A DNA stretch of 64,000 nt from contig JAFDAI010000005.1 of assembly GCA_019313905.1 (NCBI GenBank), forward strand, positions 2,997 through 66,996, in the 5' to 3' direction. The notes beneath the pieces were generated by a model, which was not told the origin of the DNA, did no database searches, and worked only from the letters and a program-made list of their open reading frames with translations. A program made the translations under genes and the position numbers. Below, piece after piece: positions 1 to 64,000 of this stretch. This stretch comes from Deltaproteobacteria bacterium (GTDB lineage Bacteria > Desulfobacterota > Syntrophia > Syntrophales > UBA2210). Every line of letters begins with the position of its first letter. The first letter of the stretch is position 1.

Positions 1-988
1 TCCTGCCGGGCATTACTCTCCCTGTAAATTCGTCCACGATAACAACCTGACCGTCCTTTACAAGATAATCAATGTCTTTCCTGAACAGGGTATGTGCCTT
101 TAACGCCTGGTTTACATGGTGAAGGGTCTCCATATTTTTAGGTTCATACAGATTTTGGACATTCAGCAGTTTTTCGGATTTAGCCACACCCTCTTCCGTC
201 AAGACAACCGTCCTGCTCTTTTCATCTATGGTATAATCATGATCCTTTTTCAGTCGTGGAATGATCTGATTAACCCTGTAATATTTGTCTGTAGATTCTT
301 CAGACGGCCCGGAGATAATAAGAGGTGTTCTCGCCTCATCTATAAGAATACTGTCCACTTCATCAACTATCGCATAATGAAACTCTCTCTGGACATAATT
401 CTCGAGCTGGAAGCTCATATTGTCACGCAGATAGTCGAAACCAAATTCGTTGTTTGTACCATATGTTACATCGCAGCTGTACGCATTGCGTCTTTCTGTA
501 TCGTCTATTCCATGGACAATCACTCCGACAGAGAGACCAAGAAATTCATAAATGGGTCTCATCCAGTTTGCGTCTCTATTTGCCAGATAGTCATTCACGG
601 TAATCAGATGCACACCCTTGCCAGTTAACGCGTTCAGATACACGGGCATGGTCGAAGCCAGTGTCTTTCCCTCACCGGTCTTCATCTCCGCAATCTTACC
701 CTCATGCAGAACGATACCGCCTATGATCTGGGCATCAAACGGCCTCATTTCCAGAGTTCTCTTCGAGACTTCCCTGACAACGGCAAATGCCTCCGCAAGA
801 AGATCATCAAGAGAAGCTCCTTCAGCAAGTTTATCCTTGAAATATGGTGTCTTGGCCCTGAGCTCGGAATCGGTCAAGCTCTCAATCAAGGGTTCCTGCG
901 CGCTTACCTCTTTCATGATAACAGTCAGACGCTTTATTTCCCGGTCATTTTTACTTCCAACAATTTTTTTCAATACATAATTCAACAT
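1..988 (-). CDS. secA: Preprotein translocase ATPase SecA, N-terminal part (runs off window start)
   Basis: Manual translation: starts [21 protein letters not shown] at ATG 988; at the window edge reads [23 protein letters not shown], a hallmark SecA motif. Absent from the ORF track because it is truncated. Confidence 0.95.
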
Positions 989-1067
989 GATCACACCATA
1001 AAAAAACCCGGCAAGAAATATTACCGGGAGAGTCTAACTGACAGGTAGTGAGCAGAGCCCGTCCGCA

Positions 1068-1991
1068 TTAAAAAAGATGTCTCCGTGGATTCACGTAAAC
1101 GCCGTTTATACAAACACCGTAGTGGAGATGAGGGCCGGTACTCCTCCCGGAATTACCCACATATCCGATTATATCTCCTCTTCTTACCCTATGTCCCTTC
1201 TTAACGTTGCCTTTTTTTAACAGATGTCCATAGACCGTTACCACACCGCTTCCATGGTTTATCTTAACCATGTTTCCCATACCTCTTTGCTTAGATGTGC
1301 CGGCCACAATACCATCCGCGGGAGCCACAATCTCCTTACCAATTTCTGTTGCTATGTCGATACCCCTATGAAACTCTCTCTTTCCCGTAAAAGGCGAAGC
1401 TCTGTATCCAAATTCTGAAGTTACCCAGCCTATCGTAGGCCATATGGAAGGTGTAGAGGCAAGTATTGATTTCTGCTTTCCAAGAAAATTGAGTAGCTCT
1501 GTAAAACTGTCCTTTTGAAGAGCGGCTTCGTCAAGCAGGTTATCCATATTGTCATGTATTCTATCAATAAGGGCGGATTCTACTTCTGCCGCATGTGAAA
1601 CAGTCCTCTCGTCTTCGGGCACTGGCCCCCCGACACCCAGCAGCTGGCTGTTATTTCGATTATTGTCAAGATTTGTCATAATCCTTATCTTCTTATCGAA
1701 TTGCGCCAGGTTCATCATTTTCTTTTCAAAATCATCAACCTTACTTGCAAGAAAATCAAGGCGGTCTCTTTGAAGAGAGGTTACCTGCTCCAATCTGGCC
1801 AGTTCTTTTACCTTGTCTCTGGTGTCTATGTAATTATAAGAAAGATAACAAAGTGACAATAAAACGGTTATTATCGCAACGGAGATAAACGACAGAAATG
1901 CGGCTGAAACTCCCAGCTTCTTTATTGATCCCTTTCCCTGAGGAATAGCAAGAAAGGTATAATATCTGTTTCCCACCCCGGATCCTTTCAC
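1068..1991 (-). CDS. M23 family metallopeptidase with N-terminal TM and coiled coil
   Basis: HRGID and HLHY M23 zinc motifs; STPSIWP; GNSGRSTGPHLHY. Confidence 0.9.
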   Translation of the reverse strand: MKGSGVGNRYYTFLAIPQGKGSIKKLGVSAAFLSFISVAIITVLLSLCYLSYNYIDTRDKVKELARLEQVTSLQRDRLDFLASKVDDFEKKMMNLAQFDKKIRIMTNLDNNRNNSQLLGVGGPVPEDERTVSHAAEVESALIDRIHDNMDNLLDEAALQKDSFTELLNFLGKQKSILASTPSIWPTIGWVTSEFGYRASPFTGKREFHRGIDIATEIGKEIVAPADGIVAGTSKQRGMGNMVKINHGSGVVTVYGHLLKKGNVKKGHRVRRGDIIGYVGNSGRSTGPHLHYGVCINGVYVNPRRHLF

Positions 1992-2191
1992 ACGATTTCC
2001 AATGGAGGTCCCTGAAAAAACTCATGCCTGAGAGAACTCCCTTAAAACCCTGCTGGTTTTTCTGTGTTGCCAGAATATTAAAAGTCGATCTTCAATGAAC
2101 CCTGAAGCACCTGTAAACTACAGCAATACTCCCAATACTCTCGTGGAAACTACCACAGCTGTTTCAAATGTCAAGAAAAGATTGAAAATGG

Positions 2192-4144
2192 TCAGGTTCT
2201 TTTTTCGACTACAATAAGAGGATCTCCTACATCGACTTCATCTCCGGGCGATACCAACACATCTGAGATTACCCCGTTTATTTCAGAGATTACGTTGTTG
2301 AGCATTTTCATCGCTTCAAGGACAATCAATATCTGTCCTGCCGAAACATCTTCCTCCTCCGTAACGGGAATTTCACTTACCGTTCCCTTTATGGATGATC
2401 TGACATCTCCCGATTGCGCGAGCTCTTCTATCTCTTTGACTGAAAATGCAACCCTTTTTTCTTTCCCCCCGCCTTCCTGTTCAAGTTCTGTCAGTATGGG
2501 CTCGGGATGATGATTTATGGTCAGATAGGTAACCGCATCCCCTGTTTTTGTTTTTCGTTTCGGACCTATCTCTATAATATGGTGTTTTCCATAGGCATCA
2601 GAAAACTCAATTTTTTCTCCAAGATTGAATCCACCCTTCTTAAACCACACACCGGGAGGCAATACCCATGTCTTGCCATATTCCTCCTCGAATTTAAAGA
2701 AATTCGCCGCATCATTGGGATGTTGCAGATACAACACAAACTCATCTTCCGTTGCCGCCCGTCCAAGACGGTGTTCAAGCACCCTTCTGTCCACATCTAG
2801 ATCGATATCTTCTATCTTCTGATAACCCTTTTCTTTTTCTATTATTTTTTTCCAATCCGGCCCGAATACCGCTTCATATACGTCACCGGAGGGCTTATAA
2901 AACGGAAGGTCTCCATATCTTCCCAGCATTAGATTCTTAAGGTCATCATTCGCATCTTTATATCTCGTACCGCCAAGAACATTATTGACAGCTGTGGTCC
3001 ACAGGATCTGTGAACCCGGTGTTACGCTCCACCAATTCCCAAGCTCGGTCTGGACACGGGGCAATTCTTTCTGGAGAATTTCAGGCATCAAATGCAGAAA
3101 ATCACCCTTGACAGCCTGTTCAAAACTCGATCCCGTCGCTCCACCCGGCAGTTTATGGGTCTGAACCGTGGGATCAAATCCGAGAAACTGAGATTCAAGA
3201 TTCTTGTAATGTTCTCTCTCCGGACGCAGTTTATTCGAGGTATCAATGACCGACTGCCTGTCTATACCCAGCGCACGGTGTCCATATTCATTTAGCGTAT
3301 CGATGACCGTCAATATAGGGGGAGGTCCGTAGAAACCGGTGAAGGCATGATCAGCCGCATCCACAATTTTTGCCCCGTTTCTCACAGCCTCAACAATCCT
3401 TCCCACATCATTCCCGTCCGTGTTATGGCCGTGGTAGTGGATAATGAGATCCGGATACTTGTCCAGAATAGATTTCGTCAGATCTCCAATCCTCTTGGCA
3501 GTTCCAAGACCACCGTGATTCTTTATACAGAGAATTATATCCTCGCCGGTAACATCGAGTATCTCTTTCACCTTCCGCACATAAAATTCGTCGGTATGCT
3601 CCGGCCCCGTTGAGAAACATATCGAGGGCTCCAGTATGCAACCCGCATCTTTTACCTCTTCAAACACCGCAGTCATATTGGGTACATAATTAAGAAAATC
3701 AAAGACCCTCCAAAGATGCACGTAACGGGCAAAACTCCGGACTGTCAAACGAATCACATTTTCAGGATATGGCCTGTAACCGAAAAGATTGATTCCCCTG
3801 CAAAGAGTCTGAAACATCGTATCGGGCATTAACGAACTGAGAATCTCCAGCTTCTCCAGGGGATTGATCTGCCTGCGCAACATATCAACATGAATCGATG
3901 CGCCCCCTGATATCTCAAGAGAAAGATATCCCGAGTCGTTTCGCTCTTGGGAAACCAGGATCTGCGTGTGCGGCATTATACGATTTTTAAAGTCGGATTG
4001 GGAGAGGTCCCTCTCCGTGTTGGTTATGTAATATCCATCTCCCGCACTGATCTTGTCGAGTACATGGCGCACTCCTCTCTCACGCAAATCGCGGGGGGTA
4101 ATTCTCTCATCAATGGTCTGCTGCACCGTTTTAAGTCCTTTCAA
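2192..4144 (-). CDS. Pyruvate-carboxylase-like beta subunit (carboxyltransferase + biotinyl domain), divergent
   Basis: RDLSQS, LCRGINLFGYRPYP, HYHGH, VTPGSQI; C-terminal EAMKM biotinylation motif. Confidence 0.85.
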   Translation of the reverse strand: MKGLKTVQQTIDERITPRDLRERGVRHVLDKISAGDGYYITNTERDLSQSDFKNRIMPHTQILVSQERNDSGYLSLEISGGASIHVDMLRRQINPLEKLEILSSLMPDTMFQTLCRGINLFGYRPYPENVIRLTVRSFARYVHLWRVFDFLNYVPNMTAVFEEVKDAGCILEPSICFSTGPEHTDEFYVRKVKEILDVTGEDIILCIKNHGGLGTAKRIGDLTKSILDKYPDLIIHYHGHNTDGNDVGRIVEAVRNGAKIVDAADHAFTGFYGPPPILTVIDTLNEYGHRALGIDRQSVIDTSNKLRPEREHYKNLESQFLGFDPTVQTHKLPGGATGSSFEQAVKGDFLHLMPEILQKELPRVQTELGNWWSVTPGSQILWTTAVNNVLGGTRYKDANDDLKNLMLGRYGDLPFYKPSGDVYEAVFGPDWKKIIEKEKGYQKIEDIDLDVDRRVLEHRLGRAATEDEFVLYLQHPNDAANFFKFEEEYGKTWVLPPGVWFKKGGFNLGEKIEFSDAYGKHHIIEIGPKRKTKTGDAVTYLTINHHPEPILTELEQEGGGKEKRVAFSVKEIEELAQSGDVRSSIKGTVSEIPVTEEEDVSAGQILIVLEAMKMLNNVISEINGVISDVLVSPGDEVDVGDPLIVVEKRT

Positions 4145-4224
4145 GTCCTAACCCCGATAAACGGGATAAGTGCGTTAACGAAATTATCCCCCGCGGAAAA
4201 ACGCGGAAAACAATTTCTAACTTA

Positions 4225-5682
4225 CTAATACGCGTAAGGGTTAGTTTTTTTTGCATGGATTTCTGCGATCAACTGCGAAAGTTTGGCGACTTCCCGCTTA
4301 TTCTCCGGGTAGTCAAATACCTCGGGATGCGTGTCCAGATAAGATGTATCGAACTCGCCCTTACGAAAATCGGGCTCATCACAGATTGCCAGGTAGAATG
4401 GTATCGTCGTCTTCGGACCACAAATCAGGAAGTCGTTTAAGGCCCTCTTGAGACGCTGTATGGCCTGTTCCCAGTTATACCCGCGAACCATCATCTTCAC
4501 CAAAAGCGAATCATATTCAGTCGGAATTTTGTATCCCTGATACACCATACCATCCAGTCTTATACCGGGACCTCCGGGAGACTGGTATACTTCCACCCTC
4601 TTTCCACCTTCCGGCATGAAATCGTTTCTCGGATCCTCCGCGTTAATCCTTACCTGAATAGCCTTGCCCAGAAGGCGAACCCGTACTTCGGGAATTTTCA
4701 GGTGTTTCCCCTCCGCTATCATTATCTGTTCTCTTACTATATCCACACCACTCAACATTTCGGTAACCGTGTGCTCAACCTGAAGTCTCGTGTTAATCTC
4801 CATAAACCAGAATTCATTGGTGCGGGGATCAACCAGAAACTCCACGGTCCCAGCGTTTATATAACCGGACTCTCTAGCCGCCAGTATGGCCGTTTCATAC
4901 ATTGATTTAAGGACATCAACCGGGAGATCCGCAGGCGCTATTTCTATCAGCTTCTGGTGTCTCCGCTGAATGGAGCAATCCCGTGAACCGAGGTGGATGA
5001 TTTTCCCATACTGGTCCGCCAGTATCTGAATCTCCACATGACGCGGATTTTCAATACATTTCTCTATATAAATATTATCGTCGTTAAATGCCTGCAGGGC
5101 CTCCGACCTCGATAGAGGCATCTGGATCAGCAGGTCATCTGCATCTTCAACTTTTCTTATACCCCTGCCCCCTCCTCCCGAGGACGCCTTCAGCATAAGT
5201 GGATACCCGTATTTCCTGCCAAAATCAGTGGCCTTTCTTATCCCATCTTCTTCCCTGGAAAGATTTCCCGTACCCGGAATAACAGGTATGCCCGCCTTTT
5301 CCATAATCCCCCTGGCAACAATCTTGTTCCCCAGATTATGAATAACATCGGGAGGGGGACCGATAAAATTGATACCAGCTTTCTCACAAGCACTGGAAAA
5401 ATCGGGATTCTCCGCCAGAAATCCGTACCCAGGATGTATCGCGTTGGCGCCACTCTTACGAGCCGCCCATATCATCTTGTCAATATCAAGATAATCCTTC
5501 CTCGGCCCATCGCCTATCATGATAGCATCATCCGCAGATCTGATAAACAACGCTTCGTTATCCGGATTCTCGTAAACGGCTACAGATCCGAGCCCAAGTT
5601 CCTTGATCGTCCGAATCAATCTCAGGGCTATTTCACCCCTGTTTGCAACCAGAATTTTATTTATCTTTTTACCTGTTGTCAT
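4225..5682 (-). CDS. Biotin carboxylase (pyruvate carboxylase subunit A type)
   Basis: KILVANRGEIA, HPGYGFLAEN, GGGGRG, RDCSIQRRHQK, FMEINTRLQVEH. Confidence 0.95.
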   Translation of the reverse strand: MTTGKKINKILVANRGEIALRLIRTIKELGLGSVAVYENPDNEALFIRSADDAIMIGDGPRKDYLDIDKMIWAARKSGANAIHPGYGFLAENPDFSSACEKAGINFIGPPPDVIHNLGNKIVARGIMEKAGIPVIPGTGNLSREEDGIRKATDFGRKYGYPLMLKASSGGGGRGIRKVEDADDLLIQMPLSRSEALQAFNDDNIYIEKCIENPRHVEIQILADQYGKIIHLGSRDCSIQRRHQKLIEIAPADLPVDVLKSMYETAILAARESGYINAGTVEFLVDPRTNEFWFMEINTRLQVEHTVTEMLSGVDIVREQIMIAEGKHLKIPEVRVRLLGKAIQVRINAEDPRNDFMPEGGKRVEVYQSPGGPGIRLDGMVYQGYKIPTEYDSLLVKMMVRGYNWEQAIQRLKRALNDFLICGPKTTIPFYLAICDEPDFRKGEFDTSYLDTHPEVFDYPENKREVAKLSQLIAEIHAKKTNPYAY

Positions 5683-5796
5683 TATTACCCTTCCAAGTAG
5701 AGATGTGAGAAATTGTGCATGCTATATTTATCGGTTTGTCATGTCAAGAAAATAGGCGACCGCTAAGGTAGCATAGCGTGGCTTTTTGCGAATAAA

Positions 5797-6963
5797 TCAG
5801 ATGTAACTGTGCATTATTCTGTATAAATCTCTGTCCAAATTCCCGGAGCCTTCTCTTCTGTGCTCTTCCAGCACAGCCTTGAGCGCATTATAAGTCCTCG
5901 TGTCCGAAAGATCATCAAGGCTTGCGTATATGCCCTTTCTCCTGCCCAGACGATATATAAGTCTGTCGTCTTCTGGCATCGCGAAGAACCTGTCAATGAT
6001 GCCAAGGAGCTTCTCTTTGTCCCCGGGAAGCCTGCCTCCCAGTTCTTCCAGGAGATTGAGTATATGATCGCTGACTATTCGGCTTTTAATGCCATCAAGG
6101 TTTTCGATAAACAGTCTTATCTCTCTTACTACATCCTCATCACCAAGCGGTTTGAATTCCCCGTTCTTCATCATTTTGTAAAGGTCTGTGTCTCTTCTTA
6201 CCTGCAGTGATCTCATCCTTACGTAATCGGGTTTTATCTCATTGATAACCCTTGCGGTCTCCAAAGCATTTTCACGTGACCATCTATCACCCCCAAGACC
6301 CGGAATGATATACTCTGAGAGAGATATGCCCGATTCCACCACCTTTTGTCCGCCCTCTATATGATCCGCAGCAGTGGCACCCTTCTTGATAAACTTCAGG
6401 ACAGGGTCGCATCCGCTTTCCAGCCCGATATGGATCCTTGTCAGGCCGGCGTCGCGCAGCATACATAATTCCTCAATAGATTTCCGACGGGCGGTATGAG
6501 ACCGGCAGTATGAAGTAATTCTTTTGACAGCGGGAAATTTTTCTCTGATGAAAGCTATCATTTCAACCAGATCCCCTGTTTTCACTATAATGGAATCGGC
6601 ATCCTGGAGAAAAACAGATTCACCGCCGAAATAGAGCCATGCAGCTACCTGTCTAAAACTGTCGCTGTAGAATGCCTCGCTCCCGTAAATACGATCTATC
6701 ACAAAGCGCGTAACCGATCCCCCCTGCCCCAGTTTCCAGGATATCTCCCGTATCTGATCCGCTATATCCCCGGCTTCCTGTATATCAGCCTTGACCTCCT
6801 TTACAGATCTCAGTTTAAACTTTGTTCCGTGATAGGTATGGCAAAAGGCACACTTGTTCCAGGGACAATTTCTTGTAACCCTGATCAGAAGGCTTCTTGC
6901 CTCGCTCGGAGGCCTTATAGGCCCCTGTTCAAAAGAAAAATTCATAATATTATCACCATGCAT
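5797..6963 (-). CDS. Radical SAM protein
   Basis: GPIRPPSEA followed by CPWNKCAFC (CxxxCxxC); start may be the downstream Met (MNFSFEQ). Confidence 0.9.
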   Translation of the reverse strand: MHGDNIMNFSFEQGPIRPPSEARSLLIRVTRNCPWNKCAFCHTYHGTKFKLRSVKEVKADIQEAGDIADQIREISWKLGQGGSVTRFVIDRIYGSEAFYSDSFRQVAAWLYFGGESVFLQDADSIIVKTGDLVEMIAFIREKFPAVKRITSYCRSHTARRKSIEELCMLRDAGLTRIHIGLESGCDPVLKFIKKGATAADHIEGGQKVVESGISLSEYIIPGLGGDRWSRENALETARVINEIKPDYVRMRSLQVRRDTDLYKMMKNGEFKPLGDEDVVREIRLFIENLDGIKSRIVSDHILNLLEELGGRLPGDKEKLLGIIDRFFAMPEDDRLIYRLGRRKGIYASLDDLSDTRTYNALKAVLEEHRREGSGNLDRDLYRIMHSYI

Positions 6964-6966
6964 GCA

Positions 6967-7497
6967 TCAAATCATTTTTTTCAACTCATCTGAAAATACA
7001 TCATATATATCCCGACTGAACAAGACAAATCTGACCAGTTCTATATCTTCGTGGTTCTTCACATAATTAATTGTGGTCTCAAGGGCAATATGCGCCGCTT
7101 CCCTCGGGGGATAACCATATATCCCCGCGCTTATTGCTGGAAAAGACACGCTCCTGAGTCTATTTTGAGTAACCTTTTTAAGACTCTCCAGATAGGCGCT
7201 TTTCAGAAGGTCTGCCTCTCCCCGATTGCCCCCACTGTAAACGGGGCCTACAGTATGTATAATATATCCGGCCTTGAGGTTCCCCCCCCCGGTAACCACT
7301 GCCTGTCCCGTGGAACAGTAGCCTATCTCTCTGCACTCCTCCATGATGGAGGGGCCTCCCGCCCTGTGTATGGCGCCATCCACGCCCCCGCCGCCCTTCA
7401 ATCCCGAATTCGCGGCATTCACTATGGCTTCTGTTTCTTCCCTCGTTATGTCTCCCTGAACAAGTGCAATCATCGCATTATTGATCTTTGTTTCCAT
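6967..7497 (-). CDS. Macrodomain protein (O-acetyl-ADP-ribose deacetylase, YmdB-like)
   Basis: GDIT, NAAN, GGGGVDGAIHRAGG, FPAISAGIYG. Confidence 0.93.
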   Translation of the reverse strand: METKINNAMIALVQGDITREETEAIVNAANSGLKGGGGVDGAIHRAGGPSIMEECREIGYCSTGQAVVTGGGNLKAGYIIHTVGPVYSGGNRGEADLLKSAYLESLKKVTQNRLRSVSFPAISAGIYGYPPREAAHIALETTINYVKNHEDIELVRFVLFSRDIYDVFSDELKKMI

Positions 7498-7554
7498 GAT
7501 TACCTCCCTGCGTTAATCCCTGACACACATTCTGTTCATCCACGCTCCTTGAAG

Positions 7555-7583
7555 ATTCTAAAACAGATCTGTGAATTTATCAA
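7555..7583 (-). promoter_or_regulatory. Putative sigma70 promoter of the macrodomain-radical SAM operon
   Basis: Minus strand TTGATA-17 nt-TAGAAT, about 58 nt upstream of the ATG at 7497. Confidence 0.5.
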
Positions 7584-7780
7584 TCTATGGATGGCTGATG
7601 GCACAGGAGAGTTAAACAATGCAAGGGTCGCAAGGAAGAAATCGGAAATGTTACAGGTATCATGAAGGGCGGCAGAGAAACGCCTCTTGGATGTCTTTGC
7701 CACGAGACCCTTGAAAGATGGTATAGGCGTGGCATGTCCTGTTTTGAAAAACTTTTATGAAGGGCTTCGATTCTGTCCCG

Positions 7781-8386
7781 CTATTTCTTGATCTTTTCCT
7801 CATAGAACTTGATGGAATAATCTACACCGGACCACAGCGTCAGGGCAAGGGCAAGGTAGAGTATAACCATACCCACTGCATGCGCGTTAATACCAAAGAC
7901 CGTGTCATAATGTATCAACAGCGCTGATACCGCGACAATCTGGCACAGGGTCTTCTGCTTGCCCAGCCTGCTTGCGTCGATTATAAGGCCATCCGCCGAA
8001 GCGACACTTCGCAGGCCGTCCACTAATAAATCTCTCATGATAATAACAGCAACTATCCACGCCGGGATCCTGCCTATCGGAATCATCATAATCATAGCGG
8101 TACTCACTATAAGTTTGTCCGCCACGGGATCCAGAAACTTTCCCATTGTGGTTACGATATTGTACTTTCTCGCTACGTATCCATCTATCAGATCCGTAAT
8201 TGAGGCTACAATAAACAGGACGGCAATAACCATACTCAGGATTTTGCCGGGAGAAAGAAGAAGCAGAAACAATACCGGGATCACCGCGAGCCTGAGAAGG
8301 GTGATACAGTTCGGAAGATTGAATATCTCGCTTCTATCCTCTGATGTCGTCATCTTATCAAAGAAATCTTTCAGAAAGTTTATCAT
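7781..8386 (-). CDS. pgsA: CDP-diacylglycerol--glycerol-3-phosphate 3-phosphatidyltransferase
   Basis: NLPNCITLLR; DLIDGYVARK...GKFLDPVADK CDP-alcohol phosphotransferase motif; start reassigned to MINFLK just after the fsa stop. Confidence 0.92.
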   Translation of the reverse strand: MINFLKDFFDKMTTSEDRSEIFNLPNCITLLRLAVIPVLFLLLLSPGKILSMVIAVLFIVASITDLIDGYVARKYNIVTTMGKFLDPVADKLIVSTAMIMMIPIGRIPAWIVAVIIMRDLLVDGLRSVASADGLIIDASRLGKQKTLCQIVAVSALLIHYDTVFGINAHAVGMVILYLALALTLWSGVDYSIKFYEEKIKK

Positions 8387-8387
8387 G

Positions 8388-9035
8388 TCACCCCTTCGGA
8401 ACCTTACGCCAGTCGGCCAGAAATCTCTCAACACCCACATCTGTAAGCGGATGTCCGGCAAGCTGCTTTATAACCTTAAATGGGATTGTAGCAATATCGG
8501 CCCCGATAAGCGCCGCATCAAGAACATGAAGGGGGTGTCTGACACTGGCAACAATAATTTCGCAGTCAAATCCGTAGTTGTCGAAGATAGTCAGTATCTG
8601 CTCCACAAGATCCATTCCATTGTGGGAAATATCGTCAAGCCTCCCTATGAAGGGACTGACATAGTCAGCGCCCGCCTTAGCGGCCAGAAGTGCCTGCACA
8701 GGCGAGAAAACCAGTGTCTGGTTTACACTGACTCCCAGGTTCGATAACATCCGTGTTGCCTTCAATCCCTCGGTGGTCATCGGAACCTTCACCACAACAT
8801 TTTCCGCCAGCTTCGCCAGTTTCCTGCCTTCGGCAACCATACCATCGGCGTCTTCGCTTATCACCTCAAGACTTACAGGCCCCTCGACTATCTCCAATAT
8901 TTCTCTGACTACTGTGTCAAAATCCTTATTTTCCTTTGCAACAAGTGAGGGATTTGTGGTTACGCCATCAACCATCCCCAGTTCCAAACCCTCTTTGATT
9001 TCATCAATATTCCCGGTATCTATAAAAAACTTCAT
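8388..9035 (-). CDS. fsa: Fructose-6-phosphate aldolase / small transaldolase
   Basis: [31 protein letters not shown]. Confidence 0.92.
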
Positions 9036-9044
9036 ATAATCTCC

Positions 9045-9302
9045 TTAACTGTTTTCTTTCATGTATTTTTCAAGACATTCCCTGCTGCAAAAGTACAGCG
9101 TCTCGCCATTCAGGGTGGCTTTGTGGGCGCTGCTTACCGGCACATATGTGCCGCAACATGGATCTTTTACAAGCTCTTCGCCCTTTATCCTGGACGCCCC
9201 TCTGGGATGACTTTTCAATATCTTCTCTGACGGGGCAAACAAAAACCTTGAGAGACGATATATCACATATACGATAATGCCTGCAATTACTAAACGAATC
9301 AT
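9045..9302 (-). CDS. Small membrane-anchored YHS/TRASH-domain protein
   Basis: N-terminal hydrophobic helix; DPCCGTYV...YFCSRECLEKY. Confidence 0.8.
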   Translation of the reverse strand: MIRLVIAGIIVYVIYRLSRFLFAPSEKILKSHPRGASRIKGEELVKDPCCGTYVPVSSAHKATLNGETLYFCSRECLEKYMKENS

Positions 9303-9304
9303 TC

Positions 9305-9823
9305 TCAAACAAACTGGCGGCCCCACTCACCACTCAGCCATTCAACTTTATTTTCATCCTGAAGCCTGTCCAGCAGCCCCTTTACAGAAATCCCGAACGC
9401 GGGATGTATAGCACAGGGAGCTATCTCATTCAATGGAACAAGCACAAAACGTCTCTTGTGAAGCTCAGAATGCGGTATGACAAGTCCTTTCCCCTCTATG
9501 ACAGCCTGTCCATATAGAAGAATATCAATATCTATTATCCTTGGCCCCCATTTTTCGCCCCTGAGCCTGCCCATTTCATCTTCCACCCTCTGTACGGCAT
9601 TCATGAGGGCGCGCGGCCTGAGCCTGGTTCTTATCTCAATGACTCCATTTATAAACCAGTCCTGTTCTTCAAATCCGACTGGCTGAGTCTTATACAGTGA
9701 TGAGCATCTCAAAGCCTTAACGCCATCTATATCAGATATGCGTTTTACAGCAGCGGCACAGTTCGAAACCGGATTTCCCACATTGGAACCTATGCCCAGA
9801 AAGCAGACAACGCCATCATCCAT
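9305..9823 (-). CDS. folK: 2-amino-4-hydroxy-6-hydroxymethyldihydropteridine pyrophosphokinase
   Basis: LGIGSNVG, WGPRIIDIDILLY, IPH, RRFVLVPL. Confidence 0.95.
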   Translation of the reverse strand: MDDGVVCFLGIGSNVGNPVSNCAAAVKRISDIDGVKALRCSSLYKTQPVGFEEQDWFINGVIEIRTRLRPRALMNAVQRVEDEMGRLRGEKWGPRIIDIDILLYGQAVIEGKGLVIPHSELHKRRFVLVPLNEIAPCAIHPAFGISVKGLLDRLQDENKVEWLSGEWGRQFV

Positions 9824-9838
9824 GGTGACATCCTTGTT

Positions 9839-10657
9839 TCAATCCTTCAGGCCCAGAACATCCTGCATATCATAAAGCCCGTTCTCCCTGTCCATAATCC
9901 AGACAGCCGCCCTGATCGCCCCTCCGGCAAAATTATCGCGACTGTGGGCCCTGTGAATAAACTCCAGTCTTTCGCCCATACCGCCAAAGATTACCGTATG
10001 TTCTCCGACAATGTCACCGGCTCTTACGGTCTGTACACCTATTTCACTCCTCGGCCTCGCGCCTATCATGCCCCTGCGCCCATACACGCCGACTTTCTCG
10101 AGATCTCTGTCAAGTGCGTCTGCTACGATCTCGGCCATTTTCACAGCTGTCCCGCTGGGCGCGTCCTTCTTCTGATTATGATGCGCCTCTATGATCTCCA
10201 CATCATACCCATCACCCAAGATCCCGGCCACATCCTTAAGCACCTTGAACATTACATTTACACCCACACTCATGTTGGGAGCCAGAACGCATCTCGCCCC
10301 TCTGGATATCTCCGCCACCTGTTCCATCTCACCCGGTGTCAATCCTGTGGAACCTATTACAACAGCTTTATTATTCTCCGCGGCTATCCTGAGATGCGCT
10401 ACAGAGGCAGTGTGACTGCTGAAATCTATAATGACATCACCCCGTCCGACGCATTCGTTCAGGTCATCTTCCAGGATTACACCCGTTTTGCCCAGTCCCA
10501 GATATGCGCCGACATCACTGCCTGTGAGTTGGTGACCCTTCTGCTCCACCGCTCCTACAAGCTCTACCCCATCAGTGTCTTGGACAAGCGTTATTATACG
10601 CCCCCCCATCCTTCCGGCAGCACCGGTAACTATCACTTTTACCATTTTACTCACCAT
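9839..10657 (-). CDS. dapB: 4-hydroxy-tetrahydrodipicolinate reductase
   Basis: GAAGRMG, EAHHNQKKDAPSGTA; start at TAATG overlap with the dapA stop. Confidence 0.95.
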   Translation of the reverse strand: MVSKMVKVIVTGAAGRMGGRIITLVQDTDGVELVGAVEQKGHQLTGSDVGAYLGLGKTGVILEDDLNECVGRGDVIIDFSSHTASVAHLRIAAENNKAVVIGSTGLTPGEMEQVAEISRGARCVLAPNMSVGVNVMFKVLKDVAGILGDGYDVEIIEAHHNQKKDAPSGTAVKMAEIVADALDRDLEKVGVYGRRGMIGARPRSEIGVQTVRAGDIVGEHTVIFGGMGERLEFIHRAHSRDNFAGGAIRAAVWIMDRENGLYDMQDVLGLKD

Positions 10658-11532
10658 TACCAGATCAGACCATAATCGGTCATAATCTGCTTCAATTTCC
10701 CATAAGTTACATCGGACATCCTGCAAAGCGGAAGCCTTACTTCATATTCTATCTTGCCCATCATTGCCAGGGCGGCCTTTACCGGGACAGGGTTGGTTTC
10801 CAGAAAACACGCGTCCATCACCGGCCGCATCCTGTAGTGAAACTCTCTGGCCTTATCCGGGCGGCCCTCATCAAAAGCATCTACCATGGCTGCCATATCT
10901 TCAGGAATAATATTGGATACAACGGAGATAACCCCCCTGCCCCCCACCGCGAGAATGGGCAGGACTGTAAAGTCATCGCCTGACAGGACAACAAAGTCGT
11001 CGGAGCAGAGTTCCACGATCTTGCTTATCTGTTTCAGGTCACCCGATGCCTCCTTTATGCCTGCAATATTGCTGATTTTTGAAAGTCTGGCGTCGGTTTC
11101 CGGCAGGAGATTAATCCCTGTTCTGCCGGGCACATTATAGAGAACAATCGGCACAGGGACGGCTTCCGCCACGGCTTTGTAGTGTTGATAAAGCCCTTCC
11201 TGTGTAGGCTTGTTATAGTATGGAGTAACCAGTAATGTACCATCCACTCCCGCTTCGTACGCATGTCTGGTAAGTCTTATGGCCTCGGTTGTGTTGTTGG
11301 ACCCGGTCCCCGCAATCACAGGGACCCTCTTTCTGACGGCATCTACTGTAATCTCAATAACCCTGTCGTGTTCTTCATGGGACAGCGTCGCGCTCTCTCC
11401 CGTAGTACCGCAGGGAACAATGCCATCAGTTCCAGATTTTATCTGGAATTCGATAAGCTCCCTCAACGCCTCTTCATCCACCTTTCCATCCTTGAATGGT
11501 GTTACAATTGCGACTATTGATCCTCTAAACAT
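10657..11532 (-). CDS. dapA: 4-hydroxy-tetrahydrodipicolinate synthase
   Basis: GTTGES, PYYNKP, YNVPGRTG, IKEASG. Confidence 0.96.
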   Translation of the reverse strand: MFRGSIVAIVTPFKDGKVDEEALRELIEFQIKSGTDGIVPCGTTGESATLSHEEHDRVIEITVDAVRKRVPVIAGTGSNNTTEAIRLTRHAYEAGVDGTLLVTPYYNKPTQEGLYQHYKAVAEAVPVPIVLYNVPGRTGINLLPETDARLSKISNIAGIKEASGDLKQISKIVELCSDDFVVLSGDDFTVLPILAVGGRGVISVVSNIIPEDMAAMVDAFDEGRPDKAREFHYRMRPVMDACFLETNPVPVKAALAMMGKIEYEVRLPLCRMSDVTYGKLKQIMTDYGLIW

Positions 11533-11603
11533 AATCTTTCCTCCTGTGAAGATTTACCTGACCGGTTTAAAATCAGTTTATCCGTTTAACGCCAAAGCCT
11601 TTC

Positions 11604-12860
11604 CTATTGCAGAAAATCCGGAACATTTTCGCCTCTTGTCAGCTCTGTCCGGGTTTCTCTGGATCTTATCACATAAAACTCCCCGTCTCTGACAAGCACC
11701 TCCGGACTTCTCGGCCTTGAGTTGTAATTTGAAGACATGGAGTAACCATACGCGCCAGCACTCATGACAGCTATGAGTTCCCCCCTTTCCAGTTCGGGAA
11801 TAACCCTGCTCCTGGCAAGATAGTCGCCCGACTCACAAATGGGACCAACCACGTCAGATAACGTATCCTCTCGTTCTTTCAGCTCAACAGGCTGGACTTT
11901 ATGATACGAGTCATACAGGCTGGGCCTTGCCAGGTCATTCATCCCCGCGTCAACAATGACAAACTTCTTTCCAGCATTGGTCTTTGTATAAAGTACTTCG
12001 GAAACCAGGATGCCCGCGTTTCCCACGATTACTCTTCCCGGTTCAAATATGAATGTACAATCAATGTCTCTCACCCTGTCCATAATGGCCTTCGCGTAAT
12101 CCTGCGGATGAGGCGGGGTTTCATCATCATAGGTGATCCCCAGGCCTCCGCCCAGATCCAGATACTCGATGCTTATGCCTTCATTTCTGAGAGAGGATAT
12201 CAGCTCTTTCAGGCGATCCAGTGCGTCAATAAAGGGGGAAATCTCTGTAATCTGTGATCCTATATGGCAATCCACTCCTATGATCTCTATATGATCCAGT
12301 TTCCTGGCACGCCGGTACTCGTCCAGAGATTTTTCAATATCTATTCCGAACTTATTTTCCTTCATGCCGGTGGATATATGGGGATGTGTCATGGGATCCA
12401 CATCGGGATTCACACGCAGCGATATTCTTGCCACCCTGTCCATCTTTCCAGCGCATGCATTTATTACCTCAAGCTCCTGGGAAGACTCGATATTAAACAT
12501 AAGTATGTCGCTCTCCAGCGCATATCTTATCTCTTCCTCTCTTTTTCCGACTCCGGAATAGACTATCTTTCGTGGATCAGCCCCCGCTTCAAGAACCCTG
12601 TAGAGTTCTCCTCCGGAGACAATGTCCATACCGCTTCCTTCATTTATAAATATCTTGAGGATAGCCGCATTGGAATTGGCCTTCGCGGAAAAACAGACAA
12701 TATGGGGGATATCATCAAATGCCGAGTCAAAAACCTTAAAATGCCTCTTGAGCGTCTTGTGGCTGTAAAGATAAAAAGGTGTTCCCACAGCCTTCGCCAC
12801 TTCAGCAACAGGAACATCCTCACACCAGAGTTTGTTGTCTACGTAATGGAAATAATTCAT
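11604..12860 (-). CDS. lysA: Diaminopimelate decarboxylase
   Basis: AKANSN (PLP Lys), HIGSQ, EPGR, GPICESGD, GAYG. Confidence 0.96.
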   Translation of the reverse strand: MNYFHYVDNKLWCEDVPVAEVAKAVGTPFYLYSHKTLKRHFKVFDSAFDDIPHIVCFSAKANSNAAILKIFINEGSGMDIVSGGELYRVLEAGADPRKIVYSGVGKREEEIRYALESDILMFNIESSQELEVINACAGKMDRVARISLRVNPDVDPMTHPHISTGMKENKFGIDIEKSLDEYRRARKLDHIEIIGVDCHIGSQITEISPFIDALDRLKELISSLRNEGISIEYLDLGGGLGITYDDETPPHPQDYAKAIMDRVRDIDCTFIFEPGRVIVGNAGILVSEVLYTKTNAGKKFVIVDAGMNDLARPSLYDSYHKVQPVELKEREDTLSDVVGPICESGDYLARSRVIPELERGELIAVMSAGAYGYSMSSNYNSRPRSPEVLVRDGEFYVIRSRETRTELTRGENVPDFLQ

Positions 12861-12899
12861 AATATATCGGTTTCGGGTTTTAAGTCCCGATCTTCAGGT

Positions 12900-13346
12900 T
12901 CAGGGTATTTCTATCTGGGCGGTATTGGATTCCCCTCCACACATACCCGTTGAATCGCATATCACAACCCTGTAAGAATAGAGAAAACCCTTTCTTATAT
13001 TTCGCTCCAGGTATACAAACCTCCCCTTTTCATCCAGTCTTAGATCACGAAGTGGAAAGTATCCCACAATAACATATATACGCGGACAATGCGGACAACT
13101 ATTATCATCCGCTTTCAACGCGCTCTTCAAAATCCTGACATGATCCGCATGTCCACGCTCTCCGGGAATGCTCCATTTCAGAACGGCTCCATCTTTGTCA
13201 ATAGACACATCAAGGTCTGAAACTGTTTCGGGATAGTTGACGTGGAGGTAACGCGGATCGGCCTTTTTCCCACAACCGGAGCAGAATATCGACAGAAAAA
13301 ATGCCGTCATTATCAAGATTGCCCATAAGTTATTCCTTTTCATCAT
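12900..13346 (-). CDS. Lipoprotein (LptM/YifL-like N-terminus plus beta domain with CxxC)
   Basis: Signal peptide ending FCSG-C, then CGKKADP; CPHCP; sits between argH and lysA. Confidence 0.7.
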   Translation of the reverse strand: MMKRNNLWAILIMTAFFLSIFCSGCGKKADPRYLHVNYPETVSDLDVSIDKDGAVLKWSIPGERGHADHVRILKSALKADDNSCPHCPRIYVIVGYFPLRDLRLDEKGRFVYLERNIRKGFLYSYRVVICDSTGMCGGESNTAQIEIP

Positions 13347-13356
13347 ACGCGCACCC

Positions 13357-14742
13357 CTATGCCGGTTTGTTGGACTCTATTTCTTCTATTCTTTTTAATA
13401 CCGCTTCCCCGGCAGTTCCACCGGGAACATTCCTTGCGCCAACTGAACCATCCACACTCATGCAGGCATAGATATCATCATCAGCATCCTTCCAGAAAAG
13501 GCGAATCTCCTCTATGTCAAGCGATTGCATATCCTTCTGCTTTTCAATGCAATATCCGACAAGGCGTCCCACTATGCCGTGCGCCTCTCTGAATGGAATT
13601 CCCTTCATTACCAGATAATCGGCCACATCAGTCGCCGTGGAAAAGCCTCCCGCGGCGCTCTCCAGCATCCTGCTCCTGTTGAATTTCAGATTTTCAGTCA
13701 TATCCGAAAGAACTGCAAGGCAGGCCTTTACAGTGTCAACCGCGTCAAACAGAGATTCCTTATCCTCCTGAAGATCCCTGTCATACGTCATGGGAAGACC
13801 CTTCATCATGGTCAGTATCGCCATCAGGTCCCCATAGACACGTCCGGTCTTTCCCCTTATCAATTCAGCCACATCCGGATTCTTTTTCTGGGGCATGATA
13901 CTGCTGCCGGTGGTAAACGCATCGGATATATCGACAAACCCGAACTCCCCGCCGGACCAGATAACAAGGTCCTCACAGAAACGGCTCATATGCATCATTA
14001 TCAGGCTTGCATCGAAAATAAACTCCGCGACAAAATCTCTGTCTGAAACAGCGTCCATGCTGTTTCTTGAAATCCCGGGAAAACCAAGTAATCCGGCTAC
14101 ATATTCCCGGTCTATTGGGAATCCTGTGCCTGCCAGGGCCGCTGACCCCAGAGGCATGACATTTACCCTCTCCCTGCACTCCTTCAGGCGGCTCACATCC
14201 CTGTCCAGCATCTCCCAATAGGCAAGAAGGTAGTGGGCCAGAAGCACCGGCTGTGCCTTCTGCAGATGCGTGTAACCGGGCAGTATGGTATCAATCTCCC
14301 TCTTCGCCACATCAACGAGAGATGCCTGAAGTTCCGCCAGAAGGTCAAGAATATTTTTCACCTCATCCCGGAGATAAAGCCTCATATCAAGAGATATCTG
14401 ATCGTTTCTGCTTCTCGCGGTGTGAAGTCTGCCCCCTACCTCTCCAACGCGATCTATCAGTGATTTTTCTATGGCCATGTGTATATCTTCCAGATCGGAA
14501 GAGTAAGAAAATTCACCCTTTTCCATACTCTGCAGGATATCCTGAAGACCGGATATTATCTTTTCGGCATCTTCGGAAAAGATAATCCCCTGCGCGGCAA
14601 GCATACGGCAATGCGCAATGCTCCCCTCAATATCATAAGGATACAATCTTTTATCGAAATGAAGAGAGGATGTGAATTTCTCCACTCTTTTATCAGTGGG
14701 TTCGGAGAATCGCCCTCCCCACGGTTTCTTCTGTCTGGTCAT
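13357..14742 (-). CDS. argH: Argininosuccinate lyase
   Basis: WGGRF, HTARSRNDQ, GSSIMPQKKNPD. Confidence 0.97.
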   Translation of the reverse strand: MTRQKKPWGGRFSEPTDKRVEKFTSSLHFDKRLYPYDIEGSIAHCRMLAAQGIIFSEDAEKIISGLQDILQSMEKGEFSYSSDLEDIHMAIEKSLIDRVGEVGGRLHTARSRNDQISLDMRLYLRDEVKNILDLLAELQASLVDVAKREIDTILPGYTHLQKAQPVLLAHYLLAYWEMLDRDVSRLKECRERVNVMPLGSAALAGTGFPIDREYVAGLLGFPGISRNSMDAVSDRDFVAEFIFDASLIMMHMSRFCEDLVIWSGGEFGFVDISDAFTTGSSIMPQKKNPDVAELIRGKTGRVYGDLMAILTMMKGLPMTYDRDLQEDKESLFDAVDTVKACLAVLSDMTENLKFNRSRMLESAAGGFSTATDVADYLVMKGIPFREAHGIVGRLVGYCIEKQKDMQSLDIEEIRLFWKDADDDIYACMSVDGSVGARNVPGGTAGEAVLKRIEEIESNKPA

Positions 14743-14758
14743 AGGCCAATCCTGTTTA

Positions 14759-15967
14759 TTATTTCTTTAGCAACGCCTGCATTTTCAGTCTGAGCGCATT
14801 CAGCCTGATAAAACCGGTGGCGTCCTTCTGGTTATAGACCTCATCCTTTTCAAAGGTGGCCAGGTCCTCACTGTAGAGTGATACAGGCGCTTTGACGCCC
14901 ACCGGCATACAGTTCCCCTTGTATAGTTTAAGGCGGACTGTTCCGGTAACATCCTTCTGTGACTCATCCACCATCTTCTGTAGCATTTCTCTTTCAGGAG
15001 AGTACCAGAAACCGTTGTATATGATCTGCGCGTACCTCGGCATGATTGAATCTCTTATAAGCATGACCTCTCTGTCCATGGTGATTGTTTCCATCGCCCG
15101 GTGAGCGGACCACAGTGCGGTGCCGCCCGGCGTTTCATAGATTCCCCTTGATTTCATGCCCACAAACCGGTTTTCCACCATATCCACCCTGCCGATACCA
15201 TTTTCTCCCGCGAGCGTGTTCATGTGATCCAAGAGCTGCGCAGGTCTCATCTCTTCCCCGTCAACAGCCACTGGGGTTCCCTTTTCAAAGGTAATTTCCA
15301 CATATGTCGCACGATCGGGCGCATTTTCAGGAGACACGCTCATCACAAAAATGTCTTCCGGCGGCTCCACCCACAGATCTTCAAGGAGTCCTCCTTCATG
15401 AGAGATATGCAGAAGATTTCTGTCTTCACTGTAGGGGCTTTTCTTTGTTGATTTTATAGGAATGTTGTACCTCTCCGCGTAATCTATCATGGATTCCCTT
15501 GAATTTAAGCTCCAGTTTTCATCTTTCCAGGCCGATATAATCTTTATATCTGGATCAAGAGCCATGTAGGTCATCTCAAATCTCACCTGGTCGTTGCCTT
15601 TACCAGTAGCACCGTGACAGACGGCATCCGCACCCTCTTTGTGCGCGATCTCAATCTGCCTTCTGGCCACTATCGGCCTGGCGAGAGAGGTGCCAAGAAG
15701 ATACGTTCCCTCATATACCGCATTGGCTTTCAGAGCTGGAAATACAAAATCCCTTACGAATTCATCTTTCAAATCTTCCACATACGCCTTGACCGCACCT
15801 GTGGCAAGCGCTTTTTCCTCCAGACCTTCAAGTTCCTGCTTCTGTCCAACATCTCCGGTAAGTGTAATAACTTCACACCCATACGTTTCAATCAACCATC
15901 TGATAATCACGGAGGAATCAAGCCCCCCGGAATACGCCAAAACCACCTTCTTTATCTTGCTGTTCAC
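14759..15967 (-). CDS. argG: Argininosuccinate synthase
   Basis: [33 protein letters not shown]. Confidence 0.97.
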
Positions 15968-16890
15968 TTCTCATCTCCTCCAGTCATAAGTATCTCCATA
16001 ATCGCCTTCTGTACATGCAGGCGGTTTTCCGCCTGATCAATAATTACAGACTGCGGTCCATCTATCACACTTGCTGCTATCTCTTCCCCGCGGTGCGCGG
16101 GCAGGCAGTGCATAATGATGGCATCATCCTTCGCACAACCGACCAGTTTTTCATCTACCTGATAATCCCGGAACGCCGCCACCCTCTCTTCCTGTTCATC
16201 TTCCTGGCCCATGCTGGCCCACACATCCGTATATATCACGTCGGCGCCGGAGGCCGCATCGGCAGGAATACGCAAGAACTCTATCCCCTCCTTCGACTCC
16301 CCGATCCCTCTCTCCAATATGGCCTCATCGGGATCATACCCTTCAGGACAGGCGATGGCCAGATGAAAGGGAAGCCTGGCCGCGGCATTTATCCAGGAAT
16401 TAGTCATGTTGTTCCCGTCGCCGATATAGGCTATCTTCAGCCCTTCATACCCGCCCTTTTTTTCTATTATGGTGAAGATGTCGCTCAGCACCTGGCATGG
16501 GTGCAGCAGGTCTGTCAATCCGTTAATAACAGGTATTGTGGCATATTTCGCAAATTCTTCGATCAGATCCTGCTCGAATGTCCTTATCATGATACCGTCA
16601 ATGTATCTGGATACTACCCTTGCCGTATCAGCAACAGTCTCTCCCCTCCCAAGCTGTATATCGCGCCGGCTCAGGAATATACCGGTCCCGCCCAGCTGAT
16701 GGATCCCCGCCTCAAAGGACAGCCTTGTCCTTGTGGACGATTTGTCGAACAGCATACCCAGCGTCTTTCCCCTCAGGGAATCATGCACCTCGCCACTGTA
16801 CAACTGGTCTTTCAACTTTTTTGCGGTATTGAATATTCTGTTAAATCCATTGACATCAAGATCATGGATTGTCAGCATATCTTTCTTCAC
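15964..16890 (-). CDS. argF: Ornithine carbamoyltransferase
   Basis: [25 protein letters not shown]. Confidence 0.96.
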
Positions 16891-18107
16891 AGGTTTCTCA
16901 TCACCTCATCCAGGATATCAACCGCGCGGTCTATATCCCCTTTCGTAATAATCAGTGGAGGAACAAATCGCAGTACGTTGTCACATGTGCAGTTCATGAG
17001 CAATCCCTTATTCATGCACTCATTTACTATATCCGCACCCTTTATGGAAAGTTCCATTCCAAGCATAAGACCTCTTCCCCTGACTTCTTTAATGAAGGTA
17101 TGGTTTTCCTTCAATTCGTCGAGTTTTTCGCGGAAGTAAACACCCATCTTTCTGCAGTTATCCAGTACCCTTCCATACAGCAACTCCTCCATCACAGAGA
17201 TCCCTGCTGCCATAGCGAGCGGGTTTCCTCCAAAAGTGGATGCATGGCTTCCCGGTGTAAGAGATGCCGCCACCTTATCGGTCGCCAGCATGGCCCCAAC
17301 AGGAAAACCATTGCCCAGGGCCTTGGCTAATGTCATGATATCGGGTTTTACACCACTCGCTTCATACGCGAACAGGTTACCCGTGCGTCCCATGCCTGTC
17401 TGGACTTCATCCAGTATCAAAAGAACGCCCCTGTCATCACATATCTTTCTTACACCTTCAAGATATCCCTCCGCTGGAACCTTGATTCCCCCTTCACCCT
17501 GTATGACTTCCACCATAACGGCACAAACATCTTCCGTAACGGCCATTTCAAGTGAGGCAAGATCGTCGAAGGGAACATATCCAAAGCCGCTCGGCAGAGG
17601 ATCAAAGCCTTTTTGAAATTTCTCCTGTCCGGTTGCCGTAACGGTGGCAAGCGTTCGTCCGTGGAAGGAGTCTTTCATGGTCACTATACGATATCTGCCC
17701 TCGTCCATATTTTCATGGGCGTATTTTCGCGCCAGCTTGATGGCCGCTTCGTTTGCTTCCGCCCCGCTGTTACAGAAAAATGCCTTGTCCGCAAAGGAAT
17801 TTTCCACCAGAAGGCGAGCCAGCCTGATCTGCGGTTCAATGTGGTATATATTGGACACATGCATTAGTGTTTCGGCCTGTTTGCAGATTGCCCCGGATAC
17901 TGATGGATTGGCATGGCCAAGGCCGCACACGGCGATCCCCGCCAGGAAATCGAGATACTTCTTTCCATCAGAGTCCCATACATGTACCCCTTCGCCCCTT
18001 ACCAAGACAACCGGCAGGCGCGAGTAAGTGTTCATGATATATCTGCTCGAATTAGAGATAAGCTCTTCTGTTGTCATATTGCCTCTATCCTTCGGGTTAC
18101 GGGTCAT
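16887..18107 (-). CDS. argD: Acetylornithine aminotransferase
   Basis: NSGAEANE, FHGRT, DEVQTGMGRTG, AKALGNG; in arg operon. Confidence 0.93.
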   Translation of the reverse strand: MTRNPKDRGNMTTEELISNSSRYIMNTYSRLPVVLVRGEGVHVWDSDGKKYLDFLAGIAVCGLGHANPSVSGAICKQAETLMHVSNIYHIEPQIRLARLLVENSFADKAFFCNSGAEANEAAIKLARKYAHENMDEGRYRIVTMKDSFHGRTLATVTATGQEKFQKGFDPLPSGFGYVPFDDLASLEMAVTEDVCAVMVEVIQGEGGIKVPAEGYLEGVRKICDDRGVLLILDEVQTGMGRTGNLFAYEASGVKPDIMTLAKALGNGFPVGAMLATDKVAASLTPGSHASTFGGNPLAMAAGISVMEELLYGRVLDNCRKMGVYFREKLDELKENHTFIKEVRGRGLMLGMELSIKGADIVNECMNKGLLMNCTCDNVLRFVPPLIITKGDIDRAVDILDEVMRNL

Positions 18108-18126
18108 TTCTCCCGTCTCCTTTGAT

Positions 18127-19026
18127 TCAGTCTTTCACCACTTCCGTGCCGATACCGCTGTCTGTGAATATCTCCAGAAGAACCGCGTGATCCAGACGTC
18201 CATCAATTATATGAGTTTTCCCCACACCATTCCTGAGGGCCTTTATACAGCATTTTACCTTGGGATACATGCCCCCTCTTATTGTGCCAGCTTCGATCAG
18301 CTCTTCGGCTTCCACATTGTTGATGGAGTTTATCAGCCGATCTTTTTCGTCCAGAATCCCCTCCACATCGGTCAGGAGAATAAGTTTCTCTGCCCCGAGG
18401 GCAGCCGCCACCTCTCCCGCAACTATATCCGCATTTATATTATACGTTTCACCTCCGTCTCCGGCGCCGGTAGGCGCTATAACGGGGATAAATCCATCTA
18501 CTATCAGCGATTCGATGAGTCCGGAGTTAACCTTTCTCACTCTGCCCACCATTCCTATGTCTATTATCTCCGGAGGGGTATCCTTCGCTTTTTCGGTGCT
18601 CAGAATATATTTCTCCGCTTCTATAATGCTCCCATCTTTGCCACTTAACCCGACAGCCCTGCCGCCATGACTGTTGATCAGTCCCACTATTTCTTTGTTT
18701 ACCTTACCTGTAAGAACCATCTCGACTATATCCATAGTTTCTTCGTCCGTCACTCTCATCCCCCTGACGAATTTTGAATCCTTACCCATTTTCTCGAGAA
18801 AAACGCCAATTTGAGGCCCTCCACCATGTACTATTACCGGGTTGATCCCGATATACTTCATCATGACAACGTTCATGGCGAACATCTCTTTCAGATTGTT
18901 ATCCCCCATGGCATGACCACCATATTTGATAACTACTGTCTTGTCATAAAATCGCTTTATATAAGGCAGGACCTCCAGGAGTATGTCCGCTTTTTCCATG
19001 GGGCTTTTCAGATTGTACGAATTCAT
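18127..19026 (-). CDS. argB: Acetylglutamate kinase
   Basis: KYGGHAM, HGGGPQI, NINAD, GGMYPK; start placed after GGAG RBS. Confidence 0.95.
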
Positions 19027-19039
19027 GATTTTAAATCTC

Positions 19040-20452
19040 CTACAAGACATACCTGCTCAGGTCTTCATCTTCGACTACATCCTTCAGCTTATCCTTGACA
19101 TAATCGGCATCAATATTTATTTTTTTCTTCGCAACCGCAATATCCGGTGCGTCAAAAGATATCTCCTCCAAGAGTATCTCCATGACCGTGTAAAGTCTTC
19201 TGGCCCCTATATTTTCCATCTTCCCATTCACAAGCGCCGCTACCTCAGCGATCTCCTCTATGGCGTCGGACTGGAATATAAGGTCTATATCTTCAGTAGC
19301 CATCATCTCTACATACTGTTTTACCAGAGCATTGTGAGGTTCTGTCAGAATCCTTATAAAATCTTCCTTTTCAAGTGAATCAAGTTCTACCCTTATGGGA
19401 AATCTTCCCTGCAGCTCGGGAATAAGATCGGACGGTTTGGAAATACTGAACGCTCCTGCGGCGATAAAGAGTATGTGATCCGTTTTTACCATACCATACT
19501 TGGTATTTACATTGGATCCCTCCACAATGGGAAGGAGGTCTCTCTGCACACCCTCCCTGGACACATCAGGGCCCTGAGAGGAATCACCGCCCACAATCTT
19601 GTCTATTTCGTCAAGGAATATGATTCCCGATTGCTCAACCTTTTCCATCGCCGCCCTGGTGACCTTTTCCATATCGACAAGTCTCTGGGCTTCTTCATCG
19701 GCTAATATGTTTACCGCTTCAGAGACCTTGACTTTTCTTTCTTTCTTCTTCTGCGGAAACATATTTCCGAACATCTCTTTGATGTTCATCCCCATATCCT
19801 CAACGCCGGAGGTGGAAAAAATCTCTATCATGGGGCCGCTTGGGCTGTCCACAACTTCAATCTCTACAGTCCGCTCGTCCAGTTTCCCACTGCGAAACAG
19901 GCGCCGCAGCTTCTCGCGCGTTTCATTATGACGAATATCCTCCTGGACCTTTACATCACTCTCGGGCATATCCAGAAGTGTTCCTTCCGCTCCCGCTTCT
20001 GTTGCCTCTGTCTGTCCCTGATCCTTGCGCTTAAGGGGAAGGAGAATGTCAAGTATCCTCTCCTCGGCAAGTTCCATCGCTTTTGCCTTTACATTCTCCT
20101 GCTCCTCCGATTTAGCCATGTTTATTGCCAGCTCTACAAGGTCCCTGACCATTGACTCAACATCCCTGCCCACATAACCCACCTCTGTAAATTTGGAGGC
20201 CTCTATCTTCAGAAAGGGAGATTTATCAAGTTTGGCAAGCCTGCGCGCAATTTCCGTCTTTCCCACTCCCGTAGGACCTATCATTATGATATTTTTGGGT
20301 GCTATCTCTTCCCTGAGTTCTTCTGGTACATTCTGACGCCTCCACCTGTTCCGGAGGGCCACGGCAACCGCCCTCTTGGCGTCATGTTGCCCTATAATAT
20401 ACTTGTCCAGCTGGGACACAGTCTCTCTCGGTGTCAAATTCGTGGATGACAT
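19040..20452 (-). CDS. hslU: ATP-dependent protease ATPase subunit HslU
   Basis: [38 protein letters not shown]. Confidence 0.97.
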
Positions 20453-20487
20453 AAAGTTTCTACTCCTTGATTCTCAATGGTTAATTC

Positions 20488-20682
20488 TGACGTTATCGTA
20501 AAAAGTCTTTTCGTAGCGAATCCAAGCATTTTGGGGAAAAGATGCCGGCAGTGCCTGGCGTTAAGAAAATCTAACTGTTTGATCCCGCAGAAGGCGGGAG
20601 AGTTTTAGATTTTTAGCCAGGCGATGACAGTATTCCCAAAATGGTTTTGAGCGAAGAAAACCGACTTTTTACGACTGTATCA
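20488..20682. mobile_element. MITE-like element with terminal inverted repeats and internal palindrome
   Basis: Ends TGACGTTATCGTAAAAAGTC / GACTTTTTACGACTGTATCA (perfect core TCGTAAAAAGTC); nested inverted arms (CATTTTGGG/CCCAAAATG, GCCTGGC/GCCAGGC, AAAATCTAA/TTAGATTTT); related ends at 46079-46223. Confidence 0.7.
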
Positions 20683-20693
20683 ATTTTCAATGT

Positions 20694-21251
20694 TTAATTC
20701 TGAGTTGCCTCAACTACATCCAGTTCCTCTATTTTTACCCTGTCGTTCGTGAATATACATATATCAGCAGCTATGCGCATGGCCTCTTCGACAATCTCTT
20801 TCGCGTTCAGTGTAGAGTGCCCGATAAGCGCCCTTGCCGCTGCCTGGGCATATGGGCCGCCCGAACCTATTGCCAGGACCTCATCGTCCGATTCTATCAC
20901 ATCTCCATTACCTGATATTATAAGAAAATCCACGTCACTGACTGCTATCATCAGGGCTTCAAGGTGTCGCAAAACCCTGTCTGTTCTCCAATCCTTGGTC
21001 AGTTCAACCGCGGCCCTCAAAAGATTGCCGCCATACTGTTCCAGTTTCTGGTCGAACCTGTCAAAAAGGGTAAACGCGTCCGCTGTCGCACCTGCGAAAC
21101 CTACGATTACCTTGTCATGATACAACCTCCGAACTTTTCTGGCATTGTGCTTCAGGGCTATCGTATCAAGGGTCACCTGACCGTCACCAGCGACGGCCAC
21201 TTTTCCCTTGTGCTTCACTGCTACTATGGTTGTTCCTCTCATCTTATTCAT
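20694..21251 (-). CDS. hslV: ATP-dependent protease peptidase subunit HslV
   Basis: [27 protein letters not shown]. Confidence 0.97.
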
Positions 21252-22097
21252 GACTTTTGTTCTCCTCCGGCCCTCGGGTGGCTCCTGTCATATACCTCCA
21301 TCAATCTTGTCACGCTGACGGATGTGTACTTCTGGGTGGTGGAAAGGCTTTCATGCCCCAACAGTTCCTGTATGACTCTCAGATCGGCGCCTGCATCCAT
21401 GAGATGGGTCGCAAATGTGTGTCTGAGCGCGTGAGGACTTATCTTTCTGCCGATACCACTCAGGGTTATATACTTGTCTATAATTCTTCTTACACTCCTG
21501 GGAGTCAGCCTCGAACCGGACCTGTTCAGAAAAAGAGGTGATCCGGTATAACTCCCGTCCTTGTTTAACTATCCTTTCTTTTCTGCCTTTTCCCCTGACC
21601 TTCACCAGACTATTCGAAAAATCGACGTCGGCTACATTCAAACCAGTGAGTTCACCAACACGCACACCGGCTGAATACAGGAATTCGATTATGGCCCTGT
21701 CCCGCAGCCCTGATACATCCGATTCGAACTTAACTCCCAGAAGAGAGAATACTTCGTCTATACTCAGAAAGGAGGGAAGATATTTGTCCGCCTTCGGCGC
21801 CTGGACCATCTGAGCGGGATTATACCTGATTTTTCCTTCCCGAAGAAGAAATTTAAAGAACGCCCTGAGACTGGCCACTTTTCTCGACACAGTAGCCTTT
21901 TTTATCCTCCCGCGGTAGAGAGACGCAAGAAACGCTCTTATCACCGTCTGGTCAACATCGGCGGGCTTGTCCACCCCGTTCTTCAGAAGAAATTCTCTGA
22001 ACTGTCTCAGGTCGGACAGATAGTTCCTTTTTGTATGATAAGACAGGTTTCTTTCAACATCAATGTGAACACCAAAATCTCTGACGGCATCCTCCAT
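21248..22097 (-). pseudogene. xerC: Tyrosine recombinase XerC, interrupted by an internal deletion plus frameshift near 21567
   Basis: First frame: RDRAIIEFLYSAGVRVGEL...GKGRKERIV; second frame continues [12 protein letters not shown]...[13 protein letters not shown]...[16 protein letters not shown] to a stop overlapping the hslV ATG. Confidence 0.85.
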
Positions 22098-22138
22098 CCG
22101 AACATACCCTTCAGTCACCCTTCAAATCCGCTTTCCGG

Positions 22139-22639
22139 CTACATCTTATATTTTCCGAAGTCTTCGGAAGAGAGATTCTCAAGGAATTCTTTTAACTGTT
22201 CCCCTGTGTATTTGTTCAAGTCAGCCGTTTTATTGCCAAAATCGATATTTGTTGATTTCTCAATAACCTTTTCATCCACAAAGATGGGCGCGTCAGCCCT
22301 TAATGCAAGAGCAATCGCGTCGCTCGGACGTGCATCAACTGTAATGGAGACATCATCCCTCAGGATATGTATGGTTGCAAAGAAGGTGTTGTCTTTCAGG
22401 TCATTAATAACGATTTTCAGAACCTTAACTTCAAGAATTTTTAACATCTCGTTCATAAGATCATGCGTCATCGGCCTCGCCAGATTTATTTCTTCCATCT
22501 GTGTGGCTATGGCGCTTGCCTCGAACAGGCCTATCCATATGGGAATAGCCCTTTTCCCCTGCAGATCTTTCAATATTACTATGGGTGTATTTGTTATAGG
22601 ATCCATGGCAAGCCCAAATACCTTTACCTCTATAAGCAT
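22139..22639 (-). CDS. Bifunctional nuclease family protein (DUF151)
   Basis: PIWIGLFEA, RPMTHDL, DARPSDAIALALR. Confidence 0.92.
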   Translation of the reverse strand: MLIEVKVFGLAMDPITNTPIVILKDLQGKRAIPIWIGLFEASAIATQMEEINLARPMTHDLMNEMLKILEVKVLKIVINDLKDNTFFATIHILRDDVSITVDARPSDAIALALRADAPIFVDEKVIEKSTNIDFGNKTADLNKYTGEQLKEFLENLSSEDFGKYKM

Positions 22640-22648
22640 CTCTACCTC

Positions 22649-23968
22649 CTAAACCATTTCTCCTCTCAGAGAGTGCATGTGGGCCTGTACAATTCTCACA
22701 CGCACGGTTCTTCCTGTCAGGCCAATGTCACCCGCGAGATTAACAATTTTATTGCCCCTCGTCCTGCCGGTAATATCGGCGTCATTATTCTTGCTGACAC
22801 CCTCTATAAGTACATCCTTCACAATTCCCTCAAGACATCTGTTCTTTTCCAGACTGTTGCTTTCCTGAAGTGCCTGGAGCTCATATAATCTCTCACTCTT
22901 GACCCCTTCTTCAACCTTTCCATCATACCCTTCCGAAGCTGTGCCACGCCTGTCAGAATATTTAAAGGAAAAAACATTATCAAACCTTACTTCTTTCATA
23001 AGGTCAATAGTTTTTTGAAAGTCGCTGTCCCTCTCTCCCGGAAACCCGACGATGATATCTGACGTTATACTTATATCCGGGCACGCACTTTTTAACATGT
23101 CAATCTTTTTCAGATATTCCCCCGCAGTGTATCCTCTTTTCATTCTCTTCAACACATGATCAGAACCGGACTGCACCGGCAGGTGAATATGCTCACACAG
23201 ATTATCAAGATCGGCAAAACAGCCGGCAAGCCTCTCTGAAAGGTCTTTCGGGTGAGATGTGGTAAAGCGGATCCTGTCTACCCCGTCTATTTTACTGACC
23301 ATTCTCAATAATGCAGGAAAATCGGTGTCTCCAGAAAGTGTGCTGCCGTATGAATTGACGTTTTGCCCCAGGAGTGTCACCTCCCTGATGCCATTATCAG
23401 CGAGAAACCTGATTTCGTCAATTATGTCTCCGCCGGCCCTGCTTTCTTCCCTTCCCCTTACATAAGGCACAATGCAGTAGGAACAGAAATTGTTACATCC
23501 CTGCATAATTGTTACGTAGGCGCTCACATTTCCATCAGGAGGCAGGGTTCGGATGCCCAGAGATCTTACCGATTCGTGAAAAGAAGTGTCCACAACCTGG
23601 GATCCGGTATTGTTAATCTCCTCTATCATCTCGGGAAGACGGTGTATGTTATGCGTGCCAAGGACAAGATCAAGATATGGAGCTCTCCTGAAGAATCCTG
23701 TTCCATGTTCCTGGGCAAGACATCCCGCTACCCCAATAACAAGATCGGGCCTCTTTTCCCTTAGCCTTTTTAACCTTCCAAGCTGACTGTACGCTTTCTG
23801 GGCCGCTTTTCCCCTCACGCTGCAGGTGTTGACGATGATAATATCCGCCCTGTCGGCTTCATCTGTCTTGACATATCCCGCATCACTGAGAATCTGCGCC
23901 ATCTGTTCCGAGTCATGGACATTCATCTGACAGCCAAAGGTATGGATATAGAATTTTCCTGTGGACAT
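22649..23968 (-). CDS. miaB: tRNA-2-methylthio-N6-dimethylallyladenosine synthase
   Basis: TFGCQMNVHDSE, NTCSVR, GCNNFCSYC, C-terminal TRAM domain. Confidence 0.96.
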   Translation of the reverse strand: MSTGKFYIHTFGCQMNVHDSEQMAQILSDAGYVKTDEADRADIIIVNTCSVRGKAAQKAYSQLGRLKRLREKRPDLVIGVAGCLAQEHGTGFFRRAPYLDLVLGTHNIHRLPEMIEEINNTGSQVVDTSFHESVRSLGIRTLPPDGNVSAYVTIMQGCNNFCSYCIVPYVRGREESRAGGDIIDEIRFLADNGIREVTLLGQNVNSYGSTLSGDTDFPALLRMVSKIDGVDRIRFTTSHPKDLSERLAGCFADLDNLCEHIHLPVQSGSDHVLKRMKRGYTAGEYLKKIDMLKSACPDISITSDIIVGFPGERDSDFQKTIDLMKEVRFDNVFSFKYSDRRGTASEGYDGKVEEGVKSERLYELQALQESNSLEKNRCLEGIVKDVLIEGVSKNNDADITGRTRGNKIVNLAGDIGLTGRTVRVRIVQAHMHSLRGEMV

Positions 23969-24061
23969 AAAAGATACCCGCGTGCGTTAGCAAGAATTAA
24001 TGTTGGAGAAAATACTTGGAGAAATACAGATACCGACGATAATATCTTCGCCCTTAAAATG

Positions 24062-24088
24062 AAAAAGAGGGGGACTGCGCCCCCTCTT
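24062..24088 (-). terminator. Rho-independent terminator after ihfB
   Basis: AAGAGGGGG / CCCCCTCTT stem with U-tract on the minus strand. Confidence 0.6.
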
Positions 24089-24155
24089 GACTGCAATATA
24101 AGCCTATGACTCGATTTCCAGAATTTATTTACAAGAGATAAAAATATCGCACTAT

Positions 24156-24437
24156 TTATTTCCCGGAATTTACTCTTTCCTTGAGCTCTTTACCTACCTT
24201 GAAAAAGGGTAGCTTCTTGGAATCCACCTGTATAGTCCCGCCCGTCTTGGGATTCCTCCCGGTATATGAGCCGTAGTCTCTTACGACAAAACTCCCGAAC
24301 CCTCTGATCTCTATCCTGCCCCCATTCTTGAGCTGATCGCTGAACCCCTTGAAGATCAGACCTACTACATCTGCAGCCTGCTTTTCTGTCAGCCCATCTC
24401 TCTTACTCAAAGCATCTACCAATTCCGATTTATTCAT
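24156..24437 (-). CDS. ihfB: Integration host factor beta / HU family
   Basis: MNKSELV, RIEIRGFGSF, GRNPKTG, PFFKVGKELKERVN. Confidence 0.85.
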   Translation of the reverse strand: MNKSELVDALSKRDGLTEKQAADVVGLIFKGFSDQLKNGGRIEIRGFGSFVVRDYGSYTGRNPKTGGTIQVDSKKLPFFKVGKELKERVNSGK

Positions 24438-24562
24438 AAGACCCTCCTGTCAACTCGTCAAAATAATCTTAATAAAACCCTGCGTAGTTTCCAGCAAGGA
24501 ATTTCTTTCTGATATTATTTATTTTGTTATTAAAGTCAAGATAATTTTCATTGTTTTTCAGA

Positions 24563-25303
24563 TCAATTTTTTTTATCACGCGATCCCGAAAGTTCAATCA
24601 GGCTCTTTACTTCTCTTTTATGCATATATCTGTATTCTCCACTCTTAAGCTCTCCGAGACCAATATCGCCAATGGCGGTTCTTATCAGCCTCGCCACAGG
24701 ATGATCTGTCGAATCGAAGAATCTTCTTATTATTCTGTTTCTCCCCTCGAGTATTGTTAACTCTACCCAGGAGCTTTTTCTGTTGCTCTTTTCCATGGTC
24801 GCCCAGACCGGTTTAAAGCTGCCATCCTCCAGCATGGCGCCCTTTCTGATGGCCTCAATATCACTCTTTGTAAGGTTACCCCTGACTTTTACCATATAAG
24901 TCTTAGGTATCTTGAATGCCGGATGCTGTACCATGTGTGAAAAGTCGCCGTCATTGGACATTAAAAGCAGCCCTTCCGAATCGTAATCAAGCCTCCCGAC
25001 AGGGAATACCCTCTCAGGAACATCCCTTAACAGATCGGTGACGATCGGCCTGTTCTGCGGATCTTTCAGAGTGACAACATATCCCTTCGGCTTATTCAAT
25101 ATCAGATATACCCGGCTTACCGCATCCCCCGATATAAGCCCCCCGTCAACGCGTATCTCATCGCGCGAGGCGTCAACTTTCATCCCCGGTTGAGTTATTG
25201 TCATGCCATTCACGCTGACCCGCCCGTCCCGCATCATCTGTTCCGCCGTGCGCCGGGACGCTATACCATACCTGGCTATTATCTTCTGAAGGCGCTCTTC
25301 CAC
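24563..25303 (-). CDS. rluB: rRNA pseudouridine synthase (RluB-like, S4 domain)
   Basis: ERLQKIIA, NKPKG, GRLDYDSEGLLL; follows scpAB. Confidence 0.85.
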   Translation of the reverse strand: MEERLQKIIARYGIASRRTAEQMMRDGRVSVNGMTITQPGMKVDASRDEIRVDGGLISGDAVSRVYLILNKPKGYVVTLKDPQNRPIVTDLLRDVPERVFPVGRLDYDSEGLLLMSNDGDFSHMVQHPAFKIPKTYMVKVRGNLTKSDIEAIRKGAMLEDGSFKPVWATMEKSNRKSSWVELTILEGRNRIIRRFFDSTDHPVARLIRTAIGDIGLGELKSGEYRYMHKREVKSLIELSGSRDKKN

Positions 25304-25308
25304 AGGTA

Positions 25309-25830
25309 TTATTCCCCCAACTCTCTGAATTCTCTGAGCGTGGGCAGATCTGAAAGGGTCTTGAGACCAAATGTCTCAAGAAATTTCCTGGTAGTTCCAT
25401 AGATCATAGGTCTGCCCGGCACATCTTTTCTCCCCACTATTCTTACAAGATTTTTCTCCAGCAATCCCCTCAGGGTGCCACTTATATCCACACCCCGCAC
25501 TTTCTCTATCTCAGACCTCATGACGGGCTGCCTGTAAGCAACCACAGCAAGCGTTTCCATGGCAGCCGGGCTTAAAGCCGCCGGCTTTTGCCCCTTCAGC
25601 TTCTGCACCCATGATCCTACCGTTTCACCAGTCCTGAACTGGTACCCCCCGGCAACCTCCCTCAGGAATATGCCTCCATTTCTCTCTTCATATTCCCTTA
25701 TGAGATCATTGATTGCGGAAGAAATCTCCTTTTCCTTCACATCCTCCAGGATTCCCTCTATCCTTGAGAATGTTACGGGTGTATCAGAAACAAAGATAAG
25801 GGCCTCAATTACGGCCTTCAGATTATCCAT
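25309..25830 (-). CDS. scpB: SMC-Scp complex subunit ScpB
   Basis: IEALIF, VAGGYQFRT, ETLAVVAYRQP, GRPMIYGTT. Confidence 0.95.
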   Translation of the reverse strand: MDNLKAVIEALIFVSDTPVTFSRIEGILEDVKEKEISSAINDLIREYEERNGGIFLREVAGGYQFRTGETVGSWVQKLKGQKPAALSPAAMETLAVVAYRQPVMRSEIEKVRGVDISGTLRGLLEKNLVRIVGRKDVPGRPMIYGTTRKFLETFGLKTLSDLPTLREFRELGE

Positions 25831-26550
25831 CTATTTTCCCGCAAGGCATATCCTTATAGTCCCGTACGGAACCGCCTGGTATGCTCTGATTATTCTAAGT
25901 TTCATAAGTTCCAAGATGGCCAGAAAGGTATATATCAACCTCCTGCGGTTGCCCGCGTCCTCCAAGAGATCGGTGAAGGTAAGTTCACCCCTCCTTTCCA
26001 GTTCATCCACTATATCATTTATCCTGTCGGAAAGGGACATCTTTTCGACATCTATCTCCATCAAATCTTTCTGACCGACATCGAGACTTATTCTCCGGAA
26101 AGCTTCAACAAGTTCAAATATCCCGATTTCCCTGAGAGGCTGCTCCTCTTTCTCAATCTTTTCCCCCGCATGATCCCTGCCAAATACATCCCGGCCAAGA
26201 ATGCTCATCCTGTCCAGGCCCAGCGCCGCTTCCTTGAACGCCTTATACTCCAGAAGCTGTTTAACAAGTTCTTCACGCGGATCCACATCCTCTTCTTCCT
26301 CATCTTCTTCGCTGACGGGCAGAAGCATTCGCGATTTGATGTGTGTCAACGTGGCGGCGAGCACCAGATATTCCCCTGCAAGGTCAAGATTGAGGGACTT
26401 CATCGCGTCGATATATTTCATATATTGTCTGGTTATGAGGGCAATGGGAATATCGTATATATCGACTTCGTTCTTTCTGATCAGGTAGAGCAACAGATCG
26501 AGAGGACCTTCAAATATATCCAGCTTGATTTCATAAGCCCCGGCCGTCAT
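25831..26550 (-). CDS. scpA: Segregation and condensation protein ScpA
   Basis: FEGPLDLLLYLI, IKSRMLLP, FLAILEL. Confidence 0.95.
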   Translation of the reverse strand: MTAGAYEIKLDIFEGPLDLLLYLIRKNEVDIYDIPIALITRQYMKYIDAMKSLNLDLAGEYLVLAATLTHIKSRMLLPVSEEDEEEEDVDPREELVKQLLEYKAFKEAALGLDRMSILGRDVFGRDHAGEKIEKEEQPLREIGIFELVEAFRRISLDVGQKDLMEIDVEKMSLSDRINDIVDELERRGELTFTDLLEDAGNRRRLIYTFLAILELMKLRIIRAYQAVPYGTIRICLAGK

Positions 26551-27533
26551 ATCTTCACAGCTTCCCTTACCTGTTCCATGGTGAGACGCGCTATCTTCGA
26601 GGCCTCCTGTACGCCATCGGCTATTATACCCCTTACATCCTCCAAGTGGCTCAGGTAATAATCCTGACGTTCGTGTATGGGCGCCATGTTATCCAGTATC
26701 CGCTGCGCGAGACGCTTTTTGCATTCAACACACCCGATCTTGGCCTTTTTGCACCCATCTGATATCTCGTCCACCTCTGAAGAGGGCGAATATATCTGGT
26801 GAAACGCGAAGGCGTTGCATATCTCCGGCCTCCCCGGATCTTTTTTCCGCATCCTCTGTGGATCGGTAAACATGGAAGAAACCTTTTGTCTCAACACATC
26901 TCCCCGATCGCGAAGATAGATGGAATTATCGTACGATTTGCTCATTTTTCTTCCATCAATCCCGAGAAGCTTAGGCACTTCCGTCAGCAGGGGTTCGGGA
27001 ACGGGAAATACATCTTTGTACAGAAAATTGAACCTCCTCGCTATCTCACGCGTGAGTTCCACATGCGGGAGCTGGTCCACCCCTACAGGTACGCCATAGG
27101 CCTTGTACATTATTATGTCCGCGGCCTGAAGAACGGGATATCCCAGGAAACCGAACGTCGAGATATCTTTGTCGGATAATTCCGTCTTCATCTCTTTATA
27201 TGTCGGATTTCTTTCCAGCCACGAGAGAGGCGTTATCATGGAGAGTATCAGAAACAATTCGGCATGTTCCTTTACCTCAGACTGGACAAACAGTGTGCTC
27301 CTGGCAGGGTCCAGCCCCACGCTCAGCCAGTCCACAACCATATCCAGGGAGTTTGCCTTTATAAGATCGGTGCTTTTATAGTCACTTGTCAGTGCGTGCC
27401 AGTCGGCGACAAAGTAAAAACAATCATATATGTCTTTATTCTGGATATCCACCCAGTTTGCGAGAGCCCCGTGAAGATTGCCCAGATGCAGTCTCCCGGT
27501 GGGGCGCATACCACTCAAGATTCGTTTTTTCAT
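26547..27533 (-). CDS. trpS: Tryptophanyl-tRNA synthetase
   Basis: SGMRPTGRLHLGN, YPVLQAADI, KMSKS. Confidence 0.97.
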   Translation of the reverse strand: MKKRILSGMRPTGRLHLGNLHGALANWVDIQNKDIYDCFYFVADWHALTSDYKSTDLIKANSLDMVVDWLSVGLDPARSTLFVQSEVKEHAELFLILSMITPLSWLERNPTYKEMKTELSDKDISTFGFLGYPVLQAADIIMYKAYGVPVGVDQLPHVELTREIARRFNFLYKDVFPVPEPLLTEVPKLLGIDGRKMSKSYDNSIYLRDRGDVLRQKVSSMFTDPQRMRKKDPGRPEICNAFAFHQIYSPSSEVDEISDGCKKAKIGCVECKKRLAQRILDNMAPIHERQDYYLSHLEDVRGIIADGVQEASKIARLTMEQVREAVKI

Positions 27534-27592
27534 CGTTTTGCCTCAGAAAATATATTTAAGAGCGGTCGTATAACAAAAAAGAATGTCCCGTG

Positions 27593-28396
27593 TCAAACCA
27601 TCAGCTTCATTTCATCTATCCTGTGCAACAGTCTTTTTAGCTCTTTGTGTTTTTCCCCTTTTCTGCCGACAGCGGAAAGAACACCAAGCTCGTCCAGACG
27701 CCTTACAGGCAACAGCGGGTTTTCTTCCTTTAATATAAGTCTCAGTTCTGAAGAAATCCTGTGACCCGACAGCCTCTCGATAAGATCCGCAGAGACGGCA
27801 TCCCGAATGAGCTTTTCCGTAATACTCTCAATCCTGAAATCAAACCTCTTCTCAAACCTGGCGGCACGGAATATTCTCGTGGGATCATCAATAAAACTCT
27901 TTTCATGCAGAACTCTTATCAATCTCTTCCTTATATCATCCCTCGCATGGAAGAGGTCAAGCAATTCCCCAAACCGGTCGGGGTTCAGGTTGACCGCAAG
28001 TGTGTTTATGGAAAAATCCCTCCTGAACATATCATCCCTTATGGAACCGGGTACCACAAGAGGAAGCGCCGCGGGCCGTTCATAGGCCTCAGTCCTTGCC
28101 GTCGCTACATCGAGCTTGAAACCATCGGGAAACACAAGATTTGCCGTCCCAAATTTTTCATATGTGAGGAAACGCGCATTATGACCAACAGAGAATCCGG
28201 ACGCAAAGGCAATACCGTCTCCCTCTATAACCACATCAACATCGAGATTATCGCGCCGCAGGAACAGATCGCGCACAATCCCCCCTACGGCATACGCGCA
28301 AAAACCCATTTCTTCCGCACAGACGCCGGCGTCCCTCAACAGATTCAGGATACGTGATGGAAGCTGATTAAGTAACTCGCTGATATTCATAAGCAT
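27593..28396 (-). CDS. Short class II tRNA nucleotidyltransferase / poly(A) polymerase family protein
   Basis: VGGIVRD, DVD, DVATARTE, RRDFSIN, DDPTRIFRAARF. Confidence 0.88.
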   Translation of the reverse strand: MLMNISELLNQLPSRILNLLRDAGVCAEEMGFCAYAVGGIVRDLFLRRDNLDVDVVIEGDGIAFASGFSVGHNARFLTYEKFGTANLVFPDGFKLDVATARTEAYERPAALPLVVPGSIRDDMFRRDFSINTLAVNLNPDRFGELLDLFHARDDIRKRLIRVLHEKSFIDDPTRIFRAARFEKRFDFRIESITEKLIRDAVSADLIERLSGHRISSELRLILKEENPLLPVRRLDELGVLSAVGRKGEKHKELKRLLHRIDEMKLMV

Positions 28397-28450
28397 TTTC
28401 TATATATTCTGGAGGAAACTGCGGGTTGGGAAAAAACAGGAGAGGCAAAC

Positions 28451-28488
28451 AAAAAAATGGCCCCTGGCACTATCTAATACCAGGGGCC
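28451..28488 (-). terminator. Rho-independent terminator after HU gene
   Basis: GGCCCCTGG / CCAGGGGCC stem with 7-U tract on the minus strand. Confidence 0.7.
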
Positions 28489-28508
28489 GGCATGATCTTC
28501 AATTACTA

Positions 28509-28778
28509 TTAGACCTTTTCAGCAAGGGTCTTGCCCGCTTTGAACTTAATGACATTCTTTGCCTTGATCTGGATCTCTTCTCCGGTCTGCGGATTCCGGC
28601 CCGTTCTTGCTTTTCTCTTCACCACTGAAAACGTGCCAAAACCGACGAGACCGAGCTTGCCCTCTTTCTTGAGCGCACCAGTCACATTGGCAATGTACGA
28701 ATCCAGAGCTCCCGCAGCCTGTACCTTTGTTATCCCCGCATCCCCCGCAATAGCCGCTATCAATTCAGCTTTCGTCAT
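28509..28778 (-). CDS. hup: DNA-binding protein HU
   Basis: MTKAELIAAIA, LVGFGTF, ARTGRNPQTG; AGGAGAGG RBS before 28778. Confidence 0.92.
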   Translation of the reverse strand: MTKAELIAAIAGDAGITKVQAAGALDSYIANVTGALKKEGKLGLVGFGTFSVVKRKARTGRNPQTGEEIQIKAKNVIKFKAGKTLAEKV

Positions 28779-29068
28779 ATTTCCTCTCCTCCTTTTCACG
28801 GTTGTTGTGATATTTATAAACCAAGTACCTGAAACATGGTTTACACGTAATGCCTCCAAGCACCACTTCGTCCGATTGATAATGCCCAGCAAATCTTTTC
28901 TGGAAAGACTATAAGTAAAAGCACCGCAAACTCACGCCAGCACAATAACAGAAGCAATTAGATTCTGACGTAACATAAAGAAAATCAACAATCAAGCAAA
29001 AACTGCGGGGAATCACCGGAAAAACCCCGCTGGGAGAGAACGATCTTCCCGATTATCTCTTGAGAAAC

Positions 29069-29102
29069 AAAAAAAGGGAGGCGAACAGGCCGCCTCCCTT
29101 TT
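29069..29102 (-). terminator. Rho-independent terminator after pilA
   Basis: AAAAGGGAGGCG / CGCCTCCCTTTT perfect stem with U-tract. Confidence 0.8.
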
Positions 29103-29175
29103 ACCAGGGAATAGTGGTGGGTTGTATCAGGAGTTATAAGTATATCTGACCTCCTTTAGTTCCTTTTATGGCTTA

Positions 29176-29562
29176 TCAGCCCCCTTTGACAGCCGATGTA
29201 ATGGTGCCGTTTGCGTCAACCGAATAGACCAATGTGCCGTTGGCAGGCGTAGAGGTCATTACAAGGCCGGCCATGGTGCCCGTGGTAACCGCTGTAGTCA
29301 CATTGGCACTTGCCTTGAAACCGTTAGTCTGCAGGAGAGCTAAAGTTACAGTCCCTGTTGGATTTTCCGCAAAGTATGCCTGTGCCGCCGTGTAGGCATT
29401 TTTTACATCCGAGTTTGCCTGTGCGTTGAAACCCTTTGCCCTGTACGCCGAAAACTGCGGGATGGCGATTGCCGCCAGGATACCAATAATCGCGATGACG
29501 ATCATCAGTTCAATCAGTGTAAAACCCTTTTGTCCTTTTCTTCCGTTTAATTTCATCAACAT
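29176..29562 (-). CDS. pilA: Type IVa major pilin, Geobacter/Syntrophus-like
   Basis: Basic leader ...KGQKG|FTLIELMIVIAIIGILAAIAIPQFSAYR; monocistronic with RBS, sigma54 site and terminator. Confidence 0.93.
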   Translation of the reverse strand: MLMKLNGRKGQKGFTLIELMIVIAIIGILAAIAIPQFSAYRAKGFNAQANSDVKNAYTAAQAYFAENPTGTVTLALLQTNGFKASANVTTAVTTGTMAGLVMTSTPANGTLVYSVDANGTITSAVKGG

Positions 29563-29635
29563 GGTTCCTGCCTCCTTAAATCGATTTTTTTGATAACTTG
29601 AAATGCTACAATAGTTGTCTTTGATTTACTGGATT

Positions 29636-29651
29636 TGCAACGAGTATGCCA
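29636..29651 (-). promoter_or_regulatory. Sigma54 (-24/-12) promoter of pilA
   Basis: Minus strand TGGCATACTCGTTGCA, GG-N10-GC spacing, 74 nt upstream of the ATG. Confidence 0.8.
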
Positions 29652-29908
29652 GATTGATTTTTACAGCATAAACCTGTTCCAATGTTTGCACAACCTATTG
29701 ATATCACGACAGACTATTCAGCAGAAATTTTTCCTCACCTTGACGCTTCCATATCCGCGCTGTAATAGAAAACGGTGATTTTCACCTTTTATGTGTGATT
29801 TTCAGGGAGAGGCCGGTCAAGGGCTGGACGAGTACATGTGCCCCCTCTGCGGGACACAGAGACCCCACGCTACATAAGTGGATTTAACTTTTCAACAAGT
29901 TACCAGCA

Positions 29909-31519
29909 TCAAAAATAGATTGCAGGCCTTAACAGCAGGGGGGCTCCGATGTTGCCCAGATCTATGATGAAATGGCACACTACGCATGGAACAATGCTTT
30001 CATTTTTCTCCTTAATCAACCCCAGAAGCATCCCGTACAAAAAGGCAAACGAGGCAAACTGCAGGCCGCCTATAAAATAATGTGGAAGGGCATAGACCGC
30101 GCTTTGTATGACATTAACAAAAAGTGTCGACCTGACGAATTTCCTGAGGAGTTCAAAAAGAGTAAGCCTGTAGAAAATTTCCTCGCTGAACGCGTTCAGC
30201 AGGCTGAGAATGATAACGGGCAACCAGACGGCCGTCCTTGAACTATCCACGGGATTTCTCATGAGCAGATACATTGAATACCAGGAGCTGATGATAATTC
30301 CGACAAAAAATACATTTGAAAATTTTTTCCAGGCAAACTGTTTCACAAATGGAATCCTTGCCCATTTGAGCCACAAAAGGGACAACCATGCCAGGATAAA
30401 CAGCGGCAGGTAAGTCATTATACTGGCATACACCGTGGCCAATCTGGCGGAACCGGTAAATGGCCACCTGACATAACCGCGGCTGACCAGATACAAAACA
30501 GCACCCATGAAAACAAACATGCAAACCAGATATGAAACCAGTGGAAAATACCGGTTCATCCGCGATCTCAGCAATAAATTACGGGGCTTATGCTCCGTTT
30601 TGATTCCAGATGGCAACGGGCCTAAAAGGACTTCCGAAGAAGGCGCCAAATATCGCGGGTTTTTTTGTGTGAGCAGCAGGATAAGAGTGCCCGTCATTAT
30701 AAAAATGAGCATGATGAGCTGAGGCTGGGTGAGACCGAATGCCTCTATCCTGTTCGTTCTGATAAATTCCATAAGGAACCTGACAGTACCATACAGAACC
30801 AGGTATCCCCCTACTACCCCACCCTTATTTCGTATAAGACCAAAGGGCCACGCGAGCCACTCGCGAATCCGTATGAAAAGGCCTGCCTGATCAGACAAGA
30901 CCCCGGATGCCACTTTTTGAACAACCCCACCTATGTAAATTCGGTTGTAAATCCGGCTTAAAATAAAAAATATGGTCAGATTGGCCAGGATTGCGTAAAG
31001 GGGGACAGGATTTGTAAAGGAGAAGTGGCTGCCAAAGACAGTGAAGCTGAGGGGTTTTCCCCAGCAGCAGCCAGCGGATAAACATCCCAGCCTACCGATC
31101 GCGTGCGCCAGGGGCACGTGCATAAAAGCCATGTCAACGACGCGCATCTCAGCAAACCGGAAAAGAACTGTTAGAAGGAAAAAAAAGGCCACAGGCAGAA
31201 TCAGACTGGCGTGGAAGGTGTGAAGGGTACCGGAGGTAATTTGGGTGTAAAACAGTTCCAGGCTCCAGCTTTTCAAAGGATAGTGCAAAATGCCCCCCGC
31301 CCTGCTGCTTATATAACCGAGGGGGAAAAAGAAGAGGGCCATCATAAGGACGAAAGAGGTAACCTTTCGCTTCGGATAGCCCGCCTGCAACATCCTTCTG
31401 TAAAAGAAAAAAGAAGCGGTAAAGATGCCGAGCAGGATAAAAAAATAGTAAACCGCGTTTACGATCGAGAGGACCTGGTGATAATCAAAAAGATACCGCT
31501 GAAGGACAAACTTGAGCAC
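29909..31519 (-). CDS. Fusion of an Lgt-like diacylglyceryl transferase domain and a CPBP (type II CAAX/Abi) intramembrane protease
   Basis: N-half: TFHAS, IGRLGCLSAGCCWG, YGTVRFLMEFIR; C-half: SEEIFYR, YALPH, CHFIID. Confidence 0.8.
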   Translation of the reverse strand: MLKFVLQRYLFDYHQVLSIVNAVYYFFILLGIFTASFFFYRRMLQAGYPKRKVTSFVLMMALFFFPLGYISSRAGGILHYPLKSWSLELFYTQITSGTLHTFHASLILPVAFFFLLTVLFRFAEMRVVDMAFMHVPLAHAIGRLGCLSAGCCWGKPLSFTVFGSHFSFTNPVPLYAILANLTIFFILSRIYNRIYIGGVVQKVASGVLSDQAGLFIRIREWLAWPFGLIRNKGGVVGGYLVLYGTVRFLMEFIRTNRIEAFGLTQPQLIMLIFIMTGTLILLLTQKNPRYLAPSSEVLLGPLPSGIKTEHKPRNLLLRSRMNRYFPLVSYLVCMFVFMGAVLYLVSRGYVRWPFTGSARLATVYASIMTYLPLFILAWLSLLWLKWARIPFVKQFAWKKFSNVFFVGIIISSWYSMYLLMRNPVDSSRTAVWLPVIILSLLNAFSEEIFYRLTLFELLRKFVRSTLFVNVIQSAVYALPHYFIGGLQFASFAFLYGMLLGLIKEKNESIVPCVVCHFIIDLGNIGAPLLLRPAIYF

Positions 31520-31697
31520 ACAAAGACCTCTTTAGGAATCAAGAATAAATAAGTTATACAGATTGCGCCGTAATTCTGTTTGTTTTCAAGGCGTGTTGAA
31601 GCGCACATAACGAGTTATGTAAGCTTTGGCACAACACAGAAAACAAGCAAAAGGACAAGCAGGGTGTATGAGTTATTTATGCTTGCTGACTTAGTAC

Positions 31698-31729
31698 AAA
31701 AAAGTCCCGGCCGGACCGGGACCCTTTTT
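31698..31729. terminator. Hairpin terminator after the 1078-aa pilin-like gene
   Basis: GTCCCGG / CCGGGAC stem flanked by A6 and T5 tracts. Confidence 0.6.
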
Positions 31730-31762
31730 ATCCGCCAGAGACGGAAAATAGTTTATGATTAT

Positions 31763-34700
31763 CTACTGGGCCATTATTCCCGGAAATGCCACCGCACCCC
31801 CTACTCCCTGAATAAATCTCCAGGCAAAGTCGTCAAAATAGACGGTTTCTCTGTCATCAACCTGAATATCGGCATTTGCGTTGATACCGAGGGTGTGCGC
31901 ACCGAACTCCGGGATGTCCTGTGTGTTGAAATTATAGTCTTCAGTCGTGAATGTTGGCGAATATACTATCGTCGGGTTACCACCACCGTCATAGCCGATT
32001 TCCACCAGCTTGTGAGTAACCGCTCCACACCCGAGGATGGAGTGAGTGATCGTTTTACTGGTATAGGCCTTCTTTTTATCGGCAAGTCCTCTTCCCCAGA
32101 TGACCTGGGTGAAATAATCACCTTGATCGGGCCACTTGATAATGCCCCTGTCCAACTTCTTTCTGTTCAGATCGGTCGAAGATGCGTTACCGAAAGATGT
32201 ACCGACATCGTTGTCGGGACTTGCGAAAAAGGCGGTCAGGGCATTCACTCTTTGCTCGGGGTTATCAGGATTACAATCGGACACCATCTCGTAGATGTTC
32301 ACCATAATGGTAATCCATTCCCTGGGATATATTCGATAGTTGTAAATCGCCTTGTCCGTCTGATTGGTGGTGGCGGGAGGCCTGATGTAACCCACAGGGC
32401 CACTCGCCCCTCCGGCAACCGGTTTCCCGATCGGGTCCTCCTCGCTTACGGTAGCCGGGTCCCTCACCACTTCCGCCCCGGGAAGCCCGAGCACTGTAAT
32501 ATCCTCTACCTCATAAGTTTTGAAAAGGCCGTAGATATCGGTGATCTTCCAGACCAGTATCGGCGTTCCTCCGCTTCCTTCATAAATGACCTCGACGTTT
32601 TGGGTCCCGTCCCAAACAGTTTCATAGTACACATATACCTCTTCGTGGCCCACCAGGGGCGCGTATGCCATCCGTTCCCAGGGAGAATAGGAGCCACACC
32701 CTCCCGAATCAGTGGCATCTTTCTGCCACAGGACGAGGTAGGGAATTCCATCAAATGGAGGGGTATCGTCCCAGTGGCTTTCCTGGAAACCCTCGCAATT
32801 GACAGGATCCGCAACCGTTGTCGAACCATGATCGTCATAGATTGAGTCGGGGATATCGTCGTTTTCAGTGTAATAAGTTTCCTCGCCGCACCCAGACCCT
32901 TCGACATGCTCGGCCCTGCCCTGTATGCCTCTCATGATGGAGAGCCCGTAGTAGGAATATCCACTGTCGCCAGAAACCAGTTTAACCCTGAAGGACAACC
33001 CGGGCATGTAGTTTCCCGGATGGTTCAACGGATCAGTTTCTGAAAGATCGTCTTCCACGTCTGTAAAGCGGATCTTGGTCTGGAGATCATATCTGAGTTT
33101 CTGTTCCGATTCATTCCACAGGGTCTGCAATGGATTGGTACCGGAACCCCAGTCAACAGCGCCCAGGCTTTCCTCCATATAGACATCTTCAGGCACAAAA
33201 GCTGAGATGACCTGTTCGGTTCCGGTCACCTTTATGGCCATGTCTCCATCAATCTCTTCTCCGGCGTGTGACCCGATTATGGATCTGACATTGTCAGGGG
33301 TCATCTCACCCTCAATAGTTCTGTAAAGTTCCATCACGCTCAGGGGTTGAAAAAGGGTTATGGACCTCGAAACCGAATCGCTCCCCATATTGACCGTCCC
33401 TGTTGAGGTGAACCTGGCAAACTCATTAAATGTCATGACCGTCTGGTCAGTTAGCGAACGGGTAAAGGGGGGAACACCCGGGGGACAGTGCAAACCGGTG
33501 AGTCTCCCGTTGTCTGTATCCAGATAATCGTACTGCAAGAAAAGCTCGGTGCCTTCCGGAGTCACTATGGTAAAAGTCCCCTGTACCCTGGGCAAAATTG
33601 TCAGATTGCCACTTATAGCGAGGTTGCTTGTCGATTGCGCTCCACAACTCGCGGGAGAGATTGTCTGATCACCGTTTACCTTCGCAGCCGGGTATACGGG
33701 GGCATTATCCACGGGAGTGCCGCTGGCGCTCGTACTCAAAGTAAATGTAACGGAAGAGCCGTCTACCGAGTAACCGGAATATGGCACGGTTTCATATGTT
33801 GAACCGGATGCATCGGGCACCGCGACGCGCAGGTCTCCGCTTTCAGTACCGGCTCCCGCGACAAAGTTGGAGGGTAAATTTACGGTCCCGATACCGCCAG
33901 GAGGTGTGACAACAAGGCTGTTGACCGTGGAATTCACGCTTAAAGACTCCTCAAACCAGTTCAGCTCCATGCTGAGCCTGAATTGATCGTTGTCCACAGG
34001 GATGGATTGATTCAGGAATAAGGAATCCATAAGATCCTGTCGATTGATGTTGAAATTGGCATCCCTGTGTTCCACGACCCTGCTGACCGCGTAATTCAGC
34101 CCGGATTGTGCCAGGTACTGGGCCTTTTGCGCATATGCAAACCTGATCGTGCCCGTGCTGGAAGAGCTGAAAAGGGAGACCATGGCGGCCCCCAGAATAC
34201 CTATGATGACTATTGTCACGATCACCCCTATAAGTATGGAGCCTGATCGACCCACAGGCAGGTAAAGTTTCAGGCCTTCAAACGTTCCGTGCCTTTTGAG
34301 CAACATGAAGAGTATCCAGCCGAGAAGGATAATCATGATCAGACCGGCTTTGTGGCACCAGGTAGCAGTCATCGTTCCCCTATCCTCAAATCCGGCTATA
34401 GCCACAAAACATCCGGGGGTTGTGGTCCCGGTACTTCCCGTTGGAACTGAGTAGCCGCTAAAGCCCTGCGGGACATAGACGTTTGAGGGCAAAATCTCGT
34501 CCACAAAAGTCATGCTTGTTCCTTCCGATGCGCTCAAACTCATTGAGATGCCTATGCGGGAAAGATCGCTGAGCCTGTCCGAGATCGACCAGGCATTCCT
34601 TGAATAATCGAGGTAGGTCAAGGAAAATGCCGACACATTGTCAGCCAATGTAAAGAAATTGCTGTAACCGTCGTAATCGCTGCTTTTAACCTGAAGTGTG

Positions 34701-34999
34701 TTCCCCGACAATCGAAAGGTTTCATCTATAAGTCTTCCATCCGGGCTCCGTCTTTCAATGGTGATCGTGCCAGTCCCCGCCGCGCTGATGGAAGTGAGAT
34801 TCTGCAGAGACATCCTCAAACGGGTCATGGCCAGCTGATTTGTCTGCGTAAGCGCGGCTGAATCCTTGGCGAAAAGGAAGGCATTGGTCATCTGGACAAT
34901 TCCAAGGCCGGCTACGGCTGACATGACAGAAACGATAAGCAAGGACACGATTATCTCGATAAGAGTAAAACCTTTATTTTTTCTGAACGGCATTTGCAT
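31763..34999 (-). CDS. 1078-aa pilin-like protein: PilW/PulJ-like pilin, GCF-TM segment, PilX-like pilin and large acidic extracellular domain
   Basis: N-terminal KNKG|FTLIE; PGCFVAIAG at Cys197 followed by a TM helix and KRH; second prepilin-like site GRSG|SILIGVIVTIVIIGILGAAM at Gly253 and AQKAQYLAQSGLNYA. Confidence 0.8.
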   Translation of the reverse strand: MQMPFRKNKGFTLIEIIVSLLIVSVMSAVAGLGIVQMTNAFLFAKDSAALTQTNQLAMTRLRMSLQNLTSISAAGTGTITIERRSPDGRLIDETFRLSGNTLQVKSSDYDGYSNFFTLADNVSAFSLTYLDYSRNAWSISDRLSDLSRIGISMSLSASEGTSMTFVDEILPSNVYVPQGFSGYSVPTGSTGTTTPGCFVAIAGFEDRGTMTATWCHKAGLIMIILLGWILFMLLKRHGTFEGLKLYLPVGRSGSILIGVIVTIVIIGILGAAMVSLFSSSSTGTIRFAYAQKAQYLAQSGLNYAVSRVVEHRDANFNINRQDLMDSLFLNQSIPVDNDQFRLSMELNWFEESLSVNSTVNSLVVTPPGGIGTVNLPSNFVAGAGTESGDLRVAVPDASGSTYETVPYSGYSVDGSSVTFTLSTSASGTPVDNAPVYPAAKVNGDQTISPASCGAQSTSNLAISGNLTILPRVQGTFTIVTPEGTELFLQYDYLDTDNGRLTGLHCPPGVPPFTRSLTDQTVMTFNEFARFTSTGTVNMGSDSVSRSITLFQPLSVMELYRTIEGEMTPDNVRSIIGSHAGEEIDGDMAIKVTGTEQVISAFVPEDVYMEESLGAVDWGSGTNPLQTLWNESEQKLRYDLQTKIRFTDVEDDLSETDPLNHPGNYMPGLSFRVKLVSGDSGYSYYGLSIMRGIQGRAEHVEGSGCGEETYYTENDDIPDSIYDDHGSTTVADPVNCEGFQESHWDDTPPFDGIPYLVLWQKDATDSGGCGSYSPWERMAYAPLVGHEEVYVYYETVWDGTQNVEVIYEGSGGTPILVWKITDIYGLFKTYEVEDITVLGLPGAEVVRDPATVSEEDPIGKPVAGGASGPVGYIRPPATTNQTDKAIYNYRIYPREWITIMVNIYEMVSDCNPDNPEQRVNALTAFFASPDNDVGTSFGNASSTDLNRKKLDRGIIKWPDQGDYFTQVIWGRGLADKKKAYTSKTITHSILGCGAVTHKLVEIGYDGGGNPTIVYSPTFTTEDYNFNTQDIPEFGAHTLGINANADIQVDDRETVYFDDFAWRFIQGVGGAVAFPGIMAQ

Positions 35000-35025
35000 G
35001 TGATATCCCCCTTGCCACCCTGCTT

Positions 35026-35442
35026 CTATATTTCAATGCTTCCAAACAACAGTGCGTAGGTCAGACCGGATGACCCGGTTATAGTAACTTTTAAAAGGTC
35101 ACTGGAACTCCCCTCAACAGGAGTCCCGCCAGATCCGTAACCTGTTGCACCGGCTGTAACGGATATTCCTATTCCAGAGGCAGTGACATCGAAAAGTCCG
35201 CCGGTTATATTAGTTTGTAAGTCACTGATGCTGCCCAGTTCCCGGTATGCCCGCGAAATACTATCGGCCACCTGGTTCATGGCATGAACTTCCATGGTCT
35301 GAATCGCAGGCTGGGTGCTCCGGGTGAACACTCCACCCATCATTGAGACCAACATGGCCCCCAATATCGAGGTGATAATCAATGTCACGATTACTTCCAA
35401 CAAGGTAAAGCCTTCATGATTTCCCAATACTTCAGTTTTCAT
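35026..35442 (-). CDS. Minor pilin (PilV/PulI-like)
   Basis: HEG|FTLLEVIVTLIITSILG. Confidence 0.85.
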   Translation of the reverse strand: MKTEVLGNHEGFTLLEVIVTLIITSILGAMLVSMMGGVFTRSTQPAIQTMEVHAMNQVADSISRAYRELGSISDLQTNITGGLFDVTASGIGISVTAGATGYGSGGTPVEGSSSDLLKVTITGSSGLTYALLFGSIEI

Positions 35443-35963
35443 AATATAAATCCTGTATACGGAGTAATGTTGATAGCTCTTAACTCTAACCCTTCAGAGA
35501 CGTTTATGGGTGCGGCTGCTGTCAATCTCACGGTCGCACCGGCGTCCGTACAGGGAGACCCCCAATTTTCAAAGGAATATGTAAAGTCGGAAACCGAAAG
35601 ACCATATCCGGCAAGATCGACATCGAGATCATCCTCACCTGGCAGCTGTTTTTTTGTATTTATATTTCCACCAGTAAAGAGCCAGTACTTGTTCTGGAAA
35701 GAGTGAATCCCCCACACGTCATTTGAACTCATGCTCTTCATCTGGGCGTATCGCAGATGAGACTTCAGGATTTCCGTTCGTGCCACCAGTTCCGAATGAT
35801 GATCTGTAGCTCTCACCGCGACAAACGCGGAGACTATTCCAATCAAGACCAAAACAGCGATTACCTCTATCAAAGTAAATCCTGATTTATTTGTCCTTTT
35901 GCCTGGACCGGAACTATTTTTAATCATTGTTGCCCCTTTTCTGTTGAGGTCTTTAGCCGACAT
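35439..35963 (-). CDS. Minor pilin (FimT/GspH-like)
   Basis: NKSG|FTLIEVIAVLVLIG...LKSHLRYAQMKSM; start may be at 35927. Confidence 0.85.
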   Translation of the reverse strand: MSAKDLNRKGATMIKNSSGPGKRTNKSGFTLIEVIAVLVLIGIVSAFVAVRATDHHSELVARTEILKSHLRYAQMKSMSSNDVWGIHSFQNKYWLFTGGNINTKKQLPGEDDLDVDLAGYGLSVSDFTYSFENWGSPCTDAGATVRLTAAAPINVSEGLELRAINITPYTGFIL

Positions 35964-36543
35964 TACAGGAATATCTCTCCATCGTATAAGTGAGAAAACC
36001 TCCTATAATAATGCTGCCGATCGTGAGCGGCAGCAACGCAAAGGTCACAATTGGAATTCTCAAATCTATCTGAAGAATTACACTATTGATGATGATTACT
36101 CCTACATATAAAAATATGCCGAACTTGGCCGATCTGACCGATACCGGCCGACCTGAAACAAAGGATATGCCCAAAAGAGCAAAACCGATCGCGATTGCAA
36201 AAGAAAACTCCGGCTGATACAGTAACCAGATTGCCTGATAACTGGCACTGCTGATGGTTTCCAGGCTCCGCGAGAAAACGATTCCCACTACAAGATAAAA
36301 AAGGCTTACGAGGATAAAGTAGAAACCGCACTGGCTCTTCGTGATGCTTTCCGGAAATAACCTGAACCCTTTTAAATCGCGGGGCCGCACAAGAAAGTTA
36401 CGGATCCTGTTAACTGTTCCATATCGCACCGGACGCAGCCCGATCCGGGCCATAACCCGGTCGGCAAAATCATCGGGTGGCTGTACCGGAGACACCTCTT
36501 TTATCATATCCATGATGGCTTTGTTTTTGATTTTATCTCCCAT
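35953..36543 (-). CDS. Putative membrane anti-sigma factor (about 4 TM)
   Basis: PVQPPDDFADRVMARI then hydrophobic helices; directly downstream of the ECF sigma gene. Confidence 0.65.
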   Translation of the reverse strand: MGDKIKNKAIMDMIKEVSPVQPPDDFADRVMARIGLRPVRYGTVNRIRNFLVRPRDLKGFRLFPESITKSQCGFYFILVSLFYLVVGIVFSRSLETISSASYQAIWLLYQPEFSFAIAIGFALLGISFVSGRPVSVRSAKFGIFLYVGVIIINSVILQIDLRIPIVTFALLPLTIGSIIIGGFLTYTMERYSCNVG

Positions 36544-36581
36544 TTAACAATCCCATAAGCCGGAAAAGCTGATAGCCTTTT

Positions 36582-36666
36582 GTTGGGTTTCGCACCTCAA
36601 CCTAACCTACAACTCTTTGTGATTTTTTAACATTTCACTCGAACCCTTGAATCCTTGAATCCTCTG
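36582..36666 (-). repeat. REP-like palindrome (GTAG type) and short CTTGAATC-type tandem
   Basis: Minus strand GTAGGTTAGGTTGAGGTGCGAAACCCAAC; plus strand GAACCCTTGAATCCTTGAATCC. Confidence 0.5.
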
Positions 36667-36696
36667 GGATCACACCTGATTAATTGTAGATAACGT

Positions 36697-36720
36697 GTAA
36701 CTATTCAGATGGATAGGCTG
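36697..36720 (+). repeat. GTAACT-type repeat end, copy 1
   Basis: GTAACTATTCAGATGGATAGGCTG, similar to 37383-37406 and to the reverse complement of 38325-38348. Confidence 0.65.
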
Positions 36721-36782
36721 ATCCTATGTATTATATGTACTATATACAACCGGCAAAGCAGAAAGTCACACAAACAGACAAA

Positions 36783-37355
36783 TTACAACCTTTTATCCGG
36801 CTCACCGGACTGTTCCTCCATCAATTCCCGCAGTTTTTCCAGCCCCCGGTACGCCCTCATCTTCGCGGCACTCAGAGAAAGCCCTGATATTTCGGCAACT
36901 TCTTCAAATGAAAGTTCCTGATAGAATCTCAGCACCACAGCCTCTTTCAGGTTATCCGAAAGCCTGTGCAGGCACATATTCAGATGACATACCCTCTGTT
37001 CGCGAATCAGAGAGTGCTCGGGGTTGGAAGGATTATCTCGCGAGAGAAGATCAGTATCCTCTGTAAAGTCACGCAAAAATACCTTTTTCCTCTTCTTCAA
37101 GTGATTCCGGACGAGATTCAATCCTATCGTATAGAGCCAGGTAAAAAACTTCTTTCCCTGATCGAAACGCCCGAGATTCTCAAACGCCTTTACAAATGTC
37201 TCCTGCGCGAGATCGCTCGCGTCCTCATAGGATCCCGTCATGCGGTAAGCAAGGTTAAATATCGGCGCCTTGTATGTATCCACCAGCAGGGCATAGGAAT
37301 GACGATCCCCCTCAAGGACGCATCTTATGATGTCAATCTCTTTTTTTTCTTCCAT
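36783..37355 (-). CDS. ECF RNA polymerase sigma factor
   Basis: DASDLAQETFVKA, FFTWLYTI (region 2); LSFEEVAEISGLSLSAAKMRAYRG (region 4). Confidence 0.92.
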   Translation of the reverse strand: MEEKKEIDIIRCVLEGDRHSYALLVDTYKAPIFNLAYRMTGSYEDASDLAQETFVKAFENLGRFDQGKKFFTWLYTIGLNLVRNHLKKRKKVFLRDFTEDTDLLSRDNPSNPEHSLIREQRVCHLNMCLHRLSDNLKEAVVLRFYQELSFEEVAEISGLSLSAAKMRAYRGLEKLRELMEEQSGEPDKRL

Positions 37356-37382
37356 CTTCCGCCCCGAAGAGGGTGAAAACTA

Positions 37383-37518
37383 GTAACTGATCAGGTGGAT
37401 AGGCTGTAGGCTGAAGACTGTAAGCATTTAGGTTAAAACTAACAGCCTTTAGCCTATCTACCTTCAGCCTATCTACCTTCAGCCTAAAAAGCTTCAGCCT
37501 GACTACGTGAGTAGTCAC
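37383..37518. repeat. Miniature inverted-repeat element with internal AGGCTGAAG/CTTCAGCCT units
   Basis: GTAACTGATCAGGT...ACGTGAGTAGTCAC imperfect ends; 15-bp tandem AGCCTATCTACCTTC twice. Confidence 0.65.
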
Positions 37519-37541
37519 AATTCCCTGAAGAGTGGGAGATT

Positions 37542-37823
37542 TTAAGCTTCTATCCGTTTTTTGATGAGACTGTAAACTTCTTTTCGATGGATTATACCGA
37601 GAATTAAAATATCGTCACCGGAAACTTTAAAAACAACACGGTAATCTCCGACTCTTAACTTCCAGTATCCCTTAAGGGTTCTTTGCAACGGTTTCCCATA
37701 GGCTTCAGGTTGCGTGGCAAGCCGATCTTCTATGGCTCTTTTGATCATACCCCTGTTTTTAACATCAATTTTCGGCAGGTCAGATCTCTTGACATCCGGA
37801 TGGTATTTGAGTTTGTATGCCAT
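37542..37823 (-). CDS. RelE/ParE family toxin
   Basis: YGKPLQRTLKGYWKLRVGDYRVVF...IIHRKEVY. Confidence 0.9.
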   Translation of the reverse strand: MAYKLKYHPDVKRSDLPKIDVKNRGMIKRAIEDRLATQPEAYGKPLQRTLKGYWKLRVGDYRVVFKVSGDDILILGIIHRKEVYSLIKKRIEA

Positions 37824-37846
37824 TGCCTTTTCACAAGAGCTGAGCT

Positions 37847-38074
37847 TTAAGACCATACATCATCATGGCTTAGCGCCTTAGAGTCATTCCATGATTTTTC
37901 CCTTTTTTCGGCAAATCCGGAAAGGGCGATATCCTCTTGAATCTCCATGGCCTCTTTGAGCAAATCTCTGACCTTAGCGGACAATGAAACATTATCCTTC
38001 TCTGCCAGAAGTCGGACATCATGGTAAAGTAAATTGTTCAGGACTACATTTATACGTGGATTTTGAGCCGGCAT
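37847..38074 (-). CDS. Antitoxin (RHH/RelB-like)
   Basis: MPAQNPRINVVL...SLSAKVRDLLKEA...LSHDDVW; immediately upstream of the toxin. Confidence 0.85.
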   Translation of the reverse strand: MPAQNPRINVVLNNLLYHDVRLLAEKDNVSLSAKVRDLLKEAMEIQEDIALSGFAEKREKSWNDSKALSHDDVWS

Positions 38075-38310
38075 GATCTTTTCCTCCGAATAAAATTGAG
38101 AATAAGTGTAACAGTGGTGACACACCATGTCAAATTAAAAAATAGGTGGGGTCAGACCCCATGACCCAACTGGAATATTGTCAAGACAATTTTCCATAGT
38201 TATAGAATATTGTCGATAGAGGAGTTAAGTGACCAGCTATTAGCGGAGAAACAGTAGATTCTCGTACCAAACATGGCTTCGAAATGCGCCGTATCCCCAC
38301 TTTTTCCTAA

Positions 38311-38348
38311 CAATCTTCAGCCTACAGTCTACCCACCTGAGTAGTTAC
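38311..38348 (-). repeat. GTAACT-type repeat end, inverted relative to 37383-37420
   Basis: Reverse complement GTAACTACTCAGGTGGGTAGACTGTAGGCTGAAGATTG matches 37383-37420 at 33/38 positions. Confidence 0.75.
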
Positions 38349-38488
38349 CATGGATGTACGTTTAGTTTATAATACCGTAATGTCAACGTTTTTTTCAAAA
38401 TCTGCTTGCAAATAACACATCTTGCTGTATATATGCCAAGAGGTTTGCCATAGAGAATATTCCCTGAACCGAAAGTGAGGTCTCTGTA

Positions 38489-39373
38489 ATGCCGGATATA
38501 ACCATCATTATCCCAGCATACCGCGAAGAAAAAGTGATTCCCGATGTCGTCGGAAGAATACTCCGCGTAATGGATGCGACGGGTCGGGATTATGAGATAA
38601 TAGTGATAGATGACGGGTCAGACGATAAGACAGCCGCGGAGGCAGGAAGTGCCGGCGCTCGCGTAATATCCCACCCATACAATATCGGTAACGGAGCTGC
38701 GGTAAAGACCGGGATCAGAAACGCGAAGGGTAAGATTCTGGTCACACTTGACGGGGACGGCCAGCATTCGCCCGAAGACATACCCCGCCTGCTGGAAAAG
38801 ATGGATGCCTATGACATGGTGGTCGGCGCGCGAACGCGCGATTCGGAGGCCTCTTTCCACAGAACCATGGTAAACAGGATCTACAACTGGTTCGCCACAT
38901 ACATGTGCAAACGCAGGATCGAAGACCTGACATCGGGTTTCAGGGCGATAAAAACGGACATTGCCAGCCGCTTTGTCTCCCTGCTGCCCAACACCTTTTC
39001 CTATCCGACAACCATTACAATGGCAGTGGTACGCTCCGGATACAGTCTCGTGTACGTTCCGATAAAGACAACTCGCCGCGTGGGAAAAAGCAAAATCAAG
39101 CTGGTAAAAGACGGCTCCCGTTTTCTTTTGATCATTATCAAGATTGCCACACTTTTTTCACCCATGAGGATTTTTCTGCCCGTTAGTACGACCATGTTCC
39201 TTGCGGGACTGGGCTATGGTCTTTTCAAGATATTCTTCATAGGAGGACAGTACGGCCCTACCTCCGCCATGCTGATGACAGTAGCCGTTGTGATATTCAT
39301 GGTGGGACTTGTATCAGAACAGGTGGCACAGTTGAGGTTTGACAGAGCAGAAATTTACGATGACAAAAATTGA
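38489..39373 (+). CDS. GT2 glycosyltransferase (polyprenol-phosphate-sugar synthase / DPM1-like) with C-terminal TMs
   Basis: IIPAYRE, IDDGSDD, NIGNGAAV, DGDGQH, DLTSGFRA. Confidence 0.9.
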   Translation: MPDITIIIPAYREEKVIPDVVGRILRVMDATGRDYEIIVIDDGSDDKTAAEAGSAGARVISHPYNIGNGAAVKTGIRNAKGKILVTLDGDGQHSPEDIPRLLEKMDAYDMVVGARTRDSEASFHRTMVNRIYNWFATYMCKRRIEDLTSGFRAIKTDIASRFVSLLPNTFSYPTTITMAVVRSGYSLVYVPIKTTRRVGKSKIKLVKDGSRFLLIIIKIATLFSPMRIFLPVSTTMFLAGLGYGLFKIFFIGGQYGPTSAMLMTVAVVIFMVGLVSEQVAQLRFDRAEIYDDKN

Positions 39374-39417
39374 ACAACCTTTTCCTATATATTCACTTTC
39401 AGTGGAGTTGATCAATA

Positions 39418-40575
39418 GTGCTGTCTAAAAAGAATAACCTGCTTGTAACCACATCTACTTTCTGGAGATGGAAGGGTGATGTAATCCCCTCGTTTGTATA
39501 TGATCTAAGCAAACGTTTGGCAAAAGATTTTGATATTTGGGTGCTGGCTCCACATTCCAGGGGAGCGGCAATATCCGAACAATTGGACGGATTAAATATC
39601 TTCAGATACAAGTATTATTTTAACAAATATCAATACTTGGGTGAGAAAGCAATCCTTCCTAATTTAAGAAGAAATCCCTTTTTATGGCTACAGGTACCCT
39701 TTTTTCTTATTGCGCAATTACTTGCAATCAAAAAAATAGCGAAAAAACATAACATTTACCTTATACATGCTCATTGGATAATACCACAGGGGATCATAGC
39801 TGTTTTATATAAATTCTTCTTCAATAGAAATGTTAAGATAGTTGTTACAAGCCACGGAACTTTGAACAATATTGACCGCCTGACTGTTGTCAGTTCGGCT
39901 ATAAAAGATGAAGTTGTGTCTTTAGGAATAAACAGAAATCTGCCTATTGATGTCGTACCGATGGGTGTTGATTTCTCACTCTTCAGTCCGGAACATTTTA
40001 ACGAAAGCATAAAGAAAAAATATTCTATTAATGGCCCTTTTCTTCTTTTTGTAGGACGACTCTCTGAAAAAAAAGGCATTGAATATTTAATCAAGGCTAT
40101 GCCCTCCATTCTCCTTGATTTTCCGGAGACAAAGCTGTTGATAATCGGCGAAGGAGAAAAAGAGTTTGATCTCAAGTCTCTTTCAGAAAAATTAAACCTA
40201 ATGGATAAATCGGTTATTTTTGCGGGTGCAATATCAAATGAGAATCTTCCTCAATATTATGCTACAGCGGATATTTTTATTAATCCCTCCTATTCTGAAG
40301 GATTCGGCCTTGTTTTTGTTGAAGCTATTGGTAGTGGGACCTACACAATTGGTACGGATTTGCCTGCCATATCAGATATTATAAAAGAAGGGAAAACGGG
40401 GTTCATAGTAAAACAGAAAGATTCAGAACAGATTGCGGATAAGGTTAAATTCATTCTTTCAAACAAATCGAAACTCATAAATATAAAGCACAAGGCCAGG
40501 AAAATAATAATTAAGAAGTTTGATTGGAATATTATTTCTAAAATATATAAACAAATATTAGCGTGTGTTAAATGA
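39418..40575 (+). CDS. GT4 glycosyltransferase (apparent short in-frame deletion)
   Basis: HAHWIIPQG, FVGRLSEKKG, EGFGLVFVEA. Confidence 0.88.
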   Translation: MLSKKNNLLVTTSTFWRWKGDVIPSFVYDLSKRLAKDFDIWVLAPHSRGAAISEQLDGLNIFRYKYYFNKYQYLGEKAILPNLRRNPFLWLQVPFFLIAQLLAIKKIAKKHNIYLIHAHWIIPQGIIAVLYKFFFNRNVKIVVTSHGTLNNIDRLTVVSSAIKDEVVSLGINRNLPIDVVPMGVDFSLFSPEHFNESIKKKYSINGPFLLFVGRLSEKKGIEYLIKAMPSILLDFPETKLLIIGEGEKEFDLKSLSEKLNLMDKSVIFAGAISNENLPQYYATADIFINPSYSEGFGLVFVEAIGSGTYTIGTDLPAISDIIKEGKTGFIVKQKDSEQIADKVKFILSNKSKLINIKHKARKIIIKKFDWNIISKIYKQILACVK

Positions 40576-40842
40576 GTTGCAATAATGTTTTCCGCAGAAA
40601 GGGAGAGCGGGGTTGAAGTCGTATAGAAACAATTTTTTGATTGATCGCATAAAAAACCCCTTAAAGCGATTTTATTGTCATGAAATACAAGGTTTCTCTT
40701 GAGTTTTCCGTCAATGCAAAACAGCAAAGAAGATTATCACAGACAAATTTTACTAAAGTGTAACATCGAATGACAGCGAGTTTTCTGTGTGCTGATTTTA
40801 AAAAGGAAAAGCTGAAATCAATTTTTCGGATAAGGTGGTAAT

Positions 40843-41724
40843 ATGAAAATAGAATATCAACTGATTAAAGATGGATTAATGATTATGAAAAGGTTTGGAA
40901 TACGACATGCCATACGAAGAACAAAAGACTTAATTCTAGTTAAAAAAGAAGAGAAAAGAAGGGCTAAGCTATATAATAAGATTAAGCCTGAGGGAACAAT
41001 AATAAGAGAAATTATCGGCAGTAAGATGAAGCTGGATATGAGTGACCAGGGAATACATAGGGATTTGTTTCTAGATGGCATACGGGAACCGGTTGCAACA
41101 AAACATTTAATGGGTGTTCTGACAAAAAACGATGTGGTGTTGGATATAGGAGCAAATATAGGCTATTACACCCTCCTGGAAGCCAAACTATGTAAGAAGG
41201 TTTATGCCGTTGAACCAGTCCTAAGTAATGTGGTTGTTCTCAAAGACAACATAAAGTTAAATCATTATAACAATGTGGAAGTTTCTAGTTTGGCCTTTGG
41301 TAAAGCCACAGGGATAGAAAAGATGTACTTGTCGCCAAAGAGTAATTGGCATAGCTTTTACCCGATAAAAAATATGGTTGGAGAAGCGAAAATCAACGTT
41401 GACACCGTTGATAATTTTCTTAAAGACAGAGAAGATCCAACAATCGTAAGGATGGACGTTGAAGGATACGAATTGAACATATTGTATGGCATGACAGAGA
41501 CTTTAAAAAAGATAGATAGATTATTCATGGAAATCCACGCTGATATAATGAGTCTGGAAGATACGAAAAGATTGATTGAGATATTAAACAGTGAAGGTTT
41601 CTTCCCGGAACTGATTATAAAATATGACAGACCAGGTCTAAGCAGGATCTTGCCTGACGATTATATTGGCAAAATTTATAAGGGAGATAAAGGTGGATAC
41701 GAGGTTTTTTTCAGAAAAAAATAA
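40843..41724 (+). CDS. FkbM family methyltransferase
   Basis: VLDIGANIGYYT, YAVEP, RMDVEGYE. Confidence 0.9.
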   Translation: MKIEYQLIKDGLMIMKRFGIRHAIRRTKDLILVKKEEKRRAKLYNKIKPEGTIIREIIGSKMKLDMSDQGIHRDLFLDGIREPVATKHLMGVLTKNDVVLDIGANIGYYTLLEAKLCKKVYAVEPVLSNVVVLKDNIKLNHYNNVEVSSLAFGKATGIEKMYLSPKSNWHSFYPIKNMVGEAKINVDTVDNFLKDREDPTIVRMDVEGYELNILYGMTETLKKIDRLFMEIHADIMSLEDTKRLIEILNSEGFFPELIIKYDRPGLSRILPDDYIGKIYKGDKGGYEVFFRKK

Positions 41725-41732
41725 ATAGTCGT

Positions 41733-42728
41733 TTGAAATTCAACCCCCTATGCCATTCCAATCTATATAAGAAAGTTGATATGAGAAAAAAACGCATATG
41801 GCCTCTTATCACAATAGTATCTATTGCGGCCTTAATAATAATATATATCTATCATCACCCTTATTCCCTTGAACCTTTTAAAGATGTTAGTCCCTCTATC
41901 CTCATTTGTTTAATAATCAGCAGAATTTTGTTCCAAATAACAAACGGGCTTATATTGCGAGAAGTTGCATCCAAGTTTAATATAGTACTGACTATAAAGG
42001 AATGGTTTGGTCTTCCCTTTGTTACAGCCATGGGGAATTATATAACGCCCTTTTCCGGTGGTATGATTGCCCGGGCATCATATCTGAAGTACCGCCATAA
42101 TTTCTCTTATGCGCAGTTTGTATCGGTTCTTGGAGCAAGCTTCCTGATATTCTTCTGGATAGCCGGCATGACAGGCATAATTACTCTTATATTGTCTCTT
42201 GAGAGGTCAGCGATCTACTGGCAGTTAATTTTCTTTTTTGGAGCGGTTGTCCTAAGCATTTCAATGGTCGCCATTCTCCCTTCTGTAAAGCTGCCCGGCA
42301 ATAACAGACTGTCAACACTTATAAATAACTCACTTGAAGGATGGGATTTCATAAAAAGCGACCTGTTTCTTTTAACCAAACTCGCCCTGTATACACTTGC
42401 AAACATTTTTATAAACGGGATCTCCTTCTGGCTGGCATTTGTTGCACTGTATGGAACTTCTTTATCAGTTGGAAAGGCTTTTCTAATCAGCCTGTTTTCG
42501 ACCTTTTCCATTCTTGTGAGAATAACGCCTGGCAATTTAGGGGTTTTTGAGAGTATTGTCAGCCTTAGCTCTGGAATTTTAGGGGTTGGCGTTAGCCCTG
42601 GTTTAATGGTATCCCTGCTCATCAGGGCGGCTTCCATGATTCCTATCTTCACCCTGGGCCCGATCTTCAGTTTTGTGCTTACACGTGAATTAGCGGGTAA
42701 TAAAAGAAGAAATGACGATGATAACTAA
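41733..42728 (+). CDS. Flippase-like membrane protein (lysylphosphatidylglycerol synthase TM / YbhN family)
   Basis: Multi-TM; NYITPFSGG..ARASYLK; ITPGNLGVFE; start possibly MRKKRIW at 41781. Confidence 0.8.
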   Translation: MKFNPLCHSNLYKKVDMRKKRIWPLITIVSIAALIIIYIYHHPYSLEPFKDVSPSILICLIISRILFQITNGLILREVASKFNIVLTIKEWFGLPFVTAMGNYITPFSGGMIARASYLKYRHNFSYAQFVSVLGASFLIFFWIAGMTGIITLILSLERSAIYWQLIFFFGAVVLSISMVAILPSVKLPGNNRLSTLINNSLEGWDFIKSDLFLLTKLALYTLANIFINGISFWLAFVALYGTSLSVGKAFLISLFSTFSILVRITPGNLGVFESIVSLSSGILGVGVSPGLMVSLLIRAASMIPIFTLGPIFSFVLTRELAGNKRRNDDDN

Positions 42729-44844
42729 AGACAATGGATTTGATCTGAATATCAGGTGGCGTTTTCCCAGCGGCAGGAGATATGCCTTCACATTTGCCGT
42801 GCTTTTCATATCTCTTATCATCATCTACGGGAACACTTTCCACGGTTCATGGCACTTTGATGACCACGTCAATATTGTCGAGAATAGGAATATTGAACTG
42901 AAATCACTGTCCCTGAATGAAATGCAGAAGTCATTCTACGGCGTAGATTTTAGCCATGAAAAGATAAGTCGTCCCCTGTCATACCTGTCATTCGCTCTGA
43001 ATTATTACATAAGTGGCACGAATACTTTCGGATATCATGTCGTCAATTTCGCCATCCATTACCTGGCAGCGGTGTTTCTGTTTCTTCTTATATATAATAC
43101 CCTGCGATTGCCTTTCCTGAACGAACGATACGGTAATATCGCCTATGCCGTCGCCCTTCTCTCCGCCTTTTTGTGGGCGACGCATCCCATACAGATTACT
43201 GCCGTGACCTATATCGTCCAGAGGATGGCAAGCATGGCCGCACTGTTTTACATCATGGCAATGTATCTCTATCTCAAGGCAAGAACAACTCATGGGAACA
43301 AACAGCGCATAGTTTTTGTCGCGCTGTGCTGCGTGACGGCGATCCTTTCTTTTGCAAGCAAGGAAAATGCTGCCATGCTTCCTCTCAGCATATTCCTCTA
43401 CGATCTGTTCCTGATACAGGGCCTGACACATGAAAATATAAAGAAAAACCTGAAGATAGCTTTAGTTCCTGTTATCGTAATCCTGCTGGTCACTCTTTTT
43501 TATGTTGATCTGCCATCTATCCTTGAAGGGTACAAGAACCGCCCATTTACACTCACGGAAAGGCTGCTTACCGAGCCGCGTGTCATCCTCTTCTATATTT
43601 CGCTTCTGCTCTATCCTGTCACATACCGATTTGCCCTGCTGCACGATTTTGGGGTCTCTGCTTCCCTGCTCACACCATGGGCCACTGTACCGGCCATATT
43701 GACTATTACAATTATCATCGGCCTCGCACTGTGGCGATCACGGAAAAATCCACTGATCAGTTTCTGTGTCCTCTTTTTCTTTCTCAATCATATTATAGAA
43801 GGCTCCTTTATTCCCCTAGAGATTATCTACGAACACAGAAATTATCTCCCTTCAACTCTGCTGTTTGTACTGTTTTCCATCTTTATAATCAACGTCATTA
43901 ATTACTTCTCTTACAAAAAGAGTGTGCAATTCCTCATGGTATCCGGAATAATAATCCTTATGGTCTTCCAGGGCCATACCACATATTCTTACAACAAACT
44001 CTTCAGATCCGAATACATCAGGTTGCTCGATAATATCTCAAAGGCCCCTAACCTGAGTCGCCCTCACAACAATCTTGGAAGGTGGTACTGGGACAAAAAT
44101 ATCTATTCAAAGGCATTCGAGGAAAGTAACGAAGCGCTTCGCCTTGACAACTATTCAAACCTGAGGCTGCCCGCTATCACACATGAGAATATCGGCATAT
44201 ATTATCTGAGAACAGGCAGCTACGACAAAGCCATGGCACATTTCCTGGAGAGCGTCAGGATTTCCTCGGGAAACACCCATCCCCGCACGTACTTTGGCAT
44301 TGCAATGACAAATTATAGGATGGGCAATCTTAATGAGGCACAAAAGTACATAGAAGATGCCATCGCCATCCTGCCAGAAAGCGAGGAATACCGCGCGATA
44401 CTCAGCATGATCCTTTTGAAATCCGGCGACATTGATGGGGCCATACTGGCCGCCGGAAAGGCCCTGGAACTCAAAGCGGATTATAATATTCCCCTGGTAA
44501 TGCTTGCGGAGTCCTTCAGAAAAAAAGGAGACAACAAAAAGGCTGTTCGTTATTGGGAGGCATTTCTAAAAGAGAATCCCAGATATATCAAAGGCCATTT
44601 TGCCTTGGCCGAAGCGCTCTCAGTCACTGGTAATAAGAAAATGCTCAGCAAGATCATAGGGCGTTTGATGTATCTGAAGGGAGAAAAGAGTTATACTGAA
44701 ATAATACAGGAAGCAAACGGCAAGGATGACATCACACCTTATATCTGCGATCCGGATATACTGCTGCCTATTATCAGGAAAAGCCTTACCGATCAGGCAA
44801 AAGATGTAAGTATGGAAGCACGCAGCCTCACCGGGAGCAAGTGA
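42712..44844 (+). CDS. TMTC-like membrane glycosyltransferase (GT-C) with C-terminal TPRs
   Basis: WHFDD, RPLSYLSFALNY, GYHVVN..IH, HPIQITAVTYIVQR, SKENA, EHRNYLP, then TPRs (RPHNNLG...). Confidence 0.82.
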   Translation: MTMITKDNGFDLNIRWRFPSGRRYAFTFAVLFISLIIIYGNTFHGSWHFDDHVNIVENRNIELKSLSLNEMQKSFYGVDFSHEKISRPLSYLSFALNYYISGTNTFGYHVVNFAIHYLAAVFLFLLIYNTLRLPFLNERYGNIAYAVALLSAFLWATHPIQITAVTYIVQRMASMAALFYIMAMYLYLKARTTHGNKQRIVFVALCCVTAILSFASKENAAMLPLSIFLYDLFLIQGLTHENIKKNLKIALVPVIVILLVTLFYVDLPSILEGYKNRPFTLTERLLTEPRVILFYISLLLYPVTYRFALLHDFGVSASLLTPWATVPAILTITIIIGLALWRSRKNPLISFCVLFFFLNHIIEGSFIPLEIIYEHRNYLPSTLLFVLFSIFIINVINYFSYKKSVQFLMVSGIIILMVFQGHTTYSYNKLFRSEYIRLLDNISKAPNLSRPHNNLGRWYWDKNIYSKAFEESNEALRLDNYSNLRLPAITHENIGIYYLRTGSYDKAMAHFLESVRISSGNTHPRTYFGIAMTNYRMGNLNEAQKYIEDAIAILPESEEYRAILSMILLKSGDIDGAILAAGKALELKADYNIPLVMLAESFRKKGDNKKAVRYWEAFLKENPRYIKGHFALAEALSVTGNKKMLSKIIGRLMYLKGEKSYTEIIQEANGKDDITPYICDPDILLPIIRKSLTDQAKDVSMEARSLTGSK

Positions 44845-44897
44845 CCACGAGAAATGAGTGGGTGTTGCGCAAAATTCTCTACGCTTAAACCCTCTTA

Positions 44898-44933
44898 ATA
44901 AAATACCCCACTGCAATCCATGGGGCATTTTAT
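44898..44933. terminator. Hairpin terminator after the second tandem pilin
   Basis: ATAAAATACCCCA / TGGGGCATTTTAT; homologous to 45449-45484. Confidence 0.65.
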
Positions 44934-45371
44934 CTAATATTGGGGTAACTCCCAATCCGCTGTCGCTGATCCTGTACGACCCGAGGAAATCGACCATACC
45001 GCTTTCACAGTAACAATACTGCTGGTATTCGTAAATATATAGTCAAAATCTTCACTACCTGGTGGATGAGCGGCGGAGGCGTCTTTCACCTGAGTTGCAG
45101 TAGGCGCGACACCATTTGACATCGCAAGCCTCGCAAATTCTAATGAGCAGGTCGACAGTCCAGCCGCGAGAGCGCCATCAACCGCAGTCTCATTGGCATC
45201 CTGGGTAAGATCCATGAATTTGGGTATCGCCACGGCTGCCAGAATGCCCAGTATGATCAAAACGGCTATGATCTCAATGAGGGTAAACCCTCCTATGCCT
45301 CCCGGCAAGGGAAGGTAGCTTTTGCCGATGGTACGGTGCGGCCGTTTTGCTGGAAAGTAGGATCGATTCAC
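44934..45371 (-). CDS. Type IV pilin paralog (MshA-like), atypical leader
   Basis: LPGGIGG|FTLIEIIAVLIILGILAAVAIPKF; GTG start. Confidence 0.8.
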   Translation of the reverse strand: MNRSYFPAKRPHRTIGKSYLPLPGGIGGFTLIEIIAVLIILGILAAVAIPKFMDLTQDANETAVDGALAAGLSTCSLEFARLAMSNGVAPTATQVKDASAAHPPGSEDFDYIFTNTSSIVTVKAVWSISSGRTGSATADWELPQY

Positions 45372-45448
45372 TCTTTACTCCACCCAATAGAAGAAAAGCA
45401 GAACTAAGGTGTGATTCCATCACAAAAGACAGTTGTTGCATTTATTTA

Positions 45449-45484
45449 ATAAAATGCCCCCGCGTTAGCCGCGGGGCATTTTAT
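45449..45484 (-). terminator. Terminator between the two tandem pilins
   Basis: ATAAAATGCCCC(C)GCG / CGCGGGGCATTTTAT stem. Confidence 0.75.
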
Positions 45485-45505
45485 CGCATGCATTCATTCT
45501 AACTA

Positions 45506-45877
45506 TTAGGGCGCCTTCCAATTCCCAGTAACGGTTCCTGCGCTCGAGTCCGACCATGACACAGTCACAGTTACAACAGAACCGGCAGAAGCAAAACCGT
45601 AGTCAAAATCATCACTGCCTGGTGGATTAGCGGTGGCGGCTGTTACCACAGCGGCTGCAGTAGGCGCGACACCATTTGACATTGCAAGCCTCGCAAATTC
45701 TAATGAGCAGGTCGACAGTCCAGCTGAAAGACCACCTTCGAGTGCTTTAGTATTGGCGTCACTCGTCAAACTCAAGAACTTCGGTACCGCCACCGCGGCG
45801 AGAATGCCCAGGATGATCAGGACCGCGATGATTTCGATCAATGTAAAACCCTTCTGATTCCTCAACTTAATTTTCAT
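45506..45877 (-). CDS. Type IV major pilin (MshA-like)
   Basis: MKIKLRNQKG|FTLIEIIAVLIILGILAAVAVPKF; AAGGAGG RBS; own sigma54 site and terminator. Confidence 0.9.
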   Translation of the reverse strand: MKIKLRNQKGFTLIEIIAVLIILGILAAVAVPKFLSLTSDANTKALEGGLSAGLSTCSLEFARLAMSNGVAPTAAAVVTAATANPPGSDDFDYGFASAGSVVTVTVSWSDSSAGTVTGNWKAP

Positions 45878-45952
45878 TTTGAAATCCTCCTTTTTTGAAA
45901 TGGTTTTTTCATGGTTGTCTTAATATTCATAACATTTCATTTAAAAATATAA

Positions 45953-45968
45953 AGCATATTTCATGCCA
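45953..45968 (-). promoter_or_regulatory. Sigma54 (-24/-12) promoter of the MshA-like pilin
   Basis: Minus strand TGGCATGAAATATGCT, GG-N10-GC, 76 nt upstream of the ATG; adjacent to a sigma54 activator gene. Confidence 0.75.
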
Positions 45969-46078
45969 CATCTGCCAATTTTTTGACTACCCCCTCCTTT
46001 CTTCTTTCTCGCCGTTGCATCTGCAACCTTCGTTCGCACTATTCCATACCATTGTTTATACTGCCACGCAACCCATTA

Positions 46079-46223
46079 TGAAACATCCGTAAAAAGTCGT
46101 GAACCGGGTCATTGTGAGAAGCGTAGCGACGAAGCAATCTAATGAATACAGATGGTTATAACGTACGAGATTGCTTCGCTCCGCTCGCAATGACAGCCTT
46201 TTCGACTTTTGACGGATCTATCA
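46079..46223. mobile_element. MITE-like element carrying a GTCATTGCGAG-type palindromic repeat
   Basis: Ends TGAAACATCCGTAAAAAGTCG / CGACTTTTGACGGATCTATCA; inner arms GTCATTGTGAGAAGCGTAGCGACGAAGCAATCT / AGATTGCTTCGCTCCGCTCGCAATGAC. Confidence 0.75.
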
Positions 46224-46390
46224 ATATTATTCCATAGACTCTTTCTGCCTCCCCTTTTTTCAACAATTATCCGGGGGATACGATCCCGATTTAATGAAAC
46301 CAAATTGGGTCACACCCCAAAAACAGGCATCCAATCTTTGTAAATACCCCTTTATCCCCACATGCAATGCTCCAAATAATGTAGCGTCAT

Positions 46391-47746
46391 CTACAAATTT
46401 TGTTGCTTTTTCAGCGAGGGTACTTCTATTTCATATTTTCTTATCCGATGCCAGAGGCTGCGTTCCTTTATGCCCAGCAATCTTGCCGCTTTTACCTGTT
46501 TACCATCCGCCTTGACAAGGGCTTTGATTATCATATTCTTTTCCAATCTTTTTAACCTGCCGTCTATCGATATTCCCTCCTCCGGCAACTCATCATCGGA
46601 TATTTGGCGATTATCCTCTTCCAGTATATTCACCGGCAGGTGTGAGGTCTCAATAACACCCGATTCTGTCATAAGCGCGGCCCGCTCTATCACATTTTGA
46701 AGCTCTCTCACATTACCGGGCCATGAATACGTTTTCAGGTGTTCCATGGCGTCCGGAGAAATTTTTACCGGCCTGGGTGCATCCTTCAAAAAATAATCAG
46801 TCAGGACGAATATATCCTTCCTTTTTCTGAGCGGAGGCAGTATAAGGGGAAAAACATTAAGCCGGTAATACAGATCCTCCCTGAATCTTCCATCCTTCAC
46901 CATCTTGAAAAGATCTTTGTTGGTGGCGGCGATAAAGCGCACATCCACCCTTATGAGTTGATTACCGCCGAGCCGCTCAAATTCCTTCTCCTGCAATACG
47001 CGAAGCAGCTTTGCCTGGATTGCCAGGGACATATCCCCTATCTCGTCCAAAAAAATGGTGCCGCCATTGGCCAGCTCGAATTTCCCCTTCTTCCTCGCAG
47101 TCGCCCCTGTGAAAGCGCCTTTTTCATACCCGAAAAGCTCGCTTTCAAGAAGATCCCCGGGGATGGCGACGCAGTTAATCGTCACAAACGGCTTGCCTGC
47201 GCGAAGACTGTGCTTATAGATGCTCGTAGCGACAAGTTCCTTACCCGTGCCGCTTTCACCCATAATTAGGACCGTGGTATCAGTCGGGGCAACCTTAAGG
47301 ATCTGGCTGAATACCCCACGTATGATTTTGCTCTGGCCGATCATCTCCGGAAAGAGTTTCTCTGCTTCAACTCTTCCCAATATATCAGTGATCTCCCTCA
47401 ACACCTGTCCGTAATGTCCGATGTCATCATCAGGTTTCTGTCTTTTTTCAGCAGCAACACCCCGGAATACCGGCAACTTTTCTGTTTCTTTAACAAATTG
47501 TTTCACCGGCCTCAGTATGAGCCAGATCACTAGAAATCCACACAGGAAGGTAAGTACACTTATTCCGCCCCCCCATAAGAGGTGTGTTATTCCCAAGTGG
47601 TATGAACCGCTTGTCGTATGCAAGGCAATAATAAAAGACAGGATTGACATCCCGGAGAAGATACCGGGGATAATGATATAGAGGCTTATGCTGTATCTGG
47701 AACCGGCCGAGAAAGGTCTTCTGCCGGTTTTATCTGTCTGGGACAT
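46391..47746 (-). CDS. Sigma54-dependent transcriptional activator with two N-terminal TM helices and no receiver domain
   Basis: [36 protein letters not shown]-terminal HTH; hydrophobic segments at about aa 20-42 and 53-78. Confidence 0.92.
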
Positions 47747-47764
47747 GTTTTTTTAATCACTTTA

Positions 47765-48985
47765 CTATTTGACCATCTTCGTGAGATCCCACATGGGGAG
47801 AAATATGGCAAGGGCAAAAAAACCAACCACTGCCGCGAGAGAAATTATCAGGACCGGACCTATGGCATCAGACAACCCCTTTACTGCATATTCCACCTCA
47901 TCGTCATAATGGGTGGAAACCACCCTAAGCATTTCTTCAAGCTGCCCGGATTCTTCACCCACCGCTACCATATCCACTATCATGGGGGTAAAGTATTTTG
48001 CCGAGCGCAGGGGACCGGATATTCCCCTTCCCTCTTCAACTTTATCTTTCAGTCTCAAAAATTCCCTGCTTATGGCCGCGTTTCCGATTGTCCCGGAGAG
48101 AATTTCAAACGAGTCCAAAACAGTAACACCGCTCGCCTGCAAAATGGAGAAGATGCTTGCAAAGCGGGACATTGCCGCCTTCTCAAGAAGATTTCCTATT
48201 AAAGGAACCCGCAGAATAAATCTGTCTCTTACATACCGTCCCGGTTCGGTCTTGAACCAGTATTTCAAACCCACAATCACAAGAATGAGACCACCCAGCA
48301 ACAAATACCAGTAGTTATGCAGAAATCGGTACATATGCAGACATACAGCAGTGGGCAAAGGAAGATCCAGCCCTGCTTTGGTAAATATCTTTACGAACTT
48401 GGGAATAACAAATGTAAGAAGCACCAAAAAAGCCCCGACAAGGGCAATCACGACAATAATCGGATATTGCAGGGCCGATTTGATGTTTGATTTCACCTTG
48501 TGCTCATGCTCCATAATATAAATCAGTCGCTCAAGCACATCTGCAAGAGTACCGCTGGACTCCCCTGCTTTGATCATGCTGATATACAGAGGGGAGAATA
48601 TGCCGGGGTGTTTTCCGAAAACTTCATTCAGGGAAAAACCCTCTTTTATCTCTACAGCCATGGAGGCTATAGCGCTTTTAAGTTTCAGGTTCTGTGTCTG
48701 ATTCTCCAGCACCTCCAGCACTTTAAGTATCGACAACCCGGCAATAAGCATGGTTCTGAATTGCTTGGTAAACAGTATCAGTTCTTCCATTTTGACAGAT
48801 GCCAGCTTCGCCTGTATCCTGGCCAGGAAATCGCTGGATGTAGCGGAACTTTCCTCTGTCACAGCGGAAGGAATAAATCCCTGTTCGTTCAGCAAATTTT
48901 GGACCGCTCCAATCGATTCGGCTTCAACAACGCCGGAAACGGAGGCACCCTTTTGATTAATGGCCTTGTAAGAAAAGCTTGGCAT
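47765..48985 (-). CDS. pilC: Type IV pilus / T2SS platform protein (PilC/GspF/MshG)
   Basis: AGESSGTL, SALQYP, VGEESGQL, AIFLPMW. Confidence 0.9.
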   Translation of the reverse strand: MPSFSYKAINQKGASVSGVVEAESIGAVQNLLNEQGFIPSAVTEESSATSSDFLARIQAKLASVKMEELILFTKQFRTMLIAGLSILKVLEVLENQTQNLKLKSAIASMAVEIKEGFSLNEVFGKHPGIFSPLYISMIKAGESSGTLADVLERLIYIMEHEHKVKSNIKSALQYPIIVVIALVGAFLVLLTFVIPKFVKIFTKAGLDLPLPTAVCLHMYRFLHNYWYLLLGGLILVIVGLKYWFKTEPGRYVRDRFILRVPLIGNLLEKAAMSRFASIFSILQASGVTVLDSFEILSGTIGNAAISREFLRLKDKVEEGRGISGPLRSAKYFTPMIVDMVAVGEESGQLEEMLRVVSTHYDDEVEYAVKGLSDAIGPVLIISLAAVVGFFALAIFLPMWDLTKMVK

Positions 48986-49000
48986 TCACAATATCCTTGT

Positions 49001-50710
49001 CTATACCAGCATAACCGTTGATGCCGCTTCTTCAAGTGTTGTTATGCCCCGAACCACTTTGTCCGCGGCGTCATCTTTAAGGGTTCGAAGTTTTCCCGCC
49101 TTTTTCGCTCCCCGTGCAATCTCCTGTGCCGTCTTTCCCTTGACAATCATCTCCTGGATTGCCTCATCAATCTGCAAGACTTCAAAGACACCTGTACGCC
49201 CCTTATATCCGGTATTCATGCACTGGGCACACCCCCTGCCCCGTTGGAAATCGGCATTTTCAACTTTGTCAAGCCCCCATGCCTTTAACGCATCCATCGG
49301 AGGCGTATATGGCTCTTTACAGTACGGGCAAATAGTCCTCATAAGACGCTGCGCGAACGAGACCAGAAGAACGGAAGATGTGAGAAACGGCTCTATTCCC
49401 ATCTCTGTAAGCCTTGTAACAGCCCCCGCTGAATCATTCGTGTGAAGGGTGCTCAAAACCCTGTGTCCTGTGAGAGCGGCCTGTGTCGCGAGGCCCGCCG
49501 TCTCACTATCTCTTATCTCACCCACCAGCATGACATCGGGGTCCTGGCGGAGCATTGATCTGAGTCCGCTGGCAAAGGTCATACCCGCTTTGCGGTTAAG
49601 CTGCACCTGGCGTATATGATCCACCCTGTATTCAACAGGATCTTCCAGGGTGATGATATTGACATCAGGCTTATTGAGTTCTCTCAGGATTGCGTAAAGG
49701 CTTGTGCTCTTGCCGCTGCCTGTCGGCCCGGTACTGAGTATCATGCCATATGGTTTGACTATGGCTGATTCTATCTTTTCCCTGTCCTCATCAGACATTC
49801 CAAGCTGTTTAAGGGAATAAACCCCTGAACTCATATCAAGAAGGCGCAGCACTATATTCTCTCCATGGATAGTAGGAAGCGCAGATGCCCTGATATTAAT
49901 CTCCCTTTTCTCCATTTTAACTGTAAATCGCCCGTCCTGAGGGACTCTTGATACGGCTATATCCATATTTGAGAGGATCTTTACGCGCGACACAATAGGA
50001 AGCATGAGAGATTTTGGAGGAGATGGAACCTCACGAAGCTTCCCGTCGATACGAAACCTCAGTTGGGCCCTGTCCGCTTCCGGGCTGATATGAATATCAC
50101 TTGCGCCTTCGCGAACAGCCTGCGCGATTATAGAATTTACAATACGGACAACAGGGGCCTCTTCGGCCATATCCTGGAGAGAACTTACACGAACATCCGC
50201 TTTCACCGAAGATATTTCTTCTTCGACATCAACCTCCACCCCTTCCACTCCTTCCAGGATCTGTTGCAGTCCCCCGGTTTGAGCTCCGTACGTAAGGATA
50301 ATCAACTGGTTTATTTCTTTCTCTGAACAAATAACCGGTGTGACTTCCATATTTGCGAGCAACTCTATGGAATCAATAGCGTCGATATCCATAGGATCCG
50401 TCATGGCTACGGTGAGGAGATTTCTCTTCTTTTTCAGGGGAGTTACCTGGTATTTCTGAGCTATATCAAAGGGAACCAGGCTTGCCAGATCTTGGTCTAT
50501 AGGGTATTTTTCGGGAATATATTTCTCAACATTCAGTTGCTTGCTGATCTGGTCTATGATCTGATCTTCTCTGACCCACCCTTCCTGAATCAGATATTGT
50601 CCAAGCTTCAGACCTGCTTTTTTCTGCCCGGGCAACGCCTGTTCCAATTGATCTTCAGTCAACAACTCGGCGTTTACAAGCATTTCTCCTAATCTTTTTC
50701 GTATTCTCAA
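49001..50710 (-). CDS. pilB: Pilus assembly ATPase (PilB/GspE/MshE) with MshEN-like N-terminus
   Basis: RLGEML; GPTGSGKS, TLEDPVEY, LRQDPD, GEIRD, CPYC...CAQC. Confidence 0.92.
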   Translation of the reverse strand: MRIRKRLGEMLVNAELLTEDQLEQALPGQKKAGLKLGQYLIQEGWVREDQIIDQISKQLNVEKYIPEKYPIDQDLASLVPFDIAQKYQVTPLKKKRNLLTVAMTDPMDIDAIDSIELLANMEVTPVICSEKEINQLIILTYGAQTGGLQQILEGVEGVEVDVEEEISSVKADVRVSSLQDMAEEAPVVRIVNSIIAQAVREGASDIHISPEADRAQLRFRIDGKLREVPSPPKSLMLPIVSRVKILSNMDIAVSRVPQDGRFTVKMEKREINIRASALPTIHGENIVLRLLDMSSGVYSLKQLGMSDEDREKIESAIVKPYGMILSTGPTGSGKSTSLYAILRELNKPDVNIITLEDPVEYRVDHIRQVQLNRKAGMTFASGLRSMLRQDPDVMLVGEIRDSETAGLATQAALTGHRVLSTLHTNDSAGAVTRLTEMGIEPFLTSSVLLVSFAQRLMRTICPYCKEPYTPPMDALKAWGLDKVENADFQRGRGCAQCMNTGYKGRTGVFEVLQIDEAIQEMIVKGKTAQEIARGAKKAGKLRTLKDDAADKVVRGITTLEEAASTVMLV

Positions 50711-50743
50711 CTTACAGCCCTTTCTTCTTTTAACAAATAGATA

Positions 50744-52399
50744 CTAACGAGATGCCACATTGGAAAAGAAAACCGTGTCTTCGTCCCAATCCTTAATAAT
50801 TTTTGCGCCTGAAGAGATAAATTGCGGCAATCCGGCAATAGCACTTTGCGCGGACTTTTCATCGGCAAAGCCCTTTTTCAGGATGACGTCAAATTTCAGG
50901 CCCTCGCGACCATTCCAGTAGGGAAATATCTGGATCGGGGACAACTGCTCCGGATATTTTTTGTATAATTTATAAATATCCTCAAGGCTGTCTTTCTGCG
51001 CCACCAGCACCCAGCAGATCCATTCCGACGCGGGGCAAAAATCGGATGGAATCGCCGGAAGATTAACCATTTCTCCTGGTATAATCCTGTCCAGATTCTT
51101 TATATGGGGATTGGCCTTCCCTATCAACTCAATACGATCCGGAGTACAATCTTCACCATATATACTTTCAGCTATCTCACAAATGGTATCATTCTTCTTT
51201 ATGCCCAACTGTCCCAGCGACTCCGGATAACTCTCCCCGGGCAAAAATTCTTTTGCGACAAGAAACGGCTCAGCCGGATGATTCTCCATGGGCAAAGGCT
51301 CTTTTACCGCAAGAGATACCTCCATTGGAGCTTCCACTGGAACGGCAACCGTATTCACCGGTTGAGTTGTAATCTCGTTTCCCGATTCATTTAACATTCC
51401 TTTCTCAGCAGGTGTATACGTTGACTCTGCCGCACTTGATGGATATTCAACTGTTGCAATAAAACGTTTATACCACCCAGACTCAAACCCAAGCAACAGG
51501 ACAACTATCACACCCGCGACGATAGCAACCCACGCAATCTTTCCTGACCTTTCAACGGTCTTTCCTCTGTGAATACATGACCGCACCACGGACCATTTGG
51601 CCCTTGAACGATTTTGAATAATAAGCGCGAGAATAATCTGATGGCAAAGCCCGACTATTTTTCTCGGATATCCTCCTGTGGCACGATATATCGCCCAAAG
51701 AGCCGGAAATGTAAAGCGAACTGAATTACTCCCACCATTATCACCGGCAATATCCAGGCGAAATCGTATCATCGCCTTTGTATCGGCAAAGGTCATAGGT
51801 TGAAGATTATAAGAAAAGTTGATGCGATCCGCAAAACCCGGGTGTTCCTCAAGTACCTGATAAAACTCTTTCTGAGCAAAGATAATTATCTGTAACAGTT
51901 TGTGCTCATTTGTCTCGTAATTGAGAAATTCCCTCAACATTTCAAGGCAGAAATCCGGGAGTTTCTGCCCCTCGTCTATGATCAGCACCAATAGCTTGTT
52001 ATCATTGACCCCTTTACTAAAGAGATAATTCTTGATCTCCTCCCTTAATTGCCATTCTGTAATATCCGCCTTGCCGCTATCGATGCCCAGCATATCACCT
52101 ATGGCACGGAGAAGCTCCACCGGCTTACTGAAATAAGGGTCAAGCAGAAGGTATGTTTCAACATTTTCGTCATTGGCAAACTTGCGTATAATCTGCCTGC
52201 AGAGCGTGGTCTTACCGGCGCCCACATCCCCGATGACGACATTCAGTCCCCGGCGCAGGCGCACCGCAAGCTCAAGATTTTGCAAACATTCTACATGATG
52301 CGCAGATTCATAGAAATACTCCGGATCCGGGGAGTTGGAAAAAGGTTCACTGACAAAATTTAAGATCCCGTAGTATTCCACACGTAACCCCTCAGACAA
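50744..52399 (-). CDS. ExeA/MshM-like AAA ATPase with TM and periplasmic LysM-like domain
   Basis: PFSNSPDP, GDVGAGKTT, IIDEGQ, TGGYPR; C-terminal ANPHIKNLDRIIPGEMVNLP. Confidence 0.85.
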   Translation of the reverse strand: MSEGLRVEYYGILNFVSEPFSNSPDPEYFYESAHHVECLQNLELAVRLRRGLNVVIGDVGAGKTTLCRQIIRKFANDENVETYLLLDPYFSKPVELLRAIGDMLGIDSGKADITEWQLREEIKNYLFSKGVNDNKLLVLIIDEGQKLPDFCLEMLREFLNYETNEHKLLQIIIFAQKEFYQVLEEHPGFADRINFSYNLQPMTFADTKAMIRFRLDIAGDNGGSNSVRFTFPALWAIYRATGGYPRKIVGLCHQIILALIIQNRSRAKWSVVRSCIHRGKTVERSGKIAWVAIVAGVIVVLLLGFESGWYKRFIATVEYPSSAAESTYTPAEKGMLNESGNEITTQPVNTVAVPVEAPMEVSLAVKEPLPMENHPAEPFLVAKEFLPGESYPESLGQLGIKKNDTICEIAESIYGEDCTPDRIELIGKANPHIKNLDRIIPGEMVNLPAIPSDFCPASEWICWVLVAQKDSLEDIYKLYKKYPEQLSPIQIFPYWNGREGLKFDVILKKGFADEKSAQSAIAGLPQFISSGAKIIKDWDEDTVFFSNVASR

Positions 52400-52414
52400 C
52401 CGTCAGATGCTGGA

Positions 52415-54355
52415 TTACCTGCTGGCGCTGACTATACATTTAAGACCATGGCCACTTCTTTCCAATGAAGCAGAAACATCCATGGCCTCACGACGAGTTT
52501 GATAACCTTTCAAACTAACAACAAACCACTTTCCACTTGAAGTATTTCCGATTTCAGTTACCGTTGGAGAATACCCCATATCTGACAATCTTTTTGTTAA
52601 GTTCTCCATGTTGCTTTTTTCTTTCAAAGATGCCACCTGGATCACATATTTACAAGCCCCTTTTTCGGAGTCTTTCGAAATTTTCTCTTTTGTTTTCGGT
52701 GAGCCGGTTTCATTCGATTTGCTCGCTGAAGGTTCTGTCTCAATCTCACCACGTTCTCCATCTTTTTCTGCTTCCCCTGTTTCACTGACCACATCCGGTT
52801 TTAAAATATGTGGCGTGATAAAGATCAGCACCTTTTCCAATTTTTTCGTCTTACTTTCACCTTTAAACAAATAGCCCAGACCGGGGATGTCTTTTAACCA
52901 TGGAACCCCGCTATCTCCTCCTGAACTCCTCTGTTTGCTGAGTCCTGATATAACGATGGTCTCACCATCCTTGACTATCAGAGTTGTATCTGTCTGTTTT
53001 TTGATGATGTACGGGTTTCCCTGGACAGTACGTGAGGGATCAACTTCATCTTTTTTGATCAGTATCTTCATCTTCATGTTTTCGCCGTCAATTACATGAG
53101 GCGTGATTTCCAGACGGAGAACCGCGTCCTCCCATTTAACTTCCTGCTCACCATCTTCATAAGAGACATAGGGTATTCTTTCACCGTTCTCGGTGAACGC
53201 CACCTGATTGTCCAGCGTAGTTATAGAGGGACTGGAAAGGATATTCAGCTTGCCTTCCGACTGTAATGCAGTCAATTGCATCTCAAGGATACTTCCTCCG
53301 ATCTTTCCGAACATCAGCCCAAGCGACGCTGCTCCACCGGCTGCAGTCATGGCGCTACTACCAACAGGAAAGTTAATTCCCATACCCTGTCCACTGATAC
53401 CGGAAGAGCCATACACAGGCACATATCCGCCATCTTTAGGACTCTCCCCCGTCGTGCCGGAGCGTCCACCGGGGGTAATATAATAACTGTTGCTTCCCAT
53501 CGTATTGCCATATACGCCACCCCACTGGATCCCAAGTTCCCGGGCGGTATCTTTGGTTGTTTCGACGATATTTGCCTCTATCCGGATCTGTGGAGTAGGT
53601 TTGTCGATCTTGCTGACCATGGGAATAATTCTCTTAAGATCACCCCTGGTCGCCTGTATAACGAGCGAATTCGTGTGTTCATTTACCGTCACCGAACCAT
53701 AAGGCTCGCCTTTGTCATTTCTGGTCAGGAAACCTTCAAGAGTCTTCTTGAGTTTACCGGAATCTGCATAATCAACGGGGATAACCATTGTCAATAATGG
53801 AGACAACCTGCTCCTCATAATCTGTTGTTCCCTTTGCTCTCTCTGAATCTTTTCCAGCTCGAGATCGTTCTTCAGGTCTGCAACCGTTGTTATTCTTATG
53901 ATATTACCATCCCATACGTATGTGAGCATCCGGGAACGCGCAATACTGAGAAAAGCTTCATCCCACGGAACCCGCCTGAAGTCCACACTGACTTTGCCAG
54001 TTATCTCAGAGTTGATTATTATATTCTGTCTGGCTGCCTTGGCCAGTGCACGAAGGACAACACTTATATCGGTGTCACGCATTATAAGTGTTACCTTTCT
54101 GGTCGGCAGGGCTTTCCTCTTTGTTTTTACATCCCCTGTCATGCCCGGGTCATCCGGTATTTCCAGTGAACGAACCCTGGCAATCGGTGATGTGCCCGTG
54201 GACTTCTTCGCCTCGAGATTCCATTTTTCAAAAAATGTATCTTTCTTTATCTCTTTTGTGCCGGCACAGCCCAGGACAAATACACCAACCATAACGATCA
54301 GAAACAACCGCGCCAATCTTTCTCCTCTGATTACCCTCAACGCTATATCCTCCAT
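52415..54355 (-). CDS. pilQ: Secretin PilQ (lipoprotein) with C-terminal SPOR domain
   Basis: Lipobox VLGC; QIRIEANIVE, ELGIQWG, LRLEITPHV, VPWLKDIPGLGYLF; C-terminal YVIQVAS. Confidence 0.9.
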   Translation of the reverse strand: MEDIALRVIRGERLARLFLIVMVGVFVLGCAGTKEIKKDTFFEKWNLEAKKSTGTSPIARVRSLEIPDDPGMTGDVKTKRKALPTRKVTLIMRDTDISVVLRALAKAARQNIIINSEITGKVSVDFRRVPWDEAFLSIARSRMLTYVWDGNIIRITTVADLKNDLELEKIQREQREQQIMRSRLSPLLTMVIPVDYADSGKLKKTLEGFLTRNDKGEPYGSVTVNEHTNSLVIQATRGDLKRIIPMVSKIDKPTPQIRIEANIVETTKDTARELGIQWGGVYGNTMGSNSYYITPGGRSGTTGESPKDGGYVPVYGSSGISGQGMGINFPVGSSAMTAAGGAASLGLMFGKIGGSILEMQLTALQSEGKLNILSSPSITTLDNQVAFTENGERIPYVSYEDGEQEVKWEDAVLRLEITPHVIDGENMKMKILIKKDEVDPSRTVQGNPYIIKKQTDTTLIVKDGETIVISGLSKQRSSGGDSGVPWLKDIPGLGYLFKGESKTKKLEKVLIFITPHILKPDVVSETGEAEKDGERGEIETEPSASKSNETGSPKTKEKISKDSEKGACKYVIQVASLKEKSNMENLTKRLSDMGYSPTVTEIGNTSSGKWFVVSLKGYQTRREAMDVSASLERSGHGLKCIVSASR

Positions 54356-54361
54356 TAAAGG

Positions 54362-54841
54362 TTATTCTTCTAATAATGGGATGGTAATGCTCATCCCTTT
54401 TATTTTTCCCTCAATAACAACTGCAGAGGGCCTTATATGCCTTACAATATACCCCACAAATTCAAGTTCATCCCCGGCTTCATAGATCACGTTGTTTATA
54501 ATCGCTATCTTTTTATTGCCGATCTCCAGATAACCGGTATATTCCAACCCCAGACCCATAACGTTCACCAAAGAGGTGGTTTCTTTATAAAAAGGATCTC
54601 TCTCCCAATTGCTTTCAGCGCTGGTAACGATATCAGCATAAATCGGGTAAGATTCGCTGTCTTTTAAAATCTCCAAAGCATCCGTTATGAGATTGTCTAT
54701 TTCCGCTGTGCTCTCCGGGGTTACAGTATTTATCAGCTTCGGCGACGAAGCAATAAAGAAGCTATAAACGCCGTACAGAACAGCAGCCAACATGACAACT
54801 ACTATCACTATCTCCCTTGTCGATACTTTAACTCTTTCCAT
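54362..54841 (-). CDS. PilP/MshK-position pilus assembly protein
   Basis: N-terminal TM, WERDPF, AIINN..YEAGD; between pilO and pilQ. Confidence 0.6.
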   Translation of the reverse strand: MERVKVSTREIVIVVVMLAAVLYGVYSFFIASSPKLINTVTPESTAEIDNLITDALEILKDSESYPIYADIVTSAESNWERDPFYKETTSLVNVMGLGLEYTGYLEIGNKKIAIINNVIYEAGDELEFVGYIVRHIRPSAVVIEGKIKGMSITIPLLEE

Positions 54842-54912
54842 AATTTCCTTATAATCTCAACCATAAAGCTCAAAGCAAAAAACTGAAAGTTAAAAGCAGT
54901 CTCACACCTTTC

Positions 54913-55455
54913 TTAACCGATTGCCAGCCATACCTTGAGATAAAATTGCTTGTAGCTGGTTTTCTGCTTTATCTCTATTTCTTCTACCCGCTCCAGAGAA
55001 GGTATCCCTCCCAATTCTACCAGAAATCTTCTGAAATCGAGAATTTTTCCCTTCAGGTGGATATTAATCATTATATCGCGGGACTTCTCTGTCAAGGTTA
55101 ACGCATCTGGACTAACAGACACAACCTGCATATCGCATTCACCAGCTATTTCTTCAAATAGCGGGGCGATTGTATCTATGTCGTTTCTTGAAAGTTTTTT
55201 TATATCAGGTAACGGCAATCTCGCATGAACCTTATTTTTACTCTCCTTCACCAGTTCGTTATAGAGGGGCAACAAAACCTTCTGTTTTTCTATATGTTTT
55301 ACAACCTGTGCCGTTCTCACATCCATGGCGCCAATTGATTTTTGGTGCGGATAAATAGCGACAAGGTAGAAAATAGCAAAGATAACAAGACATATCAGAA
55401 GGTACATCACGCTACGACCGGGAATTTTACCAATATGCGTCTGGATATTCTTCAT
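54913..55455 (-). CDS. pilO: PilO-like protein
   Basis: TM, coiled coil and ferredoxin-like C-terminus (LKGKILDFRRFLVEL); operon position. Confidence 0.65.
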   Translation of the reverse strand: MKNIQTHIGKIPGRSVMYLLICLVIFAIFYLVAIYPHQKSIGAMDVRTAQVVKHIEKQKVLLPLYNELVKESKNKVHARLPLPDIKKLSRNDIDTIAPLFEEIAGECDMQVVSVSPDALTLTEKSRDIMINIHLKGKILDFRRFLVELGGIPSLERVEEIEIKQKTSYKQFYLKVWLAIG

Positions 55456-55463
55456 TTTCAGTC

Positions 55464-57326
55464 CTAAGTAAAATCAATATGTAAGGTAAAGTGAAGCGCC
55501 TCGCTTGCGTGAAAAGGCCCCCTGTTACTTTTATCAATCGCGATTTTTTTAAACATTGGAGACTTCTTAAGTTCGAACACATATTTTGCCAGGGCAGGCT
55601 CAAGAGAACCGGGGTCGCCTTCAATAGCGCCACTTACAGTCATTCTTTCCGTGGAATTCTTCCCTTTTTCCCCGGCAGTTGCCTCCATGTTGGCCTTAAC
55701 AGACAGGAGGCATACATTTTCCGGGGTCAGTTTTGACAACTCTCCTATAACCGCTATGCCAAAGTACCTTTTTTTAAACTTCTTCAGAATAAGCCGGTTT
55801 TCTCTGATTTTAGAAATCATTGCGCGGGCGGGGATTTCAATTGTCTGAACACCATTTTTCAGCTGCTGTTCAAGTCCAACCAGTTTAGTCTTCTTCTGAT
55901 CAACAACACCCCCCGTCCAGAAGAAAATCCCAACAAGAATCAGCATGATCACCGCGAACGCGGAAACTATTACGCGATTAACACTCTTGATACTTTTCAG
56001 TTTTTCCTTATCGCTATATGTAAAGATGAGATTGGGAGTATAAGACAAATCAGATAACGCCAAACCAAGGGTGGAAACGAAGGAAGCTCTATGCGAAACA
56101 GATGTGTTTGATGTAATGTGACCAGAAAATGGATTCTCCGGAGACATAGGATCCAGCACTTCACTTTCTATCCTGAGCTGACCGCCAATATAATCAGCCA
56201 TAGGCATGCAAATATCCATGTCACAGAAAACATATATAAAACTTACACTCTCATTACCAAGAACAACAGCATAATGTTCAAAGGTTCTTTCCACCTGCCT
56301 TACAAGTCGCTCCAGGGCGGAACTAATCATCTCAAATATTTTCTCTTTGCTAAGACCGAAACGGACATTCCCTCCATCCGGTTGAGAATTAGAGCCAAGA
56401 CTGGAAATCAGGTTTTTCGCATCTGCCAGACTCATGGGGGTTGATGCCTGCCCGGATCCGGATTCCTCGCCTGGAGAGATCGCCGTCCCCTCGCCCGAAA
56501 CAGCGGCAGCGGCATACTCTTCCATGAGAGATTCCGCCATGCTGTTTACCCCTGCCCTTATACCTCGCGTCATTACCAGGTTTCCCTCGGAAAAGATGTC
56601 TATGCGCGACGAATCACTTCCGATGTAAAGTGTAGCCACTGTTTGACTATCAAGGGGTATCCAGTTGGCCCTGAACAAATTTTGCATGGCAAAAGGAATA
56701 GCCGTGATGCCGGTCAAAGGGAAACCGATCCCGCTGAAAAGGTCTTCTATCTTATCTGTTTCACGCTTCGAGGCTGTACATACCAGTACCGACAGTTTCC
56801 TGATACCGCTTTCGACCACTTCACCCTGAACTTCAAAATCAAGGATTGTTTTCTCTTCGTCAAAGGGTGCGTTTTTCTTCGCTGTCCAGTAAACAGCGTT
56901 TTTAAGCTGTTTCTTCCCCACCTTAGGTATGCGGATGTTCTGCACTTCTACCTTGTCCGACTGGATAAGGCTCCATAAGTTGAAAATCTTTCCAGAACCA
57001 CAGAACTGTGTAAGCTCCGACTTCAGAAAGCCGGCAAATTCAGAAGAGCTTCTTGACATCCCGGCCTTAATAGGAACTTTTTTATAATCAAGTAATTCCC
57101 ACTGGCCGCTGGAAGGCTGATTCACCTTGACCAACTTCAGCTCATCGTGGCCGATATTCACGCCAACGGATACAGATTTCCCTGTGAAAAGGCCCTGCAT
57201 GTTTTCTTTTCTTGTCTTTTTGGATGGGAAAGTCACTGAAGCGTCAGGTGTTTCACCCGGCTGATCATCATTCCGGATCAGATCAAGCAATTTTTCTGTG
57301 GAAGAAATTTCTTTCGAAGAAGACAA
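55464..57326 (-). CDS. PilM-PilN fusion protein
   Basis: SVGVNIG actin-like start, LYIGSDSSRIDIF; PNL motif, TM, coiled coil and ELSKLTPENV PilN-like C-terminus. Confidence 0.75.
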   Translation of the reverse strand: MSSSKEISSTEKLLDLIRNDDQPGETPDASVTFPSKKTRKENMQGLFTGKSVSVGVNIGHDELKLVKVNQPSSGQWELLDYKKVPIKAGMSRSSSEFAGFLKSELTQFCGSGKIFNLWSLIQSDKVEVQNIRIPKVGKKQLKNAVYWTAKKNAPFDEEKTILDFEVQGEVVESGIRKLSVLVCTASKRETDKIEDLFSGIGFPLTGITAIPFAMQNLFRANWIPLDSQTVATLYIGSDSSRIDIFSEGNLVMTRGIRAGVNSMAESLMEEYAAAAVSGEGTAISPGEESGSGQASTPMSLADAKNLISSLGSNSQPDGGNVRFGLSKEKIFEMISSALERLVRQVERTFEHYAVVLGNESVSFIYVFCDMDICMPMADYIGGQLRIESEVLDPMSPENPFSGHITSNTSVSHRASFVSTLGLALSDLSYTPNLIFTYSDKEKLKSIKSVNRVIVSAFAVIMLILVGIFFWTGGVVDQKKTKLVGLEQQLKNGVQTIEIPARAMISKIRENRLILKKFKKRYFGIAVIGELSKLTPENVCLLSVKANMEATAGEKGKNSTERMTVSGAIEGDPGSLEPALAKYVFELKKSPMFKKIAIDKSNRGPFHASEALHFTLHIDFT

Positions 57327-57435
57327 AGCCCAACACCTCCATTTGTCTATTCTCTAAAAGCCAGGAAAATCACAAAACAATGTTTCAATCTATAAAGCAG
57401 TCAGTCGCAACAAGATGGCCGACAGTTTGTTTTTT

Positions 57436-57660
57436 TTAAGACATTTTTTTACAACGGTATTCTTCGAGAAGCTTTTTGGCTTTTTCCATATAATCTAAGG
57501 GAAAGTGCCTCAAGAGACGCAAACCATATCGAACCTCGGGAGGCTGGGGAATAATGTCCCTGCCTATATAGCTCCTTATCGTTTTAGCGGAAACTCCAAA
57601 CGTTTTCGCCGCATCAGAGATCGTGTAGTACGTCTTCCCTTTTATTATAATCATCGGCAC
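57436..57660 (-). CDS. Small MerR/Xis-like HTH protein
   Basis: YYTISDAAKTFGVSAKTIRSY...LRHF. Confidence 0.75.
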   Translation of the reverse strand: MPMIIIKGKTYYTISDAAKTFGVSAKTIRSYIGRDIIPQPPEVRYGLRLLRHFPLDYMEKAKKLLEEYRCKKMS

Positions 57661-57900
57661 TATCCTCTAATTGCACCCTACCGATTATCCATCCTGATAC
57701 CTTCGCCAATGCCAATCAGTACCGTAACCGTGAGGATCAGCACCTTAGATTCGTACGTACCGTACCTTTCGCACCCTTGTCAAGCATTTTTTGCATTTTT
57801 ATCAAGCAATCTGCATATTCGTCTTTTTCCGCAAATATAAACAATATCTAAATAAAAACGGGCAAAGGCGTGTATGATTACAGCAAGGAACGGGAATAGA

Positions 57901-57927
57901 TTGTCAAGCTTGATATTATATTGACAA
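57901..57927. promoter_or_regulatory. Inverted repeat / back-to-back -35 elements in the divergent intergenic region
   Basis: TTGTCAA-N13-TTGACAA. Confidence 0.4.
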
Positions 57928-58049
57928 GAAACTATTAAAAATATATGAAAACGCCATATTAAGTATTTACAAGATCTGTACACACCATAACAGCATAGAT
58001 GTTTGGCACTGTTGCCACACAGTATGCGACAAACACAGGGAGGGAAAAC

Positions 58050-59189
58050 ATGGATTTCAAACTGTCGGAAGAAATGAAGATGCTGCAGGATATGGCATAC
58101 AGATTCGCCCAGACGGAAATAGCCCCTGTCTCTGAAGAATGCGACAGGGAAGAAAAATATACACCCGAACTTCGGAAGAAAGGCGCGGAAAATGGCCTTG
58201 TCTGTGCGTGGGTTTCGGAAGAATATGGCGGGTCAGGCGTTGGAATTCTTGGCAACGCCCTGGTAACGGAGCAACTTTCCAGGATTGACATGGGTATAGG
58301 TCTCAACATAACAGCAGCCGGATTTGGATGCGAAGCAGTCTACTATTTCGGCACAGAAGAACAGAAGAAAAAATATCTGCCCCCTGTGTGCAGCGGTGAG
58401 CAGGTTAGCGCGGGCGCATTTACAGAACCAAACGCGGGAACAGATGTAGCCGGATATGGAACAAGAGCTGTAAAGGATGGAAATGATTACATAATCAATG
58501 GGAGTAAGATGTTTATCACAAATGGAACCGTCTGTGACTGGATGGTATGCCAGTGTATAACAAACCCTGATGCCAAGACACATCACAAATTCAGTCAGAT
58601 CATTGTGCCGGCTGACGCACCCGGTGTTACAAGAACCAAAATCCATGGAAAGATGGGAATCCGGGCAAGTGATACCGCGGAGATCTCATTGGAAGATGTC
58701 AGGGTACCGCAGGAAAATCTGATCGGTGAAGAGGGAAAAGGGTTCTACCAATTGATGCATTTCTTTGATATAACGCGAATACTGGTATCTGCTCAGGCAC
58801 TTGGACTTTCTCAGGGCTGTCTGGACGAAGCCGTGAAATATGCAAAAGAAAGAACTGCTTTCGGCAAACCTCTTGGCGCCTTCCAGATCACCATGCAGAA
58901 ACTGACAAAGATGGCTGTCAGGGTTGAGGCCCTGAGAAACCTGGTCTACAAAGCCGCGTGGTCGGTCGATTCCGGAAACCCCGATTATCACATAGGGGCA
59001 ATGGCCAAATATTACGGGGGGGAAACTGCTGTATTCTGTGCCAACGCCGCTGTTGAAATACACGGAGGTTACGGTTATATTGAAGAATATAAGGTACAAA
59101 AGTGGTACAGAGATGCCAAGATACTCGAACTTTACGAAGGGACGAAAGAGGCGGAAATAATGACTATCGGCAGGGTACTACAAGCATAG
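58050..59189 (+). CDS. Acyl-CoA dehydrogenase
   Basis: TEPNAGTD, NGSKMFITN, KMGIRAS, IHGGYGY, YEGT; start after GGAGG RBS. Confidence 0.95.
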   Translation: MDFKLSEEMKMLQDMAYRFAQTEIAPVSEECDREEKYTPELRKKGAENGLVCAWVSEEYGGSGVGILGNALVTEQLSRIDMGIGLNITAAGFGCEAVYYFGTEEQKKKYLPPVCSGEQVSAGAFTEPNAGTDVAGYGTRAVKDGNDYIINGSKMFITNGTVCDWMVCQCITNPDAKTHHKFSQIIVPADAPGVTRTKIHGKMGIRASDTAEISLEDVRVPQENLIGEEGKGFYQLMHFFDITRILVSAQALGLSQGCLDEAVKYAKERTAFGKPLGAFQITMQKLTKMAVRVEALRNLVYKAAWSVDSGNPDYHIGAMAKYYGGETAVFCANAAVEIHGGYGYIEEYKVQKWYRDAKILELYEGTKEAEIMTIGRVLQA

Positions 59190-59278
59190 CAAAACAGAGT
59201 CGCACCATTCCTTCCTGACCCTTCAGGCAGTGATGATGGTACCACTTTAAATAAGAAAATCAGAAAGGTGTAACAGTT

Positions 59279-59557
59279 ATGACTATTACAAAAGCAGAGC
59301 TGGTAAAAATCCTGCATTCCAACACCGATCTTCCGAAAGAGAAGTGCAGCAGGGTAGTAGAAGACATGTTTGAATTGATGAAAGAGAAGCTAGAACAGGG
59401 GAATGATGTTCTCATATCCGGATTCGGAAAGTGGTCGGTCAACTCGAAAAATCCCAGGAAGGGACGAAACCCTCAAACGGGTGAGGCGCTGATGCTGGAT
59501 GCCCGCAGGGTAATCACCTTCAAGTGTTCCAAAAAGCTGAAAGACTCCGTAAATTAA
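59279..59557 (+). CDS. ihfA: Integration host factor alpha-like protein
   Basis: MTITKAEL, ISGFGKW, GRNPQTG, RRVITFK. Confidence 0.75.
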   Translation: MTITKAELVKILHSNTDLPKEKCSRVVEDMFELMKEKLEQGNDVLISGFGKWSVNSKNPRKGRNPQTGEALMLDARRVITFKCSKKLKDSVN

Positions 59558-59821
59558 GTTTTTAACATCCTTGCAGAATCGAGTCCGCCTTGCCACGATA
59601 CCGGAAGATTGCTCCAGATGGACACGGTTTTACATCAGAAAAGCAAGGAATGTCCGGCAGAGACAGTCAATCGGCTAACATCCTGCATGAAAGTCTTACC
59701 AATGTTAATACCAACTGATTGAGAGATTGAAACAGAAATCAGCGGTATATGACCTGAACGTACAGACACGGTTTTTCCACCATCTGGTACAAAGGGCGAA
59801 AAACAGACGAGGCCAGACAGA

Positions 59822-61948
59822 ATGCTCACAAAAAAGGGTTTATTCGCTGATGCCAAGGAGATAACCGAATCCGCAGGGGAAAAATTTATTCTTCCACCAT
59901 ACCTGTTCAAGCATCAGGATCTGACCCGGCCTCCTAAATCCGCCGACAGAATAAATCAAAAAAAGCTTATAAACACCATAAATTACATCCATTTTACTGG
60001 CGGGCAGGTATGGGTACACCTCAAGGATCCCAGGTATGAGGAGGATATCTTTGTAAGCGCGCACCCGGAACCATGCACGGGAGAAACGATAACCTGTCAA
60101 TGGTCTAAGGAAAACACAACAAGTTTTGAACACCATCGCTTCCTGAATCTGGTAATTGATGATGGCTTGTCGGTAATATTAGTGCCGGCAAAGCTGTTAA
60201 ATATCAACAGGGATTGTTTTACGATTCATATACCTGATACCAGTTATGTCCTTGGAAAACGGCAGGCCAGACGATACACATGTCACAAAGTTACCGCTGA
60301 GTTCACCCAGAGCGGATTTCTGGCCAGTGGCTCTCTGTTGGATTTCAGCTTCCTTTCTTTCCGTGTCAAGATTACACCTAACTCTGGCGGATCTTTTCAC
60401 TGGCTGAATCCGGATGAACCGGTCATGATCAATCTATATAAAAACCAAAGGTTAATCTATTCCGGTCTCTGCCGTATCATTTACCAGACAGACAACATAT
60501 CGGTAAAAGAGGTTGTGGTAGCCCCCCTGTCCAAACAGATCAACCGCTTCCGGAAGAAAAAGATACGCGGTCAGCGCATGCAACTGGCGCCAACATCCAG
60601 CATCACCTTTGAACATCCCTTTTCCGGGAAAAAGATACGGCGGGATATCTACGATATTTCGGTCACCGGATTTTCCGTACATGAAAGTAACGATGACGGG
60701 GTGCTGGTCCCTGGTATGATCATTCCCGAGCTCAGCATCAACTACTACTCCGACATGCTGAAAATGACGTGTGCCGCTCAGGTCGTCAACCGCAGGGAAA
60801 GCGGAAACAGAAGCATGCATTGTGGTCTGGCTATCTTGGACATGGATATTGATACCTACGGTATGTTAAGCAATCTTCTCAATATCATAGACCCTCATGT
60901 CTATGTTTCCAATGAAATCGACATGGATGCCCTCTGGAAATTTTTCTTCGAAACAGGGTTCATATACCCCCAGAAGTACGACTCAATCCAATCTTATAGT
61001 GAACTCTTCAAGGAAACCTATCGAAAGCTCTACAAAGCCAGACCGGAAATCGCCACACACGTCACCTATCAGAAAAACGGACAGATATATGGACATGTAT
61101 CCATGGTAAGGGCATATGAACGGGCGTGGATGGTCCACCATCTTGCTGCCAGACCGATACCAGGAATCTCCAGGCACACCGGCCTCAACGTATTGAAACA
61201 ACTCCTGAACTACTTTGACGGTATCTACCGGCTTCCATCTGTAAAAATGGATTATATGCTTTTCTATTTCCGCCCCGAAAACAAATTTCCGGATCTCTTC
61301 TTCGGGGGATTTGCCAGAGACCTCAAGAATGCCAGTGCCTGTTCCATGGACCTCTTCGCCTACAAAAGCTACCAGACGGGATCCACGCAGAATCCACTCC
61401 CGGATGGGTGGCTGTTAAGGGAATATTCAGCCACAGACTCATGGGAACTTGAGCAGTTTTACAGAAATCGTTCCGGAGGACTTTTGCTGAATGTTCTATG
61501 TCCGGAATATGAACATTCAGATGACAAAACACTGGAAGAAGCATACAGGCGTCATGACCTCATTCGAAGCATGAAGATATATTCTCTGATCCACATGCAA
61601 AAGCTGAAGGCCGTTCTCTTCGTCAATCAGTCAGACCTGGGACTGAATCTATCCGAACTCCTGAATGGTATCAAGGCCATAATAACCGATCCAGCCAGCC
61701 TCCCATGGAATGTATTGTCCATGGTCCTTAACCAGTTGACAGACATATATAAAGTTGATAATATTCCTGTTTTAATCTATCCTCACACCTATTTTGAAGA
61801 CAACAATGTCCCTTATGATAAACAGTACCAGTTATGGATTATGGACACACAGTATGGGAATCATTATCTGGAATACATGAGGGATAAAACCAAGATGAAA
61901 CTTCAATATATATTCAAATTCCTTATTGGGAAGTACATGAAAAAATGA
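59822..61948 (+). CDS. Large tandem PilZ-like protein with an uncharacterised C-terminal domain
   Basis: RQARRY...LLDFS and RGQR...YDISVTGF PilZ-like RxxxR / DxSxxG pairs. Confidence 0.7.
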   Translation: MLTKKGLFADAKEITESAGEKFILPPYLFKHQDLTRPPKSADRINQKKLINTINYIHFTGGQVWVHLKDPRYEEDIFVSAHPEPCTGETITCQWSKENTTSFEHHRFLNLVIDDGLSVILVPAKLLNINRDCFTIHIPDTSYVLGKRQARRYTCHKVTAEFTQSGFLASGSLLDFSFLSFRVKITPNSGGSFHWLNPDEPVMINLYKNQRLIYSGLCRIIYQTDNISVKEVVVAPLSKQINRFRKKKIRGQRMQLAPTSSITFEHPFSGKKIRRDIYDISVTGFSVHESNDDGVLVPGMIIPELSINYYSDMLKMTCAAQVVNRRESGNRSMHCGLAILDMDIDTYGMLSNLLNIIDPHVYVSNEIDMDALWKFFFETGFIYPQKYDSIQSYSELFKETYRKLYKARPEIATHVTYQKNGQIYGHVSMVRAYERAWMVHHLAARPIPGISRHTGLNVLKQLLNYFDGIYRLPSVKMDYMLFYFRPENKFPDLFFGGFARDLKNASACSMDLFAYKSYQTGSTQNPLPDGWLLREYSATDSWELEQFYRNRSGGLLLNVLCPEYEHSDDKTLEEAYRRHDLIRSMKIYSLIHMQKLKAVLFVNQSDLGLNLSELLNGIKAIITDPASLPWNVLSMVLNQLTDIYKVDNIPVLIYPHTYFEDNNVPYDKQYQLWIMDTQYGNHYLEYMRDKTKMKLQYIFKFLIGKYMKK

Positions 61949-64000
61949 GCGATACCCCTCTTTATAACATCAAGCTTGTAAAGGTGTTTTTAGAATACAT
62001 AAATAAATATTATCCAGAAATTGATATTGAGCCTCTTCTGGAATACGCGGAGATTACTACCTATCAACTGGAAGATGAGGGACACTGGCTTACACAGAAT
62101 CAGGTTGATCTCTTTTTCGAAATTACAGCCCGCAAGACCGATAATCCTAATATCGCCCGAGAGGCGGGACGTTACGGTCCCCTTTCCAATGCAGCAGGTG
62201 CCGTACAGCAATACACAAGGGGATTTATCACTCCCTCCGCTGCTTACATGGTAATGGGAAAGTTGCTCTACCCGCAGGTAAGTCGCAGTTGCACAATCTA
62301 CACGAAAAATCTCGGTAATAATAAAACAGAAATTATCGTCACAGCAAATAAAGGAGTTATAGAAAAGCCTTATCAGTGTGAGAATCGGATGGGGATGTTT
62401 GAAGGAATAGCCAAATTGTTTACAGGCAAATTTGCCACAATTGAACATCCTACATGCATGCACAAAGGCGGATCAGAATGCTGTTACATCATCACCTGGG
62501 AACGCTCAAAATCATTTGTATGGAAGATAATACGTAATTACGCTTTCCTTTTGGGAAGCATGGCCTGCATCGGATTTTTTTTCGCTCTGCCGGGAAATTA
62601 CTGGATTATTTCTACTCTGTCACTTTCTCTGATCGTCATGGGGATAATTCTATATTCAGAATACACGGAGAAAAAGGAGCTTGGCTCGAAACTCGAAAAC
62701 GAGGGCACAATGGCCAGGGATCTCTTGGATGAAACCAATACCCGCCACAACAACGCCTTGCTTATCCAAGAGATAGGCCAGGGCACATCCAGCATACTGA
62801 ATACCGATCAACTTCTCTCCCATGTTATGAATATCCTCCAGAAACGCCTCGACTTCGAACGAGGAACCATTATGCTTGCCGACGAGAGAAGGCTTCACCT
62901 TGTGTATGCTCAGGGTTATGGATACAACCCGGACTTGGAAAATTTTGTAAAACAGACAACGTTTCATCTTGATAAAGCAAAATCTCTGGGACCTCTTGTA
63001 GTAGCGTTCAAGGAACAAAGACCCATTTTAGTAGAAAATATAGATATAATCAAAAAGGACGTTACGCCAAAGACACGTAAATTTATGAAAATGCTGGGAA
63101 TAAAATCGTTTATCTGCGTTCCGATAATATACGAAGGAAGGTCTGAAGGGGTTCTCGCGGTGGAAAGCTTGAAAGAACACAAGGCATTCAGCCAGAGTGA
63201 CATAAACCTCCTGATGGGAATTGCGCCTCAGATAGGAATCAGCATCAACAATGCCAAGACCTATCAGCAGGTCAAAGACAGCGAAGAAAGGTTCAGATCC
63301 CTTGGAGAAAATGCCCCAGATATTATCTATACATTGGATGCTGACGGGGCATTCAGTTATATTAATCCTGCTTGGGAAAAGATACTGGGGCACAAAAAAG
63401 AGGATGTTATAGGAAGGTACTTTGTGGATTTCGCAAAAAGCGGAGATGTGCGGAAATATACTCGCTTTTTAAAACGGGCAAGGAATAACAAGGAAACGGT
63501 TAAAGGTTTTACCGGCACACTTTTGACCAAGGAAGGATCAGAACGTCTCTTTAATATAAGTGGTTCCCCGAATTTTGATTCAAAGCTGAATGCAACCGGC
63601 ATGATAGGCACAATAAAAGATATTACCGAACTTGAAAAGAACGTGGAAATGTTGAAATCCGCCTTGGAAAGCACGATAACCGCCATGGCGGTCATTGTGG
63701 AATCAAAGGATCCCTACACGGCCGGCCATCAGAAAAGGGTAACGGATATAGCCGTAGCCATCGCCGAAGAGATGAATCTCCCGGAAGATAAAATCAGCGG
63801 TATCCGCATGGCTGCCATGATACATGATATCGGAAAGATAAATATTCCGGCGGAGATTCTCAGCAAACCCGGACAGCTGACAGATATCGAATTTAACATG
63901 ATAAAAACCCACCCCGAAGTAGGATACAACATCTTAAAAAATATCGAATTCATGTATCCGGTCGCCCAGATCGTATACCAGCACCATGAAAAAATAAATG
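61945..64000 (+). CDS. Sensor HD-GYP phosphodiesterase (V4R-like, 2 TM, GAF, PAS, HD-GYP), truncated at window end
   Basis: Manual translation from the ATGA overlap: MSDTPLYN...AREAGRY...QCENRMG...EHPTCMHKGGSECCY; ERFRSLGENAPDIIY (PAS); KDPYTAGHQKRV, HDIGK, HPEVG, QHHEK. Confidence 0.9.
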   Translation, partial: MSDTPLYNIKLVKVFLEYINKYYPEIDIEPLLEYAEITTYQLEDEGHWLTQNQVDLFFEITARKTDNPNIAREAGRYGPLSNAAGAVQQYTRGFITPSAAYMVMGKLLYPQVSRSCTIYTKNLGNNKTEIIVTANKGVIEKPYQCENRMGMFEGIAKLFTGKFATIEHPTCMHKGGSECCYIITWERSKSFVWKIIRNYAFLLGSMACIGFFFALPGNYWIISTLSLSLIVMGIILYSEYTEKKELGSKLENEGTMARDLLDETNTRHNNALLIQEIGQGTSSILNTDQLLSHVMNILQKRLDFERGTIMLADERRLHLVYAQGYGYNPDLENFVKQTTFHLDKAKSLGPLVVAFKEQRPILVENIDIIKKDVTPKTRKFMKMLGIKSFICVPIIYEGRSEGVLAVESLKEHKAFSQSDINLLMGIAPQIGISINNAKTYQQVKDSEERFRSLGENAPDIIYTLDADGAFSYINPAWEKILGHKKEDVIGRYFVDFAKSGDVRKYTRFLKRARNNKETVKGFTGTLLTKEGSERLFNISGSPNFDSKLNATGMIGTIKDITELEKNVEMLKSALESTITAMAVIVESKDPYTAGHQKRVTDIAVAIAEEMNLPEDKISGIRMAAMIHDIGKINIPAEILSKPGQLTDIEFNMIKTHPEVGYNILKNIEFMYPVAQIVYQHHEKIN

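Follow-up and report, generated by a model that had tools for sequence, protein, structure and literature searches.

A rare membrane protein joining an Lgt-like domain to a CPBP domain, encoded behind a giant pilin-like gene: a candidate two-step processing enzyme

The window analyzed here is a 64,000-nucleotide stretch from a Deltaproteobacteria bacterium (GenBank assembly GCA_019313905.1, contig JAFDAI010000005.1, positions 2,997 to 66,996). It carries a pilin operon on the reverse strand, headed by a sigma factor gene, and within it the gene for P0001, in which an Lgt-like domain is fused to a CPBP domain. From the operon head onwards, the features are the following:

36783..37355, minus strand: ECF-type sigma-70 factor, operon head (Sigma70_r2 and Sigma70_r4)
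35953..36543, minus strand: 196-aa membrane protein in the anti-sigma position, ending in C-N-V-G (no Pfam family; very weak anti-sigma-E match)
35439..35963, minus strand: GspH-like minor pilin, 174 aa (N_methyl; weak TIGR01708 gspH match)
35026..35442, minus strand: minor pilin, 138 aa (N_methyl; TIGR02532)
31763..34999, minus strand: giant pilin-like protein of two modules (1078 aa; prepilin N-terminus, N_methyl at residues 6-30), the candidate substrate
31703..31722, no strand assigned: GC-rich hairpin between the giant pilin and fusion genes, with T-runs, terminator-like on both strands
29909..31519, minus strand: Lgt-like::CPBP fusion gene encoding P0001 (536 aa, GTG start)
29176..29562, minus strand: major-pilin-like protein downstream of the fusion, 128 aa, no Cys (N_methyl, 44 bits)
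29072..29102, minus strand: strong hairpin resembling a terminator, downstream of the major pilin gene (stem of 13 pairs, then a T-run)

The ECF-sigma-headed giant pilin operon is kept in the 9 loci with an available upstream flank (window, L094, L160-L167), and the 196-aa membrane protein holds its place after the sigma gene in L094 and L160-L167. In the window, L093, L094, L095 and L014 (the last at 38% identity), the fusion gene comes immediately after the giant pilin gene; only 12 bp separate the two in L014. The major-pilin-like gene downstream of the fusion is also found in L094 and L095.

A preliminary description of the locus had proposed a single polypeptide made of an Lgt-like transferase and a CPBP protease. 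This was borne out by one 536-aa open reading frame with both Pfam domains (LGT, 76.1 bits vs. a gathering score of 24.9; PF02517, Rce1-like/CPBP, 55.7 bits vs. 22.4), and all the motifs quoted for the two halves are present in its translation. Homologues share the same start position, M-L-K, in the alignment. The protein is divided as follows:

30653..31519, minus strand: N-terminal Lgt-fold domain, residues 1-289 (H103, R143, C146, G150-C-C-W-G154, N170PVPLYA, R247, E251, R254)
30563..30652, minus strand: Lys/Arg-rich linker, about residues 290-319, of variable length in the alignment
29912..30562, minus strand: C-terminal CPBP / Rce1-like domain, residues 320-536 (E446-E447-x3-R451, Y476-x3-H480, C515-H516-x3-D520)

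The N-half has the Lgt fold, with seven membrane helices and a periplasmic head, and the C-half has the CPBP fold. The predicted model of P0001 had a pTM of 0.57, which leaves the relative placement of the two active sites loose. The linker, with pLDDT below 50 at residues 295-318 and eight Lys/Arg in the loop 285-326, is probably cytoplasmic.

The fusion family is rare but conserved. It accounts for 79 of 1.84 billion representatives, and among 401 sampled genomes of the phylum, only the window's own carries it. The identical architecture recurs in 32 database proteins drawn from several sources and at 25 further loci (7 in genomes, 18 as metagenome ORFs), uninterrupted fusion ORFs spanning 484-540 aa, and fusion copies 70-88% identical occur in the same operon. 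At six loci (L012, L013, L016, L105, L107, L109), the two halves are adjacent genes, mostly overlapping. Fused and split forms make up one clade of the tree (support 100/99), apart from canonical Lgts, with the split forms on other branches than the window's fusion. Since the real single polypeptide also exists as adjacent, often overlapping genes, the genomic arrangement argues for a functional coupling of the two halves.

Lgt moves diacylglycerol from phosphatidylglycerol onto a Cys thiol. A single-sequence search of PDB sequences with P0001 gave no match, while the profile search found 5azb, the E. coli enzyme. The equivalents of E. coli H103, R143, G154, R239 and E243 are conserved in the fusion family according to the profile alignment. 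E. coli N146 and E151, which we take to be essential (signature G-R143-x-G-N146-x-x-N-x-E151-x-x-G154), are both Cys positions in P0001, with R143 and G154 retained; at the site of the H-P-x-Q-L-Y-E motif (E. coli H196...E202), P0001 reads N170-P-V-P-L-Y-A. The preliminary description was right that the Lgt motifs are present and altered, but it gave the changes too much weight. The Cys-type signature R-x-x-C-x-x-x-G-C-C-W-G belongs to the sole Lgt found in three of the five genomes checked (G402, G403 and G404, labelled Blastocatellia, Thermoanaerobaculales and uncultured Clostridia), so the Cys form may be fully active, and the substitutions were discarded as proof of new chemistry. Some single-copy Cys-type Lgts also depart from the second motif, with H-P-F-P-V-Y-A or I-P-T-Q-L-I-E at that site.

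P0001 does not score as a housekeeping orthologue, with 40.5 bits against the NCBIfam equivalog NF000778 (cut-off 334). A check for a separate housekeeping lgt had been proposed, and a canonical copy was located on contig C73 of the same genome (240.6 bits on Pfam LGT, with GRIGNFLNGELYG and HPSQLYE); the fusion is thus not the only lgt.

In the CPBP half, E446, E447, R451, Y476, H480, H516 and D520 do not vary among 35 sequences, so that the three motifs previously ascribed to it (EExxxR, YxxxH and HxxxD) are not only present in P0001 but fixed across the alignment. Its best NCBIfam matches are the myxosortases MrtS (36.8 bits vs. a cut-off of 130) and MrtJ (31.1 vs. 75), and it scored 26.5 bits on MrtP (cut-off 250) and 24.4 on Mrt_core, NF040914 (cut-off 100), all far below the cut-offs.

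The giant pilin gene upstream contains two further features:

34280..34411, minus strand: internal connector, residues 197-240 (C197-F198-V-A-I-A followed by a brief polar segment, a membrane helix and K-R-H-G)
34160..34243, minus strand: second prepilin-like N-terminus, start of module 2 (G253 / S-I-L-I-G-V-I-V-T...)

The protein is 35% identical to its L014 orthologue over the full length, and a self-similar BLASTP segment places the second prepilin-like start against the actual N-terminus of the L014 copy. C197 and F198 are invariant in the five giant pilins aligned, and the succession of linker, Cys-Phe, membrane helix, basic cluster and second prepilin-like start is found in 13 of 13. Module 2 (839 aa) gave no match to Pfam. 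The giant pilin would be an undescribed pilus component, with two pilin-like modules in one polyprotein joined by a membrane connector resembling a sorting signal. A role of the fusion as a prepilin peptidase substitute was rejected, since the genome encodes PilD (on C66, 87.8 bits).

By its sequence, the window connector looks like a truncated CFI-box-type sorting signal. Like CFI-box-CTERM, it opens with Cys-Phe-(Val/Ile)-Ala and has the membrane helix and a basic tail, but it lacks the central 'AAYG...LRxFRD...YY'. Moreover, the signal is internal in giant pilins (window residues 197-240 of 1078) and followed by the second pilin module, whereas the box lies near the C-terminus in the ordinary CFI-box proteins of the phylum, which occur without the fusion. 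The L014 connector reached 55.5 bits on NF041770 (cut-off 40), while the window giant pilin gave no match to it at E up to 1 and the best match in the window's genome, located elsewhere, was 18.2 bits. No paper on the CFI-box was found in the literature search.

Profiling of the fusion against a Cys-membrane-helix signal had been suggested, and for CFI-box-CTERM, the outcome was negative. The signal passes in 1 of 10 fusion genomes and in 98 of the 401 phylum genomes, all 98 without the fusion. A dedicated CFI-box-CTERM enzyme as a general rule was thus rejected, the window's own genome being among the fusion genomes with none. Nor were CPBP relatives of the C-half found to track with the CFI-box in the 401 genomes at E up to 1e-12: this search matched 11 genomes, with at most 62 bits in all but the window's own, and eight of the ten others belong to family f18, in which the CFI-box occurs in none of 10 genomes. 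No signal common to the other clades of the fusion family was found. Among 2289 approximate ORFs of the window's genome, none was a convincing client with a 'G-G-C-x' C-terminal tail. A Cys falls within the final four residues of 109 of these ORFs, so chance may account in part for such tails elsewhere.

Giant pilins and CFI-box proteins are both widespread without the fusion. Six of the eight fusion-less genomes examined for a full-length giant pilin have no Lgt-like gene among the listed ORFs around it, and one of these six, the 100% complete G018, gave no Lgt match anywhere. In the other two, G366 and G040, the first gene after the orthologous giant pilin (800 bits) encodes a PAP2 protein and the second a divergent Lgt paralogue (77 bits on Pfam LGT, R-V-G-C-F-L-N-G-C-C-Y-G), with a canonical lgt (240 bits) elsewhere in the genome. 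This second, different Lgt paralogue near a giant pilin points to an independent recruitment.

Across the fusion family, the neighborhood is not conserved. Pilin genes adjoin 6 of about 40 loci, many of which are too short to show neighbors, and the split form L107 follows a FimU/PilX/PilY1-like operon. Other clades adjoin MFS/spermidine-synthase/TPR genes, HGSNAT-type acyltransferases, neutral ceramidases or PETase-like hydrolases. The gene immediately upstream encodes a neutral ceramidase in L012, L013 and L109, and the one immediately downstream encodes an HGSNAT/Acyl_transf_3 membrane acyltransferase in L010, L015, L111 and L113. L015, L102 and L111 have PETase-like esterases with N-terminal lipoboxes near the fusion, and the PETase-like lipoproteins directly upstream in L015/L110 and L102 have short 'linker-G-G-C-x' tails. 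L016, L106 and L112 share a neighbor family of 312-318 aa with an invariant terminal Cys.

The best reading of P0001, predicted from these sequence features and held at slightly less than even confidence, is that of an accessory two-step processing enzyme of the inner membrane, in which an Lgt paralogue would act together with a CPBP (Rce1-type) glutamic intramembrane protease. As to chemistry and order of steps, a client protein would first receive a lipid from the Lgt-like half, on a Cys close to the membrane, and would then be cut beside this Cys by the CPBP half. For the family as a whole, we put lipidation and cleavage of a protein segment with a Cys at about even odds. In the window, the putative client is the giant pilin: Cys197 of the Cys-Phe motif would be lipidated and the connector, with its membrane helix and basic cluster, removed, separating pilin module 1 from module 2, which has its own prepilin-like start and could be processed by the PilD of the genome. 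This assignment of the client and its cleavage site is tentative and rather doubtful.

Lipidation followed by cleavage of a non-canonical Cys substrate had already been put forward in the preliminary description, and it gains from the coupled halves, the second lgt, the invariant CPBP motifs and the Cys candidate upstream. It is weakened by the lesser weight of the Lgt motif changes, the CFI-box profile and the low myxosortase scores. The terminator-like hairpin between the giant pilin and fusion genes also counts against it, as do the variable neighborhood, the lack of close CPBP relatives tracking with the CFI-box, the absence of Lgt-like genes near most of the fusion-less giant pilins examined and the loose placement of the two active sites in the model.

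Among the alternatives, remodelling of envelope lipids was considered distinctly unlikely. In this scenario, a phospholipid would donate its diacylglyceryl (or a similar) group, through the Lgt-like half, to an acceptor that is unrelated or not a protein at all, and the CPBP half would serve the same lipid pathway as a scaffold or with a different catalytic activity. The recurrent lipid-active neighbors (neutral ceramidase, HGSNAT/Acyl_transf_3 and PETase-like esterases) speak for it, as does the PAP2 phosphatase encoded beside the separately recruited Lgt paralogue of G366 and G040. However, the window has no lipid-enzyme neighbors, its setting being a pilin operon, and no Lgt is known to have a non-protein acceptor, which also counts against this possibility. 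Proteins of the CPBP fold can be non-proteolytic, as described for SpdC and LnsB (PMC7387801), but all CPBP catalytic residues are invariant in the fusion family, unlike in those two proteins.

A specialized maturation of ordinary N-terminal lipoproteins is markedly improbable. The Lgt-like half would then act on the lipobox Cys of a subset of lipoproteins, and the CPBP half would stand in for signal peptidase II or support it, or else tailor the lipid-modified N-terminus in the manner of LnsB. The Cys-type Lgt signature is compatible with a housekeeping Lgt function, and LnsB gives an example of a CPBP-like protein in lipoprotein tailoring; LnsB, however, lacks the catalytic motifs that are invariant in the fusion family. 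Several neighbors in other clades have N-terminal lipoboxes, such as the PETase-like proteins of L015, L102 and L111, but lipoproteins are common and such neighbors are expected by chance. In addition, a canonical lgt is already present in the genome, and no lipobox was seen in the operon neighbors of the fusion in the window. Finally, an assembly or annotation artefact that joined two genes by error, to which the existence of split forms might point, is practically discounted by the same uninterrupted ORF in so many proteins and loci and by the position of the split forms on other branches.

Within the preferred two-step reading, the fusion family might do in the bacterial envelope, within one protein, what CAAX processing does in eukaryotes, giving C-terminally lipid-anchored surface proteins, a generalization that we regard as unlikely. 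A diacylglyceryl thioether would be formed on a Cys at or near the C-terminal end and the CPBP domain would trim the rest; the clients would differ by clade, with the Cys-Phe connectors, the 'linker-G-G-C-x' tails (L015/L110 and L102) and the terminal Cys (L016, L106 and L112) as candidates. If true, the fusion would be a 'Rosetta stone', showing that the lipid in myxosortase-like sorting comes from an Lgt-type enzyme. The natural fusion and the adjacent pairs would be genomic evidence linking two steps of one pathway, and the fusion, a compact pair of domains with a candidate client encoded alongside, allows the lipidate-then-cleave model to be tested directly.

Compared with E. coli Lgt (PDB 5azb/5azc; PF01790), P0001 is a second, protease-fused copy in a clade of its own. 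Other Lgt fusions are known from ESM Atlas clusters of 290, 55 and 981 members; they join Lgt to an O-methyltransferase (Acidobacteriota) or to HAD/PpaX (Bacillota), and the partners are soluble enzymes, not an intramembrane protease. No paper describing an Lgt–CAAX/CPBP fusion was found in the literature searched, as judged from titles and the beginnings of abstracts, and the word 'fusion' is absent from the 2023 myxosortase preprint. The LnsA/LnsB lipoprotein N-acylation system of Staphylococcus aureus likewise has a CPBP-like membrane protein whose targets are lipid-modified Cys termini of proteins, but LnsB is described as lacking the CPBP catalytic motifs and as pairing with an NlpC/P60 enzyme rather than with Lgt (PMC7387801).

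A further parallel is found in the myxosortases MrtX, MrtP, MrtJ and MrtS, CPBP proteases paired with MYXO-CTERM, JDVT-CTERM and Synerg-CTERM signals, which consist of an invariant Cys, a membrane helix and a basic tail. For MYXO-CTERM, a CPBP protease (myxosortase) is reported to cut the signal with its invariant Cys; the lipidating enzyme is stated to be unidentified, an 'Lgt-like acyl-transferase' being predicted and Lgt being the leading candidate (PMC11980579). A two-step model of lipidation followed by cleavage has been proposed for myxosortases. The myxosortases described in the texts consulted have no Lgt domain, and the candidate signal beside the fusion is internal, not C-terminal. 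In the known cases of lipidation with CPBP cleavage, the lipid-adding enzyme is separate, whereas the fusion carries an Lgt-type transferase on the same chain. What is new here is the setting, with the fusion placed after a giant two-module pilin-like gene that contains a candidate Cys signal.

29909-31519, (-) strand, fusion gene, single ORF of 536 aa with a GTG start

Homologues of the fusion start at this same position, with Met-Leu-Lys. The N-half matched the Pfam LGT domain with 76.1 bits (cut-off 24.9) and the C-half the Pfam Rce1-like/CPBP domain with 55.7 bits (cut-off 22.4). The single-polypeptide fusion proposed in the preliminary description was thus borne out, and all the motifs quoted there were found in the translation: TFH103AS, IGR143LGC146, N170PVPLYA and R247FLME251FIR254 in the Lgt-half, and E446-E447-x3-R451, Y476-x3-H480 and H516-x3-D520 in the CPBP-half. 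Among solved structures, the fusion-family profile matched E. coli Lgt (5azb, E 2.6e-10), aligning the family R-x-x-C-x-x-x-G-C-C-W-G with R143-L-G-N146-F-I-N-G-E151-L-W-G154, and N-P-V-P-L-Y-A with H196-P-S-Q-L-Y-E. The N-half scored 40.5 bits against the Lgt equivalog model (cut-off 334), and neither half reached the equivalog cut-offs of Lgt or any myxosortase. Both domains come from known superfamilies; what is new is the architecture.

No paper on an Lgt-CPBP fusion or on the CFI-box was found in the literature searched, and the word "fusion" is absent from the 2023 myxosortase preprint. Public annotation names the fusion "prolipoprotein diacylglyceryl transferase (family protein)" or "CAAX protease/Lgt", and one ESM Atlas cluster, of 54 members with both domains, has been given this name automatically. 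Other Lgt fusions in that atlas join Lgt to HAD/PpaX (981 members, commonest in Bacillota) or to an O-methyltransferase (two clusters, with 290 and 55 members, most frequent in Acidobacteriota), the latter partner recalling the third step of CAAX processing.

A word-indexed search returned 36 proteins at E up to 0.001. Both Pfam domains were present in 32 (484-540 aa), whose named sources were labeled Deltaproteobacteria, Desulfobacterium, Desulfobacter, Desulfatitalea and Spirochaetota MAGs. From one-genome-per-species contigs, 80 loci (L-numbers) were retained and scored with our own N-half and C-half HMMs. The N-half HMM separated them cleanly, with 12 at or above 238 bits and the remainder at or below 97.9 bits. 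The C-half HMM matched 10 of these 12, either on the same ORF (seven fused loci: L008-L011, L014, L015 and L019) or on the next one (three split loci: L012, L013 and L016); L017 and L018 run past contig ends. JGI metagenome contigs gave 27 loci, with both halves on 18 ORFs, split forms in three (L105, L107 and L109) and end fragments in the others. An exhaustive search yielded 79 representatives among 1.84 billion at E up to 1e-30, comprising full-length fusions, N-half-only (about 250-305 aa) and C-half-only (about 190-246 aa) proteins. Since the fusion recurs across proteins, loci and metagenomes, an assembly error joining two genes, which the preliminary description had considered, is excluded for practical purposes.

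Among 401 sampled genomes of the window's phylum, the fusion was found in the window's own genome only. In an N-half tree of 33 rows, from which near-duplicates and truncated loci were excluded (e.g., L093, L099, L100, L102, L104 and L110), fused and split forms grouped together with 100/99 support, and both the window's canonical Lgt and the Cys-type single-copy Lgts fell outside this clade; deeper placement is unsafe because the canonical Lgt branch is long. One family member, P0055 (887 aa), has an N-terminal extension of about 420 aa before the fusion, and Pfam detects only its Rce1-like domain.

A separate housekeeping lgt, the presence of which was to be checked, was found on contig C73 of the same genome (240.6 bits), with the motifs S-Y-H-G-G-L, G-R-I-G-N-F-L-N-G-E-L-Y-G, H-P-S-Q-L-Y-E and Y-G-A-V-R-F-C-I-E-F-F-R. 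The fusion is not the sole lgt, and its N-half is a paralogue of Lgt. Three stand-alone CPBP genes are also present. The three invariant Cys residues of the family (C146, C151 and C152) were considered as an altered active site, a reading rejected on finding the same signature in single-copy Lgts. In a pattern scan, G-R-L-G-C-F-x-A-G-C-C-W-G turned up in hundreds of Lgt genes, most of them from Acidobacteriota (as are most of the contigs of L020-L087), and in three of the five such genomes checked (G402, G403 and G404) the Cys-type gene was the only Lgt found (Pfam LGT 176-185 bits), so that the signature is compatible with ordinary Lgt activity. Since many Lgts replace the N146/E151 signature, the residues regarded as essential in E. 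coli are not universal.

In the window, the fusion gene lies in a pilin gene series, given here in transcription order:

36783-37355, (-) strand, ECF-type sigma factor gene, operon head
35953-36543, (-) strand, four-helix membrane protein in the anti-sigma position
35439-35963, (-) strand, minor pilin
35026-35442, (-) strand, minor pilin
31763-34999, (-) strand, giant pilin of 1078 aa with a prepilin N-terminus, directly before the fusion gene
31703-31722, both strands, GC-rich hairpin with T-runs on both strands, between the giant pilin and fusion genes
29176-29562, (-) strand, major-pilin-like gene, 128 aa, Cys-free, after the fusion gene

A strong terminator-like hairpin ends the series after the major-pilin-like gene. 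At L014, just 12 bp separate the giant pilin and fusion genes. The order ECF sigma, anti-sigma, pilin, pilin, giant pilin is a conserved operon. The anti-sigma-position protein has a four-residue Cys tail, C-N-V-G in the window and C-N-A-S in L094 (3036-3722), and it is not counted as a client because its four predicted helices would place the tail in the cytoplasm. Just upstream of the operon, a ParE-type toxin gene (104 aa) and a small upstream ORF in antitoxin position occupy 37542-38128 (-). They are followed at 38489-44844 (+) by genes for glycosyltransferases (GT2, GT4), an FkbM methyltransferase, LPG_synthase_TM and a TPR protein; G+C at 40-42 kb falls to 0.344, compared with about 0.46 elsewhere. 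An assembly cluster lies further on:

45506-57326, (-) strand, MSH-like type IV pilus/T2SS-like assembly cluster

It encodes a PilM-like protein, two small ORFs, a secretin with a SPOR domain, AAA_22, an MshE-type ATPase, T2SSF, a sigma-54 activator and a pilin; the prepilin peptidase of the genome is outside it, on contig C66.

The sequence of the giant pilin shows two modules in one polyprotein, linked by a connector that resembles a sorting signal. Module 1 has about 190 pilin-like residues followed by a Thr/Gly/Pro-rich linker. Next come C197-F-V-A-I-A-G-F, a short polar stretch, the membrane helix A-G-L-I-M-I-I-L-L-G-W-I-L-F-M-L-L, then K-R-H-G and a 15-residue loop. A second prepilin-like start (G253 | S-I-L-I-G-V-I-V-T...) opens the 825-aa module 2, without a Pfam family. 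A self-consistent topology would place module 1 outside, with the connector helix returning to the cytoplasm and the second pilin helix going out again. The L014 orthologue (35% identity over the whole length) has a longer connector that passes the NCBIfam sorting-signal model CFI-box-CTERM, NF041770, with 55.5 bits (cut-off 40), and eight more full-length giants occur in fusion-less genomes of the phylum. All 13 giants (window, L014, L093-L095 and L160-L167) have the linker, Cys-Phe, a full or shortened CFI-box, the membrane helix, a basic cluster and the second prepilin-like start, and in three genomes (G113, G278 and G329) modules 1 and 2 are encoded by separate genes.

The gene next after the giant pilin is the fusion in the window, L093, L094 and L095, which belong to one lineage (70-88% identity), and again in L014, on a separate deep branch (38% identity). 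The split form of L107 follows a FimU/PilX/PilY1-like minor-pilin operon. Directly behind the orthologous giant pilin (800 bits), the fusion-less genomes G366 and G040 have two other genes, in this order:

L160 9248-10831 (G366) and L161 9662-11287 (G040), PAP2-superfamily protein and divergent 280-aa Lgt paralogue

This paralogue (Pfam LGT 77 bits, signature R-V-G-C-F-L-N-G-C-C-Y-G) represents a separate recruitment, as it scores just 23 bits on the family HMM, and both genomes retain, at another place, a canonical lgt (240 bits). That two distinct Lgt paralogues adjoin this unusual Cys-bearing giant is the strongest single argument for an Lgt-type reaction on the giant pilin. Against this linkage, no Lgt-like gene was present among the ORFs listed around the giant pilin in six of the eight fusion-less genomes with giants, and in G018 not a single Lgt match was obtained. 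The fusion neighborhood also differs between clades. A neighbor of about 1000 aa (MFS/spermidine-synthase/TPR) is found in the Spirochaetota clade and also in some of the Desulfobacterales-type clade (Pfam-confirmed in L008, L009, L015, L099 and L111). In the latter clade, an HGSNAT/Acyl_transf_3 membrane protein is encoded directly downstream (Pfam-confirmed in L010, L015, L111 and L113; by eye in L097, L114, L116 and L117). A split-form clade (L012, L013 and L109) comes after a neutral ceramidase.

Of 10 fusion-bearing genomes, just 1 had CFI-box-CTERM above its cut-off, and the window's genome had no such match. In the phylum sample, 98 of 401 genomes passed, and none of these 98 has the fusion. 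In the cases inspected, the box is at or near the C-terminus of ordinary secreted proteins. No CPBP close to the fusion C-half was found to track with the box. A role of the fusion as general CFI-box enzyme was therefore rejected; the profiling against Cys-TM proteins suggested in the preliminary description was negative for this signal. At most, the fusion is a dedicated or auxiliary CFI-box enzyme in a few lineages. Elsewhere in the window's genome (G000, contig C165), a 491-aa membrane protein (L088 619-2094 (-)) weakly matched part of the CFI-box model (18.2 bits, positions 19-44 of the model) without the Cys motif; a stand-alone CPBP gene (L088 2-676 (-)) is directly downstream and a GspI-like pseudopilin adjoins.

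In other fusion clades, several neighbors carry a low-complexity linker and then, 1-3 residues before the C-terminus, a Cys:

L015 307-1155, L110 36-608 and L102 1514-2389, PETase-like lipoproteins with a Cys tail, directly upstream of the fusion
L016 11568-12524, L106 10435-11373 (-) and L112 5949-6887 (-), family of 312-318 aa with an invariant terminal Cys

The lipoproteins end in ...P-P-N-G-G-C-D (L015/L110) and ...G-S-G-G-S-G-G-C-E (L102), and the 312-318-aa family in I-G-C-S-E, I-G-C-Q and I-T-C-K. L106 also has a 348-aa protein with the ending ...D-D-D-D-D-D-S-G-G-C-G, and L016 an RHS protein with ...G-G-N-G-C-P-K-K. The PETase-like relative in L111 is without a Cys tail. No convincing example was found among the 2289 approximate ORFs of the window's genome, 109 of which carry, by chance, a Cys among their final four residues. 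The tails may be short CAAX-like client tails or chance, and are a lead rather than a finding.

The preliminary description had interpreted the fusion as a one-protein "lipidate then cleave" enzyme. This is partly supported. The fusion is confirmed; its candidate acceptors are the pilin connector, short tails with a Cys, ordinary lipoproteins and a lipid. Model helices and K/R-rich loops would put H103, R143-G154 and E251 on the outward-facing side and linker 290-319 inside, in agreement with the topology of E. coli Lgt. The Lgt-like domain would first move diacylglycerol to a Cys thiol on the outer side of the inner membrane. The CPBP domain would then cleave C-terminally to the lipidated Cys, as Rce1 does and as is proposed for myxosortases. 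In the window, the outcome would be module 1 ending in lipidated Cys197, with the connector helix freed and module 2 handled via its own prepilin-like start. The architecture fits, and would help to test, the two-step model for Cys-bearing sorting signals.

Follow-up and report, generated by a model that had tools for sequence, protein, structure and literature searches.

On the minus strand of the window (by which we mean the whole 64,000-nucleotide stretch of DNA analysed here), a single open reading frame (ORF, 31763-34999) encodes a 1078-aa protein in which two prepilin-type motifs flank a spacer helix. The frame is open throughout, in line with a sequence-only reading that had described two prepilin cleavage sites, with a helix ending in KRH between them, in one polypeptide. 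The known role of prepilin peptidase is the removal of short leaders at the N-terminus, and the conservation of the two-motif layout in many relatives suggests that it may also cut internally. Here we show this architecture and its conservation, the homology of the second motif (site 2) to PilX_N signals and the interconversion of fused and split forms of the gene, and we infer cleavage at G253 from the conservation of that site. On balance, we consider it somewhat probable that the protein is a natural two-pilin precursor in which prepilin peptidase would cut after G10 and G253 and a second step would occur near Cys197-Phe198. The features of the gene are as follows:

31763..34999, minus strand: gene of the fused precursor (1078 aa and a stop codon); stop-free orthologues of full length in G009 (77% identity) and G011 (69%)
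34970..34999, minus strand: first leader peptide (residues 1-10, last residue G10); scores above cut-off with both N_methyl and TIGR02532
34895..34969, minus strand: TM1, predicted alpha1-N helix of the PilW-like pilin, residues 11-35, Glu at +5
34460..34894, minus strand: PilW-like (W) pilin, globular part (residues ~36-180); HMM match to a pilW-position gene
34388..34414, minus strand: CFI-box remnant GCFVAIAGF, residues 196-204, with C197-F198 invariant in 48/48 homologues; domain core deleted in the linker alignment
34298..34345, minus strand: TM2, spacer helix, residues 219-234, corresponding to helix B (the last helix) of the CFI-box-CTERM anchor
34241..34297, minus strand: basic loop KRH...GRSG, residues 235-253, ending in the invariant G253; predicted to be cytoplasmic, putative second leader
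34169..34240, minus strand: TM3, predicted alpha1-N helix of the PilX-like pilin, residues 254-277, no Glu at +5; hhalign against PilX_N
31766..34168, minus strand: variable, predicted extracellular part of the PilX-like (X) protein, residues 278-1078; A-x-x-G-x-x-Y motif at 297-303

Direct reading showed W and X joined in one ORF in 9 of 41 related genomes, and both motifs were present in all 50 database matches (704-1456 aa long). Among the top 150 representatives of clusters at 50% identity, 103 were fused and 4 more were truncated fused forms. The junction is open in the orthologues of G009, G010 and G011, without stop or frameshift, and contigs of two other studies bridge it with 0 gaps (X1, 34195-34585; X5, 34210-34355). 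Thus, the stop codon between the halves that would have spoken against the sequence-only reading was seen neither in homologues nor in the bridging contigs; its question of whether homologues are fused or split received a double answer, as fused forms are widespread and split W/X genes exist too. The source genome is a 171-contig assembly with 5% contamination, a quality that would fit an assembly or sequencing artefact, or a pseudogene that lost its stop codon, as the origin of the long ORF. However, the same open junction in independent assemblies (including the single-contig genome G011), in the database proteins and cluster representatives and in the contigs of both other studies effectively refutes this explanation, to which we assign a negligible probability, and confirms the two-pilin fused layout as a real, conserved architecture. 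Our literature search found no published description of such a fused two-pilin precursor.

At site 1, the leader MQMPFRKNKG ends in G10 and is followed by F11 and E15, and the scores exceed the cut-offs of the Pfam model N_methyl (30.8 bits versus 21.2) and of TIGR02532 (25.1 bits versus 16.3); the site has the elements of a class III signal (leader ending in Gly, hydrophobic helix, Glu5). Some 29 columns, G253 among them, are invariant in an alignment of 48 fused homologues (mean identity 28%), and G10, F11, T12, L13 and E15 of site 1 are retained in all 48. Site 2 lies where it had been placed before, at G253 and without Glu at +5: the G253 codon occupies 34241-34243 and is followed by SILIGVIVTIVIIGILGAAMVSLF, position +5 is Gly, and residues 290-304 read AQKAQYLAQSGLNYA. 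Exactly one spacer helix, GLIMIILLGWILFMLL (219-234), separates the two sites in the window protein, followed by KRH and then a 19-residue loop.

Gly-1 of site 2, at residue 253 in the window protein and at residues 237-369 in the 48 fused homologues, is invariant in these (48/48) and in the fused cluster representatives (103/103). Position -2 varies among the 48 (R 28, S 8, K 6, others 6), position +1 is S in 39, A in 6 and T in 3, and the two sites differ at +5, where all have Glu at site 1 and none has it at site 2. When 14 X N-termini were compared by hhalign with 16 canonical PilX_N regions from relatives, they aligned in register, Gly-1 on Gly-1 (95.7%, E 9e-9). The link to PilX_N (PF14341, gathering threshold 25.5 bits) is one of profile-profile comparison only, as the Pfam model gave no match for the window protein at E<=1 and for 0 of 43 homologues at E<=0.01; the split relative G024X scored 20.7-25.4 bits. 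The GspK model NF037980 did not match the window protein and matched 1 of 43 homologues (E 7.3e-4). These comparisons support the view that the second half begins with a genuine PilX_N-type, E5-less class III signal. The invariance of G253 and the in-register alignment put site 2 beyond a chance resemblance, and with its invariant Gly-1, variable -2 position and in-register alignment, it looks as if it were maintained as a cleavage site. Passages of PMC10191384 define the class III signal as N-terminal and state that prepilin peptidases cut on the cytoplasmic side and that leaders vary in length and end in Gly or Ala. Our literature searches found no precedent for an internal class III signal or an internal prepilin cleavage.

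The topology put forward in the sequence-only reading (in-TM1-out-TM2-in-TM3-out) fits the single spacer helix and the charge of the loop preceding site 2. Measured after the last strongly hydrophobic window of the sequence (family median length 14 aa), this loop has a median net charge of +4 (range 0 to +7); it is positive in 47 of the 48 homologues, and the loop of the window protein scores +1 when measured in this way. Being basic, it is predicted to lie in the cytoplasm. The spacer itself has an origin that had gone unnoticed before: by its alignment it is a derivative of a CFI-box-CTERM anchor domain (NF041770). The full domain occupies the spacer position in 33 of 43 homologues (E down to 1.4e-23) and also scores at least 40 bits in G016, G024, G027, G038 and G040. 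At the model cut-off of 40 bits there is no match in the window protein or anywhere in its genome, and the linker alignment shows that in the window clade the core of the domain was deleted while its Cys-Phe start, last helix and basic tail were kept. C197 and F198 are invariant in 48/48 fused homologues, with the Cys present in 101 of 103 fused representatives, and helix B is kept in every truncated spacer variant, whereas helix A is dispensable and was lost. The domain is C-terminal in 8/8 non-pilin CFI-box proteins and in the split W gene of G024, but internal in all fused pilins. The distance from the Cys to the C-terminus is 95-119 residues in the non-pilin proteins, compared to a Cys-to-Gly-1 span of 113-116 in full-length fused pilins, such that the second signal begins at the point where a CFI-box protein would end. 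No description of the function of CFI-box-CTERM was found in our literature search.

The genes around the precursor gene are:

36783..37355, minus strand: ECF-type sigma-70 factor; Sigma70_r2 and Sigma70_r4; neighbour in 6 of 18 loci
35953..36543, minus strand: conserved 196-aa membrane protein, perhaps an anti-sigma factor; weak NF010501 match (E 0.025); 12 of 18 loci
35439..35963, minus strand: upstream GspH/FimT-like minor pilin, 174 aa; TIGR01708 at E 3.2e-9, below cut-off; 17 of 18 loci
35026..35442, minus strand: upstream minor pilin in PilV position, 138 aa; N_methyl; 17 of 18 loci
29909..31519, minus strand: fusion of an Lgt-like domain with a CPBP (Rce1-like) intramembrane protease, directly downstream; PF01790 at E 3.5e-21, PF02517 at E 6.4e-15
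29176..29562, minus strand: downstream PilA-like pilin, 128 aa; N_methyl at E 1.3e-11

The expected FimT-PilV-PilW-PilX order is borne out in that the two upstream genes encode pilins, one of them GspH/FimT-like (below cut-off), and that the first half of the precursor is probably PilW-like. This last assignment is supported by gene position and by one HMM match: the best non-self hit of an HMM of the W globular part was the pilW-position gene of a canonical operon on contig C66 of the source genome (E 7e-6), a gene that itself has only an N_methyl match. The window protein has no Pfam PilW or GspJ match, and the gspJ model TIGR01711 matched 4 of 43 homologues (E>=0.0023). One homologue is named 'PilW family protein' by its source. 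Compared to known minor-pilin cassettes (fimU/T-pilV-pilW-pilX(-pilY1), GspH-I-J-K), of which contig C66 carries a copy in canonical order, the order here is the same (GspH-like, small pilin, PilW-like, PilX-like), but W and X form one ORF, PilY1 is missing from the cassette, and the conserved upstream genes include those for an ECF sigma factor and a membrane protein. The source genome also encodes a bimodular prepilin peptidase (A24_N_bact plus Peptidase_A24) and an ordinary 176-aa PilX_N protein beside PilD and PilY1, and PilB- and PilC-type genes are present within the window.

Fused and split W/X forms interconvert repeatedly, as judged from a tree of X parts (20 fused and 10 split rows) on which the two states interleave, with at least 3 changes forced by well-supported branches and 6 by parsimony; we take this as a sign that the two forms are equivalent in function. 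Of 41 X-only representatives, 35 have Gly-1 between positions 8 and 60, and 6 are truncated at the N-terminus. The spacer goes with fusion and is mostly absent from split W ORFs: 11 of 13 have neither a CF motif nor a second helix at their end, a relic of the CF motif remains in G007, and G024 alone has both motif and helix. In G024, the stop of this W gene, which encodes the CFI-box and its helix, overlaps the X start (ATGA).

The Lgt-like/CPBP gene directly downstream went unmentioned in the sequence-only reading. Its CPBP domain shows the EExxxR and HxxxD motifs, and it adjoins the fused gene in 5/5 close-clade genomes; among related genomes, homologues occur only in G005, G009, G010 and G011, each beside a fused gene. 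No homologue of it turned up where the distant fused forms occur (genomes G004, G016, G027, G038, G040) or, at E<=1e-20, in 300 other genomes of the phylum sample, and no protease is a conserved neighbour across the 18 loci. From these negative searches, the role proposed for the Lgt-like/CPBP enzyme cannot be general, but within the window clade it is perhaps a candidate for processing at the Cys-Phe motif. Its scores against the Mrt models were all below cut-off (MrtS 36.8 bits versus 130, MrtJ 31.1 versus 75, MrtP 26.5 versus 250).

In the two-pilin mechanism that we favour, the precursor would sit in the inner membrane with three helices, TM1 being the N-terminal helix (with Glu5) of a PilW-like minor pilin, TM2 the anchor of a degenerate CFI-box-CTERM domain that returns the chain to the cytoplasm, and TM3 the N-terminal helix (without Glu5) of a very large PilX-like tip pilin. 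In the cytoplasm, the basic tail of the anchor would also serve as leader of the second class III signal. Prepilin peptidase would cut after G10 and G253 on the cytoplasmic face and free the PilX-like protein with Ser254 as its presumed new N-terminus. TM2 would stay on the PilW-like half after these cuts, and a second cut near Cys197 would therefore be needed; the earlier claim that PilD by itself could release both pilins would fail for a normal PilW-like pilin, at whose C-terminus TM2 would remain. More tentatively, an event at or near Cys197-Phe198 might free or modify the PilW-like half, in the window clade perhaps by action of the downstream Lgt-like/CPBP protease. Both products would join the upstream GspH-like and PilV-like pilins to prime a type IV filament, with the variable part of the PilX-like protein (~800 aa) at its tip.

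The invariant Cys-Phe could also indicate that another protease separates the halves and that site 2 is no PilD substrate, with Cys-Phe, helix and basic tail forming an internal Cys-type sorting signal. Here the Lgt-like/CPBP enzyme would cut this signal, possibly with lipidation; in other lineages a hypothetical CFI-box enzyme would do so. The PilX-like part would then retain TM2 and the loop or be trimmed in some other way. The order of Cys, hydrophobic helix and basic cluster is that of the tripartite MYXO-CTERM with its invariant Cys, as given in the abstract of PMC11980579, and is shared with the other signals of CPBP 'myxosortases' (JDVT-CTERM/MrtJ and Synerg-CTERM/MrtS besides MYXO-CTERM/MrtP). 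In those systems the intramembrane protease is likewise encoded next door, and sections of the Haft preprint (10.1101/2023.06.07.544157) state that single-client sorting enzymes are often encoded beside their client. Circumstantially, close homologues of enzyme and pilin apparently come from shared assemblies (e.g. P0061 with P0011, which has a full CFI-box). On the other hand, the signal is C-terminal in myxosortase systems and internal here, and the enzyme, adjacent in the close clade only, has an extra Lgt-like domain (the Haft preprint has 0 occurrences of Lgt or fusion) and Mrt scores far below cut-offs. Separation by another protease also leaves the invariant Gly-1 and the in-register PilX_N signal unexplained, and the enzyme did not turn up alongside the distant fused forms. 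We regard it as unlikely; such a cut is nevertheless compatible with PilD cutting, and our best explanation takes it up as the second step.

Alternatively, only site 1 might be cut, giving a three-helix inner-membrane protein with two periplasmic domains that acts as an anchored primer or platform outside the filament tip. The lack of a literature precedent for internal prepilin cleavage favours this proposal, covalent linkage alone would guarantee 1:1 pairing, and the invariant Gly could be structural. Two points speak against our own two-pilin mechanism: the Gly could instead serve a tight TM2-TM3 hairpin, and the helix immediately upstream of site 2 might hinder peptidase access. Cleavage at site 1 only has against it that fused and split forms interconvert and that the split PilX-like proteins have an ordinary N-terminal signal (the 35 of 41 above); the conservation of the basic leader-like loop and the E5-less helix matches that seen in free PilX_N proteins, and, going by the tip-complex model cited in parts of PMC13759059, a tethered pilin helix would not be extractable into the filament core. 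We therefore judge cleavage at site 1 only to be quite unlikely. Internal translation initiation just upstream of site 2, which would make the PilX-like protein and leave the long ORF partly a by-product, had been named beforehand as a finding that would overturn internal cleavage, and it seems very improbable to us: the stretch ahead of site 2 has no conserved pair of ribosome-binding site and start codon, and in 7 of 9 fused genes the 45 codons upstream contain no Shine-Dalgarno (SD) sequence with a start codon. The window gene has in-frame ATG, TTG and GTG codons 5-32 codons before Gly-1, but without an SD; its sole SD-like site belongs to an ATG 44 codons upstream, ahead of TM2, and lacks conservation in G009. 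Internal initiation also leaves the universal retention of TM2 unexplained. It may nonetheless occur in some lineages, since the fused gene of G004 has AAGGAG 7 nt before an ATG located 8 codons upstream of Gly-1, and a subclade (P0018, P0033, P0034, P0037) keeps a Met at the start-codon position of the split G024 gene.

Returning to the two-pilin precursor, its second half shares with PilX/GspK-type tip pilins (PF14341) the Gly-ending leader, the ~22-residue hydrophobic helix without Glu5 and an A-x-x-A-E/Q-x-G motif, and parts of PMC13759059 describe the terminal subunit PilX as lacking Glu5 and capping the filament. By contrast, the signal here is internal (253 residues in) with Ser, Ala or Thr at +1, and the globular part (~800 aa) is without a family, none having been found in Pfam for the window protein; the X parts of a few homologues contain MAM-like, Reelin-subrepeat or choice-of-anchor J modules. 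Clostridioides difficile PilJ, with its dual-pilin fold, and modular pilins also carry more than one pilin-like or grafted module per polypeptide, but in the accounts excerpted from PMC9556784 and PMC10191384 each has just one signal, at the N-terminus, and one alpha1-N helix, with nothing there suggesting cutting, unlike the two signals plus spacer helix seen here.

We are evenly divided over the broader proposition that prepilin peptidase processes an internal class III signal, that this would be its first natural polyprotein substrate and that CFI-box-CTERM serves as a removable topological adapter. If true, class III and Cys-type anchor systems would act on one precursor to give two tip pilins at a fixed 1:1 ratio, and the family would open a first route to the function of the uncharacterised CFI-box-CTERM domain, which it ties, together with the Lgt-like/CPBP enzyme in the window clade, to a concrete client with a predictable cleavage region. 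A widespread family with a conserved second signal 250-370 residues inside the protein offers a direct test of internal peptidase action; were the peptidase to act internally, programs that search for pilins at N-termini only would miss a class of subunits, and gene fusion could be a means of fixing the subunit ratio in tip complexes. The organisms are uncultured anaerobes, whose pili are of interest for syntrophic contacts, and homologues carry source names such as Syntrophales and Smithella.

The ORF at 31763-34999 on the minus strand is open and encodes 1078 aa, and re-reading of the sequence found its coordinates in the sequence-only reading to be exact. It also confirmed two prepilin-type motifs within this one ORF, which is laid out as follows (sequence reading unless models are named):

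Site 1, minus strand: leader to G10, then F11 and E15 (Pfam N_methyl and TIGR02532, both above cut-offs)
TM2, minus strand: residues 219-234, a hydrophobic helix with KRH next
Loop between TM2 and site 2, minus strand: 19 residues
Site 2, minus strand: G253/S254, then a 24-residue hydrophobic stretch, with +5 not Glu
Motif AQKAQYLAQSGLNYA, minus strand: residues 290-304, downstream of site 2

Pfam and NCBIfam hold no curated model for either globular part of the protein, and the large C-terminal part has no match in them. Searching the sequences of solved structures with the family profile returned 11 distinct chains at E<=10, none of them GspK, PilX or PilW and each aligned solely to the first N-terminal helix region. 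An antisense ORF of 421 aa (31580-32845, plus strand) overlaps the conserved coding region of the fused gene and is most likely spurious.

We considered whether the joining of a PilW-like half (W) to a PilX-like half (X) reflects an assembly artefact or a pseudogene. Our homologue search covered 40 related genomes and the window's own, and reading of the ORFs revealed single-ORF fused forms in nine of these 41 (the window genome G000, G004, G009, G010, G011, G016, G027, G038 and G040), with stop-free full-length matches in G009 (77% identity) and the one-contig genome G011 (69%); the G010 copy is cut by a contig end, yet is open across the W/X junction. The phylum sample holds six fused genomes (G000, G038, G058, G080, G084 and G328) as counted from a table. 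From a large protein collection, a word-indexed search scored over residues 1-420 retrieved 50 proteins, 704-1456 aa long; each of them has the G-F-T-L-I-E motif at its N-terminus and a further Gly-hydrophobic motif, located at residues 237-369. Among these database proteins, alignment A1 omits P0002 (the window protein, two residues shorter) and the truncated P0008 and P0030, and alignment A2 additionally omits P0046 and P0048-P0051. We also searched 1.84 billion cluster representatives exhaustively with a profile, which yielded 802 proteins at E<=1e-30; classification of the best 150 by hmmalign to the family profile gave 103 fused, 4 fused-truncated and 41 X-only proteins and 2 C-terminal fragments. 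Finally, Logan contigs from two other studies, of small share (0.07-0.19) and covering parts of 33993-34705, span the junction (over 34195-34585 and 34210-34355), with 0 gaps and an identity of 95-99%; no RNA data set was found to hold the region. A stop codon between the halves, named in the sequence-only reading as a refutation, was found neither in the homologues nor in the junction-bridging contigs. The open junction in relatives, database proteins, representatives and contigs rules out an artefact or pseudogene, and the W-X fusion is therefore a conserved architecture; split W and X genes also exist. Source annotations of the homologues read only 'PilW family protein', 'type II secretion system protein' or 'prepilin-type N-terminal cleavage/methylation domain-containing protein'.

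To place the X half, we built an alignment of 14 X-part N-termini, from fused and split genes alike, and compared it by hhalign to 16 canonical PilX_N regions from related genomes; the two matched at 95.7% probability (E 9e-9) and in register, Gly-1 (the residue before the predicted cut) on Gly-1 and the A-x-Y-L-A-E-S-G motif on A-F-Y-x-A-E-A-G. Site 2 therefore corresponds by homology to the point at which PilX-type tip pilins, described in PMC13759059 as lacking Glu5, are cleaved. For the W half, an HMM of the globular part found its best non-self match in the genome (E 7e-6) in the pilW-position gene of a canonical minor-pilin operon on contig C66 (locus L048, 30-6527; PilD at 5751-6527), ordered PilD, GspH, V, W, PilX_N (176 aa) and PilY1 (a 990-aa PilY1-like product with VWA and beta-propeller). 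Compared to this operon, the fused cassette lacks PilY1. The proposed PilW-PilX order behind two upstream genes held in so far as both upstream genes encode pilins, one of them GspH-like, and the W half resembles the pilW-position gene of C66. Across 18 loci, the W/X component (18) is accompanied by an H-like pilin (17), a V-like pilin (17), a membrane protein (12) and an ECF sigma factor (6); conservation of the last two upstream of the cassette suggests its dedicated regulation. Neighbouring genes in the window are the following, those from 44934 onwards lying 10-15 kb from the fused gene:

35953-36543, minus strand: 196-aa membrane protein upstream of the cassette, weak anti-sigma match only
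36783-37355, minus strand: ECF-type sigma factor upstream of the minor-pilin cassette
44934-45371 and 45506-45877, minus strand: two similar tandem pilin genes adjoining the sigma-54 activator
46391-47746: sigma-54 activator beside the tandem pilin genes
47765-48985: PilC/GspF-type platform gene beside the tandem pilin genes
49001-50710: PilB-type ATPase gene beside the tandem pilin genes

The sequence-only reading correctly placed a TM helix ending in KRH between the two sites and missed that this spacer derives from a CFI-box-CTERM anchor domain. Distant fused forms (G016, G027, G038 and G040) have a true CFI-box-CTERM as their linker (NF041770, cut-off 40 bits; E from 2e-18 to 7e-23), and 33 of 43 fused homologues carry the domain. 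All eight non-pilin CFI-box proteins of related genomes (loci L051-L058) carry it C-terminally, with the Cys 95-119 residues from an end formed by a hydrophobic helix and an Arg/Lys cluster; these proteins also have a Gly-rich run ahead of CFIATAA(Y/F)GS. Since the span from the CFI-box Cys to the Gly-1 of site 2 in full-length fused pilins (113-116 residues) approximates this distance, the second signal begins at the natural end of a CFI-box protein, whose basic tail would double as the second leader peptide. The window clade has lost the CFI-box core; Cys197-Phe198, which is invariant, persists together with TM2 as the last helix and with the tail. The deletions of P0015, P0021, P0047 and G004 likewise spare Cys-Phe, last helix and tail and remove helix A, which argues that the last helix is the true membrane span and that the fused family would have three helices throughout. 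No other CFI-box protein was found in the window genome, and in G016, G024 and G040 the pilin is the genome's sole one. CFI-box-CTERM is common in the phylum sample, and we found no paper on it in the open-access literature.

Gly-1 of site 2 is invariant in 48/48 aligned fused proteins, despite a mean identity of 28%, and in all 103 fused representatives; position -2 varies, +1 is Ser, Ala or Thr in 48/48 and +5 is never Glu, while Phe+1 and Glu+5 of site 1 are invariant. Prepilin peptidase acts on the cytoplasmic side, as stated in part of PMC10191384, and the cytoplasmic location proposed for site 2 fits the basic loop preceding it across the family (median net charge +4, range 0 to +7), less so the window protein itself, at only +1 by the same measure. 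The anchor-derived spacer would place the PilX_N-type second signal in the cytoplasm.

If the X product is not released by cleavage, it could arise from an internal translation start. No ribosome-binding site with a start codon was found in 7/9 fused genes, including near site 2 of the window gene, so internal initiation is rejected for this gene and as a general mechanism; G004 has both elements near site 2, and in G004 and one subclade such a start may be used. Relationships between fused and split forms fit cleavage. In a tree of X parts that includes 15 of the 50 database proteins and omits fused G004, fused G016 and split G040:C15 (site 2 missed by the motif finder), the two states interleave, well-supported branches forcing at least three changes and parsimony giving six; the X protein of split genes carries an ordinary N-terminal leader. 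The arrangements thus appear interchangeable, as would follow from cutting of the fused protein into the products that split genes make. G024 lies one indel from its fused sister P0018: its W gene closes with the CFI-box, the helix and a basic tail, and the stop codon of W overlaps the start of X (ATGA), which is preceded by an SD-like GAGAGG. The spacer accompanies fusion: 11/13 split W ORFs stop right after the globular part, without Cys-Phe or second helix. At L029 (G007 contig C28, 276-2922), a W ORF with a Cys-Phe relic and no spacer helix overlaps the X ORF in another frame; either the gene has split recently, or the assembly, 80% complete, contains a frameshift.

We consider it somewhat more likely than not, from these sequence patterns, that prepilin peptidase processes both sites of the precursor. 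The earlier interpretation is partly supported: the conserved two-pilin precursor, its second PilX_N-type signal and the spacer helix between the sites stand, and cleavage we infer. According to PMC13759059, it is established that PilV-W-X or GspI-J-K form tip complexes whose cap lacks E5. Modular pilins, and C. difficile PilJ with its dual-pilin fold, resemble the fused gene in carrying extra modules on one pilin, but differ in having a single signal, and excerpts of PMC9556784 and PMC10191384 propose no splitting. Searches of an open-access library yielded no account of pilin polyproteins, of minor pilins in tandem or fused, or of prepilin sites inside a protein; the fused family makes internal cutting by prepilin peptidase a directly testable question.

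Cutting at each Gly would release the PilX-like protein and would leave TM2 at the C-terminus of the PilW-like pilin, which, together with the invariant Cys-Phe, suggests a further event at this motif, likely a second cut by some enzyme. One neighbouring gene bears on this:

29909-31519, minus strand: fusion of Lgt-like (PF01790) and CPBP/Rce1-like (PF02517) domains, 536 aa, with EExxxR and HxxxD seen in translation

It lies directly downstream of the fused gene in all five close-clade genomes, and its close homologues are confined to such sites; equal-sized contigs link them circumstantially to close homologues of the pilin, including one with a full CFI-box. In this the precursor resembles proteins with Cys-type sorting signals, which CPBP 'myxosortases' cut, as described in PMC11980579 and preprint 10.1101/2023.06.07.544157, but the window enzyme scores under every cut-off of the myxosortase (Mrt) models. 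The enzyme was not found in the genomes of the distant fused forms, 300 other genomes of the phylum sample gave no homologue at E<=1e-20, and no conserved protease neighbour able to process the CFI-box was found across the 18 loci. Distant homologues (33-40% identity) have source names including Desulfobacter, Desulfatitalea and Spirochaetota.

Elsewhere in the window, a ParE-family toxin gene (PF05016, E 5.5e-10) pairs with a small overlapping upstream ORF (37542-37856 / 37847-38128, minus strand), flanked by the sigma factor gene on one side and a cluster of glycosyltransferase genes on the other; the small ORF, without a family match, probably encodes the antitoxin. Within the run of glycosyltransferase-type genes, the stretch 40001-42000 has a low GC content (0.344 versus ~0.46 elsewhere) and may have been acquired horizontally.
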